A DNA stretch of 64,000 bases from Eledone cirrhosa. Taxonomy: Eukaryota. Positions 1-64,000 of the stretch are shown piece by piece. Within the stretch, counting starts at the first letter, position 1, and each line of letters starts with the position of its first letter. The stretch lies in contig OZ024750.1 of assembly GCA_964016885.1 (NCBI GenBank), positions 45,756,001 to 45,820,000 of the forward strand, in the 5' to 3' direction. A program made the translations under genes and the position numbers. The notes beneath the pieces were generated by a model that saw only the letters and a list, made by a program, of their open reading frames with translations, was not told the origin of the DNA and searched no databases.

Positions 1-76
1 ACATATATATATACATGATTATATACTTATATATATATATATTACTTATATATAAATATATGAATATATATACATA

Positions 77-113
<37 letters not shown>

Positions 114-759
114 AAAAATTGAACGGGAACAAAACAGAGAGGCAGAACGAACAAAGGTTTATTAGTTTCACGCTCTTGAGAGTGGGGTGGTGGTATGTGT
201 GTGTGTGTGAGAGTGTATGTGTGTGTACATATACATATATATATAGAGAGACAGATAGTGGGAGTGGGCGAGAGAAAGATAGTGTATGTGTGTGTATGTG
301 TGTGTATTTACATATATATATATATACATACATACAAACTATTATATGAATGAGGATAATAAAATTTCAGTAATAAAACAGAATTATATAGAATTACCTC
401 GTATATTACAATTAAAATGAGTGAGAGAATATGTGTAAAAAAATGGCTGGTGTTGAGAAAAAGAAAGGGTGGGAGAGTGAAACACTGGAGATAAGAGAAG
501 GCGAGAAAGGGAGTGCGGAAACAAATGAAATACTGAGAGAGTAAGTGTTAGTATGTATGTACTATATATTTCAAGGTGTGAACGTATGTTTTAATATATC
601 TTATTTTGTATTCTTATAATTCTTTTGCAAAAGCTTTTATCATTTTAATGTTAATATATTTAAAGTCGTTTTGAAATTAGATTTATTAATGTTTTTACGC
701 CACTGAAAGTCCTGGATTTGAATTTCAGAAAAAAGATGTCTGAATACACATATATAGGA

Positions 760-763
<4 letters not shown>

Positions 764-832
<69 letters not shown>

Positions 833-896
833 ATCTCTCTCTCTCCCTCTCTCTCTATCTATATATATATATGTATATATATATGAATACATTATG

Positions 897-933
<37 letters not shown>

Positions 934-945
934 GTATATATATGT
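764..945. repeat. Compound (CT)n/(TA)n microsatellite
   Basis: Direct dinucleotide runs; one of dozens of (TA)n, (CA)n, (CT)n tracts in the window. Confidence 0.95.
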
Positions 946-947
946 GT

Positions 948-1130
948 ACGAGTAGGACCCCGACGGCTGAGCTCAAGCCGTTTCGACGGCTAATTCTGGA
1001 ATTAGCCGTCGAAACGGCTTGAGCTCAGCCGTCGGGGTCCTACTCGTTCCTATCACCCACTCTACTACTCTAAGTATTGAGTACTTTGGTGCGTTATGGT
1101 CCACCTGGTTCCTTACCACATTTCCTTCGT

Positions 1131-1131
<1 letters not shown>
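948..1131 (+). mobile_element. Family A short fold-back element in (TA)n, carrying only the 3' half of a hammerhead
   Basis: Perfect 49-bp arms 948-996/999-1047, then a conserved tail ending ...ccacatttccttcgtta. Contains GAAA-CGGCT-tgagctc-AGCCG-TC (stem III plus GUC). Other copies at ~1604, 10287, 12272, 13668, 36832, 45492, 55123, 62292. Confidence 0.85.
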
Positions 1132-1206
<75 letters not shown>

Positions 1207-1207
1207 A

Positions 1208-1377
1208 ATTTGCATAGCTGTCTAAATGAAAAGTTATAACTCTAAGGTAAAATCCTTATTGAGTGCTTTTGGCTGCACTTCCCGACTATACATATAGAAG
1301 AAGGTAGTACAGCATAATCGAAGGTCTGGTTGTGGGCAAGCTAACGAATGCATTACGTTTAGACAGCTATGCAAATT
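1208..1377. mobile_element. Short TA-flanked element with 20-bp terminal inverted repeats
   Basis: aatttgcatagctgtctaaa ... tttagacagctatgcaaatt. Internal gttataactct...cttattgagtgcttt recurs near 61836-61870. Confidence 0.6.
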
Positions 1378-1574
1378 GATATATATATATATATATATAT
1401 ATACTATATATAGAGTTATAAACTCAAACAGTCTTTTACAATTAAATAGCTCAAAGAAAGAGGTATTTCTGAGCCGTGAAATACGAATTAATATAAATTA
1501 ATATATGATAAACACTAATACAATTATATAAGTATTTGTATTGCAAATGACCAAGTTAGCTAGTTATTAATTTG

Positions 1575-1605
<31 letters not shown>

Positions 1606-1631
1606 CAGCCGTCGGGTTCGTGACTCGTTCA

Positions 1632-1704
<73 letters not shown>

Positions 1705-1706
<2 letters not shown>

Positions 1707-2181
1707 CGTTTCTGAATTTGTTTAGCAAGATTCTTTATCTGAAAACGTGTGTTGAAACCGATATTGTTATACTTTGGGAGAGTCATGTTGCCAATGAGAA
1801 ACACACGTACCAGTTGCTTTCACTTCAATTTATTATAATAAATTTATAAATTTAAGAATTTATAAATTTCCGGTTGGTTGGTTGGTGCCACAACCAGATG
1901 GTTGTTTATATATTGTCAAAGTTCTTTCGTCACACATTCTGTGACCTCTTCAGTGACTGGGGACAAAAAACAAAGAAAAGAATCCCAGTCACTGAAGAGC
2001 TCACAGAATGTGTGACGAAAGAACTTTGACAATATATGAACAATCGTCTGGTTGTGGAACCAACCAACCAACCGGGAATTTATAAATTCCTAAATTTATA
2101 AATTTATTATAATAAATTGAATTGAAACAACTGGTGCATGTGTTTCTTATTGGCAACATGACCCTCCCAAAGTATAACAAT
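1705..2181. mobile_element. Family B fold-back element with an HHR in each arm
   Basis: ~200-bp inverted arms ~1760-1961/1984-2181, flanked by (TA)n. Relatives at 12476, 19378-19837, 37168-37450, 62912-63135, 63470-63590. Confidence 0.85.
1915..1957 (-). ncRNA. Minimal type-I hammerhead ribozyme motif (family B)
   Basis: Minus strand GUCA-CUGAAGA-G-GUCACA gaaug UGUGAC-GAAA-G aa C-UU-UGAC. Mirror copy on + at 1988-2030 has a G>C change in stem II. Confidence 0.7.
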
Positions 2182-2332
2182 ATATATATATAGATATATA
2201 TATTTAAATTAAAATTAATTGTGAATATACATGCATATACTCATACTACATATACGCACTCGCACGCACACACACAAACACAGACATACGCGCGCACACA
2301 CGCATTCTCATATATATATATATATATATATA

Positions 2333-2470
2333 TCGCAGATTACAGAGTCGGGTAAGATCGATGCAGATCGAACCTTGAGCTGATCAGTGGCGAAACGCGC
2401 GTCACCAACCAATAAATGTAATGAAGGAATAACCAATCGTCCTTGTTATCCTTTCGTCCTTGTATTCCTT
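2333..2470 (+). mobile_element. Family J element, 5'-truncated inside HHR stem II
   Basis: GAAAC-GCGC-GTC followed by AATAAA. Shares gattacagagtc...atcga...cct(t/c)ga with the 45757-45848 HHR; CUGANGA absent. Confidence 0.55.
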
Positions 2471-2496
2471 ATATATATATATATATATATATATAT

Positions 2497-2996
2497 TCTA
2501 ATGCATATACCAGCTGGCTACTAGCTTTGATGTTATTCAGTAGCAATCGAAATCTCCCCCTTCCCCAATTGACACTTTATAATTAATACTACTACACCAA
2601 ATGACCAGCCCTGTCCAATACCCAATGGGTGAAGTATAGATTAAAATTGGCACTCCCAAAAATTCTTATTTAGATAAAATAAACCATTTACTCATTGTAT
2701 TCTCATTAGAAACCCTTTATATACTTGTTTAGCAGTAAATCGAATTACCATCTGTCATATACTATCCCCTCTCTTCTTCCTCTATTACTAATATAAATAC
2801 TTCAATCTTTCTGATTTTATCCAATTTATCCAAAATCTCTGAAGAAGTGACAACTGTTTATACATTTGCTATCGAATACTTGCTAACATTATATGATTAC
2901 GCAAGCAGAGGTACATAGGTATTCCGTCTGTTACAGAAACATATGTCAATACCCAATAAATTCCTTTTTTAAAAAAAGCACTTTCATTTTATATTC

Positions 2997-3003
<7 letters not shown>
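2497..3003 (+). mobile_element. Family I element in (TA)n with HHR-like motif (large stem-II insertion)
   Basis: Near-identical copy at ~41710-42115. CTGAAGA(2839)-A-GTGACA...TGTTAC-A-GAAAC-ATAT-GTC(2947) then AATAAA; stem I weak. Confidence 0.7.
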
Positions 3004-3055
<52 letters not shown>

Positions 3056-3164
3056 AAAAAAAGATGAAATTAAAAATGCAACTGGAGTTGAGATGGAGGG
3101 TCTGTGCGGCGTCTGTGGTTTCAGATGTTTGTGTGTATGTTTGTTCTTGCGTCTGTTTAGGTTG

Positions 3165-3381
3165 TTAGCAATGGCCAGATGGCCAGCTGCTGGTCAGTGA
3201 GGAGGTGGAAGCAATATACATACATATATCTTCCTGTGGTAGGTAGGAGAGGGGAGATTGATAGAATGTTTAAATCCCTTTCTATCAATCTCCCCTCTCC
3301 TACCTACCACAGGAAGATATATGTATGTATATTGCTTCCACCCCCTCACTGACCAGCAGCTGGCCATCTGGCCATTGCTAA
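3165..3381. repeat. Near-perfect palindrome (102-bp arms, 13-nt spacer)
   Basis: Arms 3165-3266 and 3280-3381 with one mismatch, inside a TA/CT-flanked insert that ends with an HHR motif. Confidence 0.9.
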
Positions 3382-3580
3382 ATTTGACCTTTATAAAATA
3401 ACCCACACCCCCAAATAACTTCTCATTCACTACCAGAAAGGCACCCAGCAGTCAACGAGCTGCTAAACGAGCTGCTACCAAGATGAAAACTACTGTGAAA
3501 TCCCACAATGAATTTTATACTTGAATTTTCAAATCTCAAATTTTAACTCTTCTTATTATTAATTTTTCTTAATATTAATC

Positions 3581-3628
3581 AACATTTGAAAAGATGGCTT
3601 TTGCAGACCCATCGAAACCGGTCATTTT
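3581..3628 (+). ncRNA. Hammerhead motif with U3-A8 core variant
   Basis: AACAU-UUGAAAA-GAUGG(loop)CCAUC-GAAA-CCGG-UC-AUUUU; palindromic stem III ACCGGU; stem I has one mismatch. Confidence 0.6.
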
Positions 3629-3725
3629 TTATACCCTTTATTATTTCCTTACCTTATAAAATTATATGTTTTTTCACAAAAAAGTATTCTGTCTCTTATA
3701 TATTCCATGTGCCATTACCAACCTC

Positions 3726-4171
<446 letters not shown>

Positions 4172-4179
4172 TTTTTTCC

Positions 4180-4261
<82 letters not shown>

Positions 4262-4263
<2 letters not shown>

Positions 4264-4486
4264 CATCCTCAGTCTATACTGATTAATGTTCAGAGTCATC
4301 CTCAGCATTCTTGTGTAGCACCCATCCACCATCTGAGTGAGTTTCTTGGTCAGTGTCCAAGTCTCAGACCCATACAGCAGCACAGACTCCACTATTGGAG
4401 ACGCAGGACATGGCAGCGATAATGAGGCACAGAGACCGCTGGAGAGAACTCGTCCATGGATCTCGGGAATTTTACCCGCCTTAGAG
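4262..4486. mobile_element. RTE-clade LINE fragment (family R2) with 5' inversion
   Basis: Minus 4262-4393 encodes ESVLLYGSETWTLTKKLTQMVDGCYTRMLR; plus 4395-4486 is the 3' end matching 12833-12925. TA-flanked. Confidence 0.85.
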
Positions 4487-4668
4487 AATATTATATAAGT
4501 ATATATATATATTTTTTTATATGTATATTATTTCATATGAAATATATCACATTGCGGCAAACATCTAAACACATATATCCCTACATTCATATATATATAT
4601 ATTGATGTCATTATTTATGGTACCAATGACACTAATGTCTATGCAGCTTTATATATAAAGATGATATG

Positions 4669-5464
4669 TCCGTATATATATAATATTAAGTATGTGTGTG
4701 TCTATGTGTGTGTGTGTCTGTGTATTACCTATAGGGGCCTACATCTTACGACGGATTTTCATGAAACTTTACAGGCTCATAGATTCGTCATCGGGGAGTG
4801 TTTTCTATATATCAGCGTATCGTTTCTTTTTTATTCCGGGTTCATTCTGCAGATAAAAATCGATAGGGGGGGGGGGTCACCTTTTTTTAGGTATCGAAAA
4901 ATAAGATTTTTGGCTCTAGCGCCCACATTTTGCCACCGATTTCGTTCAAATTTTAACCAAAATAGAATTTATCATTGCACATCTTGTAATGGCGTTATAT
5001 TTTGCATTTGTTGTTCAGGGACGGCGTGGCAGCCACTTAAATATTCAAAAATACCACTTTTAGACTCAAATTTTCGGCGCTAGCTCCCACATTAATCAAC
5101 CTACTTTGTTCAAATTTTACACTACGCTAGATCTGATTATTCCACGTCTTAATTTGGCTTTATATTTTGGATTTTTTGTTCAGGAACGGCGTGGCAGCCA
5201 CTTAATTATTCGTAAATACCACCTTTTCGGCTCTAGCTCCCACATTTTTCAACCGATTTCGTTCAAATTCGAAACTCCCTCCCCCAGCATGCCCCTTCAT
5301 CAGCCATCCGCGTTTCTCAGTGATAGAGGTCATCACCACCCTCCCCCGCATGGCCTGTGTGTGGCCATAGATGAGTCATCGAGAAGCAGTCACTAAGATC
5401 AACTCCTTTTCATCAAAGCAGATATTATTTTACGCACCTAGGCAACGCTGGGTACTGCTGCTAG
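4669..5464 (+). mobile_element. Non-autonomous Helitron-like element
   Basis: 5' TC..tatatataat plus (GT/GTCT) tract. Three internal subrepeats (~4912, 5076, 5229). 3' hairpin ACCTAG-gcaacg-CTGGGT then CTAG|T at 5461-5465. Confidence 0.65.
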
Positions 5465-5574
5465 TATATGATAAGGTAGATTCTGCTCTCTGTAGTGTAT
5501 GTCTATCAAGAGGACTACTGATATTCATGCTACATCTAGTACCATCACTACTAATATCACCCCTACTAATGACA

Positions 5575-6060
5575 CGACCGATGTCACCTCCAACACCACC
5601 ACCAACAATACCACACCTACAGCACCATCACTCCCCCACCATCACCATCACTAACACACCCAGCAACACTCCCCATCACCACCACCGTCAGCAGCGGCAC
5701 CACCACTAACAACTACACCACATCTAGAGAACCATCACTCCCCCCCCTCCTTCACCATCGCTATCACACCCAACAGCGCCCCCATCAACAGCACCACCGC
5801 CCGCATCACCACTCCCCTCCCATTACCACCAATGTCAGCAGCAGCAGCAGCAGCAGCAGCAGCGGCGGCTGTAGCTACACGACCACCGACAACACCATAG
5901 CTAGAGTACCATCACCACCAACACCACCACCACCACGACCAACAACAACAACAACAACAACATCACCACCACACCAATCACCTCCACCATCAGCAGCGCC
6001 AACAGCACCACCTGCTCTACCATCATCATCACCAGCTACATCACCACCATCAACAACAAT
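5575..6060. repeat. Degenerate (CAC/CAA/CAG/CAT)n low-complexity tract
   Basis: Direct inspection. Confidence 0.85.
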
Positions 6061-6071
6061 ACTATGCATAG

Positions 6072-6582
6072 TAATTGTTTCTACGTTAGGCACAAGGCCA
6101 GCAATAACCGGTGTATTACTGGTACTTTATTTTATCGACCCCGTAAGGATGAAAGGCAAAGTTAACTATGCATAATAATTGTTTTTACTTTTGGCACAAG
6201 GTCAGCAATTACTCAGTACATTACTGGTACTTTATTTTATCGACCCCGTAAGGATGTAAGGCAAAGTTAACCTCGGCGGGATTTGAACTCAGACCATAAA
6301 GGTCCGTAACTCTTTGCTGCAAAGCATGGTGTCCGACCCTCTACCAATACTGCCAATATGGTTTCTACTATGGGCACAAAACCAGTAATCTTTTTTTGGG
6401 GGGGAAGGGGGTTCGATTAAATCGACTCCAGTGCGTGACTGGTACTAATTTTTTATCGACCACGTAAGGATGAAAGACAAAGTTAACGTCAGCGGGATTT
6501 GAACGCAGCACGTAAAGGGCCATAACTCTATGCTGCAAAGTATGGTGTCCGACCCTCTACCGATACGGCCAATCCACCGCCC
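6072..6582 (-). mobile_element. Tandem cluster of three tRNA-derived SINEs (Nin/Deu-type core)
   Basis: Copies ~6072-6168 (truncated), 6177-6356, 6358-6582. B-box GTTCAAATCCC; core gcctttcatccttacggggtcgataaaataaagtaccag. Core-domain name is from memory of invertebrate SINE superfamilies. Confidence 0.9.
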
Positions 6583-7400
6583 TACTTAGAAGTACTAATA
6601 ATAATAATAACAAAATTAATGAAATAAAATATATGGGAGAGGTATGTCAATAATATCAACAATAACAACAATGACAACAATAACAACAACACCTAACTTA
6701 ACAAACAACATTAGTATCAGCCGTAAAATCACAAGTAACAGCTACAACAACAACTAAAAACAAAACAGTATTTACAACAACAATAAGAACAATTACAAAG
6801 AAATTACAAAGAAAGTACACTAAAAACACACAAAAAACACCAAAAACAAAATGAACCAAAAGAAACAAATGAACAAAAAGAGCAAAAAATTAAAACAACA
6901 GCATAAAAAAAGAAAAACATTTAAACGGAACATCGTGAAAAAAATGGCGACGGTGTGGGGAAAAGTTCTGTAAATATAAAGAAAATAAGAAACGGAACGT
7001 TTCATGAAAGATAAAGAATTTAAAATAGAAATCTTCACAATTGTTTGCTAACACGTAATACATCAAAGTGGTTATGTATTTGGGCGAAAATCTTTTGTTG
7101 AACGATTCTACTACAAGTTTATCGTGACAGCTGCAAGAATCGTGTGTACACGATACAGTATTGTCTTGTTTTAAGATGGTCTTGTCCCCTCCATCACCTT
7201 CTCCTAACCTCATGCAGGAAAAACTTTGAGAAACTCTGATAGAAAGGAAAGCAAGGGTGAGGAATCAAATCAGCGAGTGAAAGAGAAAGGGTGCGAGGTG
7301 ACCGTAGAGGAGGAGAGGGAAAGAGGGAGAGAGGGAGAGGGAGAGAGGGAGAGGGAGAGAGGGAGAGAGAGAAATGGAGAAATGGAGAAAGAGGTATGTA

Positions 7401-7445
<45 letters not shown>

Positions 7446-7501
7446 AAGTATATATAAGTATATATTTTATAAATATATATATATATAGTAATATATTTTA
7501 A

Positions 7502-7549
<48 letters not shown>

Positions 7550-7577
7550 TATATACAGGTATATATTTTATATATTT

Positions 7578-7608
<31 letters not shown>

Positions 7609-7866
7609 ATATGTATATATATAGAGAGAGAGAGAAGTGGGGAGGGTGAGAGAGACAGAGAAATAAATAGATATAGAGAGGGCTAGATAGCCTGATAGAT
7701 AAATAGATAAATAGATAGATATATAGACAAAGAGCTCAGGGAGATGTTAACAGTACGGTAGATGATAGAAAAGAAATCTAACTTATAGAATAACAGTAAC
7801 TTACATGTCTAATTTTCTATTTAACTGTTTCTATCTGTCGCTTCTCCCTAACGAGATATACATACA

Positions 7867-7986
<120 letters not shown>

Positions 7987-8061
7987 TATATATATATATA
8001 TATCATATATATATATCATATATATATATCATATATATATATATATATCATATATATATAT

Positions 8062-8108
<47 letters not shown>

Positions 8109-8192
8109 ACCTCACTCCCCACTCTCAAGCGTGAAACTAATACAATATCATATGTTCTGCCTCTCAGTGTTTTGTTCTCTGTTCATTAATTA

Positions 8193-8880
<688 letters not shown>

Positions 8881-9235
8881 CGTGAATGTGTGCGTGTGCG
8901 TATTTTATTTTACTACATTACGCCTGAACCCTGCTAACTTCTACTGAAATGCACACTGAATATGCCAGACATACATAGACACAGACCGTCTCAGAAACAC
9001 ATATAGATAAAGAGATATTGATAAAGACATGCTGATACTAGCAAGGCAATATCTCCTGCAATAATACAGCACAGAAAGAATAACGACCAACAGACAAAAT
9101 ATACCCAGACTAAACAAGGATATCGAACACAAACATTCAAAGGGGGCCCCCATACAAACGGAAACATACGCACACACACACTCATATACTCACATACACA
9201 GACCCCCCCCCCCCCACGCACACACACATACACAT

Positions 9236-9807
9236 CGGAAAAGTTATTTTTCTTAGAGCTATATAATTGTAAGAGACTACATTGAGTTTCTAACTCAGTA
9301 TTTATTTGTCAGCTTCATTATATACAGCTAATTTTAATGTCGTATTAACCATGCTGCTATTTTTAGCGGCATAGGTTTTCGAGACAAGCTAGGCTCTGAA
9401 AACACGTGCGTTATTTCATATCGTACGCAATTTAGTCTACTAATATTTTTAGAAGTGGAAGGATCGCTAACTTCTTGACACCTACTGATAAGCAGAGAAA
9501 TGGTGATGACTTCGCTCAATATGATTTTGCGGGACAGTTTCCATAACTGTCTAGGTGTGTTCAGGCAGTTGCCCAATATAGGTTTGTTATTATTTTTCTT
9601 AATTTACTACCTTAAATTAAGTCAGGCAAACAATATTGCAGTAGTTAGTATGTTTTCACCCTAGCAAAACTAGTCCGTACGATTCGTGCACATGTATGTT
9701 TATATTAGTGTTCATCTCTCTTGTTTATTCAATTATATTACACGGCTCGGAAAAGATTTTTTCTTAGAGCTATTTAATTAAGAGACTACTTTCAGTTTCT
9801 AACTCAA
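9236..9807. mobile_element. Family H: ~510-bp unit with ~60-bp terminal direct repeat
   Basis: tcggaaaag...ttcttagagcta...gtttctaactca at 9236 and 9747. Reverse-orientation relatives at 1411-1565 and ~10002-10038. No HHR recognised. Confidence 0.6.
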
Positions 9808-10060
9808 TATATATATATATATGTATAAATATTTCGTTTCTCCAAAGAAATACGGTTTTAGGAAGCCGTAGCTATGCAAACACCGGGGGGGGGGGGGCCT
9901 AACGCCCTCTGGTCATGTCCAGCAGAAGCAAGGGGGACAACCGTCTATGCATTTGAGGCTTAACTGGCCTTCGACAGGACGATCCTTCCCACAAATATAT
10001 AGTGAGTTAGAAACTCAAAGTGGTCTTTTACAATTAAACATATATAGATATATATATATA

Positions 10061-10258
10061 TTGTTTGACCCGTTTAGCTTGTTCGTTTTTTTGGCTCCGG
10101 TGGTTAATGGCTTCTTAACCATCGTCTCAGTTTGTATGAACTTTTTAACTTATGTTTATAGCTCTGGTATCTTCATATCCATGGAGCGCTTGTCTGCACA
10201 ATACGGAAGTTGCGTTTCGCTAATTTCTACCCGCCGAAATGCGATTCTCGCTAAATTT
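10061..10258. mobile_element. Family K ~200-bp TA-embedded repeat
   Basis: Diverged reverse-complement copy with the same ends at ~30281-30484. Confidence 0.65.
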
Positions 10259-10416
10259 ATATTTGTATATATATATGAAGAGATTTAGGACCGCGCCGGC
10301 TGAGGTCAGGCCGTTTCGGATCTAGCTGTCGAAACTGCCGGAGCTCAGCCGGCATCGAGTACTCTGGTGGGTTATACCACACCCTATCTGATATATATAT
10401 ATATATATATGTACAT

Positions 10417-10475
<59 letters not shown>

Positions 10476-11026
10476 CATCGAAGGATTTGTGTCATATTTA
10501 TCTTTCAATAGCTGGACATACACTTGCGGTGGATACTCCATACAAGTGAAAGCAGTACTCTGTATTAGAGCGGTTGTGCCTAACCGAAACATCCAACAAT
10601 AGTTGATATGATCGCCTTGCCACTAGTAGTATGAACCAAATTCACAGTTACTTGATCATTGCCTTATCTACTGATACGACATCCTGCTTACCAATGTCGT
10701 CGTTTAACCCAGTCAGGATCGGTCTGAGAGATTGCCCATCAAGGCCAAAGAGCTCTGTCCGCCCGGCTTTGAAATTACAGTGGTCTCTCTCCTAGACAGA
10801 TTGCCGACCAAGGCATATATATATATATATATATATATATACACTATATACACATTTACACAATTTTTGGATGGCCGTTGACGCTTATGAGTTCTTCCGC
10901 CATTTACTAGGTTTTGTTTTGTCCTGGAGGATGTCCAAAAATCACCCTCCAAGTAAACATGATGGGGTTGCCGGTTTAGTCGCCGACGATCCGACTATGC
11001 GACAGGTTGTACTGGGTTACATGTTA

Positions 11027-11901
11027 CCAGTAGCACTCGACTATGTATTGAGAAAAGCCCTGGACGAAAACTTAGAGATTTGGTTTCACTCTCACAAAGC
11101 GAAAGTATAGACGCCATGCAGCTCAGAAAATCACCGATGCTGACTATGCGGATGATTTAGCGGTCCTCGCTGACTACCTTAAGGATGCAACATCACTACT
11201 TCACAGCATCGAAGCAGTTGCAAAGGAAATCGGACTCTATGTCAACGCAGGCAAACAGAATATATTTGCCTGAACCAAGACTCCTCAGTAGGTATGCGAA
11301 GTCTAAACGGCGATATAATCAAGCAAGTTGACGACTTCAAATACCTGGGTAGCTATATCGCATCCACAGAACATGATCTTAACATCAGACTGGGAAAAGC
11401 CTGGGGAGCATTGAATGCAATGGAAAAGATATGGAAATCAAACATGCCGGCCAAACTGAAAAGGAAATTCTTCAGAGCTGCTGTAGAATATGTGCTTATT
11501 TATGGCAGTGTCACTTGGACGCTAACGTCGAAACTGGAGAAAAAGCTAGACGGGGCATACACACGTATGCTCCGCGCTGCTTTAAACGTGTCTTGGAGGG
11601 AACACCCAACAAATAAGGATCTCTATGGCAATATACCACTTATCAGCAGGTCAATACGTGGACAGAGACTCAAATTTGCTGGCCACTGTTGGCGCAGCAA
11701 GGAAGGAATAGCAGGTGATGTGTTGTTATGGAGTCCATCTCATGGAGCAAGAAACGCTGGTCGTCCCAAGAAGACATACGTAAAGCAACTTGAGGACGAT
11801 ACTGGATGCACTGCGGAAGAACTGGCAAACGCTATGAGAGACAGAGATGGATGGAGGAAACGTGTCATAGAAAGCCGAGAAAGCTCGACCTGATGATGAT
11901 G

Positions 11902-11903
<2 letters not shown>
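11027..11903 (+). pseudogene. 5'-truncated RTE-clade LINE (family R1), reverse transcriptase C-terminal half
   Basis: ALDYVLR, YADD at 11145-11156, FKYLGSYI, LIYGSVTWTL, RLKFAGHCWR, GRPKKTY; frameshifts near 11080 and 11255; (TGA)n tail. Confidence 0.93.
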
Positions 11904-11932
<29 letters not shown>

Positions 11933-11965
11933 GTTAAAAGAATAGAGGTGTAACACACAAGTTAT

Positions 11966-12210
11966 TATATATTGGTAAACGGAATCGAAAATGCTGACAA
12001 ATTGTTCACAGTTGAAAAATGGTTTAATTAGGAATAAAAGAGTATTAGTGATTGTATGGGTTAGTATTCAGTTGTGGTTTTAAGTTTTTAAAACTTAAAA
12101 ACTTAAAACCACAACTGAATACTAACCCATACAATCACTAATACTCTTTTATTCCTAATTAAACCATTTTTCAACTGTGAACAATTTGTCAGCATTTTCT
12201 ATTCCGTTTA

Positions 12211-12220
<10 letters not shown>
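11966..12220. repeat. Palindrome, ~125-bp arms with 5-nt spacer, TA-flanked
   Basis: Arms ~11966-12090 and 12096-12220, one mismatch. Confidence 0.9.
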
Positions 12221-12271
<51 letters not shown>

Positions 12272-12274
<3 letters not shown>

Positions 12275-12426
12275 AAAATGTTTGACCCTGACGGCAGAGC
12301 TCACGCCGTTTCGATGGTTATTTGCCGTCGGGGTCAAACATTTTCCTATTATCCACTCTACTACCCTAAGTACTGAGTACTCTAGTGCGTTATGGTCCAT
12401 CTGGTTCTTTACCACACCCCCTTCGT

Positions 12427-12427
<1 letters not shown>
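12272..12427 (+). mobile_element. Family A element (fold-back with deletion)
   Basis: ggaaaatgtttgaccctgacggca...tgccgtcggggtcaaacattttcc plus family tail. Confidence 0.8.
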
Positions 12428-12477
<50 letters not shown>

Positions 12478-12514
12478 CGTTTCTGAATTTGTTTAGCAAG
12501 ATATATATATAACA

Positions 12515-12565
<51 letters not shown>

Positions 12566-12572
<7 letters not shown>

Positions 12573-12925
12573 CACCCATCCACCAGAATGCTGAGTATGG
12601 CTCTGAACATTAATCAGTATACACTGAGGATGAAAAACTCAGAGCTGTATGGGAGCATCCCAAAAGTCAGCTCAAAAGAGACACAAAGGAGACTGAGGTT
12701 AACTGGACATGCTCACCGACATCCAGAGTTGACATTGCACTCAGTGCTCCTGTGGGAGCCCCTACATGGACACACTAGAAGCGGAAGACCAAGGTTAACG
12801 TATGTTGATGCCCTAAGGACAGACACTGGTCTGTTGGAGACGCAGGACATGGCAGCGATAATGAGGGAAAGAGACCGTTGGAGAGAACTCGTCCATGGAT
12901 CTCGGGAATTTTACCCGCCTTAGAG
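12566..12925 (+). mobile_element. RTE family R2 3' fragment with 19-bp 5' inversion
   Basis: Encodes RLRLTGHAHRH...LLWEP...GRPRLTYVD. 12566-12584 is the reverse complement of the sequence that immediately precedes 12585 in the element. Confidence 0.88.
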
Positions 12926-13489
12926 ATATATGTCTGTGTATGTATATATATGGTAAAGACTCACGTCGGTCACGAATGGCCATGTGATTAACACCTAGAA
13001 AGTTCACCTCCTACGCACAATTCCAGTCAAGGTTGTTTGTGTAAGAATAGCAGTCGTCCAAGTGTATCAGTCTTTCCTCTCCACGCCACAGATGATGTCC
13101 AAAGCAAAGCCTATGTCTGATACAGCCTAGCACCACTGACATTGCAAGAACACAACGCAAAGCACAGTCCTAGAATCGAACTCACAACCTGACGATTGTA
13201 ACCCCACATTATATATATATATATATATATACATACATATATAGCTTATCTTTATATTTATGACTGAATGACGCAGACGAAGCTTTTATGAAAATATATT
13301 TTGGAGATGAATTTTTATATTCTTGAATTTATATTGGATCTATGCGCCTGAGTTTGTAAACTTTTGTAATGCTTATGATATATGTTTATTTATTAATTAT
13401 GGTATATACCTTGCACTATGCTTACTTCCCATATTGTGTATGCTCAAAATGTTCTATGATAAGTTTATTTGTGTTTAACCTATGATATA

Positions 13490-13535
13490 TACTCCGATGA
13501 TCCAGCCTTGGGCATGGATGAAACGAGCGTTAGTG
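13490..13535 (+). ncRNA. Hammerhead-like motif with U4C core
   Basis: UACU-CCGAUGA-UCCAGCC uug GGC a UGGA-U-GAAA-CG ag CG-UU-AGUG followed by ATTAAA, at the end of an AT-rich TA-flanked insert (~13245-13635). Confidence 0.6.
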
Positions 13536-13667
13536 ATTAAATGTTCTAAAACGATCTTTGATTGTTGTTTATAAAATATTCTGGCCCTGTAATATACTTG
13601 TTATTTGAGCTATTCTCATACTTGTAATTGGATACTATTTAATATTACCCTCATTATATATATATAT

Positions 13668-13888
13668 AACGAAGGAGTTGTGGTAAGGAACCGGATGGAC
13701 CATAACGCACCACAGTACTCAATACTTAGGGCAGTAGAGTGGGTAATAGGAAAATGTATGACCCTGACGGCAGAGCTCAAGCCGTTTCGACGACTATTTC
13801 TAGACTAAATTAGAATAAAATTCTAATTACGTCCAGAAATAACCATCGAAATGGGTTGAGCTCTGCCGTCGGGGTCATACATTTTCCT
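13668..13888 (-). mobile_element. Family A element, reverse orientation, longer fold-back
   Basis: Family tail at left, then arms aggaaaatgtatgaccc...gggtcatacattttcct with a longer central region. Confidence 0.85.
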
Positions 13889-13889
13889 C

Positions 13890-13951
<62 letters not shown>

Positions 13952-14033
13952 TCGAAATATCAGGCAGCCACCCACAGCAGAGAGCCGAAGACCGAGAATT
14001 GCCCTCACGTTTCTGTTTCTCTTACATTTTCTA

Positions 14034-14071
<38 letters not shown>

Positions 14072-14302
14072 ATTAGATCATCAGAAATATAATTGTATAG
14101 ATATGCCATAGTATAATGTTTAAAATAAGTCAGACACGATATTTCATCATGGTAATAAGTCATATTTCACCGTGATTACGTCATATCAGTTCGCTAGAAC
14201 ACTTTGTAATGTTGATGTTAGGTGAATACTAACTTGATTCAGGGTGTCTTTACATTTTGTTGTATCTCTATCTTCTAATAAGTCCCTGGGTATTCAAATA
14301 TA

Positions 14303-14530
14303 TACCGGCGACTGACCGTCGGATTCCTCTTCTCACCGATCGCCGTCGTGACCTCAGACGGACGTGGACCCCATACAGTTGAGCTCCTCCGCAAGATCGA
14401 AACGTCGGCGTCCGGTCTGAGGAAGGAGCCCCGCGAGATGGGGTGGCAGTTGCAGTGGGTGACGTTGGCCTTTGTCCGCGGGAATGCTTTCACCGCCTTG
14501 TCGTCAGGGCACAGACCCTCTACAACCTAG
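14303..14530 (+). pseudogene. C-terminal restriction-like endonuclease fragment of a CRE-like non-LTR retrotransposon
   Basis: YRRLTVGFLFSPIAVVTSDGRGP...EPRE...LQWVTLAFVRGNA resembles the CRE-clade F.P.AVET.G..GP...QR.S.A.QRGNA terminus. Confidence 0.65.
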
Positions 14531-14723
14531 CCCTAGACACTCATCCCCCTCTCCATTCTTCTGTGACACTAGAGTCCTTCCCATTCCCTCCCTTTTCCTT
14601 TTGTTTCTATTTTCCTCTTATTTCTTTATATTTTCCTATATCACATTCCATCCTTTCTTTACGATCCAAATTTTCTTTTTTTCCTTCATCTATTAAACTG
14701 TATTTACATGATATATTCCATAA

Positions 14724-15662
14724 ATAACTGTTTCTACGTTAGGCACAAGGCCAGCAATTGTCCCAGTCTATTACTGGTACTTTATTTTATCGACCCCGTA
14801 AGGATGAAAGGCAAAGTTAACCTCGGCGGGATTTGAACTCAGAATGGCAAGGGCCGTAACTCTATGTGCCAAAGCATGGCATCCGACACTCTACCAATAC
14901 TGCCAATCCACTGCCTTATATATTCCATAAATAATATTAACAACTTATATTATGTAGAACAACTTATATTATGTAGAAGGGCGGTGGATTGGCAGTATCG
15001 GTAGAGGGTCGGACGCCATGCTTTCCAGCATAGTTACGTCCCTTTACGATCTGAGTTCAAATCCCGCCGAGGTTGACTTTGCCTTTCATCCTTACGGGGT
15101 CGATAAAATAAAGTACCAGTAATGCACTGGGTAATTGCTGGCCTTGTGCCTAAAGTAGAAACAATTATGTAGAAGAATGAAAGTTTAACAGATTGAATTT
15201 AGGTTCTTATTAATACAGGATGTCAGGGCGGTGGATTGGCAGTATCGGTAGATGGTCGGAGGGCATACTGTGTAGCATAGAGTTACGGAGCTTTATGATC
15301 AGAGTTCAAATCCCGTTGAGGTTAACTTTGCTTTTCATCATTACGGGGTCGATAAAATAAAGTACCAGTAATGTACTGGGATAATTGCTGGCTTTGTGCC
15401 AAAAGTAGAAACAACTATTATATAGATAGAAACTAGGCTAGTGGATTGGTAGTATGGGTTGAGGGTCGGACGACATGCTTTGCAGTACAGAGGTACGGCC
15501 CTTTACGTTCTGAGTTCAAATCCCGCCGAGGTTAACTTTAAACTTTACCTTTCATCATTACGGGGTCGATAAAATAAAGTACCAGTCTCGCACTGGAGTC
15601 GATTTAATCGACTTTCCCCTCCTCCAAAATTGCTGGCCTTTTGCCTATATAAGAAACCATTA
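14724..15662. mobile_element. Cluster of four tRNA-derived SINEs
   Basis: 14724-14916 (-, 17-bp TSD atatattccataaataa), 14979-15166 (+, TSD attatgtagaa), 15226-15418 (+), 15436-15662 (+, long-tail variant). Confidence 0.92.
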
Positions 15663-16160
15663 ATACATGAAGTCAGCTGAGCCGACTAGAATATATATCG
15701 TGTTTACCGGTGAAAAGTTGAATTCAGTCAAGCGGCCACGAAAAAGACTTTCTAGTTGCCGGCTTATATGTAAACACTAACAACATTATCAAATAAGGAA
15801 GAAATACAAGTTAAAACATCTTCTCTGAATTTTACAATTGAAATAATCATGTTTATGTGTATTGCTTTGCAAAATATTATATAATACATTGGATTTCTAT
15901 ATATTTATAAAACACTGTTTAATGAAAAACCAATGAAAGATACTAATGTAAATTATCCGAGAGAGAAACTAGCTGAGGTATAGAAAGTAGATGGAATCAA
16001 TTCGTGTGTGAATATATGTTTGTGTCTGTGTATGTTTTCGACAGTTTGTATCTGAACGTTTGTGTTAGCGTATGTGATGTGCTTAAACGTGAAAGAGTGT
16101 CCATGTGTGTAAAAAAATTATCTTGTATACATATATGTATATATATATGTGTGTGTCTAA

Positions 16161-16209
<49 letters not shown>

Positions 16210-16451
16210 TGTGTGTATGTATGCATATATATATAAATATATATTAGTATTTATATATATATATGTGTGTATGTGTGTGTATATATATATATAGGTATAT
16301 ATATATATATATATATATATGCGTGTGTGTATGTATGCAAACATATATAAATATATATTAGTATTTATATATATAGATATGTGTGTAAGTGTGTGTGTGT
16401 GCGTATATATATATATTTATGCGTGCGTGTATGTATGCATATATATATAAA

Positions 16452-16503
<52 letters not shown>

Positions 16504-16793
16504 ATGTGTGTGTGTGTGCGTCTGTGTGGGCGTGTGTGTACGGATGTGAGCGAGCATCTTTGTGCTTTTCAGAGAGTGAGTGTGTGTCTTAATCTTTGTA
16601 TGTAGTTTGTTTGGCATAGAAATGGATATTTTTGCAAAACAACTAATGGAAAGACACGTAGAATGAGATAGGCACCAGTATTGATAACCTAGTGGTTTGG
16701 TGTGTGTTACAACATCACGATTCAAACAGCGTCTTCACAATGGTCAGGAATGGCAATGAATCTTCTAGAAACTTTGCTATGAATATCGCCATT

Positions 16794-17415
<622 letters not shown>

Positions 17416-17737
17416 CATGGTTTTATGTGATGACTCGCTACCTGACTTGTTATAGAACGAATCTCAATGGGAGACGTATGTGAGAATGTTCAAGAATATG
17501 TCTTTGCAAAACAATCGAAAGAGCTCGAACATTGTTCCTGCAATGTCGGTACAATGACCGTTTTATTATTCCGAATCTTATCGATTATCGTTGCTGAGTT
17601 TTTCCTGACTTTTCATCCAATTTATACATGAAAAGTCAAGCTTTCTTTGGCGCGCTGCATGTCATGTAAAAACGCATGTGTGTGTGAGACTGTGCGAGTT
17701 TGTGTAAATGTGAGTTTATTCTGTTGACATATATCGA

Positions 17738-18950
17738 CACACACACAAACACACACATAAACACGCACACAAACACGCACACAAACACACACATAAACAC
17801 ACACATAAACACGCACACAAACACGCACACAAACAGACACATAAACACACACATAAACCCACACACAAACACACACATAAACCCACACACAAACACACAC
17901 ACAAACACACACACAAACACACACATAAACACACACACAAACACGCACACAAACACACACATAAACACACACATAAACATACACACAAACACACACACAA
18001 ACACACACACAAACACACACATAAACACACACACAAACACGCACACAAACACACACACAAACACACACACAAACACACACACAAAAATACAAACACATCC
18101 ACATATATATATATATATTTATATATTTATACTCTCACACACGCACACACACATAAACACGCACGCAAACACACACAAACACACACACAAACACACACAC
18201 ACAAACACACACACAAAAATACAAACATATCCACATATATATATATATTTATATATTTATACTCTCACACACACGCACACACATAAACACGCACACAAAC
18301 ACGCACACAAACACACACACAAACACACACATAAAAACACACACAGACACATACACAAATACAAACACAACCACACATATATATATATTTATATATTTAT
18401 ACTCTCACACACACGCACACACACATAAACACGCACACAAACACACACACAAACACACACATAAAAACACACACAGACACATACACAAATACAAACACAA
18501 CCACACATATATATATATTTATATATTTATACTCTCACACACACGCACACACACATAAACACGCACACAAACACACACACAAACACATAAAAACACACAC
18601 AGACACATACACAAATACAAACACAACCACACATATATATATATTTATATATTTATACTCTCACACACACGCACACACACATAAACACGCACACAAACAC
18701 ACACACAAACACACACATAAAAACACACACAGACACATACACAAATACAAACACAACCACACATATATATATATTTATATATTTATACTCTCACACACAC
18801 GCACACACACATAAACACGCACACAAACACACACACAAACACACACATAAACACACACACACAAACACACACATAAATACACACACAAATACAAACACAT
18901 CCACATATATATATATATTTATATATTTATACTCTCACACACACGCATAC
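17738..18950. repeat. CA-derived 12-bp periodic repeat grading into a ~130-bp minisatellite
   Basis: cacacacaaaca-type 12-mers to ~18085; marker atttatatatttatactctc at ~18117, 18247, 18386, 18517, 18642, 18773, 18916. Confidence 0.85.
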
Positions 18951-18995
18951 ACACATATATATATATATATATAGGTATATATATATATAAATATT

Positions 18996-19056
<61 letters not shown>

Positions 19057-19320
19057 CTGTGTGTCTGTGTGGGTGAGTGTATATTTATATATATACATTG
19101 TCGCTGTGTGTCTAAGGTTATTAACAAATTCCAATCCAAGTGTACAAATACGAATGTAGTCACGAACGCAGCCACGTATGTATAACATTGCATATATACA
19201 CTCGTTCGTTTACACATACACATATACACATCGTCACAAAACACACATACAACCAACTCTGTCTTTCATTCTCTCTCTCTCTCCCTCTCTCTCATTCTCT
19301 CTCTCCTTCTTACTCCCTCA

Positions 19321-19363
<43 letters not shown>

Positions 19364-19377
19364 CATACATATATATA

Positions 19378-19830
19378 TTCTGAATTTGTTTAGCAAGATT
19401 CTTTATCTGAAATCGTGTGTTGAAACCGATATTGTTATACTTTGGGAGGGTCAAACAACCAATCAACCAACAATAAATAAATAAATAAATAAATAAACAA
19501 ATAGATAAATGAACACAAACACACAGAGACACCCGGATGTGGCGCATGCGCAAACTGAGCACACAGCACACACACAGAAACAAAATGGCGTAGGATAGAA
19601 GAAAGGAAAGGCACAGAAACAAAGAAGGAATCCCCAGTCACTGAAGAGGTCACAGAGTGTGTGACGAAAGAACTATGACTATATATAAACAACTATCTGG
19701 TTGTGGAACCAACCAACCAACCAGAAATTTATAAGTTTGTAAATTTATAAATTTATAAATATATAATAAATTGAAGTGAAAGCAACTGGTGCGTGTGTTT
19801 CTTATTGGCAACATGACCCTCCCAAAGTAT

Positions 19831-19837
<7 letters not shown>
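19378..19837 (+). mobile_element. Family B element with inverted 5' cap and intact HHR
   Basis: atattgttatactttgggagggtca (~19429) is inverted relative to the 3' end; TA-flanked. Confidence 0.85.
19636..19680 (+). ncRNA. Minimal type-I hammerhead ribozyme (family B)
   Basis: AGUCA-CUGAAGA-G-GUCACA gagug UGUGAC-GAAA-G aa C-UA-UGACU; 5-bp stem I, 6-bp stem II, CUA site. Confidence 0.78.
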
Positions 19838-19861
<24 letters not shown>

Positions 19862-19876
19862 CTACGTATATATATA

Positions 19877-19944
<68 letters not shown>

Positions 19945-19963
19945 TAGATATATATATAGATAT

Positions 19964-20049
<86 letters not shown>

Positions 20050-20455
20050 ATGTGTGTGCATGTGTGTATGCGAACCTGTGTGTGAGTGTATGCATGTGTG
20101 TATGCGAACCTGTGTGTGTGTGTGTGTGTGTCTCTGTGTGTGCATGTGTGTGTGCATGTGTGTATGCGAACCTGTGTGTGTGTGTGTGTGCTTTATATTT
20201 GCAAATATGCCACAAGTCAGATTAACTATACAATATTTCAGCCGCTAGCTCTACAGTAGCTGCGGTGTTCGATTCCCGAAAGCCCTTCTGAACAAATGTT
20301 CCGTCTGCAGGGAGTACTTAACGAAACAATAGAACTATATTACAGGCAACATGCGTTCAGGTACTACATATATAGATTTGTACTTCACTTCGTATATAAA
20401 TCATTGCATACACACGCACACACATACACACATGCACAAACTAACGCCCCTACAC

Positions 20456-20499
<44 letters not shown>

Positions 20500-20950
20500 A
20501 TATATAAATATATATATACAATATTAACAATATTAACAATATTAACAATATACAATAGAGTTTTGCAAGATAAGTCAACATGAATGGATCTGTTATTTTT
20601 ATCTAAAGACATTTTTTCCAATTCCAAATCTATCTATCGTCCGAAACGGCATAGCATATTGTTAATATGTTATCCCTGAAATATATATAATGAAATAAAT
20701 ATGGTTTTATAAATATAGTTTCCATTTATTTAATATTGTAAATATACTCCAAATATTTGTCGAGTGCTTTTATATCAGTTATAAATATTTACTAGTTGTA
20801 ACACAACAATTTAAATATAACTTTCCATAAATATATATATATATATATATATATGAATATATGAATATATATATATATATATATGAATATATGTATATGT
20901 ATATATATATATATGAATATATGAATATATATATATATATGAATATATGA

Positions 20951-20992
<42 letters not shown>

Positions 20993-21189
20993 GGGAGGGG
21001 GAGATAATCTTATACAAAAACACTGACGTGCAAACCCCAGTACAGTAATCTAAGAACATTTCATTTAGAGATCTTTTTACTTGGAGAGGTTTTGAATATT
21101 GGTGACAAATGGGGCTATGTATGATATATATATAACAATATATAGTGACGAAACATAAGTCAATTGCATGAACTCATAATCCTTTATTT

Positions 21190-21245
21190 ACTGCTATATA
21201 TATTTCGATGATAGTCATTGAATGGCTATGACCTTATCAGGCAGT
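21190..21245 (-). ncRNA. Hammerhead motif, probably inactivated (G8>A)
   Basis: Minus: ACUGC-CUGAUAA-GGUcAUAGcCA..UGaCUAUcAUC-GAAA-UAUAUA-UA-GCAGU then AAUAAA. Confidence 0.65.
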
Positions 21246-21347
21246 TAGTCAATTCTTAGATATGCTAGCTCTGTGTTTATAGTGATGATGGTATCAGAGC
21301 CTTGGGACATATGTATATATACATATATATAATATACAACGTAAATA

Positions 21348-21533
21348 TTTGTTTCTACTTTTGGCACAAGGCCAGCAATTATCCAGTACATTACTGGTAC
21401 ATTATTTTATCGACCCCGTAAGGATGAAAGGCAAAGTCGACCTCGGCGGGATTTGAACTCAGAATAGAAAGGGCCGTAACTCTATGCGTCAAAGCATGAC
21501 GTCCGACCCTCTATCGATACTGCAAATCCACCG
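21348..21533 (-). mobile_element. tRNA-derived SINE
   Basis: Same family as 6072-6582. Confidence 0.92.
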
Positions 21534-22427
21534 ATAATAATTCAAGTTTTAAATAATACCATTATAAAGACAAAATCATGCATCTGTCTGTAATCATATG
21601 TTATACTACACTTTTATCTAACCTTTTAAAATGCTTAAATACTTAAGCTTTATTTTGTAATGAATGCTTGTTTCCTCTGTCTTCTATTACCATCTTTCTC
21701 AGCATCGATTTGTCCACAATTATGTGTGGATTTTTACTGTACTTCATTTCTTTGTAACTTCATGTATTTTAATTTCATTTTATTCCTTTTTATCTCCTCC
21801 AGATCAGTTATTTACTCCTATTTTTTCACATGCATTCCGCCTCAATTGCTTGGTTAACTTATATTATCATTAATACTTACTTTCATCTAATCTCTCATAA
21901 TATGTTCCTACAAATATTCCCGTGGAAAAGTATTTAACTCTTTTAATAACTCTATATTTAATAACTCTTGTATTTTAATAACTCTTGTATTTAACTCTTT
22001 TAATAACTCTGAAGGATTCTGATTTGTGCTCGGATGAAATGCACGTTAGATATAAAATATTTAAATATTAAATACTCTTTGATTATTATTTACATTGTAT
22101 TTCGTCTCTGTATTATACTGGACATATTACATCTAGCACACATATATGTGTATGTATATATGCAATGCACTGAAGTAGAAATTTAATATTCATTTGTTTT
22201 AAAACTAAAATGTGTTGTTACACGGGAGTTTCGTCTGGACCCTGTGATAAACAGCCGTTAGTCCTGAGTAACAAGACTCTATGTTTCGCATTAATATAAA
22301 TGAACACACACACACACACACACACAGACACACACACATACACACACACAGGCACACACACAGATACACACAGACAAACAGACAGACACACATATATATA
22401 GATGTATATATACATATATATATATAA

Positions 22428-22677
22428 GCAAAAGAGATATTCAATTTGTTGGTAATTCAACAAATATAAATGTTTATAACTGATTCAAAGCACTCGACAG
22501 TTTTTTCTGGAGTATAATATTCAATGATATTAAATAAATGGAAACTATATTTATAAAACCATATTTATTCTATTATATATATTTCAAGGGTACCAACACT
22601 TTGGTACCCTTGAAATATATATAATAGAATAAATATGGTTTTATAAATATAGTTTCCATTTATTTAATATCATTGTA
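22428..22677. mobile_element. Family C fold-back centred on HHR stem II
   Basis: Centre aagggtaccaa-cact-ttggtaccctt (22586-22611) directly abutting GAAA on both strands. Confidence 0.8.
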
Positions 22678-22952
22678 TATATATATTATATATATATATA
22701 TATAATGAAAAATAGAAATTTCTAATTTTTCATTATACTTAATTGCAACAACACAGCTCCTGTATACTGGGAAAATCAGTTGTATTTATAATTCAAATTG
22801 TCAGTATCATGCTTAATCTCCTTAAAGCTACTTTAAGGTACATTTGTTATTGGAATACTCAGCCACTTGCATACGAATTCCACAAGCACGCCCCTCTGTT
22901 GGTCGAGCAACTAGAGCACACATCATCAGAAGTAAGGTATGTTCAACATCAT

Positions 22953-23179
22953 ACTAAACACTCACATACACACAAGACGTACTAAACACTCACATACACA
23001 CACACAAGACGTACTAAACACTCACATACACACAAGACGTACTAAACACTCACATACACACAAGACGTACTAAACACTCACATACACACAAGACGTATTA
23101 AACACTCACATACACACAAGACGTATTAAACACTCACATACACACAAGACGTATTAAACACTCACATACACACAAGACA
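22953..23179. repeat. 28-bp minisatellite, ~8 copies
   Basis: actaaacactcacatacacacaagacgt. Confidence 0.92.
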
Positions 23180-23319
23180 TCCTTTTTAAACAATTGTACC
23201 TTTTATTGTCATCATTTAGAAAAGAAATACTCAGTGGAAGGATGTAGTTACTATTAATGCTGCTCTTTTCCTATTACAACCTCGTTTTCAGCTGAGATAT
23301 ATTTTTTCTTAACTGCTGA

Positions 23320-24500
23320 TAATGATGGTGCTATTGTTGCTGCTGCTATTTACACTGTTTTTGTTTGGCGTGTGTTGTTGTTCTCGATATTGTTGTAAAT
23401 GTCGTTTTATTGTTGCTGATCATGATTTTCAAGCAGTTCCTGCTGTATCGACTGATGTCCTTCTTCTAGTCTTTGTGGTTATTAAGAGTTTTCTATGTGT
23501 TTTTAGGGTATTAGTTCTAATTTTATTGAGTTATTGTTGTTTTTATTGGTATGTTCGCTGTTATTACCGTGGTTACTGTTGCTGATGCTGTTTGTGATGA
23601 TGCTGTTATTTTGTTCTTGCTGATGTTTTTGTTAGTGTGGTCGATATTGTTGTTGCTGTATCTGTTTATGTTGTTGTATTTGTTGTTGTTGGCATTGTTA
23701 TGGTGGTTTGTGTTGTTGTAGTTGTTGTTGTAATTGTAATAGTGGTTTATGTTGTAGTAGTTGTTGTTGTTGTCATTATTATGGTGTTTATGCTGTTGTA
23801 GTTGTTGTTGTTGCTATTGCTATGGCGGTTTATGTTGTTGTAGTTGTTATTGCTATTGTTATAGGTGTTTATGTTGTTGTAGCTGTTGTTGCTATTGTTA
23901 TAGCGGCTTATAGTGCTGTAGTTGTTGTTGGTATTCTTCTAGCGGTTTATGTTGTTGTAGTTGTTGCTGTAGTCGTAGTTCGAGTAATATTTAGTATTAG
24001 AGCTGTTATTCTTTGTGTTTCCACATATACTATTTTGGTCATATATTTGTTGTCGGTTTTATTGTTGCTGTTGTTGCTATTACCTTAGTTATCGTTGCTA
24101 CTATTGATGCAGTTGTTATTTTTGAAGTTATCATTATTGTTAATGTTGGTATCGTTGCTGTTGTTATTGATTTATAATTGTTATTATTTATATTGTTATT
24201 ATTTATATTGGTTTTAATTTCATTATTGTTATTATTGTTATATATATATTGATGGTTTCATGATTGTCAATGTACAGTGTGTTATTGTTGTTATTGTTCT
24301 TGCAGTTGGTTTTACTGTTGTTGTTATTACCTTTGATATTGCTTCTCCAATTTTTATACTATCAATGGTTTTATTACTGTTGTTATTGTTGCTGCTGTTG
24401 CTTTTCTGATGTTGTTGTTGTTATTATTTTTTATGTTTCTACTATTGGGATTGTTGCTGTTATTGTTGTTGTTAATACTTTTCTTTATGTTTTTATGGTT
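23320..24500. repeat. Degenerate (GTT/ATT)n low-complexity region
   Basis: Direct inspection. Confidence 0.85.
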
Positions 24501-24620
24501 TTTATTATTTATTTATTCATTATTTTTTTATTCTTATCGAATTTTAGTTAGATATTTACATCAAACTTTAAAAGGTTATCATTTTTTCTCGTTTATTTTT
24601 TTTTATTTTCATTTGAAATC

Positions 24621-24860
<240 letters not shown>

Positions 24861-25179
24861 TGATTGCGGGGGTGATTCAATTATAATTATTTTCACTAAA
24901 CATTCATTTTTTTATATCTTATAGAACTTAATTTTTCTTGTGAAGGTAAGAGAATACAAGAGGAGGCAGGCGGTAGTTCTATACCTTGAAGAGATAGAAT
25001 ATCGGTTTTGCTGTTGCTAATTCTAATAAGTCCAATAAGGACGTGCATTTGTTTGTTTGATGAGAGAGCATGAGAGCGGGGTGGAGGTGAGTGAAGTGGA
25101 GAGCAAAAAGAAGAGCGAGGAGGAAAGAGGAGAGAGTGTGTGGGATATATATATATATATATATATATATGTGTATATA

Positions 25180-25256
<77 letters not shown>

Positions 25257-25341
25257 TCATATACATATATATATACACACATATGTATATATGTGTGTCT
25301 GTCTGTGTGTGAGTATTTGTGTGTGTGTCTGAGTATATTTA

Positions 25342-25396
<55 letters not shown>

Positions 25397-25916
25397 TCAT
25401 ATATATATACATATATATATACATATATATATATACACACATATATATGTGTGTGTCTGTGTGTATGTATTTATATGTGTGTGTGTATGTGAGTGTGTTT
25501 GTGTGCGTGTATATGTATAGGGAGATAGATAGAGATACAGAAAGTGTGAATGTGAACGGAGAGAAGACAAAAGTTAGCAATGACAAAACGCAACAACAAC
25601 AACAACTACAAGATATGGGTAGAAAACACCGTAGCTTCAACAACAACAACTCCAACAATTTCAAGCTTGAAACAAAATAATAAACATCTAATGTTTTTGT
25701 TGTTTTTTGAGATTGATGTTTTTCTCTATTAACTAAAGACACATAAAGCACTCACATTCTCACACTCATACACAAAGAATGATACAAAATCTCAGGTATA
25801 CACCCTCACATACACTAATAAACACACATACACTTACACAGATTCAATCACACATGTGCACACGCTCATAGAAACACTTTGACACAAATATATATATATA
25901 TATATATTAATTATAT

Positions 25917-25979
<63 letters not shown>

Positions 25980-27069
25980 AAGTGACACTTAATCACATAT
26001 AAATGCCAACACTGAAACAAAAGCATATACACCCAAACATACAGAGACACACAAGCAAATGCATTAAAACACACCCTCACACACACACTCAACGACACAC
26101 ACAAATTCATACACACACACACACTAATGAACATACAGTAAGACACACGAACTAGTGCTTATACACTAGCTAGCGCCTACACTGAAAATGCGTGCATGTA
26201 CGTACGCGTACATACACATAAACATATACACAACATAAATGCGAAAAAAAAACATAAAATACAAGAAAGACTGAAAAAAAAATGAATATAAAAGTGATAG
26301 AAAATAATGAACGATATAAAGTAATAAAATATAGAAAATAATAAAAGAGGAATAGAAGTGAAATGACATTTTCTGGTGTGTTAGACTTGTATTCGTGTGG
26401 TTTAGAATACAGTAATTCTTAGTACAAAGTTTAGTGAATAGGTTGTTAGACACGAACACATATCAATTCTGTGTTAACATGTTTTCCCCTTGACAGGGGC
26501 ATATTTGAGACAATTGTAAATCAATAGAGCAGATAACGATTTTGGTGAGATCTTGTTGCGGGGCTGTTGTTGTTTTATAATGGCAGCCATTTTTTTAATT
26601 ATTATTTTATTTTATATTATGTTATATAATATTATATTCTGTTATATTGTGTTATATTATAATATTGTATCATACATTGATACTCCGCCAACATAGCTAC
26701 ACATTTATTTAATTGATGCTATATATATAAACACTCTCATATCCACTTTTGTAATTCATTCACAGTCACACAACAGGCAAAGCAATCTTATAATCTGTAT
26801 CTCACTTTCTCTCCGCCTTTCTCACTCTGCTCACTGTTCCCCACCACACACAGACACACACATGTGTGTGTATATATATATATAAGAAGAACATTAAGAA
26901 ATATGTTGATGTTGTATGACTTATTTATTATAATTATTTCAACGGTTCCCTTGTGCAATCCGTGATGTAATGTATGCATTTGCTGATACAGGAACGATAC
27001 AGTCAGATGAATATCAGATATATGATATGCTGCAGGCTAAAAACACGTTCTTTTTCTCGTACGCCCGGC

Positions 27070-27101
<32 letters not shown>

Positions 27102-27109
27102 TACACACA

Positions 27110-27158
<49 letters not shown>

Positions 27159-27229
27159 AGATTTGAATGGATACAGTTTAGTTGAAAGGAATTTATTGAC
27201 ACGTGTTTCTATAACAGTTACATAACCTA

Positions 27230-27530
27230 AAACAGCTATCTACAAACTTTTAGTTATGCAGACATTCAATATTTCAATGTTATTGTTTACTGTCATTTCA
27301 TCAGAATAATATTACTGAGGACCTATTTAGTTTTTATAGAGAATATTAGGAGGAAGGGGTGAAGTTGTTAGAAGAATAGTTGAAGGAGTGGTTTTTCGAT
27401 AGCAGTGAGAATTCTTGGTGGCAGTGATTAATTAGATTCCCATCTGTTGTTTTGACATTTTTTATAGAATATATTATTGGTTATTTTTCTAAATCTATAG
27501 AAGGATTAGAGATAGTAAAGATATGCGTGG
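27230..27530 (-). mobile_element. Decayed Penelope-like 3' end with degenerate HHR
   Basis: Minus-strand remnant LEK*PII...NNRWE/LINHCH resembles the 28285-28510 terminus. CUGAUGA-AAUG..CAUU-GAAAU at 27263-27308. Confidence 0.4.
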
Positions 27531-27899
27531 TTGGTTTTGTGTTTGCACTTAACATTCAGACTTAAATTTTTCTTTCAAGTGTACGTATTCTTTCACCCAC
27601 GCATTCACACACAAATATATTTGCACACCTCTACAAAATACATATACTCACAATTCACATATTCATACTTACATATATATACACATGCATACACATATAT
27701 ATACACACATGTATTCATGTACATACATACGCGCTCATGTGTATACATTTTCATACTCAACTTATCTTTATATATACACACGTATAGACACACACATATA
27801 TACATACATACTCTAGTCCATGTGTACACACATACACATACATACACATCCATATACACATACATACATACACATATATATATACATATATACATATAC

Positions 27900-27944
<45 letters not shown>

Positions 27945-28091
27945 CATATATACACACATATACACACACACCCATATATATATATATATATAAGCACTTT
28001 AATACATGAATACACTTACATCTAACTATACACATCAAACATATATATATATTTACTTATTTATATACATTTTCACATATATATACATACT

Positions 28092-28510
28092 TATGGACGT
28101 TTTTAGACACATTCATTATCGCATATTTGTACCTATTCTCATCAGCATATCTTTTCATTATTAGTATGGTAATTTAAGGTTATTAATATATGTTGAAAAG
28201 AGATTGTTTTTATATTTTTCTAACTAGATTAAGGTTTATATAGTTGGGGGATGTCCCTCTTTTATGTAATATTCGGCTTGTAGTGGGAAAAAAGGGTTTT
28301 AGTTCTGTGACGGCAGAATAATGTTCGTTCAATTCTGTTATTCAGCAGTTTCTTCTTGTGTGTGATTATGTAATAAATCTCAAGATTACACAATTTGCAG
28401 AAATTTTGGCTCCTGGAAAAGCTTTGGGTTTTAGCTAATTTATCCCATTTTAGGGTAAACTTTTGATTGCTATCCCTGAGCGTCCAAGCTTTCTCTGCTA
28501 AAGTTGTTAC
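28092..28510 (-). mobile_element. Penelope-like element 3' end (GIY-YIG C-terminus plus decayed HHR)
   Basis: Minus 28510-28285 reads TTLAEKAWTLRD...LKWDKL...CKLCNLEIYYI...LLNNRIE...CRHR. HHR remnant UAUG-CUGAUGA...aAAAC-GUC-CAUA at 28092-28149. Confidence 0.7.
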
Positions 28511-28530
28511 ATATATATATATATATATAT

Positions 28531-29157
28531 ATTGTTCTCCATACAGTAACGGTTAAGCTCACTTGTAATAATTATTTACACGCATCTCACTGTGTAACAC
28601 ACTTCTCTTTGTGTAATATATTTGTATTTGAGCTCAGAAGAAAATTATCTATTCTTCTTTGAGCTAATATTATTATTATTACTGTGAACTGCGGAATACT
28701 CTTAATTCCGATCCTTTCATACTTAACGAGCTCCAAATTGTTGAGCTAATAAATTCGAATGGTTGGGCTGCCCTCTCTAGCATTTTCCCCAATCCATGAG
28801 AGCCGTTATTCGATGCAAATAACACGTGATTTCGCCCTACTCTGGGCAGCGTGTATATTAGCTTTCTCTCTATCCATGAGGTTAGATGTGTCGTGAACAA
28901 AATCCACACTTGGTGACTGAGGAACCTGTGGGATGTTAAACTGCACATTTCTGTGGCGAAACGAACTAGATTCGTATCCACAAGCTTACAATTATAAGGT
29001 TGGTAATTTAAAACTCTACTTCAGAGATTTGATTCTGTCTTAGTTTTTTTCTATTTAATTGCTAACCTGTAGATATTGTTCTCCATACAGTAACGGTTAA
29101 ACGCACTTGTAATAATTCTTTACACACATCTCACTGTGTAACACGTTTCTCTTTGTG
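28531..29157 (+). mobile_element. 544-bp unit with ~83-bp terminal direct repeat and internal HHR, in (TA)n
   Basis: attgttctccatacagtaacggttaa...ctctttgtg at 28531 and 29075. Confidence 0.8.
28909..28984 (+). ncRNA. Type-I hammerhead ribozyme motif
   Basis: CUUGguGA-CUGAGGA-aCC..GGGAUGU(loop)ACAUUUC..GGc-GAAA-CGAA cuaga UUCG-UA-UCcaCAAG. Confidence 0.68.
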
Positions 29158-29217
<60 letters not shown>

Positions 29218-29589
29218 TTCCAGATTAAACATAAAAATGCTAAATACAGAGCCTACAAATACACGCTTACTCACACCTGTTTAGGAATTCTTTATTGGAA
29301 ATTCCAAACAGAGAATTCCTTCAGAAGTGCGTTCATGGAATATATATAGGTTCTCATTGATATGTAAATGTATGTAGTCGTTAGGATAGAGCACCATAAC
29401 TAAGCTCTCCCATACACACACACACATATATATATACATAGACAGACAGACGCACAGGCGCAACGTACATCCACCACCCCGCACACGCACATTGCATAGT
29501 GAATAATGAAACGCAGTGAAAGCAAACAATAAGAACCTTTTCAAATCAACCCTCTTAGCTATATGATTAACTTAAATGGAAAAAGAGTG

Positions 29590-29626
29590 GCTTAAGCGTT
29601 TCGAATATTAGTCCTTCATCGGAAAA
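29590..29626 (-). ncRNA. Degenerate PLE-type minimal HHR (U4C)
   Basis: Minus: CCGAUGA-AGGACUAAUAUUC-GAAACGCUUAAG, similar to the 41481 motif. Confidence 0.45.
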
Positions 29627-29913
29627 GAAAAGATATATGTACATATATAGAAAGAGAAAGGACCACATAATATTGCGTAAAGCAGATATTTCAAAGAAAA
29701 ATATGTATTTCTGTAGGAACCAATAAATTTCCTGTAGTGCTATTTCATGCCTTGTAGATGTGCTGCCTAAAAACGATCTATATGTATATATATTTATTAA
29801 AATAACAGATTAAAGTTTAAGCAAAGAATCGCTGCTTTCACCCTTAACGGGATCTACGGTTCTTATATATTTGATATACATTTATCCTTATCGAGCCCTC
29901 TTTGGATTATTAT

Positions 29914-29957
<44 letters not shown>

Positions 29958-29967
29958 TTTTTTTTTT

Positions 29968-30237
29968 TTTTTTTGCCGTGGCACCTCCACGACCACTTTG
30001 CAGTGGAATGATATGGACCCAGTCCCTATCATCTCATTGCTCCAGTTTACTCAGCTGTAGAAATGAGATTCCACTGCAAAGTGGTCGTGGAGGTGCCACG
30101 GCAAAAAAAGCACCCACCACTCACTGTAAATGAGGTTGGTGTTAGGAAGGGCATCCAGCTGTAGAAATCAAGCCAGAATCTGTTCCCGTCCCACCCTTGC
30201 AAGCAAGGAAAAAGCGAACATAAAATGATGATGATGA

Positions 30238-30240
<3 letters not shown>
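29968..30240 (+). mobile_element. Second SINE family (aggaagggcatccagctgtagaaa core) with (TGA)n tail and 42-bp 5' inverted duplication
   Basis: Arms 29968-30009/30068-30109; tail tgatgatgatgatga like the RTE tails. Confidence 0.7.
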
Positions 30241-30283
<43 letters not shown>

Positions 30284-30769
30284 TCAGCGAGAATCGCATT
30301 TGGCGGGTAGAAAAAGCGAAACGAAACGCAAAAATCAGAAGTTATGCTTGTAAGCACTCTATAGTTAAAAAAGCAGAGCTAAACAATATGTTAAAACGCC
30401 ATACAAAACTGAAAAAAGTGGTCAAGAAAGCATCAACCACCTAAGCCAAAAAGCACATCAAGCTAAACAGGTCAAAACAAAATAAATGATAATAAACATA
30501 TATATATATATATATTTTTTAAATTTAACACGTATAAAATTTCTTTGGAGGACAGTCTCACAAAAGCAGATGTATTTATCTGAAACCTGCATGACCATAA
30601 TACTACTTACAATGTTATGTCCTGTAGTGTGTTCGATTATACCTTTTCAAAAAATAACCATAATATTATAAATGCGGCAAAAAAGGACAATATTGATTTA
30701 AAGAGAATATTTCTTGAAAACTACAAAATAAAATTATTTCAGTACATGCAAGCATCTCATTATTTCTAA

Positions 30770-31157
30770 GGGCGGTGGATTGGCAGTATTGGTAGTGGAT
30801 CGGACGCCATGCTTTGACGTATAGAATTACGGACCTTGCCATTCTGAGTTCAAATCCCGCCAAGGTTAACTTTGCCTTTCATCCTTACGGGGTCGATAAA
30901 ATAAAGTACCAGTAATGCACTGGGTAATTGCTGGCCTTGTGCCTAACGTAGAAACAATTATTTCTAAGGGCGGTGAATTGGCAGTACCGGTAGAGGGTTG
31001 GACGCCATGCTTTCTAGCATAGTTACGTCCTTTTACAGTCTGAGTTCAAATCCCGCCGAGGTTAACTTTGCCTTTCATCCTTACGGGGTCGATAAAATAA
31101 AGTACCAGTAATGCACTGGGTAATTGCTGGCCTTGTGCCTAAGGTAGAAACAATTAT
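30770..31157 (+). mobile_element. Two head-to-tail tRNA-derived SINEs
   Basis: 30770-30960 and 30968-31157; attatttcta present before, between and after. Confidence 0.92.
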
Positions 31158-31429
31158 TTCTATTTGTTATTTACGTTTCACAACAAAGCGATCAAAAGCT
31201 TACATATTATTTAAATTATATATATATACTTGCTGCGTTTAACCCATTTTTTTTTCTGTAAGAAAATGATGATTGATTTTAAATCAGTGATATAATTTAT
31301 TGAGAAAAATGCAGCATTTCAATATTACTCAATGAAAATTCAATGCATGAAAAATTGGAAAACATTATTTTTTGTAATATATCAAATCAAAATTACATTA
31401 TTAAACCTTATTCTTATTTTGTTTCTTGT

Positions 31430-31879
31430 AAATATTTTTTTTCAAACTATCATTTCAAAACTTTTGTGAATAGACATCATAAACCTATGGTTTAAATTTC
31501 ATATAAATCGAAGGGAAAACATTTTCAGCGGGGGTTTGTGCCTCCGGGGAACCCTAATAGGGGGTTTAACCACCATTAGGGTGTCTTAATATTATTGAAA
31601 TTTGCTGAAATTTTGTGAATAGGCATCATATCATGTCATTTACCTATTGTTTAAATTTCATATAAATCGAAAGGAAAAGTTTTCAGCGGGGGTTGTGTGA
31701 CCCCAGAGAGCCCTTTGATTAAAATGAAATATACTTATCCAAGTACCCTAGGCAATGTAGTTTCAGAATATATATGGTTATGGGGGTCTATCTCCAAAAC
31801 CACAGTAGTAGTTCGTGAACAAACAAACAAAAAAAATGAAACAAACAAACAGACAGGAATACAACTTTATATATATGAG
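31430..31879 (-). mobile_element. Helitron-like non-autonomous element, 5' portion
   Basis: Minus strand starts TCATATATATAAAG followed by (GTTT/GTCT)n; internal ~170-bp subrepeat. No 3' CTAG/hairpin found, so the left boundary is uncertain. Confidence 0.45.
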
Positions 31880-32238
31880 TCCCCGGTTCAATCGGTGATA
31901 ACCACAGCAAAGTACTACAACTCCTATGATTTGTTTTTATTCTGCCTTTTGAATTCGATAAATAGTATAACAGTTTGTTTATTTCTTTCTCTGGAACAAA
32001 GCAGCTCTGCTCCGGCCTGGAGAGCTTTTAAATCTCGAAAGCAAGCTGTGCGTCACCACGGTGCCCATACGACCCTATCAGAGGTTACAGCCTCTTTCTA
32101 TAATAATTTTATTGTGATTAATTACACTGTATTCCCGCATTGTTGGATATACATATTTCGGATATACATATTACTACCTTATTACCAGTAAGATAAATAG
32201 CTCAATGTAACAACATCAGTTGTTCTACAGAGCAGTTA

Positions 32239-33529
32239 TATAGAAATTACATGAATCAAAATTCTGTTTAAACCATTTATTCGCTTACAATTGTTTCTTC
32301 CAAACCGAGGTTTGGATTCTTCGGAGCAATTTTTCAATGATTTTTTACATACTTGACCTCCTTTCCAACACAAGAGACATACAGAAAATTATGTATATAT
32401 TGATGCACAGTAGGTTGACATCCATTATAATATTATAGCATGGAAATTTACATTCAAAGATTAAAGTCATATTAAAGAACAAAATTAAAGTTAAAATACA
32501 ACATTGGCAGTTTACGAAGATAAAGCAAGAGGATAGTTTGAAGTAGCCTGAGTATGCAGCAGTCACACGTGGGGCATGCACGTGTGTCCTATTTATAGAA
32601 GATTACAGTGCGGCAGGGTGTTACATGTAATACAAGCATTCTAAGCGGGCAATCAAGAGCATCATAGGGGCTGTACTGGTAAAGCATTTTTATCTATATA
32701 TGTATGATATAGAAGCCAGTGTGTAGAGAAACACCAAAAATATTAAAAATGAGAAGCAAAACAACGCCACGGTCCTCGCACACACCACCACTCTCACAAT
32801 CCAGGAAACGCAATTTATAGACTACATGTCCCTCACACAATGCATGATGATTCAACAGTGGATGCCTGATGAACCATGTTAGAACACCACAGCTTGTCGT
32901 TCTCTAATTCGATTCTATGGATTGTGTGAGGGACATGTAGTCTATAAATTGCGTTTCCTGGAATGTGAGAGTGGTGGTGTGTGCGAGGACCGTGGCGTTG
33001 TTTTGCTTCTCATTTTTAATATGTTTGGTGTTTCTCTACACACTGGCTTCTATATCATACATATATATATAAAAAATGCTTTACCAGTACAGCCCCCATG
33101 ATGCTCTTGATTGCCCGCTTAGACTGCTTGTATTACATGTAACACCCTGCCGCACTGTAATCTTGTATAAATAGGACACGCGTGCATGCCCCACGTGTGA
33201 CTGTTGCATACACTGGCTACTTCAAACTATCCTCTTGCTTTATCTTCGTAAACTTGCCAATGTTGTATTTTAATTTTAACTTTAATTTTGTCCTTTAATA
33301 TGACTTTAATCTTTGTATGTAAATTGCCATGCTATATTATTATAATGGATGTCAACCCACTGTGCATCAATATATACATATGTTTCTATATGTCTCTTGT
33401 GTTGGAAAGGAGGTCAAGTATGTAAAAAAATCATTGAAAAATTGCTCCGAAGAATCCAAACCTCGGTTTGGAAGAAACAATTGTAAGCGAATAAATGGTT
33501 TAAACAGAACTTCGATTCATGTAATTTCT

Positions 33530-33532
<3 letters not shown>
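32239..33532. mobile_element. Family E giant fold-back (~605-bp arms, ~70-bp spacer) with outward-reading HHRs
   Basis: Arms ~32239-32845 and 32917-33532 with scattered substitutions; right end abuts (TA)n. Confidence 0.9.
33442..33490 (+). ncRNA. Hammerhead motif with U4C core (family E)
   Basis: UUGCU-CCGAAGA-a-UCCAAACC uc GGUUUGGA-a-GAAA-CAAUUG-UA-AGCGA then AAUAAA; identical mirror on minus at 32281-32329. Confidence 0.75.
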
Positions 33533-33569
<37 letters not shown>

Positions 33570-34737
33570 ATGTATAATAAACAATACAATATAATTACCT
33601 CATTACCAGAGGTTTCCCGAATAAGACGAATACGAAAGAAACGTCTACATTCGTTCGTCGGACGAAGCAATATAAAACATAGTGAAATATTTGGAAAGTC
33701 TCCTCAAGAAATGCAAAAAAAATATATATATATGAATAAAAGTAATGCAACAAATGTATAAAATATATAAAAAAATATAAGGAAATATAGTTAGGTGTGT
33801 GTATATGTATGTATATACACTCACAAATGTACATAAGTAAGCATGTACAAATGCGTGTGTATGGTGAAAATGTGTGCGTAAATATATATATATGAGGGCA
33901 AGTATATTTGTGTATATGTAACCACAAATACGGATATAATATAAGTTGAAAATAAATTGTAAATCTGGTTGACATGTATACATAAACAGGGTGTTAGATA
34001 CATATAAGAATATGAAGGCACGCGTATAAACACACATACACGCGCGATTACTTATATGCGGCAGATAAAGAGGTAAGGGAGTGTAATAGTTAAAAGAAAG
34101 TGTCATTCTCGATATATTTATAAAAATGGAACAATATTTAAATGAAAGAGAATTAACACTAGAGAAGAGAAAAGAAAAGAGAAGAAAAGAAAACAAAACA
34201 AACAAGGTACACAAGTACATACACATATATCTATATATATACATTTATATATATATTTATATATATATATATTTAGAGAGAGAGAGCGACAGAGGGCGAG
34301 AGAGCGAAATAGAGAGAGAGAGAGTGAGAGAGAGCGAAATATAGAGAGAGAGAGTGTGAGAGAGACACAGAGAGAGAGAGGAAGGGGGTTTATAGATTGA
34401 TTCATGCACTGATAGATATGTTTCTTTTATTTGCCACCAGGGCATCAAAAGTGGGACAAGTACAATGGGGGGAGTTTACAAAACAAGGCGTCCTCAATAA
34501 GGAGGAGGCAATAACAATATATAAAAATAAAATAAAATATAACAAAAAATAAAATTTATAACAAAGTCCTCAATAGAGAGGAGGCGCCTTGGGGGGTCGC
34601 ACACACCCCCGAAAAAAGTGTGCAACCCTTCTCCTCAGGAGCACAGAGAAGGGATAGATATATACATATATACATATATTGATATACAGATAGATAGCAT
34701 GATTGACATATACATATACTTACTGCTTCATTATTTA

Positions 34738-35100
34738 GGGCGATGGATTGGCAGTATTGGTAGAGTCGGACGCCATGCTTTGCAGCATAGAGTTACGGCC
34801 CTTTATGATCTGAGTTCAAATCCCACCGAGGTTGACTTTGCCTTTCATCCCTTTGAGGTCGATTAAATAAAGTACCAGTCACGCACTGGGGTCGATTTAA
34901 TCTACTTTCCCCTTCCCCCACATTGCTGGTCTTGTGCCTATATAAGAAACCATTATTTAGATTTCGTCGGCCTTTGCCATTCTGAGTTCAAATCCCGCCG
35001 AGGTTAACTTTGCTTATCATCCTTACGGGGTCGATAATATAAAGAACCAGTAATGTACTGGAATATTTGGTGGCCTTGCGCCAAAAAGTGGAAACAATTA
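34738..35100 (+). mobile_element. Two tRNA-derived SINEs, second 5'-truncated and inserted at the first's 3' end
   Basis: 34738-34955 and 34969-35100; 20-bp TSD attatttagatttcgtcggc at 34952 and 35097. Confidence 0.9.
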
Positions 35101-35277
35101 TTTAGATTTCGTCGGCAATAAAAGCGATATACCGAATACGGCATAAAGTAAAATAAACCATGTTGAGAAGAACTTCAAGATAAATTGTCAAACAGATAAA
35201 ATGAAACCCGGGTAGAAACCGGGGTAGCGAAATATATAGATAGCTGACACTGTTTATGTGGACATTTATGTTAGATT

Positions 35278-35317
<40 letters not shown>

Positions 35318-35390
35318 CACACATATACTTACAGATATATACGCACATGTATATATACATTATACATATTTATATATTTGTATATATATG

Positions 35391-35421
<31 letters not shown>

Positions 35422-35563
35422 GCAGAGGTTATATTTAATTTGTTGGGATTCGACAAGCTTAAACATGTTTATAACTGATATAAAGCACTCAACAGTTTAG
35501 TGGAGTAAATATTCAATATATCCTTTCCGGGTATGTCAATATTTATTTAATAAAATAAATCTG

Positions 35564-35629
35564 TATTTTATCTGATGAAAGAGCACCATAATTTGCCTTG
35601 GTTGCCCTTGAAATATATATAATAAAATA
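35564..35629 (+). ncRNA. Type-I hammerhead ribozyme (family C), within element 35421-35670
   Basis: UAUUUUAU-CUGAUGA-AAGaGCACCA(loop)UGGuUGCcCUU-GAAA-UAUAUA-UA-AUAAAAUA; perfect 8-bp stem I. Confidence 0.75.
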
Positions 35630-35663
35630 ATTATTGTTTTATAAATATAGTTTCCATTGATTA

Positions 35664-35734
<71 letters not shown>

Positions 35735-35797
35735 ATATAATATATATATTATATATATATTTATTATATATATATATATTATATATATAATTATATT

Positions 35798-35889
<92 letters not shown>

Positions 35890-35928
35890 TATATACAGTA
35901 TATATATATATATCGGGAATTTTACCCG

Positions 35929-35964
<36 letters not shown>

Positions 35965-35994
35965 TATATATATATATATCGGGAATTTTACCCG

Positions 35995-36089
<95 letters not shown>

Positions 36090-36374
36090 TATATCTTCGT
36101 CTTTGCGACTGTCTCATATATCTGGGTGGAGATGACTTAGCAGCATGTGGAACGTGTCATTAGCACTAAATATATTGAGTCTGAGATAATCCAGATACCT
36201 GCCACAATTGATGGCATAAATTGAATGAAGTTATTACATATACTTGCACAGACATTCCTGCACAAAATGACAACCGCAATTATTATCACAGCCCCAAATT
36301 TAAATTCTATTTAATGTTCTATATCAGATAGAAACACAGACATTCATGCACTCACACGCATCTATCTATATCTA

Positions 36375-36483
<109 letters not shown>

Positions 36484-36564
36484 GTATTAATGTGTCAAGT
36501 TTGAAATGTGTAGAAGTTTATAGGAAAATAAAAACATTACTACAAATTTCATACTTGACCACCT

Positions 36565-36611
<47 letters not shown>

Positions 36612-36790
36612 TTACATATATGTGCCTATATATAGATATATAATGTTTATTTATTCATATAAATATATATGTGAGTGTCTATGGTGTGTTTGCTGTGGTT
36701 TATTTCCTTGATACTCTTGTTTTGTTTTGTTTTATAAGTTTATTCATTTATGTAGTTTATATATATGTATATATAGATACACACCTACAT

Positions 36791-36831
<41 letters not shown>

Positions 36832-36833
<2 letters not shown>

Positions 36834-37022
36834 AACGAGTAGGACCCCGACGGCTGACCTCAAGCCGTTTCGACGGTTAATTCAGTCCAGAATTAGCCTT
36901 CGAAACAGCTTGAGCTCAGCCGTCGGGGTCCTACTCGTTCTTATTACCCACTCTACTACCCTAAGTATTGACTACTTTGGTGCGTTATGGTCCACCTGGT
37001 TCCTTATCGCATTTCCTTCGTT
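36832..37022 (+). mobile_element. Family A fold-back element
   Basis: Matches 948-1131 with a different centre (aattcagtccagaatt). Confidence 0.88.
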
Positions 37023-37167
37023 ATATATATATATATATATAATTGGAAGGGGTGCATACATACATTTACATACATGTACACACACACAGGCAAACACACA
37101 CAGACACACACACACACGTGTGTGTGTTGTTATATTTGAGAGCGTCATGCTGCAAATTGAACCCTGA

Positions 37168-37449
37168 TCGTTGTTTATATATTGTCAAACTTCTTTCGTC
37201 ACACATTCTCTAACCTCCTCAGTGACTGTTTTCTTTTTATTTTGTGGCGATGAAAGAGATGTGACAATATATAAACAACCATCCGGTTATCGAACCAACC
37301 AACCAACCAACCGGAAATTTATAATAAATTGAAATGAAACCAACAGATGCGTTTGTTTTTATTGGCTGCATGGCTCTCGACAAATATAACAATATCGGTC
37401 TCAACACGTCTTCAGGTAAGATATTTTTAAAAACAAATTCAAAAACGAA

Positions 37450-37450
<1 letters not shown>
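37168..37450. mobile_element. Family B fold-back element, decayed HHR on minus (37184-37226)
   Basis: Homology to 1705-2181; core CUGAGGA. Confidence 0.75.
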
Positions 37451-37506
<56 letters not shown>

Positions 37507-37510
<4 letters not shown>

Positions 37511-37991
37511 AAAGTTCTATTTAAAATTGTTGGGATACAACAAGTAAATATTTTTATAGCTGATATAAAGCACTCGACAAGTATTTGGAGTAGATATACG
37601 ATATTAATAAATGGAAACTATATTTATAAAACCATATTTATTTCATTATACATATTTCAGGGATACCAGATTATATTATGGTATGCCTTCATCAGACAAA
37701 ATACAATATATAACAGTTTTACAAATAGGTTTGACGTACCCTTTAAAATACAACCATTACTTTTGGAGGCTGCCTAATTGTAAAACTGTTATATATTGTA
37801 TTTTGTCTGATGAAGGCATACCATAATTTAATCTGGTATCCCTGAAATATGTATAATGAAATAAATATGGTTTTAAAAATATAGTTTCCAATTATTAATG
37901 TCGTATATCTACTCCAAAAATTTGTCGAGTGCTTTATATCAGCTATAAAAATATTTACTTGTTGTATCCCAACAATTTTAAATAGAACTTT

Positions 37992-37995
<4 letters not shown>
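37507..37995. mobile_element. Family C symmetric fold-back (223-bp arms, 43-bp spacer) with two HHRs
   Basis: Arms 37507-37729/37773-37995, TA-flanked on both sides. Confidence 0.9.
37801..37861 (+). ncRNA. Type-I hammerhead ribozyme (family C)
   Basis: UUUUGU-CUGAUGA-AGGcAUACCA(loop)UGGUAUcCCU-GAAA-U augu A-UA-AUGAAA; mirror on minus 37641-37701. Confidence 0.78.
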
Positions 37996-38025
<30 letters not shown>

Positions 38026-38261
38026 AGTATGATTTTGAAACAGCGAGCGAGTTTGAAATTAAAGGTAGAAGATTTCGAATGAAGAATTTTTTTAGCCTGA
38101 TAGTGGAATTTAGAACCATTTGACAAATGGAAATAGATAATTATTGACGTGCATGTGAGTCAAACCCACATCTATGGTTATCAAAACTGGCTCGCTGTTT
38201 AAAAAACATACCTGTGTTTATACTTGCTAAGAATGAAACTTCTAATTTGAATGGAGATTGG

Positions 38262-38332
38262 TGATGTGTTGGTGTAATGGTGGCGCAGTGGTCTGAAAAA
38301 TCAGAGAAATAGTTTTAACTCCCATGTACGTC
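38262..38332 (+). pseudogene. Degenerate tRNA-like sequence (GAA anticodon loop), probably a SINE head
   Basis: Acceptor TGATGTG/TACGTCA, A-box TGGTGTAATGG, loop CTGAAAA, decayed T-arm. Its 3' part is present inverted at ~38075-38165. Confidence 0.4.
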
Positions 38333-38429
38333 AAGACTATTTTTTTTGTATTTCCTAGAAAGGGGTTCTAAACCCACTATCAGGCTAACAAATTTCTTTC
38401 ATAAAAAAACACGGTGAAAGCTTCTAATG

Positions 38430-38489
<60 letters not shown>

Positions 38490-38568
38490 AGATGAGCGGA
38501 ACAAGCAAAATTCAAACAATATTGCAAAAAATTCAAAAAATAGAATTTAAATATTTATCTATCCATAT

Positions 38569-38649
38569 TGCTTTTACCGACGGTTTCACCTCACAAAATA
38601 TTGGAAATCCGATGGACATCCAATGGAAAGTTCGGCTCTTCAGAAAGCA
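38569..38649 (-). ncRNA. Type-I hammerhead ribozyme (family F, downstream copy)
   Basis: Minus: UGCUUU-CUGAAGA-GCC(...)GGU-GAAA-CCG u CGG-UA-AAAGCA. Confidence 0.8.
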
Positions 38650-39064
38650 TTTTCCCTTACATAGGACATATAGTCCCATAGCCGGCAAATATATTTCCTT
38701 CAGCCAGCTAGTGCAGGATCTAATGGGGCCATACATGTGACCTACACGTGAACTGGTCGATAGTAGAAGCGGGAGTAGCATAGACGTGTTATTTGCCACA
38801 CTACTAAAAATAGTAGCTAGGTATATAACGGATTTTTTCTCTACACATGAGAGAATATACATAAGATGAGATCAATATCCCCACAGCTACTAAGTGCACT
38901 CGGAAATATATAGGGTGTCTATGATAATATGATACAGTTTTTGTTCAATGGTATTAATTTGATATACCCGAACTGTAATATTGAGATGAGTGGAACAAGC
39001 AAAGTTCAAACAATATTTCAAAATATATAAAAAAATGTAATTTAAATATTTATCTATCCATATT

Positions 39065-39143
39065 GCTTTTACCGACGGTTTCGCCTCATAAAAGATTGGA
39101 AATCCGAGGGACTTCCAATGGAAAGTTCGGCTCTTCAGAAAGC
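39065..39143 (-). ncRNA. Type-I hammerhead ribozyme (family F, upstream copy)
   Basis: Minus: GCUUU-CUGAAGA-GCC(...)GGC-GAAA-CCG u CGG-UA-AAAGC. Confidence 0.82.
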
Positions 39144-39243
39144 CTTTTCCCTTACATAGGACATATAGTCCCATAGCCGGCAAATATATTGCCTTCAGCC
39201 AGCTAGTGCAGGATCGAATGGAGCCATAACTGTGAACTATATA

Positions 39244-39334
<91 letters not shown>

Positions 39335-39362
39335 GATGTACACATATATATATATCATATAC

Positions 39363-39393
<31 letters not shown>

Positions 39394-39401
39394 AGTGTCT
39401 G

Positions 39402-39461
<60 letters not shown>

Positions 39462-39492
39462 TGCGTGTGTGCGTGTGTATGTGTGTGTGTGT

Positions 39493-39577
<85 letters not shown>

Positions 39578-39942
39578 ATAACTTCAACATCTCATTTCTA
39601 TGAATTTAGCAGTAATTTATTAAGTAATATTTGATATCTGAAGAGAGGAATTAAAGTAGGGTTAGCAACAATAAACCATTCATATGCAATTAATACAAAT
39701 CTTTTTATAGTTGTGAGAAAATCATGGTTTGAAAATAGTGGAAACTGTATACTTTAATGGCTCAAACAACGATAACTGCATAAGATGATAATGGAATTCA
39801 TTTCTAAATAGTTTAACTGTTGAAATATATGTGTGGTGCTTGTCATGAAAGAATGTTACCATATGTGCCATGTATTTTGTTTGGAATTCAATAAATATGT
39901 ACACATACACACATACACACACATGCACACACACACACACAT

Positions 39943-39985
<43 letters not shown>

Positions 39986-40097
39986 CTCTCTCTCTCTCTC
40001 ACTCTCTCTCTCTATATATATATATGGTTTAACGGAATACTCGATGCGTGTTGCTCAGTTATTCTGTCTCCCTTTCTCCCTTTTTTCCTTTTTCTCT

Positions 40098-40143
<46 letters not shown>

Positions 40144-40144
40144 T

Positions 40145-40937
40145 CTATATACAAACAGACTCCCATTCTTACCTCGACTTCATCTCCTCCAATCAAACCC
40201 ACACCAAACACTTCATACCCTATTCCCAATTCCTCCGTCTTCGTCGGCTCTGTAGCTAGGACGACGATTTCGAAACCTATTCCCTCCACATGGCTTCCTC
40301 CTTCATCCATCGTGGATATCCCCCCCCCCCACTCTGATCTCACCTGCGCCCGTGAAACAGACCGTACCACAGCGCCCTCCTCAACTCCACCTTCCCAACA
40401 CCCGCGTTCCTTTCCCTATCTCCGACCTCTCCCACTCTGGGGACATACCTCCATTCCTTTCGCACCCTCTCTTCTGACCCTGTCACTTCTCGCTTTTTTC
40501 CAAACCCACCCATTACTGCTTTTAAGCGCGCCCGCAACCACCGCGACCTCCTGGTACGTAGTTTCTTCTCGTCCTCTCCTACGACTCCAACCGGCTCTCA
40601 TCCTTATACGCGTCCCCGCTGCAACACTTGTTCCTTTATTTCCACCCTCATCACTCTCATATGCCCCAACGGGTCTTTCCGTATCCGGCACTCTTTCATC
40701 TGCACCACCACCCACGGTGTCTATGCCCTCTGGTGTTCCCTTTGCGGTTCTTTATACATCGGACAAACGGGGCGCCGTATGGCATTTCAGGGACATACAA
40801 ATCGGTTTGGATACTCCTGCTGACCGTTGTTTCTGTTCTCCTGGTCATTCTTCCCTTCATGTCACAGGCCTCGCGTACCAGGACTGAACAGAGTCTGATT
40901 CTCCACCTTGGCTCCTATTCCACTCTTGGACTCAACT
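40145..40937 (+). pseudogene. Penelope-like retroelement (Neptune-like): RT thumb, Cys linker, GIY-YIG endonuclease; decayed
   Basis: YLDF...IPYSQFLRLRRLCS; RPRCNTC; VYALWCSLCGSLYIGQTGR (40719-40775); EQSLILHLG...GLN. Stops and frameshifts; 5' end truncated at (TA)n. Confidence 0.88.
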
Positions 40938-41196
40938 CACCTCCCCAATTTCTTTAATACCCCGTCCATTATCACACCCCTAGATTCCTATCGCTCCCTC
41001 ATGATCATAAACATCTTCTCAACTAATACACACCGACTAAATATGCACACTCCATTTTTCCCTTCACTGCTCTGTATACACGCATACACACTCTTATATT
41101 AACATACTTTTTTCTCATAGCTTCGTACTTACATGCACACACACTCTTTTACTTACATATACACACACATTTCTTCTTAGCTTCATACGGACGTAT

Positions 41197-41236
<40 letters not shown>

Positions 41237-41480
41237 ACATACACACACACACACACACACACCCACACACACACATACACACTAGACACCTGCACAAGTG
41301 TAGCTCTTTTTACAAAATGTTTTTTTTTTCCATTTCAGGTAGACGCTCTGAATCATCCACTTTTCTAAAAAAATATATCATACACAAAACGCCAGCACCA
41401 ACAGTTTTCCAATTCCATGAAGACATTTTTTTCCAATTCCAACGCGTCCGCCCCCTCGAGCTATCTTACCTCTCACTCTT

Positions 41481-41516
41481 TCTTCTGATGAAGGACTAGC
41501 GCCAGAAACGTTAAGA
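41481..41516 (+). ncRNA. Minimal PLE hammerhead in the 3' region of the Neptune-like element
   Basis: UCUU-CUGAUGA-aGG acuagcg CCa-GAAACGUU-AAGA; element ends at (TA)n ~41592. Confidence 0.7.
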
Positions 41517-41709
41517 CCCTCTTCCTGCTATATCAAGCGTTAACCTAATATATTCCTACCGATCGTGTTGTTATTTCTATTTACCTTTTAAATATATATA
41601 TATATATATATAATCAAAATTTCAAGTTATTAATAATGCAGTGATAATATATCGTCATGTTAGAGATGAACAGCGTACGTGTAGGTTTGCTCAACGTGTA
41701 GGTTTGCTC

Positions 41710-42115
41710 AACACTACTACACCAAACGACCATTGTTCAACTGGTCAAATATAGATTAAAATAGGCACTCCCAAAAATTCTTATTTAGATAAAATAAGCC
41801 ATATACTCATTGTATTCTCATTAAAAACCTTTATACTTGTTTACCAGCAAATTGAATTGCCATCTGTCATATACTATCCCTTCTCTTCTTCCTTTCTTAC
41901 AACTAATATAAATACTTTGATTTTTCTGATTTTTTCCAATTTATCCAATATCTCTGAAGAAGTGACAACTGATTATACATTTGCTATCGAATACTTGCTA
42001 ACATTATATGATTACGCAAGCAGCGATACATAGGTATTCCGTCTGTTACAGAAACATATGTCAATACCTAATAAATTCCTTTATAAAAGCAGTTTCATTT
42101 TATATTCATCTTTTC
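41710..42115 (+). mobile_element. Family I element (second copy) with HHR-like motif 41950-42067
   Basis: Near-identical to 2588-3003. Confidence 0.8.
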
Positions 42116-42118
42116 TAT

Positions 42119-42149
<31 letters not shown>

Positions 42150-42153
42150 GATA

Positions 42154-42222
42154 TATACATGCATATATAATATTACGCTACTCTCTATCACTGTTACATT
42201 ACATACACACACACACACACAG

Positions 42223-42286
<64 letters not shown>

Positions 42287-42305
42287 CTATATCTATATAT
42301 ATATT

Positions 42306-42402
<97 letters not shown>

Positions 42403-42477
42403 CTGTGTATGTGTGTGTGTGTGTGTATGTAATGTAACAGTGATAGAGAGTAGCGTAATATTATATATGCATGTATA
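42154..42477. repeat. Palindrome whose arms include (CA)n/(TG)n and whose centre is TA-rich
   Basis: Unique ~50-bp ends tatacatgcatatataatattacgctactctctatcactgttacattac and its exact reverse complement. Confidence 0.9.
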
Positions 42478-43873
42478 GTTAAGCAATTGGGAATAAATGC
42501 AATCGGGATATACTTTTCCAACGAGCTTGTATTTACAGCTAGAAAACAGAAATAGTGTCCTAGCAAACCTAGAAGTTTAAGTCTTATTGTGATATCACGG
42601 AAATTCATCACTTCTGAATAGACAGTAAATTGAGGCTAATCAACAGTACAACGTGTGGTTTAGATTTAGATAAATATATAGACAGTATATGCTTCTATAT
42701 ACTATATGGTATGTTCCCGTAACTCCTGATACAGTCGTCAGGACGCCGTATTGACATACGTCGTCTCTTGGGCCTTTTAAGCCTGGCGGAGCGAATCTCT
42801 TCTCCAGTCCTGAGTACGGCAGAAAGAGATATAGAAGAAGAAGCGACCCCAGTACTAGACTGGTACTTTTTTTATCGACATCGAAAGGATGAAGGTAAAA
42901 TATAGTACATAGACAGGTATATATGATAAGAATCTTTTAGTTTCTATATCAGACATGCATCAAGACGATTACAACATACCAGAACTTTTCTTTCATTGGT
43001 TGTGTTCACGAGAAAAGAATATCATTGAAATCCACATAATATGGTATTCCAGAGTTTTATCTATCTACTATTACACTATTTCCAATAGAATTATGGAATT
43101 TAAAGAAGCATTTGCTGTTATTAATTTCCCAGCGATTTAAAGAAACACAATCTCAAGGAGGTTGAATAGAGTATTATATTCTACTGGTTTGAAATTGGAG
43201 TAAAGTGATTTTAAGAAGATGTCTAAGATTTAAAAATAAACTATTTTCAAAGAGAAGGAATGGACGTTAAGAAACATTGTTTCATTGCTAGGCAAAACGA
43301 TATTAAATATTCTTTTGAAAACAGATTGATGTGACTTGAAGAAGCATTGCTTCAGGACTCGTCACTACCGGATTTAAAACAAAAACAACATTATTTCAGG
43401 AATGGAGGAAATTTACCCAATGACTAGGTGACAAAGTTTGTAGAAGCGTTGAATCAATACTGGACGTAGCGTTATCTAATGTGTTATGAAAGTACAGTAA
43501 AATGATGTGTGTACAAGGCTCAGCTGCCCCGACTGGCAGTATCTGAAGTGGGCCCCTATTCTGTGTTAAGGACTCACCCCGTACATTTGAAACGTTAGAT
43601 TAGTTTCCGTCATAAATTAAGAAGGGGGAGGATAAAGAGAGAATGAGGATACCGAGATTATCTCTCTCAATGAGGTTTGTTGGAGGAACACAACTCGGGA
43701 AGTAGGTCCCGGATAAGACTTGTAACAGTGGAGAGTGGGGATCTCTTGTCACCTAATACAGAATAGCGGAGGAGGAGGGGAGGAGGAGGAGATATGTTCA
43801 GCTCATTCTCTCTCTTTCTTTCTCACTCTCTCTCTCTCTCTCACCTCTCCCCTCTTCTCTTTCTTCCAACATT

Positions 43874-44022
43874 AGAAGAAGAAGAAGAAGAAGAAGAAGA
43901 AGAAGAAGAAGAAGAAGAAGAAGAAGAAGAAGAAAAGGAAGAGAGAAGAAGAAGAAGAAAAGGAAGAGAGAAGAAGAAGAAGAAGAAGAAAAGGAAGAGA
44001 GAAAAGAAGCAGAAGAAGAAAA

Positions 44023-44053
<31 letters not shown>

Positions 44054-44060
44054 AAGAAGA
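43874..44060. repeat. (GAA)n microsatellite
   Basis: Direct inspection. Confidence 0.95.
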
Positions 44061-44402
44061 TGTCGCCACAAGGTACTTGATAAAATCTCTTCTATATTAC
44101 AATAACTCTTTAAATGCGAGATTTACATATTTTACACTTGGTGTGTAGAGTTTAATTTTATACTTGAAATCGCATTACAGATATTTTTAACATAACTGGA
44201 ACCAACTAATAAATACAATTCGCTTGCATTAATTCCACTCGCAATAACTGAACATATCGGACAGAAAGCCATTTTAAATGTTGTTCTACTTAATAAAACA
44301 TTAAATACTTGTAAATACTATATCGTATGACAGATTCTCACATGAAACATAATATGTTAAAGAAGAAAAATAATAGTCGAATACATAAATAAAAAAATTG
44401 AC

Positions 44403-44499
<97 letters not shown>

Positions 44500-44810
44500 T
44501 ATATATATATTTATATATATGAAATGAAATTTGAATTATGTGAAATACAGAAAATATCGAAAAAGTTAAGGGATTCAACTTCTAATTTTAATTTTTTTTT
44601 TAAATATTTTTTTTAGTATTCTTTCACAATTTCAAATAAATTTTCTAAGTTTTGCTACATCTGGAAAAGGTGTAAATATTAGCGTGAGGAAGCTTCTGTT
44701 TGACAACTGTCAAATCATTTTCAGTTACGTGAATGATAGAAATGACACAACGAAACGTGCATATAATCTTAGTATCTGTTGAGAAAATAAATAAACTAAT
44801 GTTTTTACAG

Positions 44811-44953
44811 CTTTTCAGCATAGTTACGTCCCTTTACGGTCTGAGTTCAAATCCCACCGAGATTAACTTTGCCTTTCATCCTTACGGGGTCGATAAAATA
44901 AAGTACCACTCATGCACTGGGTAATTGCTGGCCTTGTGCCAAAAGAAACAATT
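44811..44953 (+). mobile_element. 5'-truncated tRNA-derived SINE
   Basis: B-box and core as in other copies. Confidence 0.88.
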
Positions 44954-45072
44954 AGTTCTTTTGCTTCAATTGGTGCGTTAACGAAGGTTGACCGTGATGA
45001 GAGAGTGAGACAACAAACCACAAGATTATCCTTTTGAGGTACCATAGTATGTTTCTATCTATCTATACCTGC

Positions 45073-45491
<419 letters not shown>

Positions 45492-45681
45492 CAACGAGTA
45501 GGACCCCGACGACTGAGCTCAAGCAGTTTCGACGGCTAATTCCGTCCAGAATTAGCCGTCGAAACGGCTTGAGCTCAACCGTCGGGGTCCTACTCGTTCC
45601 TATTACCCACTCTACTACCCTAAGTATTGAGTACTTTGGTGCGTTATGGTCCATCTGGTTCCTTACCACATTTCCTTCGTT
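45492..45681 (+). mobile_element. Family A fold-back element
   Basis: Matches 948-1131; centre aattccgtccagaatt. Confidence 0.88.
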
Positions 45682-45756
45682 ATATATATATATATATATA
45701 TAGATATATCACAGAAAAAAAGAGAATCAGTGTTACGACGAATGGAATTTATTGGA

Positions 45757-45848
45757 CATATTACAATCATTTCTCTGGCGACCAGTTCGAGGCACGATCG
45801 ATGTGATGATTGAAACTGACTCTGTAAATCGCAAGGTCCTCAGATACG
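45757..45848 (-). ncRNA. Hammerhead motif with large stem-II insertion (family J)
   Basis: Minus: CGUAU-CUGAGGA-cCUuGCGAUU(...)GGUCGCcAGa-GAAA-U gauu G-UA-AUAUG then AAUAAA. Confidence 0.6.
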
Positions 45849-45999
45849 TCTTGATGCTACGAAGCAGATTTTCCTATAGGAAAAAGAGAAAGTGCGTATC
45901 ACCACACTCTTACGCCTGTTAAATTCTGAGCTCCGTATGTATGCATAATATATAAATGAAATGAATGAGGTCCATTGATCAGCTGTGAACAACTTCCAG

Positions 46000-47427
46000 G
46001 AGAGACAGTTACAACCTACAGCTTGGTACTTTACTATGATAATTTAGTGAGAGGTACACCCTACAACTTGGTACTCTAGTATAACCTCTGTAGTGAGAGT
46101 TACAACCTACAACTTGGTACTCTAGTATACCCTCTGTAGTGAGAGTTACCATCTACAACTTGGTACTCTAGTATAACCTCTGTAGTGAGAGTTACAGCCT
46201 GCAACTAGGTACTCTAGTCTAACCTCTGTAGTGAGAGTTACAACCTACAACTTGGTACTCTAGTATAACCTCTGTATGGAGAGTTACAACCTACAACTTG
46301 GTACTCTAGTATAACCTCTGTATGGAGAGTTACAACCTACAACTTGGTACTCTAGTATAACCTCTATAGTGAGAGTTACCATCTACAACTTGGTACTCTA
46401 GTATAACCTCTATAGTGAGAGTTACCATCTACAACTTGGTCCTCTAGTATAACCTCTGTAGTGAGAGTTACAACCTGCAACTAGGTACTCTAGTCTAACC
46501 TCTGTAGTGAGAGTTACAACCTACAACTTGGTACTCTAGTATAACCTCTGTATGGAGAGTTACAACCTACAACTTGGTACTCTAGTATAACCTCTGTATG
46601 GAGAGTTACAACCTACAACTTGGTACTCTAGTATAATCTCTATAGTGAGAGTTACCATCTACAACTTGGTACTCTAGAATAACCTCCGTAGTGTGAGTTT
46701 CAACCTACAACTTGGTACCCTAGTATGACCTCTGTAGGAAAAGTTACAACCTGCAGCTTGGTACTCTAGTATAACTTGTGTAGGGAGAGTTGCAACCTAC
46801 AGCTTGGTACCCTAGTATAACCTCTGTAGGAAAAGTTACAACCTGCAGCTTGGTACTCTAGTATAACCTGTGTAGGGAGAGTTACAACCTGCAGCTTGGT
46901 ACTCTTATATAACCTGTGTATGGAGAGTTACAACCTACAACTTGGTACTCTAGTATAACCTGTGTAGGGAGAGTTGCAACCTACAGCTTGGTACTCTAGT
47001 ATAACCTGTGTAGGGAGAGTTGCAACCTACAGCTTGGTACTCTAGTATAACCTCTGTAGTGAGAGTTACAACCTACAGCTTGGTACCTTAGTATAACCTT
47101 TGTAGGAAGAGTTACAACCTGCAGCTTGGTACTCTAGTATAACCTGTGTATGGAGATATACAACCTACAACTTGGTACTCTAGTATAACCTGTGTAGGGA
47201 GAGTTGCAACCTACAGCTTGGTACTCTAGTATAACCTCTGTAGGAAGAGTTACAACCTGCAGCTTGGTACTCTAGTATAACCTGTGTAGGGAGAGTTGCA
47301 ACCTACAGCTTGGTACTCTAGTATAACCTCTGTAGTGAGAGTTCAAACCCACAGCTTGGTACCCTCGTATAACCTCTGTAGTGAGAGTTACAACCTACAA
47401 CTTGGTACTCTAGTATAACCTCTGTAC
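46000..47427. repeat. 46-bp minisatellite, ~31 copies
   Basis: gagagttacaacctacaacttggtactctagtataacctctgtagt; unit starts 46095, 46141, 46187... Confidence 0.96.
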
Positions 47428-47491
47428 ATAAACGCAGAAAACAACTCTTGTTGAAGCCTCTTTCAGCTCAAAAACAATTTAACTGTTAAAT

Positions 47492-47770
47492 CACCACACC
47501 AGCACCACCACCACTACCACCACCACCACCACCACCACCGCGGCCACCACCACCGCGGCCACCACCACCACCACCACCACCACCACCACCCCCACCCCCA
47601 CCACCACCAACAACAACAACAACCCCACCACAACCACCACCACCACCACCGTCAACAACTGCAACACTAACACCACCACCAACACCACCAGCACCATAAC
47701 ACCACCATCAACACCTTAACACCACCACTAGCACCACCAACACCACCACCATCAACACTAACAGCACCAC
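47492..47770. repeat. (CAC/CAA)n microsatellite
   Basis: Direct inspection. Confidence 0.92.
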
Positions 47771-48562
47771 CTCGATGGCAGAACTAATGTTTCCTCCAAA
47801 CTTCATAAAATGATATCATTTTACACAAAATAACTCGACGACGTCAAAATAACTCAAGGATTTCAACATAAATCAATGATATGGTTTCTGATGCAAAAGA
47901 TTCAACAGACACAAAGTCTCTTGCCTGACAAGGTAAATATCGCAACTTCTCACGGCAAATATCGTTTGCTATCCGATCTACTCAAACTCTCCCCTCTATG
48001 CTTTCAAGTAACTCCGTACCAACGAAATAGATTCCACCTACTATTTAATTCACCACAAGTTTCATTACCAGTTTCAACCTAAGATTCCACTGCTCGACTT
48101 TTTATTGGTTGTCAATAGAAAAAGGCTTGTTCACGGCATGACAAATATTATCCAATAACAACAACGGCATACAACATCATAACCCTTCCCTAATCAACTG
48201 TATTTCGCACCAATATTATTCTTTATAATATATTTTCTGTACAACAAACCGACGCATTGTCTCATTACTTATTAAGATGATTGAAATTTTAATCACCACA
48301 AAATCTAGATTTGGAAAACTAAGTAGCAAACCCTTATAGGTAGTAAGATTTGGAGATTCGGAGGGGTTCAGATTGAAATTAGCTGATTGCAAATGTAATT
48401 TTGAGAAACTTGTGAAACATAAAGTATTTTAAGCGACTCAGACATTCAAATCAAAGTGTAATCAACATATTGATCAACTCTTTGTATGTGTATATAAATA
48501 TATGTATGTATAATAAAATATGCATTCCTATATATATATATACTTACAAATATATTTATATG

Positions 48563-48651
<89 letters not shown>

Positions 48652-48792
48652 ATATATATATGTGTATGAGTGTGTGCGTCTGTGTGTGTGTGCGTGTGTG
48701 GTGATTGTGTGTCACATTTCTTAAAATACACCGTGTCTTACATATGAATAAATATCGAATTATAATTTGTGCTAGAATATACATACATACAA

Positions 48793-48919
<127 letters not shown>

Positions 48920-48944
48920 AATATATATACATATACATACATAT

Positions 48945-48979
<35 letters not shown>

Positions 48980-49119
48980 ATCATTTAAAATATCAATAAA
49001 TATGTAATATATATTATCTAGAAATATAATTGGTAGAGAATATATCTTCGCGTCACTATAACTGTGTATGTACGTGTATATAATATACATACATATGTGT
49101 GTTTATATATTGATATATG

Positions 49120-49800
<681 letters not shown>

Positions 49801-50687
49801 CATATATACATACATTCATTTATATTATCTATGAATATAACACGTTCTAATTTACAATAGGATGTAGTAAGTGAATCATTAGTGATTGCAGGTAAGTAAT
49901 GTGGAGTTCTTGATCAAATCTTCCTCCAATTTATATATATCGCCTAACGCTATTTTAAAAATATATCATTATCTTGACATACCATCATGTGGGGGATATC
50001 AATTCATACACTCACTCTTCAGGATTAGATTGACTCAGAGGTGTAATTTCAAATGATATTATAATTTTGATGATATAATTATCTTTATTATGATATAAAA
50101 AAAGTTGATTCAAATAGAGTAGAAAATATGAATTATTTAATTTACTGTTATTTAGTTCCGAGTTCAAATATCTGCGTGGTTGGTTCTTCCTGGGGAAATC
50201 TATCTTAGCACGTCCCATAAAACATGTAGCGGCTGATGACACCTTCTTTCCCCATCTTTATGTGTCTTCACCTTATTTTATAATCTATTTCATAACATCT
50301 CCGTGCATAAGCAGCATTGTTTTTATTAAATTTATCCCCTCAACGCTTCGTAAATGTCCGAGAAATCAACTACATATACATGCCAAATAACACCCCTCTG
50401 TCATTAAAATATAACCACGGGAATTGTTTAAATGTTATAGTCTAATAAAATGTGTACATCATTTCGTATGGTTTTCTTTTCACGGTAGCTTTCGATCTCG
50501 AAGCAATCGATTAATTAGCAGCAGTGTTGAAATGGAATCTCCGTCTGTTTTGATAACGAGAGTTACGATTTCTTTATCAATGGAAATCCTTGCTCCTGAA
50601 AGTAAAGTGTAAGAGAGCAATAATTCTACAGATACCTCTGACCTTCGCGTAATACTATGGAAGACTTAGCTGGCTTAAGTATTTTTG

Positions 50688-51040
50688 GCACATATACCCG
50701 CCTCATAATGAGAGTGCAAAACCTATCCTGGAAACGACATCCCACCTTGTCTAAAATCTATGGCAAACTCCCTCGAGCCTCTGCCCTTCTAAAATCCCGG
50801 AGAGCTCAATTTACTGGCCACTGTCACTTTGCCAGCAATGAAATCATATCCGTTCTCTTGCTCTGGAACCCTGACTCCAGCCTGACTAGGAGTAGGAAGC
50901 TGTCATATCCTGACGTTATCTCTAGGGATACGGGAATCAGCAGACAAGACCTGGGGGCAGCGATGGGGGACGGTGGATTCTGGGGCATGAGAGTGAGATC
51001 CATCATCTCGACAGTAGTCGACGAGTGGTGATGATGATGA
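50688..51040 (+). pseudogene. RTE-clade LINE 3' fragment (family R3)
   Basis: GTYTRLIMRVQNLSWKRHPT...RRAQFTGHC...LLWNP; (TGA)n tail. Confidence 0.88.
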
Positions 51041-52082
51041 AGTATTTTTGTAAAAAATCTGGTCTATTGAATTAAAAATGCGGGGCATTAAATAGGTTTC
51101 CAAATAGTTTCCGCCCACCCAATTTTTCTCTGAAAGCTTGGCTCTATCAGAGACTATATAGTAAATTACATATCTTAAACATGCAGATACGCTGCCTGCA
51201 CAAATCAGCGGGTTTACAGTGTGAGAGAAGAGATATTGTTGTATTTATCCCGAATCGTTCAAATTCTGCCGAGGATGAAATATAAAACTAATCAAGGATG
51301 ATGGACTAGCTGAATAGTTAGTGTCGGACCAGCTGTCTTGTGATAACATTTTCGGACTCTTGTATTCTGAGTTCAAACCTAGCCGTAGCCTACGTGTGTG
51401 GAAGATACAATTTCATATGGATTAAAAGCACCATTTGGACGACGTTGTAAATTGTAAGGCGAATAAAATGGAAATAAAGTTTGAATCTTCAAAATGGTGT
51501 GATAGAATGTTCTGTTCTCTTAAGCACTCATTTTAACTAATAATTTCATTACCAAACCACACTTCTATAGAAATTATTCACCGTATCATTACCAGATTAC
51601 AAACGAAACATCCATTACATAGTTAATCAGCATGCTGCATATAATAACTAAAGCAATTTACAATACAATGCTACTGCTTGTTTTAATCAATATACTTCTA
51701 GATATTTACAAAAGACAGGAGGTGAAATGTTGAAGGTCATTCTCATTAGGATTATGCTAAAAGATTTGACCTGGTATTAAACAATAACATAGGGGTATAT
51801 ATGGAATCATATTGGACATGTACATAAAATATATATAAGAAAATGGTACCCAGATAGGGGCGTATAAGTAAGAATATATGATATGTTAACGCAATTTCTA
51901 AATAATATCATGAAAGCGCAGATTAAGTAACGTTATACTTTCATATGAAGGTATTTATGATGGAGTCGTAATGCTCTGAGAAGCATACAGTGTATTTTAA
52001 GCACTTAAAACTGTTGTGGACCCCACCCTCTCCACATGTGAACACTGCTGATTATTTTCAGAGGAGATATATATATACACAT

Positions 52083-52207
<125 letters not shown>

Positions 52208-52394
52208 GAAACAGAGATATAAGGGGAAGTCTCTATCTAAGTGTTGGAACAATACATTTTTTTATCGTCCGTGGTCGGATGAAAGGCAAAGTTGGCCTCG
52301 GTAGGATTTGAACTCAGATAGCACAGAAAACCGGAACGAACACTGAACACATTCCATTCTATGTTTTAATTATACCAATTCGATGCCTAAATTT

Positions 52395-52572
52395 CTTATA
52401 TACAAGATCTTATATACATTTTTTTATATTCTAGATCTTATATACATTTCTTATATACTAGATCTTATATACATTTTTTATATTCTAGATCTTATATAAA
52501 TTTCTTATATACTAGATCTCATATAATTTTTTTTATATTCTAGATCTTATATAATTTTTTTATATACTAGAT
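52395..52572. repeat. ~27-bp minisatellite, ~7 copies
   Basis: agatct at ~52406, 52433, 52461, 52487, 52514, 52542. Confidence 0.85.
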
Positions 52573-53063
52573 ATTTAAATGATAGAAAATATGAAATATT
52601 TCAAGGTGAAATGTACTTTCATTATGGGTCCTTAGAGTTATGGTAAACCTGGAGCAAAGACACGACTGCACCTCCATTAATAACAGTAACAACAACAATG
52701 ATAGCGAGGAAAACACCGCCACCACAACCGGTACCACGACTAACAACAACAATAATATTATTAGATGGTCTCTACATTCTTAAGCTATCAATTCTTTTAA
52801 ACATTACAAAAAATGTTATGAATGTCAATGGAAATTGTTTTAATATAATACAACTATACGCGTTTCATAGCATACTTCTTTCTAGAATCCATTTTTTTTT
52901 TTTTCAAATGACGCTCATTCTCATTAACTTTCTCACATATTTTCCATCCTATTCTATCTAACGCTCTCCTTTCTGATACCTTTATATCTATCAATCTATA
53001 TATTGTGGTTGTGGCAAATAAAGAAATCGCTCTCTCTCTCTATTTCTCTATCTCTCTCTCTCC

Positions 53064-53182
<119 letters not shown>

Positions 53183-53218
53183 CATATATATATATATTTA
53201 TTTATTCCTTTATATATA

Positions 53219-53265
<47 letters not shown>

Positions 53266-53655
53266 TTATTCGTTTTTTCCTTTATTTCGTTATCTCTTTA
53301 TCTATCTGTCAATCGCTATCTCACTCTCTTTCTCTCTCACACTCTCTCTCTCTTTCCCTCTCCCCCTCTCTCTCTCTCTATCTCTCTCTATCGGTCTGTC
53401 TATCTCTCTCTCTCTATCTATCTCTCTATCTATCTATCTATCTATCTATCTATCCTCCTATCTATAGTTAACTGTAGGTAGCCACGTCTTTCCTGTCTGT
53501 TGTAATATTATATTGTATTTATAATGAATACATTGAAATAGAAGTTCAACTTTTAACGTCGAAATAGATAAATATGTTAACCTTACAATATGTATTCAAT
53601 TCTCTTCACTTTGTTCCTCGTACAATATGGTATGATACGGAATGTGTAGCTAGAA

Positions 53656-53781
<126 letters not shown>

Positions 53782-53924
53782 TATATATAAATATATATAA
53801 ATAAATATATATAAATATATATATATAAATAAATATATATAAATATATATATATCAATATATATATATATATATTGATATATATATATATTTATATATAT
53901 TTATATATATATATAAATATATAA

Positions 53925-53973
<49 letters not shown>

Positions 53974-53978
53974 TATAA

Positions 53979-54047
<69 letters not shown>

Positions 54048-54048
54048 C

Positions 54049-54115
<67 letters not shown>

Positions 54116-54202
54116 TATTTACTTTATATAACATACATTTACTTTATATACATATATTTACTTTATATACATTTATGTATATATATATATATATATATTT
54201 AC

Positions 54203-54275
<73 letters not shown>

Positions 54276-54317
54276 ATATATCTATAAATATATAAACATA
54301 TATTTACTTTATATAAA

Positions 54318-54407
<90 letters not shown>

Positions 54408-55062
54408 TATACACATATAAGTATCTGTGCGTGTTTGTGTCTATACATATTGTTATACATATATATATATAAATACACATACACATATATATTTATGATC
54501 ATGAAATTATTTTATATTTGACATTCTATTTCTATCTATATTTTACACACTTTATATATTGTGTGTAACTCACAAATACAAAGACACGTGCAAACACGCC
54601 AACACGATATCACATACCATATACGTATAATGGTAAGCTTAAACAAAACCTTACGCACAGGCACATGCATGCTTGTGTTTATGTGTGTGTATATAAGGTT
54701 GTGTATATATATAAAGAATCATAGAGAGAGAGAGTGTGTGTGTGTGTGTGTGTCTGGGAGTGTGTGTGAGAGAGTGTTTGTGAGAGAAATAGAGGAAGGA
54801 GAAAGAGAGATAGATAGATAAATATATGTAGCTTAATAGAATATACACACTCTCAGACACATACACACAAACACATACATACACACACTCTCTCTCTATA
54901 TATATATATAGGTGTGAGTCTGGGTGTTCCAATGTAAACACTGTGTTGTGTTATCTTTGGAGTTACGGCTACAAACACAATGCATACATCCAGACATGCC
55001 TACATATATAAACGCACCACACACACCCATATATATACATCTATCTATCTATCTATCTATGG

Positions 55063-55125
<63 letters not shown>

Positions 55126-55204
55126 AATATTTTAGACCCCGACGGGACAGCTTAAGCCCTTTCGACGGCTATTTCTGGACAATTTCCTTACCACACCTCC
55201 TTGG

Positions 55205-55242
<38 letters not shown>

Positions 55243-55246
55243 GTGT

Positions 55247-55302
<56 letters not shown>

Positions 55303-55378
55303 TTATATATATATACTCCCACATATATATATATGTGTGTGTGAGAGTTTATAAATATATATATATATATATATGCGT

Positions 55379-55476
<98 letters not shown>

Positions 55477-55530
55477 TTAGATAGATATAAATAGATAGAT
55501 AGATAGATAGATAAATCGATAGATAGATAA

Positions 55531-55594
<64 letters not shown>

Positions 55595-56550
55595 ACAGAC
55601 AGACAGAGAGACATGACTGTGTGAATGTGTGTATTTTAATATTTGTGAGAGTTTGTTATGTGGTTATAGGTCCGCATGTCATAATATTTTCACACGTATT
55701 AGTAACCATTGGTAAATTAAATATGGTGGCCGCCGGCTGTATAAAGGTGCAGGGATTGTTGTTAGAAATGTCATTTTATAGATGATGATGAAGATGATGA
55801 TGCTGATCATGATGGTTAATTCGATGATGTCGATGATGATGATGATAGTGATGATAAAAATAGTGGCGATGATAATGGCGACGACAACGAAGCCGATAAT
55901 TTCTAGCTCTTGAGGTGTGTGAATAACAAAAATAACAAGAATAACTTCGACAGCACATGATGATGATGATGATGTTGATGATGATGATTATGATGATGAT
56001 GAAATATGATGATGATGTTCATAATGATTGTACAATTTCAATAACAATAAGAAATAGAGAAAGAAAAGAATTACACTATACACCGGAACATCTATTTCCT
56101 TCAACTTCCGGCAATGGTCGCCAACATTTGAGAGCCACGAGAAATCAATTGCTTTTTATCTGTTAGAATAGCAAGCACAATATAGTCAATCTGGACTGCT
56201 GCTCCTATCAATAGATAACCTATCAGCTTTATTTTCCGCCATTTCCGTCCTTTGTGATCGATCATTGAAAAATAAGCTCTCCAGTTCTGAGAGGTGGTAG
56301 TATCAAAAATAATTTTGTTTCGTTTTGTTATACTTTTTAGAGCATTATCTTGTGCTTTTCTTTTAATATCGTGCATTGTTTTCTTTTCTTCGTGCGATAC
56401 ATCTTTTATACAAGTGCGAAAAGGATATAAAATACCTGGAAATATTTTTCGAGAAGCGCAAATTGCAACTGTTGTTATAAGTATATATGTATGTATTCAT
56501 GTGTGTATATATGTATGTATGTGTGTACGTATGTATGTATATATGAATAT

Positions 56551-56931
56551 AGGCAGGATTCTAGGAGAAGGAAAACTCTGATATAACACCTGCAACCCTG
56601 ATGGTATCCAATGATGTTGACTTGTTCTTCTTTTTGGTAAATATCATCTTGGTTAAGAGAGTGGGACTGGCTTTGTGCAATGCCTTTGCTCACTATAAAA
56701 GCTTCACGGCACAGGCATTACTTTATATCTGGAGATCTCTCTGCACTTGTCGTACATGGTAGCATGGGCCCAGCACTAAGTGTCAATAATTGTCACAAGT
56801 GTAGTGTTTGTACCAGAGTTTTCAAGTCGCTGGCTGGACTAAAAAGTCACACACGTTCAGCGCATCGGTAGGGGTTCTCCTACATGGATATAAAGTAGTG
56901 GCCGTACTCGAAAACGAGTTGGCAGCCACCA
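56551..56931 (+). mobile_element. Probable internally deleted RTE derivative (5'UTR-like part plus C-terminal C2H2 finger plus 3' hairpin) in (TATG)n
   Basis: ctaggagaaggaaaactctga motif; CSVCTRVFKSLAGLKSHTRSAH; terminal hairpin gtggc..actcg aaaa cgagt..gccac; (TATG)n on both sides. Confidence 0.55.
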
Positions 56932-57597
56932 TATATGTATGTAGGTATGTGTGTACGTATGTATGTATTTACGTGTGAATGTATGCATGTATGTATGCAT
57001 GTATGTGTGAACATATGTATGTTTATGTAATTATGTATGCATGTATGTGTGAACGTATGTATGTTTCTGTGCGTATGCATGTGTATGTGTTTCTTTGTAT
57101 GTATGTATGTATGCATATGCGAATATATATATGCTTGTGTGTAAGCATGTATGTATTTATGTATGTATGTAAGTATGTGTAAGCATGTATGTATATGTAT
57201 GCATGTATGTATATATGACTGTATATATGTTTGGGTGTATGCATGTATGTATTTATGTATGTATGTATGAACGTTTGTATGTATGTTTGCGTGTGTGTAT
57301 ATATGTATGTATGTTTGTATGTATGTATGTGTGTATCTATATATGCATATATATTATATTTGTAATGAATCTTCATGTCTCCAAATACGCAATACAAAAT
57401 AGATAATATGTAAGCTTATTAGTCTATATATATGTTTAAATACACCATTCGGAACCCAATTTATCTGTATGTGTATAGCCATATACATATACATATATAT
57501 GTATATATATATATATATGTGTGTGTGTATATATGTATGTGTGTGTGTGTGTGTGAGTGTGTTTGTGTGTGTGTGCATATATATATATATATATATA

Positions 57598-58547
57598 TCA
57601 ACCTTGTTACGTTTCGGCCAGTATTGACTCAGGCCATGTCTAACTTAATAGCACCAACGAGCGAAGTGTTTCAAGTCAGGATTTGGATACCAAGGTCCTC
57701 TCAAATAGAGAGTCATCGTTTACAGAGACATATCTGGGTGTAGGAGGTTTATCCAGGAATTTTTGAAGCAATTTGTCCAAACACTTCTTGAAATTTATGG
57801 AGTCTGTTTGCTTGTTTTTATTTTTTATGTGTGCGTGTTTTGGTGTAATTTTAAAGAGAGCGGGGCCAATTGGGGTGAAATAATTGTGCCGTATTATTGT
57901 TATGAGATGCGAGTGTGATTTCTGTTGGGGGCGGATAACTATGTCCGATATAGTGTGTTGGGTATTAACATCACTGATACAGCCCATATCGGCCATATCA
58001 GGATTGCTCAAATGAGAGCAGCATACTTTCTGCAGCATCTCACCCATGGTTTTGTCATCATCTTGGAGTGTGCCATTTTCAACGACTAGAGGGCCAACAG
58101 TGAAAACAGTGTCCTTGTATTTTTTCACAAATGAAGAGAACAATTTAGGGTTGAGTTTGATTTTCACGATGGCCCATTTCTCCTCAGCTGTTCCTTGGTT
58201 ATTGATGATGGTCTTCATGCATTGTTGGAGGTTACATTTTTTTTATTCAAGCCGTCGAATGTGTGTGTGTTGCTGTTGGCAGTATTTTAATTTGTTAACT
58301 TGTTATGTGTTTTTTTTTATTTTTCTGAAATATAGTTTTTTTCTGTTTTGGGGGATTCTGTACTTAGTTTTGTTCACAGATCTTGGTGGGGGGTGTTTTG
58401 CACTTATGTTTGTCACTGTCTCTACAAACTTCTGCAAAGATGCTTTGATGTTGGTGTAAATGTGGACGTGTGCAAAAGACCAGTCAACAAGTGATAGCTC
58501 GTTCATGATTGCATTCCAGTTGGCCTCATACAGATACATGTTATCAA
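57598..58547 (-). pseudogene. CR1-group LINE remnant with the RT core deleted
   Basis: ANWNAI...LVDWS; KLNPKLFSSFVK...VGPLV (tether region) fused near 57925 to the C-terminus IGPALFKITPKH...FKKCLDKLL...DKPPTPRY; 3' stem-loop GGCC..GGCC. Confidence 0.7.
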
Positions 58548-58572
58548 ATATATATATATATACACACGCGCG

Positions 58573-58655
<83 letters not shown>

Positions 58656-58670
58656 AATTGTATGTATGTA

Positions 58671-58716
<46 letters not shown>

Positions 58717-58719
58717 AAC

Positions 58720-58753
<34 letters not shown>

Positions 58754-58810
58754 TCATACATACATACAATTACATATATATATATATATATATGAATGTG
58801 TCTATAAAAT

Positions 58811-58904
<94 letters not shown>

Positions 58905-59214
58905 TATGTGTGACACAACTCTCAGTTATGATAAAGAGACAGTCATTCAACTCATCTAAACTCATTCGTTTATATCAGTTTAACAGGAACACAGAAATTC
59001 CTTCCGAAAAATATAATTGTTATGGAAAAGCTTTATATCTTGTTTCCCTGCTTAGAGGATGTCTACTCGATTAAAGTATCTCCATAAGTATCACAACCAA
59101 TTATGTTGTCATTTACATTGATTTAATTGTTTCAGGCCAGCATTGGGAATCGTTAGATATTTTGATGCGAAATCCATATTATATAATTTATTTTTTTGTC
59201 ATAGTTATTACTGC

Positions 59215-59262
<48 letters not shown>

Positions 59263-59396
59263 GTTATTCCGGGTTGAATCGGAGGTAACCACAGTAAGTA
59301 AGGTACTCAATACATTGCAGAGTATAAAAGTTTTAATATAGTCCTGTAGAATCTCATCTATATTAAAACCTATATATATATATATATATATATATA

Positions 59397-60011
59397 TAAG
59401 TATGTACACGTACATACATATATGTATACAGACGTACAGTAGTATGTATATATATATACATACATGCACACATATATATATATGCACGTATCGATTCACC
59501 GAACATTTATTATAATGCTCGGTGTGTTTGTAAACAGACATCCCGTATTAAGCCGTAGTGTCTAGCAACCACGGTTGCTCGTTTGTTCAACACTGACAAA
59601 GGAACGCTGTACTAGTTTCAAGCTTATTAGCTATCGTCAGCAACGTATACCTTCGTGCCAGATTGTTGAAGTATATACGTTCAACAATCTTTCACGAAGG
59701 TATACGTTGCTGACGATAGCTAACAAGCTTGAAACTAGTACAGCGTTCCTTTGTCAGTGTTGAACAAACGAGCAACCGTGGTTGCTAGACACTACGGCTT
59801 AATACGGGATGTCTGTTTACAAACACACCGAGTATTATAATAAATGTTCGGTGAATCCATACGTGCATATATATATATGTGTGCATGTATGTATATATAT
59901 ATACATACTACTGTACGTCTGTATACATATATGTATGTACGTGTACATACTTATATTTAAGTAACAGCCGTACTAAGAGTGGGAAATGAGATATCGTTTC
60001 ATTTTTTCCGT
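59397..60011. mobile_element. Family D fold-back (~275-bp arms, 9-nt spacer) with two HHRs
   Basis: Arms ~59394-59670/59680-59956, then family tail and (TA)n. Confidence 0.9.
59704..59746 (+). ncRNA. Minimal type-I hammerhead ribozyme (family D)
   Basis: ACGUUG-CUGACGA-u-AGCU aaca AGCU-u-GAAA-CUAG-UA-CAGCGU; palindromic stem III ACUAGU; mirror on minus 59604-59646. Confidence 0.8.
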
Positions 60012-60097
60012 GTATATATATATATATTATAAAGTAAAAGGAGACTGGACTGGTGTCAATTCTTGATAGATTTATTATTATAATTATTATTATTATT

Positions 60098-61347
60098 TGC
60101 ATTTATCTTGCTTTATGTTTATACGAGTTATCACCAAGTCACAACCAGTGACCCCAAGAGACAACAAGGTCCGCCATGTTCAAGAAAGAACACACATATT
60201 CACACATGCATCCTTAGTGTTTAGACTTGTGATGTACTTATATTGACAGGATCTTCCTTAGTATATGGGCAGTTCCCATTAGTACTATCTTTTGTATTTC
60301 TCCTATACGCGGGTTTCCTGGGATTTGCGATAAGTAATCATAGACCCCTTAGGTATCATTCCCAGAGCGCCTACAACCACTGGTATTGTTTTAGTTCTCA
60401 ATTTCCACATTTTTCCAATTTCTATCTCCAGGCCCTTATACTTGCTCAATTTTTCAAATGTTTTTATAGATACATTCTTGTCTATTGGAACAGACATATC
60501 AATTAGCAGGCATACCCTCCTTTGAAAGTCCTTCAATATTATATCAGGTCTATTTGCATCTATTTTTCGGTCTGTTTCGATGCTAAAGTTCCACAAGATT
60601 GAGATGTGATCTTTTTCAAGTATGGGAGGTGGTTGATGCTCCCACCAATTCTTTTGATGGGGCAGGTCAAAATGCTTACACATTATCCAATGTATGTATT
60701 GTGCAGCTCTGTCATGCCTGTTTAGGTATTCGGTTGGAGCTATAGGACTGCACATTGAAATTATATGGTCAATGGTCTCTGGTTGTTTTTTGCATACACG
60801 GCATAATGGGCTGCACCCATTTTTTTATTATGTTGGCTTGGTAATTTTTTGTTGGCAGACACTGATCTTGTGCGGATATAATCAGTCCTTCAGTCTCCGA
60901 TTTCAGTCCAGAGGATGCCAACCACTGATGGGTTAAAGTTTTGTCAACATCAGGATTGTTAGCTCGCTCTGGGTATTTACCATACAGAGGCTTTTCTTGC
61001 CATTTCTTAGCCAGTTTCTGTAGCAGTTCTTTCTTTGCAGTTACTTTTACCTGCTTTGCTTTTTCTGTGTTTTCCATTTCAGCAGTAAATAGGACTTCTG
61101 AAATTTGTAGTCCATTACTGTATCTTTGTGCATCTTTTGTAATGGAATATGATCTTTTGGTGCTTTCGTGTTTCAAAACGAGTTTGATCATCCAATCATG
61201 TGATTCCCTTAGATATGTGGATAATCCAATTGTTGCAGTTTTCAACGCAATGTCTAACTGGATTAACCCACGTCCTCCTTCTTTCCTAGGGAGATATATT
61301 CTATCTATGTCTGCCTTAGGGTGATGCATTCTGTGCATGGTTAAGAA
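60098..61347 (-). pseudogene. 5'-truncated R4/Dong-like non-LTR retrotransposon (RT thumb, CCHC knuckle, RLE endonuclease) in (TAA)n
   Basis: HPKADIDRIYLPRKEGGRGL; ETEGLIISAQDQ; CRVC...ETIDHIISMC...RHD; NRPDII...LIDMSVP...EKLSKY. Frameshifts near 60820 and 60340; (TAA)n on both sides. Confidence 0.92.
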
Positions 61348-61367
61348 TTATTATTATTATTATTATT

Positions 61368-61650
61368 GTTCTTTGAGTCTCAGTCATTGATGTTAGTTAA
61401 CTGGAAAGTTTGTTGAAATGAATATCAAGCCACTACCTGCAGCCTCAGATATTCAGGACGTATCGGAGGGTTTTTGCTGTTCCCAGCAAGCATGCTTTTG
61501 AAGCGTTCCAAAAAGCGTGGTGAGGCCAATTTTCTTTAACCATCCCTGGAAACCTTTTGAGATAGTACCTTGTGCGCCTATGACAATCAGGACCACTTTC
61601 ACTTCATGGCAGTTCCAAATCCTTTTTACCTCCCACTTTAAGTCCTGGTA
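61368..61650 (-). pseudogene. Second R4/Dong-like 3' fragment, different family
   Basis: YQDLKWEVKRIWNCHEVKVVLIVIGAQGTI; bounded by (TAA)n 61347-61367 and 61650-61705. Confidence 0.8.
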
Positions 61651-61684
61651 ATTATTATTATTATTATTATTACTATTATTATTG

Positions 61685-61716
<32 letters not shown>

Positions 61717-61953
61717 ATAATAAAAATAATAATTCTATTTTTCTCAACCTGATTAGTTTCTTCGTTACTTTGATATGTATTGTGTGTTAGTTTAGCCCAC
61801 CACAATGTCCGATTTGTCAAGCTATTTAAACGTATGTTATAACTCTGAGACCTATCTTATTGAGTGCTTTGCTAACCCATCACTTCATATAAGTAGGCCG
61901 AATTACTTGCAAACCGCCAGAGATTCGATTTTACTGATTTCCAATTATATATA

Positions 61954-61989
<36 letters not shown>

Positions 61990-62259
61990 AAGAATGAACA
62001 GTAACATGGTTGGCTGTACAACAATGAAACAATTGAAAATACCTGAAATAAAGCCACTTATTGTACAGCCAACCATATTACACTTCACTCTTTCACTATT
62101 ATTACTCCAAGTATAACCTGCATAGGAATTCCAGCGAACTCGCTGCCTAACTATGGAAACATCTTGTTGAGTCAAACAAAGCCGTACGTTAAAACTATCC
62201 ACGACACAGAGTATTGTCAACCTCTAGCTGGATTGCCTATAACGATAACTTGTTATCCC

Positions 62260-62291
<32 letters not shown>

Positions 62292-62398
62292 GTAATAGGA
62301 AAAAGTATACTTTTTCCTATTACCCACTCTACTACCCTAAGTATTGAGTACTCTGGTGCGTTATGGTCCATCTGGTTCCTTATCACAATTCCTTCGTT
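62292..62398 (+). mobile_element. Family A short copy with miniature fold-back
   Basis: gtaataggaaaaagtatactttttcctattac perfect palindrome plus family tail. Confidence 0.82.
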
Positions 62399-62720
62399 AT
62401 ATATATATATATGGAGATGTGTGTGTGTGTGTTTGTATATTTGCGTATATTTTTCGGGACGCGTTTGTGCATGTGTGAGTGTGGGTACGTGTTTGTGCAT
62501 GTGTGTGTGCGCATGTGTGAGTGTAGGGACGCATGTATATGTGTGTGTTTGTATTTGCATGTAGGCGCACATATTACATAGTATGTGACAGTATATGTGT
62601 TTGTATATATACATATACTTTTTTTTATTTTCCCCTTTACATTATGTCCGTTATTTTATTTCAGCCTCGCTTTCAATTGTCCTAATTGAAATTCATATCT
62701 CACTTCCATTTTAAATAAAA

Positions 62721-62793
62721 TTCATTCTGACGATTGAAGGCAGACTTCTATACCAAGCTCCTCTGTGTCTTCGTGAAACCTTTAGTAAATGAA
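62721..62793 (+). ncRNA. Type-I hammerhead ribozyme (singleton family)
   Basis: UUCAUU-CUGACGA-uUGAAGGCA(...)UGUCUUCGu-GAAA-C cuuua G-UA-AAUGAA; perfect 6-bp stem I, GUA site. Confidence 0.78.
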
Positions 62794-62836
62794 ATAATTA
62801 TCTTATGTTGATTATTGCATAACTATATATACACTC

Positions 62837-62899
<63 letters not shown>

Positions 62900-62911
62900 T
62901 ATATATATATA

Positions 62912-63135
62912 TTTTTAAATTTCTGTTGCAAGTTAACAGATATTGTTATACTTTGGGAGGGTCATGCTGCCAATAAAAACACATGCACCTGTTGGTTTTC
63001 ACTTCAATTTATTACAAATATCCGCTTAGTTGGTTGGTTCGTTAACCGCAAGATTGTTTATGTATTGTGAAAGTTCTTTCGTCACACATTCCGTGACCTC
63101 CTCCGTGACTAGATTTTTATGTTGTGTCCCTCCTT
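62912..63135 (-). mobile_element. Family B copy with mutated HHR
   Basis: Homology to 1760-1960; core reads CGGAGGA. A further fragment lies at 63470-63590. Confidence 0.75.
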
Positions 63136-63147
63136 TGTTCTGGCCTG

Positions 63148-63192
<45 letters not shown>

Positions 63193-64000
63193 TAAAGTTA
63201 GTACTTCATCAGTGATCTTCCAACCATCATTGGTATTTCATCGCTTTAAAGACCATATACCTCCGGTTGTAGCGAGCAACGGCTAGAAAAAGTCGTTGGG
63301 ACACGTAAAGGGGACACGAGTGTAAACAAACAAAGATGGTGAAGAAACGAAAAGTGAGGAAGAAGGAGTCAAGTGCCAAACTTCTATGAATATAAATTCG
63401 GTGAAATCGTGAACGAGAGAGGATAAAGACCATCAAACCTGGTTGGAATATATATGTATAATCCGTTTTTTAATTTGTTTTGCGAGATGTCTTAACTGAA
63501 AACGTGTGTTGAAACAGATACTGTTATACTTTGGGGGTGTCATGTTGCCAATAAAATCACACGTACCGGGGTTTTCTCTACAAATTATTAGGTTGTTGAT
63601 TTCTTTGGGACATTATCCCCATAAACTTGCTCCAGAGTGTCAATGATTTGGCTGCTCTGCCACCCTAGCTTCACCATGAATTTTATGTTTTGATTGAGGT
63701 CATGTTGTTTGAGTTCTTCCGACTGGCGGCGCCGCGTTGCAACATGCATTTAAGGGATGATGCTAGAACATGTTATAACACGTTAGTACGAGAGCATACA
63801 GGTTTATTGAGATCAAAATCCCTGTGTTTGATTGTCAGCTATGAACTTTTTTCCACGAACTTTTTGAAGCCCCCTAGTATATAAATTCCCTTTCTAATGT
63901 CAACGATAGGAGTTACAGGACTCCAAATGTTGCATGGGTTTCTCAAGTTCTGGACTCTCAAGCTAAATCATGTTGAATTCAAAGCATAGAGCTATTGCAA

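Follow-up and report, generated by a model that had tools for sequence, protein, structure and literature searches.

Anatomy of the locus

The sequence analysed, referred to below as the window, is a stretch of 64,000 nucleotides from Eledone cirrhosa that consists of microsatellite-rich, AT-rich DNA with fragments resembling eukaryotic retrotransposons. A non-coding unit of 544 nt with a hammerhead motif lies between two TA tracts, next to the remnant of a Penelope-like element. The features of this locus are the following (window coordinates).

28086-28510 (-): putative Hydra-clade Penelope-like 3' end, 5'-truncated, not part of the unit
28511-28532 (no strand): left (TA)11 tract, 22 nt, on which the adjacent Penelope remnant also has its 5' end
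28533-28614 (+): upstream terminal-repeat copy, a 5'-truncated extra 0.15 unit, pseudo-LTR-like
28615-29158 (+): a complete, non-coding unit of 544 nt whose sense strand has many local hairpins
28616-28621 (+): ATATAT directly 3' of the internal copy of the 3' end, matching the right TA tract past one mismatch
28885-28949 (+): predicted competing helix, 28885-28899 with 28934-28949
28909-28984 (+): type I hammerhead motif, core intact, helix III of 5 bp, helices I and II mismatched
29077-29158 (+): downstream repeat copy and 3' end of the insertion, its last part forming two predicted hairpins
29159-29216 (no strand): right (TA)29 tract, 58 nt

The direct repeat at the ends of the insertion (28533-28614 versus 29077-29158) is identical at 76 of its 82 positions and has a period of 544 nt; the insertion as a whole measures 1.151 units. 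The initial annotation had reported a repeat of about 83 bp at 28531 and 29075, and both positions fall within the ambiguous edge of the repeat, where the match runs 4 nt further to the left (28529-28532) over letters common to the TA tract. These last 4 nt of the left (TA)11 tract also match the unit and constitute a microhomology at the 5' junction. The annotation had also described (TA)n on both sides; the start and the end of the repeat are indeed both 0 nt from a TA tract. Two of the six differences between the repeat copies fall at CpG sites, and their divergence of 7% is within the range of other paired arms in the window (92% identity for the repeats of family B, 89% for family E and 90-97% for inverted pairs). 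The ATATAT at 28616-28621 is a candidate for a priming microhomology or for the vestige of a former target. At the 3' end, the first of the two predicted hairpins (approximately 29119-29140) exposes an AC-rich loop in the computed fold.

The unit has a GC content of 36.8%. It shows no coding trace, no trace of the Hydra endonuclease in a motif census and no reading frame for a reverse transcriptase (RT) plus GIY-YIG protein. Its one frame above 100 amino acids, 113 amino acids on the minus strand, gave no Pfam match and no homologue and was taken as a chance frame. No tRNA gene is present in the window. The folding of the unit is more stable than expected (z -3.5; none of 100 shuffles was equally stable), and it is more structured than 18 of 19 control segments, each evaluated with 12 shuffles, the exception being a palindrome. 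The RNA is predicted to be 58% paired and branched. A fold specific to a circle was considered and rejected, as circularisation adds no stability (-128 kcal/mol for circular versus -133 kcal/mol for linear folding).

No second copy of the unit was found in the 64-kb window, and no match in prokaryotic genomes (for one exact 22-nt pattern), phages or plasmids, collections that hold no animal genomes and whose negatives carry little weight. Comparison with 14 other element loci of the window revealed no similarity (28 strand comparisons; best z 2.8, reached by 1 of 100 shuffles), in a procedure whose positive control scored 433 versus 55. The unit was presumably mobile.

A probably decayed type I hammerhead

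The hammerhead that had been annotated at 28909-28984 proved to be placed exactly for a type I topology on the plus strand. Its core comprises CUGAGGA (28917-28923) and GAAA (28958-28961); helix III has 5 bp and a 5-nt loop, and the GUA site predicts cleavage after 28976, 182 nt upstream of the 3' end of the insertion. In helix I, 6 of 8 positions are paired, and a 2x2 mismatch close to the core interrupts it after just 2 bp. Helix II closes with an A.C pair in place of the conserved G-C and continues with 2 bp and a 3x3 loop; the G10.1-C11.1 pair is highly conserved in hammerheads (PMC4209133). Like the ribozymes of the other hammerhead elements in the window, it belongs to the sense strand and has an internal position relative to the 3' end.

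Applied to the whole window at its gathering threshold, Rfam gave no hit of any kind; at E<=10, 28400-29300 yielded no hammerhead but 10 other matches, which were mostly TA-driven and were discarded. Rfam is evidently insensitive to these motifs, since a strict hammerhead descriptor finds 10 other motifs in the window (against 1 in 30 shuffled windows) where Rfam finds none. The strict descriptor misses the motif at 28909-28984. A relaxed descriptor, devised after this motif had been seen, recovers it; the same descriptor matched none of 20000 shuffles of the unit with a helix III of at least 5 bp and 61 of 20000 with at least 2 bp, and, when 60 whole windows were shuffled in blocks, it matched 7 times by chance, a rate of about 0.12 per 64 kb.

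The isolated motif folds no better than shuffled sequences (z 0.28). The active hammerhead fold is predicted to lie 3.9 kcal/mol above the minimum, a measure that was discarded as a test of activity because six comparison motifs (0.9-8.1 kcal/mol) span this value. The predicted competing helix, together with pairing of 28952-28956 and 28978-28982, would sequester helices I and II of the ribozyme; these competing pairings have mean pair probabilities of 0.77-0.93 per helix in the circular ensemble, which the competing helix is predicted to dominate. At a decay of approximately 3.5% per copy, as read from the repeats, two or three changes are expected in the 76-nt motif, and such decay would suffice for the three mismatches at the hammerhead core. 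Judged from its sequence, the motif is a real ribozyme, but probably an inactive one.

The upstream Penelope remnant

The element on the other side of the (TA)11 tract comprises 82 open codons from a GIY-YIG C-terminus (28510 to 28262), followed by a 3' untranslated region and a decayed minimal hammerhead with its core from 28145. A full HMMER search with this frame yielded 589 homologues at E<=0.001, and Pfam, a word-indexed search and Atlas did not detect it. The remnant frame shows the C-terminal endonuclease motifs CxxC, E, N and CxH; the linker and the RT are absent from the remnant. Among 150 homologues, CxxC..E occurs in 146 and CxH in 140, and 20 of the 47 long homologues carry a CxCX4-6C linker; the GIY-YIG domain was detected only in 3 of 16, below the Pfam cut-off, and in Atlas clusters at 26-60%. 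The Hydra clade is described as targeting (TA)n and bearing canonical hammerheads, with CxxC, E, N, CxH and a cysteine linker defining its endonuclease (PMC8557442). By these motifs, 28086-28510 is assigned to the Hydra clade on its sequence.

The unit and the Hydra remnant are arranged head-to-head, with both 5' ends abutting the 22-nt (TA)11 tract and both 3' ends pointing outward. No similarity was found between the unit and either this remnant or the second coding remnant of the window, a Neptune-like 3' end described below. A 21-nt match that might have connected the unit with the Hydra remnant was rejected (wrong relative orientation, E 1.4, z 0.7 against shuffles). Independent insertion into the same TA tract is the simpler reading, since the two elements have no sequence in common. 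The clade of the neighbouring remnant is a candidate helper for the unit.

Other elements of the window

The window contains 139 merged TA tracts. Terminal direct repeats were flagged in four of 81 TA-bounded segments of 150-2500 nt, of which 57133-57346 is of low complexity and was excluded from the count. The three remaining redundant segments all carry a type I hammerhead: the unit, 38486-39237 (two hammerheads) and 9235-9806 (decayed). The probability of this coincidence is 0.004-0.013, given 14-20 hammerhead segments among the 81 as counted by hand. With a relative of the second segment, the elements of this build other than the unit are the following.

9235-9806 (+): element whose unit measures about 510 nt and whose terminal repeat spans 63 bp; its type I hammerhead is decayed
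38486-39237 (-): family B, 495-nt unit, copy of 1.52 units with two hammerheads 495 nt apart
8327-8818 (-): family B relative, 1.02 units, about 71% identity

Expressed in units, the four loci measure 1.02 (8327-8818), 1.12 (9235-9806), 1.15 (the unit described here) and 1.52 (38486-39237), and none of them reaches 2. In all three families the internal copy is followed by TA-like letters. The element at 9235-9806 has its hammerhead core at 9485, a cut after 9551, a helix I of 7 bp and a helix III of 6 bp; its 5' flank is CA-rich rather than TA. It is probably the family F of the initial annotation, which left that family undefined. It comes closest to what was described, with 1.12 units, a period of about 510 nt and a 63-bp repeat, and it shows no similarity to the unit. 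The repeats of 38486-39237 are 92% identical. Both copies of family B sit in (TA)n and have the same 3' end, 87 and 89 nt past the cut site; the 3' end of this family is fixed and the 5' end variable. In the wider comparison of distances from cut to 3' end, the cleavage positions of the Hydra remnant, the Neptune-like end and family A are estimates, and the entries at 19641 and 35572 ended at internal TA runs.

The recurrence of this build bears on the repeat itself. A local duplication unrelated to the element ends is contradicted by the coincidence of the repeat with both TA junctions and by the same build in unrelated hammerhead families. The repeat is supported as a feature of the element ends that arose from copying more than one unit, because two unrelated hammerhead elements in the window are built alike. 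A ribozyme-bearing tandem, with at least two consecutive units and a complete hammerhead in each, is absent from the locus, which has 1.15 units and one ribozyme. With only one ribozyme it cannot release a circle or monomer; it is no active retrozyme locus and at most a monomer derivative. The family B copy at 38486-39237, with its two ribozymes, could have released a monomer and is the best candidate for a circle source in the window.

Further hammerhead-like sequences were observed. A hammerhead-core family with inverted arrangements (1705-2179, 19379-19834, 37100-37450 and 62913-63590) has two alternative 3' ends separated by about 60 nt, which recalls the Penelope tail. Head-to-head inverted pairs at TA tracts occur at 37508-37994, 59484-59866, 35422-35663, 20648-20824, 22428-22675 and 45138-45359; in the first two, each arm bears a type I hammerhead of minimal form, and the arms are 91% and 97% identical. 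Such head-to-head pairs are an arrangement known for Penelope-like elements (PMC8557442). Single descriptor matches were found at 62727-62787 (+) and 45843-45762 (-), the second by the loose descriptor only, and short pieces of the 3' end of the element at 9235-9806 recur at 1413-1483 and 9991-10036.

A frameshifted remnant at 40142-41591 (+) has a cysteine linker and a GIY-YIG-like motif, beyond which come the core of a minimal hammerhead, at 41485, and (TA)n. We take it to be a Neptune-type Penelope 3' end; its frame at 40356-40820 gave no Pfam match and no homologue. SINE-like copies of about 200 nt, many of them in tandem or inverted, form an abundant family (6061-6586, 14721-15662, 21342-21533, 30757-31165, 34728-35109, 44810-44962) that is similar to an octopus SINE, and in its SINE and repeat content the window is like an octopus genome. 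Frames at 11183-11893 (+), 4126-4527 (-), 12573-12923 (+), 50642-51031 (+) and 60303-61347 (-) are in our view comparable to the C-terminal portions of non-LTR retrotransposons of the RTE and R4/Dong types. The window further holds a 1.3-kb inverted repeat (32239-33532), a minisatellite with a 46-bp period (45987-47426) and a dispersed palindrome-ended family in TA tracts (948-1130, with copies at 36832-37021 and 45493-45680).

Proposed origin and alternative explanations

The locus is best read as a dispersed, decayed daughter copy of a non-autonomous, retrozyme-like element of Penelope type with a type I hammerhead (probability roughly 0.8). Its anatomy and the recurrence of that anatomy in other families are read directly from the DNA; the steps that would produce such a copy we infer as follows. 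A source locus elsewhere, with more than one unit, would be transcribed, and the RT/GIY-YIG protein of an autonomous Penelope-like element would bind the RNA in trans and nick a (TA)n tract. Reverse transcription would begin inside the RNA at a fixed position, 182 nt past the ribozyme cut and next to a short UA-rich stretch. One whole unit and a further 82-86 nt would be copied before the other end of the target is joined at the 4-nt TA microhomology, and later decay would amount to approximately 3-4% per repeat. Several observations weigh against this reading: the unit occurs once in the window, it resembles neither the Hydra remnant nor the Neptune-like 3' end, Rfam and the strict descriptor miss its ribozyme, and 9235-9806 has a CA-rich 5' flank.

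The template must have been uncleaved or re-ligated, since the cDNA spans the cut site. The most likely template is an uncleaved tandem transcript, to which about even odds may be given; a ribozyme-made circle comes next as a possible but less probable template, and a template jump between molecules last, as a rather improbable one; all three would leave the same traces at this locus. Internal initiation on an uncleaved linear tandem transcript has been demonstrated in vitro for a Penelope element (PMC11167929). In the same study, Frangieh et al. found unprocessed RNA to be the dominant substrate in vitro, ribozyme mutants that still insert, and initiation inside an AC-rich stem-loop that lies downstream of the ribozyme and lacks homology to the target (PMC11167929). 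This last point does not fit the priming by UA microhomology proposed here, and the likeness between the AC-loop hairpin predicted at the 3' end of the unit and that stem-loop is a lead only. Partial tandems, tails and non-autonomous elements that form pseudo-LTRs (pLTRs) are known among Penelope-like elements (PMC8557442), and retrozymes have been described as derived from pLTRs, with monomer derivatives (10.64898/2026.07.22.740005).

The initial annotation had proposed either read-through of more than one round of a circular template or a partial tandem pLTR. Copying past one unit stands; the locus is compatible with a circle and with a partial tandem, and the two are not mutually exclusive, as Cervera and de la Pena (2014) put forward circular templates for the very purpose of accounting for partial tandems (PMC4209133). 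In the version with a circle, double self-cleavage of a dimer would release a 544-nt monomer, a host ligase would circularise it and the RT would travel 1.15 rounds. This tentative reading, clearly less probable than its negation, agrees with a cDNA that crosses the cut site, with the length of more than one unit at all four loci, with the two ribozymes 495 nt apart in 38486-39237 and with a helix III predicted to be stable enough for monomeric cleavage; the unit is also more structured than shuffles and 18 of the 19 control segments, and related circular RNAs have been demonstrated in coral, mussel and axolotl (PMC7229834). However, circular folding brings no gain for the 58% paired, branched RNA, 6 of the 82 repeat positions are not identical, none of the four loci comprises two units or more, and in vitro the ribozyme mutants left insertion unchanged, while the cut site was neither the start nor the end of any read (PMC11167929). 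Together with the single decayed ribozyme, the folding, the repeat differences and the missing loci of at least two units (n=4) mean that nothing at the locus favours a circle.

Three other explanations depart further from the retrozyme-like daughter copy. Tailed, truncated copies are the commonest Penelope remnants (PMC8557442, 10.64898/2026.07.22.740005) and several occur in the window, in line with a reading of the unit as a 5'-truncated pseudo-LTR region of an autonomous Penelope-like element instead of an independent one; this is unlikely, as the sequence closes on itself at 544 nt without a coding trace, unlike the Hydra and Neptune-like remnants, which run directly into coding sequence, and its 82-bp repeat exceeds the described tail of 30-40 bp (PMC8557442). 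It is slightly less likely still that unit and Hydra remnant record one composite event, in which the same Hydra protein primed both target ends on two RNAs. The two 5' ends on the same 22-nt TA tract and the outward 3' ends do recall the inverted pairs of the window, but a TA tract separates the elements, they have no common sequence, and adjacency is expected from 139 merged TA tracts and many insertions. Least probable by far is a local segmental duplication or assembly artefact with a chance hammerhead-like motif. The single copy in the window, the imperfect ribozyme and the rate of about 0.12 chance motifs per shuffled window would be compatible with it; against it, the repeat ends exactly on both TA junctions, a divergence of 7% between its copies is not that of an assembly duplication, two unrelated families show this build together with hammerheads, and 0 of 20000 unit shuffles match.

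A more general and speculative extension, to which we give low odds, is that several unrelated, dispersed (TA)n-targeted hammerhead units of about 500 nt are copied by a Penelope RT that primes on a UA stretch in a ribozyme-made circle and overruns its start, hence always more than one unit. If the circle reading were true, genome-wide copy lengths and repeat identities would provide direct evidence, from the genome itself, that target-primed reverse transcription can be templated on circles, which is as yet only a proposal in the literature examined, and the competing helix would be an evolved switch that protects the circle rather than a product of decay.

Significance

The element class and both candidate mechanisms have been published, and a single decayed copy is unsurprising. 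Three unrelated families in 64 kb, with a fixed 3' end and a variable overrun, provide a test system, and the whole genome should offer enough copies to distinguish circular from uncleaved tandem templates and to identify the autonomous clade that moves them. In Octopus vulgaris, 31 recently active Penelope-like families have been described, and the word "ribozyme" does not occur in the accessible part of that text (PMC13282606). No description of such units in octopus was found in the literature covered, a coverage that stops short of most subscription journals, Repbase and Dfam.

Comparison with known systems

Like the animal non-LTR retrozymes (PMC7229834; 10.64898/2026.07.22.740005), the unit is non-coding and of low GC content (<50%) and carries a type I hammerhead; its RNA is predicted to be self-paired at 58%. 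It lies alongside Penelope-like elements, as they do, and its 544 nt fall within the 51-972 bp given in the preprint by Li et al. 2026 (10.64898/2026.07.22.740005), although they exceed the 150-450 bp of animal retrozymes stated by Cervera and de la Pena 2020 (PMC7229834). Unlike these retrozymes, the unit is not a tandem array, with 1.15 units, one ribozyme and mismatched helices, and its position in (TA)n leaves no target-site duplication readable. The preprint, whose sample by its text is without a mollusc, also describes dispersed monomer derivatives (10.64898/2026.07.22.740005), and the unit fits this description. Circular retrozyme RNAs have been demonstrated in three animals (PMC7229834).

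The pLTR insertions of Penelope-like elements, including the non-autonomous MRC1 and the (TA)n-targeting Hydra elements, likewise show a complete unit preceded by a 5'-truncated copy, a sense hammerhead near the 3' end and a microsatellite target (PMC8557442). The unit differs from them in the absence of an RT/endonuclease frame and of detected similarity to an autonomous partner among the two coding remnants of the window, and in a ribozyme that lies outside the repeated part. With PAc, a Poseidon element from Anolis (Frangieh et al., 2024; PMC11167929), it has in common an insertion 3' end downstream of the cut site and near an AC-rich stem-loop, as well as an AT-rich target. PAc is autonomous and starts approximately 85-92 nt past the cut, inside the stem-loop and without target homology (PMC11167929), whereas the end of the unit lies 182 nt past the cut, where it borders on TA-like letters and is about 18 nt further on than the AC-rich hairpin.

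Plant LTR retrozymes are also non-coding, with direct terminal repeats and a hammerhead (PMC7229834; 10.64898/2026.07.22.740005). Their ribozymes are of type III and lie inside both LTRs, and they possess a PBS/PPT and 4-bp duplications (PMC7229834; 10.64898/2026.07.22.740005); the single type I ribozyme of the unit lies outside the repeats. The locus displays the marks of a non-autonomous Penelope-like element, namely a pLTR partial tandem, a sense hammerhead internal to the 3' end and a (TA)n target. The unit works like an animal non-LTR retrozyme or a non-autonomous Penelope-like element, and is neither an autonomous element nor a plant LTR retrozyme.

Follow-up and report, generated by a model that had tools for sequence, protein, structure and literature searches.

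The window analysed here, a 64,000-nucleotide stretch of the Eledone cirrhosa assembly (contig OZ024750.1), is microsatellite-rich DNA from an assembly of 3.0 Gb and carries two hammerhead ribozyme motifs on its minus strand. A sequence-only reading of the window proposed that the pair would release a 495-nt monomer of a retrozyme-like circular RNA family. The locus raises two questions: what kind of element left these motifs, and by what route was it written into the genome? Our analysis suggests, with a probability of about 0.8, that the insertion derives from a non-LTR retrozyme, of which it comprises 1.5 units with a truncated 5' end, and that PLE enzymes, probably of the Neptune type, wrote it into (TA)n DNA.

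Results

Two type I hammerheads in an aged partial tandem

Pairwise alignment of the minus strand from 39237 to 38486 yields two direct repeats 495 nt apart, with 92% identity over 219 nt, and the insertion is laid out as a partial tandem of 170 + 495 + 90 nt, flanked on both sides by (TA)n (Table 1). The alignment bears out the reading of two minus-strand type I hammerheads at this distance, as both core motifs were located: CTGAAGA at 39138-39132 and 38643-38637, GAAAC at 39082 and 38587, and ACCGTCGGT at 39079-39071 and 38584-38576; a GUA triplet precedes each predicted cut. The pattern is not a chance one, because an exact 29-mer of the family (family A) spanning the cut has 59 matches in the genome and 0 in the reversed control.

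Table 1. Positions of the features discussed in the text, in window coordinates except in the last row
Feature	Position	Strand
Whole insertion, ~1.5 units of ~488-nt family A, 5'-truncated; stops at the first fixed 3' end	38486..39237	-
Hammerhead 1, type I; stem I GCUUU/AAAGC, CUGAAGA 39138-39132, long helix II, GAAA, stem III ACCGUCGGU; predicted cut after 39070	39065..39143	-
Hammerhead 2, type I, layout as hammerhead 1, G10.1-U11.1 wobble; predicted cut after 38575	38570..38648	-
Predicted monomer, cut to cut, 495 nt; 92% identity to the family consensus	38575..39069	-
3' extension beyond the second predicted cut; stops at fixed end 1 (about +91 to +97 after the cut)	38486..38574	-
Internal stretch separating the family's two fixed 3' ends (PLE-type "tail", about 110 nt)	38855..38980	-
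(TA)n flank, 5' side of the element	39238..39382	.
(TA)n target tract, 3' end of the element	38433..38485	.
Young autonomous PLE-like family	L141 1361-9480; G000:C3:66545360-66558488	-

The word "canonical", which the sequence-only reading applied to both motifs, was too strong. Measured against a type I hammerhead with a 6-bp helix I, a 4-bp helix II and a loop 1-loop 2 contact, the departure lies in helix II, which in both motifs is about 49 nt long and contains an internal loop; hammerhead 2 has G10.1-U11.1 where G-C is expected; and neither motif scored in Rfam at the gathering threshold. The lowest-energy fold of the window transcript (-202.7, vs. -181.0 for two monomeric ribozymes and -184.5 for the dimeric form) lies 18-22 kcal/mol below the ribozyme folds, i.e. 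it is a non-ribozyme fold, and the z score of the circular fold is -2.7 for the window copy vs. -6.4 for the family consensus. The divergence of the repeats of this copy is 7.0% and 9.4%. The window copy is an old, mutated insertion, likely weakly active or dead; the young sister families described below are the more promising candidates for activity, and the copy itself is of modest value.

Two other repeats of the window were recorded. A 258-nt inverted repeat (96%) sits in the (TA)n DNA adjoining the element, with partial copies upstream (37472-38030 and 35460-35677); it probably marks a further insertion, either two-armed or MITE-like. A short interspersed repeat that is abundant, which we take to be an octopus-type SINE, has copies at 30759-31162, 34796-35061 and 6061-6271.

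A dispersed, non-coding repeat family

A consensus built from 19 full units of family A is 488 nt long with 39% GC, and the mean pairwise identity of these units is 88%. The DNA search with family A gave 3,196 candidates, a number not to be equated with copy number, of which the best 40 were scored (identity 79-92%); a second search scored the best 150 of 5,690. A pattern of core plus stem III matched the genome 1,679 times and the control 0 times, and several further families are present among the matches listed (the first 100 of the 1,679), forming a superfamily with units of ~480-495 nt. Sister family B, which came to light as a chance neighbour of a PLE locus, has a 483-nt unit and copies that are 97-99% identical; an exact 28-mer of this family occurs 1,219 times in the genome. 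Family A loci hold at most 2 tandem hammerheads, family B loci up to 9, and sister arrays of at least 9 head-to-tail units occur among the matches listed. In sequence terms the repeat thus has the make-up of non-LTR retrozymes: at least two tandem type I hammerheads, a non-coding unit below 50% GC, and genomic monomers, dimers and multimers.

Several members of the superfamily deserve separate mention. The young families are B (L144 758-1461) and C (481-485 nt), found at loci L144, L191 and L177, and live circles are more likely to be found among them than for the window copy. A family C array at L176 has spacings of 485, 335 and 297 nt, i.e. internally deleted units within one insertion. The window itself holds a diverged, single-hammerhead member of the superfamily at 8323-8816 (minus strand), of family C type and about 70% like the unit, which ends at site 1 in (TA)n and whose stem III, ACTGATCAGT, is a compensated palindrome. 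One sequencing run of unknown kind, available as contigs, contains many diverged family copies; as it consists of contigs only, it has no bearing on RNA.

The expectation that the cut-to-cut unit would have no recognisable coding capacity held up. One frame stays open for 112 codons through the ribozyme, but shuffles match it with P=0.056 and it is absent from family B; a Pfam search of the unit returned no match, and no longer protein homologous to the frame was found (in itself weak evidence). A coding role for this frame was rejected on these grounds. A likeness of the peptide "KSVVYLA" to GIY-YIG domains was also dropped as unsupported. On the sequence evidence we treat the unit as non-coding.

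Covariation and conservation of the ribozyme

When 18 representative motifs were aligned, pairing held in 88.6% of cells, and both sides changed in 18 of the 25 pairs; covariation reaches 0.413 vs. 0.204 in shuffled alignments (0/500 shuffles attain the observed value), and slid controls lie far lower. Since the rows were picked with the core-motif pattern and are mutually related, the invariance of the core is there by construction, and only stems I and II and the centre of stem III are informative. Stems I and II covary across families. All ten rows with a two-letter centre of stem III read AU, CG or UA there, so that a perfect palindrome is kept; the other eight rows, family A included, have a single-letter centre. 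This self-complementarity in the sister families lends support to the earlier suggestion that the near-palindromic stem III suits a dimeric double-hammerhead fold; a palindromic helix III has been explained as a means for dimeric ribozymes to form, in a study that also reports PLE motifs to be of low activity (PMC4209133).

Among 109 family A-like copies, a set in which some loci were retrieved by patterns holding part of the core, 85 have the core intact, and substitutions amount to 2.2% in the core vs. 7.5% elsewhere. Taken together, the covarying stems and the conserved core imply selection on cleavage. The proposed retrozyme-like family is supported as a dispersed, non-coding, tandem hammerhead repeat with covarying stems. 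The stretch between the two fixed 3' ends (38855..38980 in the window copy) contains a conserved GUUC-UGG/CCA-GAAC hairpin with compensatory change in 0 of 7 pairs; a second hairpin in this tail is present in one alignment and absent from the other.

A PLE-type insertion footprint with two fixed 3' ends

Insertion ends were tabulated for family B and for an A set, defined as fragments whose likeness to the family A consensus is 76% or more, close sister subfamilies included. In the A set, two sites after the cut, +86-100 and +200-210, account for 108 of 135 3' ends, and (TA)n follows directly on 89 of the 108; in family B the corresponding positions are +76-84 or +184-195 (61 of 63 ends), with 60 of the 61 running directly into (TA)n. 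Most copies thus stop at one of two fixed 3' ends, which are spaced by about 110 nt; in the window copy it is the first. The 5' ends are scattered across the unit in both sets.

Head-to-head insertions use the two ends in a strict manner. In the A set, 23 of 33 such pairs are mixed, ten have at least one unclassifiable end and none has the same site twice; in family B, 20 of 21 are mixed and one is unclassifiable. All 43 classifiable pairs of the A set and family B thus have one fixed end per arm, which under independence has P of about 1e-7 for each of the two sets; queries stopping at site 1 bias one arm and leave the other unaffected.

PLEs are known for a tail of 30-40 bp, often at one end only, for inverted arms and for microsatellite targets (PMC8557442, PMC3846280), and the PAc PLE in vitro has two internal RT start sites, nicks AT-rich DNA and extends both strands (PMC11167929). 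Fixed internal 3' ends, a one-end tail, 5' truncation, an inverted arm and a microsatellite target are all found in the family. As one-end tails, inverted arms and two start sites are already in print for PLEs, we regard the footprint as the known PLE type with a longer tail. This Penelope-type footprint, which was absent from the sequence-only reading, is the main mechanistic clue to the element.

Circular or linear template

Units within one insertion resemble one another more closely than units of different insertions. Divergence of within-locus tandem pairs is 6.1% vs. 12.9% across loci in the A set (54 of 55 pairs below the cross-locus median) and 0.7% vs. 2.0% in family B (101 of 125 below the median), figures to be read with the reservation that within-locus pairs are not independent and that subfamily structure inflates the means; the inverted arms of one insertion show the likeness too (51 of 53 comparisons). 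Family B units of one insertion have subfamily and private variants in common, and among 120 family B junctions (overlapping loci may repeat a few) there are 0 indels at the cut site. The within-insertion likeness, the common variants and the exact junctions point to a single-unit bottleneck, as a circle or precise template jumps would give.

Our tentative proposal, which we put at rather less than even odds, is that the superfamily is the DNA record of a PLE RT dimer that primes from both nicked (TA)n strands, at two sites 110 nt apart, and rolls round one ribozyme-made circle. If this is true, each insertion would be a two-armed concatemer of a single unit, and the young families B and C would still be active in this way.

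It is possible, if somewhat doubtful, that the same PLE-mobilised, non-autonomous element uses an uncut, linear read-through transcript and no circle, with multimers arising by template jumps in the terminal redundancy and the ribozyme being only a passenger or an end-trimmer. Unprocessed RNA is the main substrate of PAc, ribozyme mutants still insert, and no reads ended at its cut site (PMC11167929); mobilisation therefore need not involve cleavage. In keeping with a linear template, upstream sequence is intact at 162 of 167 cut positions in our loci (about 75 of them inspected directly and the others deduced from lists of matches), near-identical tandems are also formed by the autonomous 4,286-nt element described below, and a family C array holds shortened units of 335 and 297 nt. 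The covariation of stems between families and the conservation of the core speak against an idle ribozyme, as do the exactness of the junctions at the cut and the private variants common to the units of one insertion, although precise jumps would be compatible with all of these observations.

Two further analyses address the RNA intermediate. A cut position coincides with a 5' end (0 to -3) in 5 of 167 cases, and positions -4 to -13 account for three; the excess is marginal (P=0.048; strict 0.07) and may be a weak hint of cut linear templates. A search for A-to-G editing scars gave no sense-strand excess among single-occurrence variants of families A and B (per base, A>G 0.29 vs. T>C 0.31 in A, and 0.07 vs. 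0.15 in B).

Resident PLEs and the partner element

A profile of the unit matched none of 50 GIY-YIG loci (drawn from 150 GIY-YIG matches), and at the loci examined no RT/GIY-YIG ORF is joined to the unit and no long frame continues past it. The sequence-only reading had named copies always attached to a PLE ORF, as ordinary pLTRs, as the outcome that would undo it; the loci examined do not show this arrangement.

The genome contains a young, autonomous PLE-like family with a 4,286-nt unit and a 1,278-codon frame with an Asn/Thr-rich insert. Many intact copies are 99% identical and occur in tandem and head-to-head; the element has its own minimal hammerhead and displays the two-end (TA)n footprint of the unit family, here at +164/+224. 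Its ORF is silent in Pfam and similar to a Pfam-confirmed RT/GIY-YIG ORF (E=1e-15); by its motifs, the element is probably of Neptune type. Some of the sampled GIY-YIG families have hammerheads with an ACCGGT-type stem III, and one (L333) has stem I ACCTT/AAGG in common with family B. The end spacings of the autonomous families sampled are about 35-65 nt (some read by eye) vs. 110 nt in the unit family, and neither the young element nor the sampled GIY-YIG loci have ends in common with the unit.

Other PLE material was observed in passing. RT/GIY-YIG families at L333, L225, L195-L223 and L230 have hammerheads that combine an ACCGGT stem III with a variant core, UUGA (U3 with A8); in one such family, also with an ACCGGT stem III, GCAA replaces GAAA. 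PLE fragments near L010, L012, L032 and L050 are separate insertions; that at L010 300-1512 (minus strand), PLE-like but of a different kind, has a 5' end that is palindromic and starts 9 nt after a family A cut site.

We consider it very unlikely that the units are ordinary 5'-truncated pLTR remnants of an autonomous PLE whose ORF-bearing copies went unsampled. pLTRs do have fixed ends, tails, inversions and hammerheads (PMC8557442, PMC3846280, PMC4209133), and only the best candidates of each search were scored; however, in the 19 full units the sequence after the cut runs 488 nt back into the next hammerhead, the listed sister arrays extend to at least 9 units, no long frame continues and there is no homology to the sampled PLE ends, so that the explanation is largely refuted. 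Still less credible is the idea that DNA-level recombination spread a satellite or minisatellite in which the ribozyme is a fossil. Tandem arrays are present, and gene conversion could produce within-locus likeness; however, copies are dispersed in (TA)n over many chromosomes, their 3' ends are fixed, their 5' ends are truncated and their arms pair strictly, all of which are marks of retrotransposition, and the likeness of inverted arms and the polarity of the ends argue against a satellite as well.

Discussion

The family, its covariation, its fixed ends, its target, the pairing of its arms and the likeness within insertions are established at the level of sequence; from them we infer cleavage, circularisation and the identity of the enzyme in a retrozyme cycle of the following kind. 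A tandem source would be transcribed, and its hammerheads would cut the transcript into ~488-nt units, probably as a dimeric ribozyme; these units may be ligated into circles. A PLE protein would nick (TA)n DNA and begin reverse transcription at an internal position of the RNA, either about 95 or about 208 nt past the cut; synthesis would then pass back over the cut junction and complete one or more rounds. The head-to-head copies would result when both nicked strands are used, each with one start site. In the literature consulted, PLE mobilisation of animal retrozymes, with a circular template, stands as a proposal (PMC7229834; 10.64898/2026.07.22.740005), and Li, Clavereau and Pollet 2026 (10.64898/2026.07.22.740005) obtained cleavage in only one of nine predicted dimers tested.

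The superfamily offers measurable footprints of retrozyme insertion: two start sites, the strict assignment of one site to each arm when copies are inverted, and the homogeneity expected of a single unit. Moreover, one genome holds both young, near-identical sister families and intact PLE ORFs, which makes the route testable.

Comparison with known systems

Three known classes were considered and rejected as homes for the insertion: an autonomous PLE (no ORF), a plant LTR retrozyme (type I motif) and a strictly canonical hammerhead element (long helix II). EN+ PLEs (Neptune type, PAc) nevertheless have much in common with the family, namely partial tandems, an inverted 5'-truncated arm, a one-end tail, two internal RT starts, AT-rich or (TA)n targets and a hammerhead with a palindromic helix III (PMC11167929, PMC8557442, PMC3846280, PMC4209133). 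They differ in having an RT/GIY-YIG ORF between pLTRs, whereas the unit here has neither an RT nor a GIY-YIG ORF, and the published PLE tail of 30-40 bp (PMC8557442, PMC3846280) compares with about 110 nt here.

Plant LTR retrozymes resemble the insertion in having a non-coding unit between direct repeats that each contain a hammerhead, and the monomer that they release between the hammerheads is predicted here (PMC7229834; 10.64898/2026.07.22.740005). Their motif, however, is of type III and lies in LTRs, whereas ours is of type I, with stem I as the open helix (PMC7229834; 10.64898/2026.07.22.740005). Unlike theirs, the repeats here are partial tandem units with variable 5' ends, and the plant marks (PBS, PPT and a 4-bp TSD) are not seen in the insertion or are unreadable inside (TA)n.

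The metazoan non-LTR retrozymes are the closest in kind (PMC7229834; 10.64898/2026.07.22.740005). They too consist of non-coding tandem units below 50% GC, with one type I hammerhead per unit, occur as monomers, dimers and multimers, and have no LTR-type arrangement. The length of our unit falls inside the 51-972 bp range of Li et al. (10.64898/2026.07.22.740005) and slightly exceeds the 150-450 bp given in PMC7229834. By those same two sources, helix II has 4 bp in metazoan retrozymes vs. about 49 nt here; retrozyme circles have been shown in coral, mussel and axolotl, whereas the family here is known from DNA alone; and Xenopus retrozymes have pLTR homology to a partner, of which none was found at our sampled loci. 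The two fixed internal ends, the (TA)n targeting and the paired arms of our family are features undescribed for retrozymes in the available text of PMC7229834 and 10.64898/2026.07.22.740005. Literature listings yielded neither a cephalopod retrozyme nor a report of this family, with the proviso that supplements could list such families. On the evidence of its sequence, the repeat is a new family among the animal non-LTR retrozymes, a kind of element that is itself already known.
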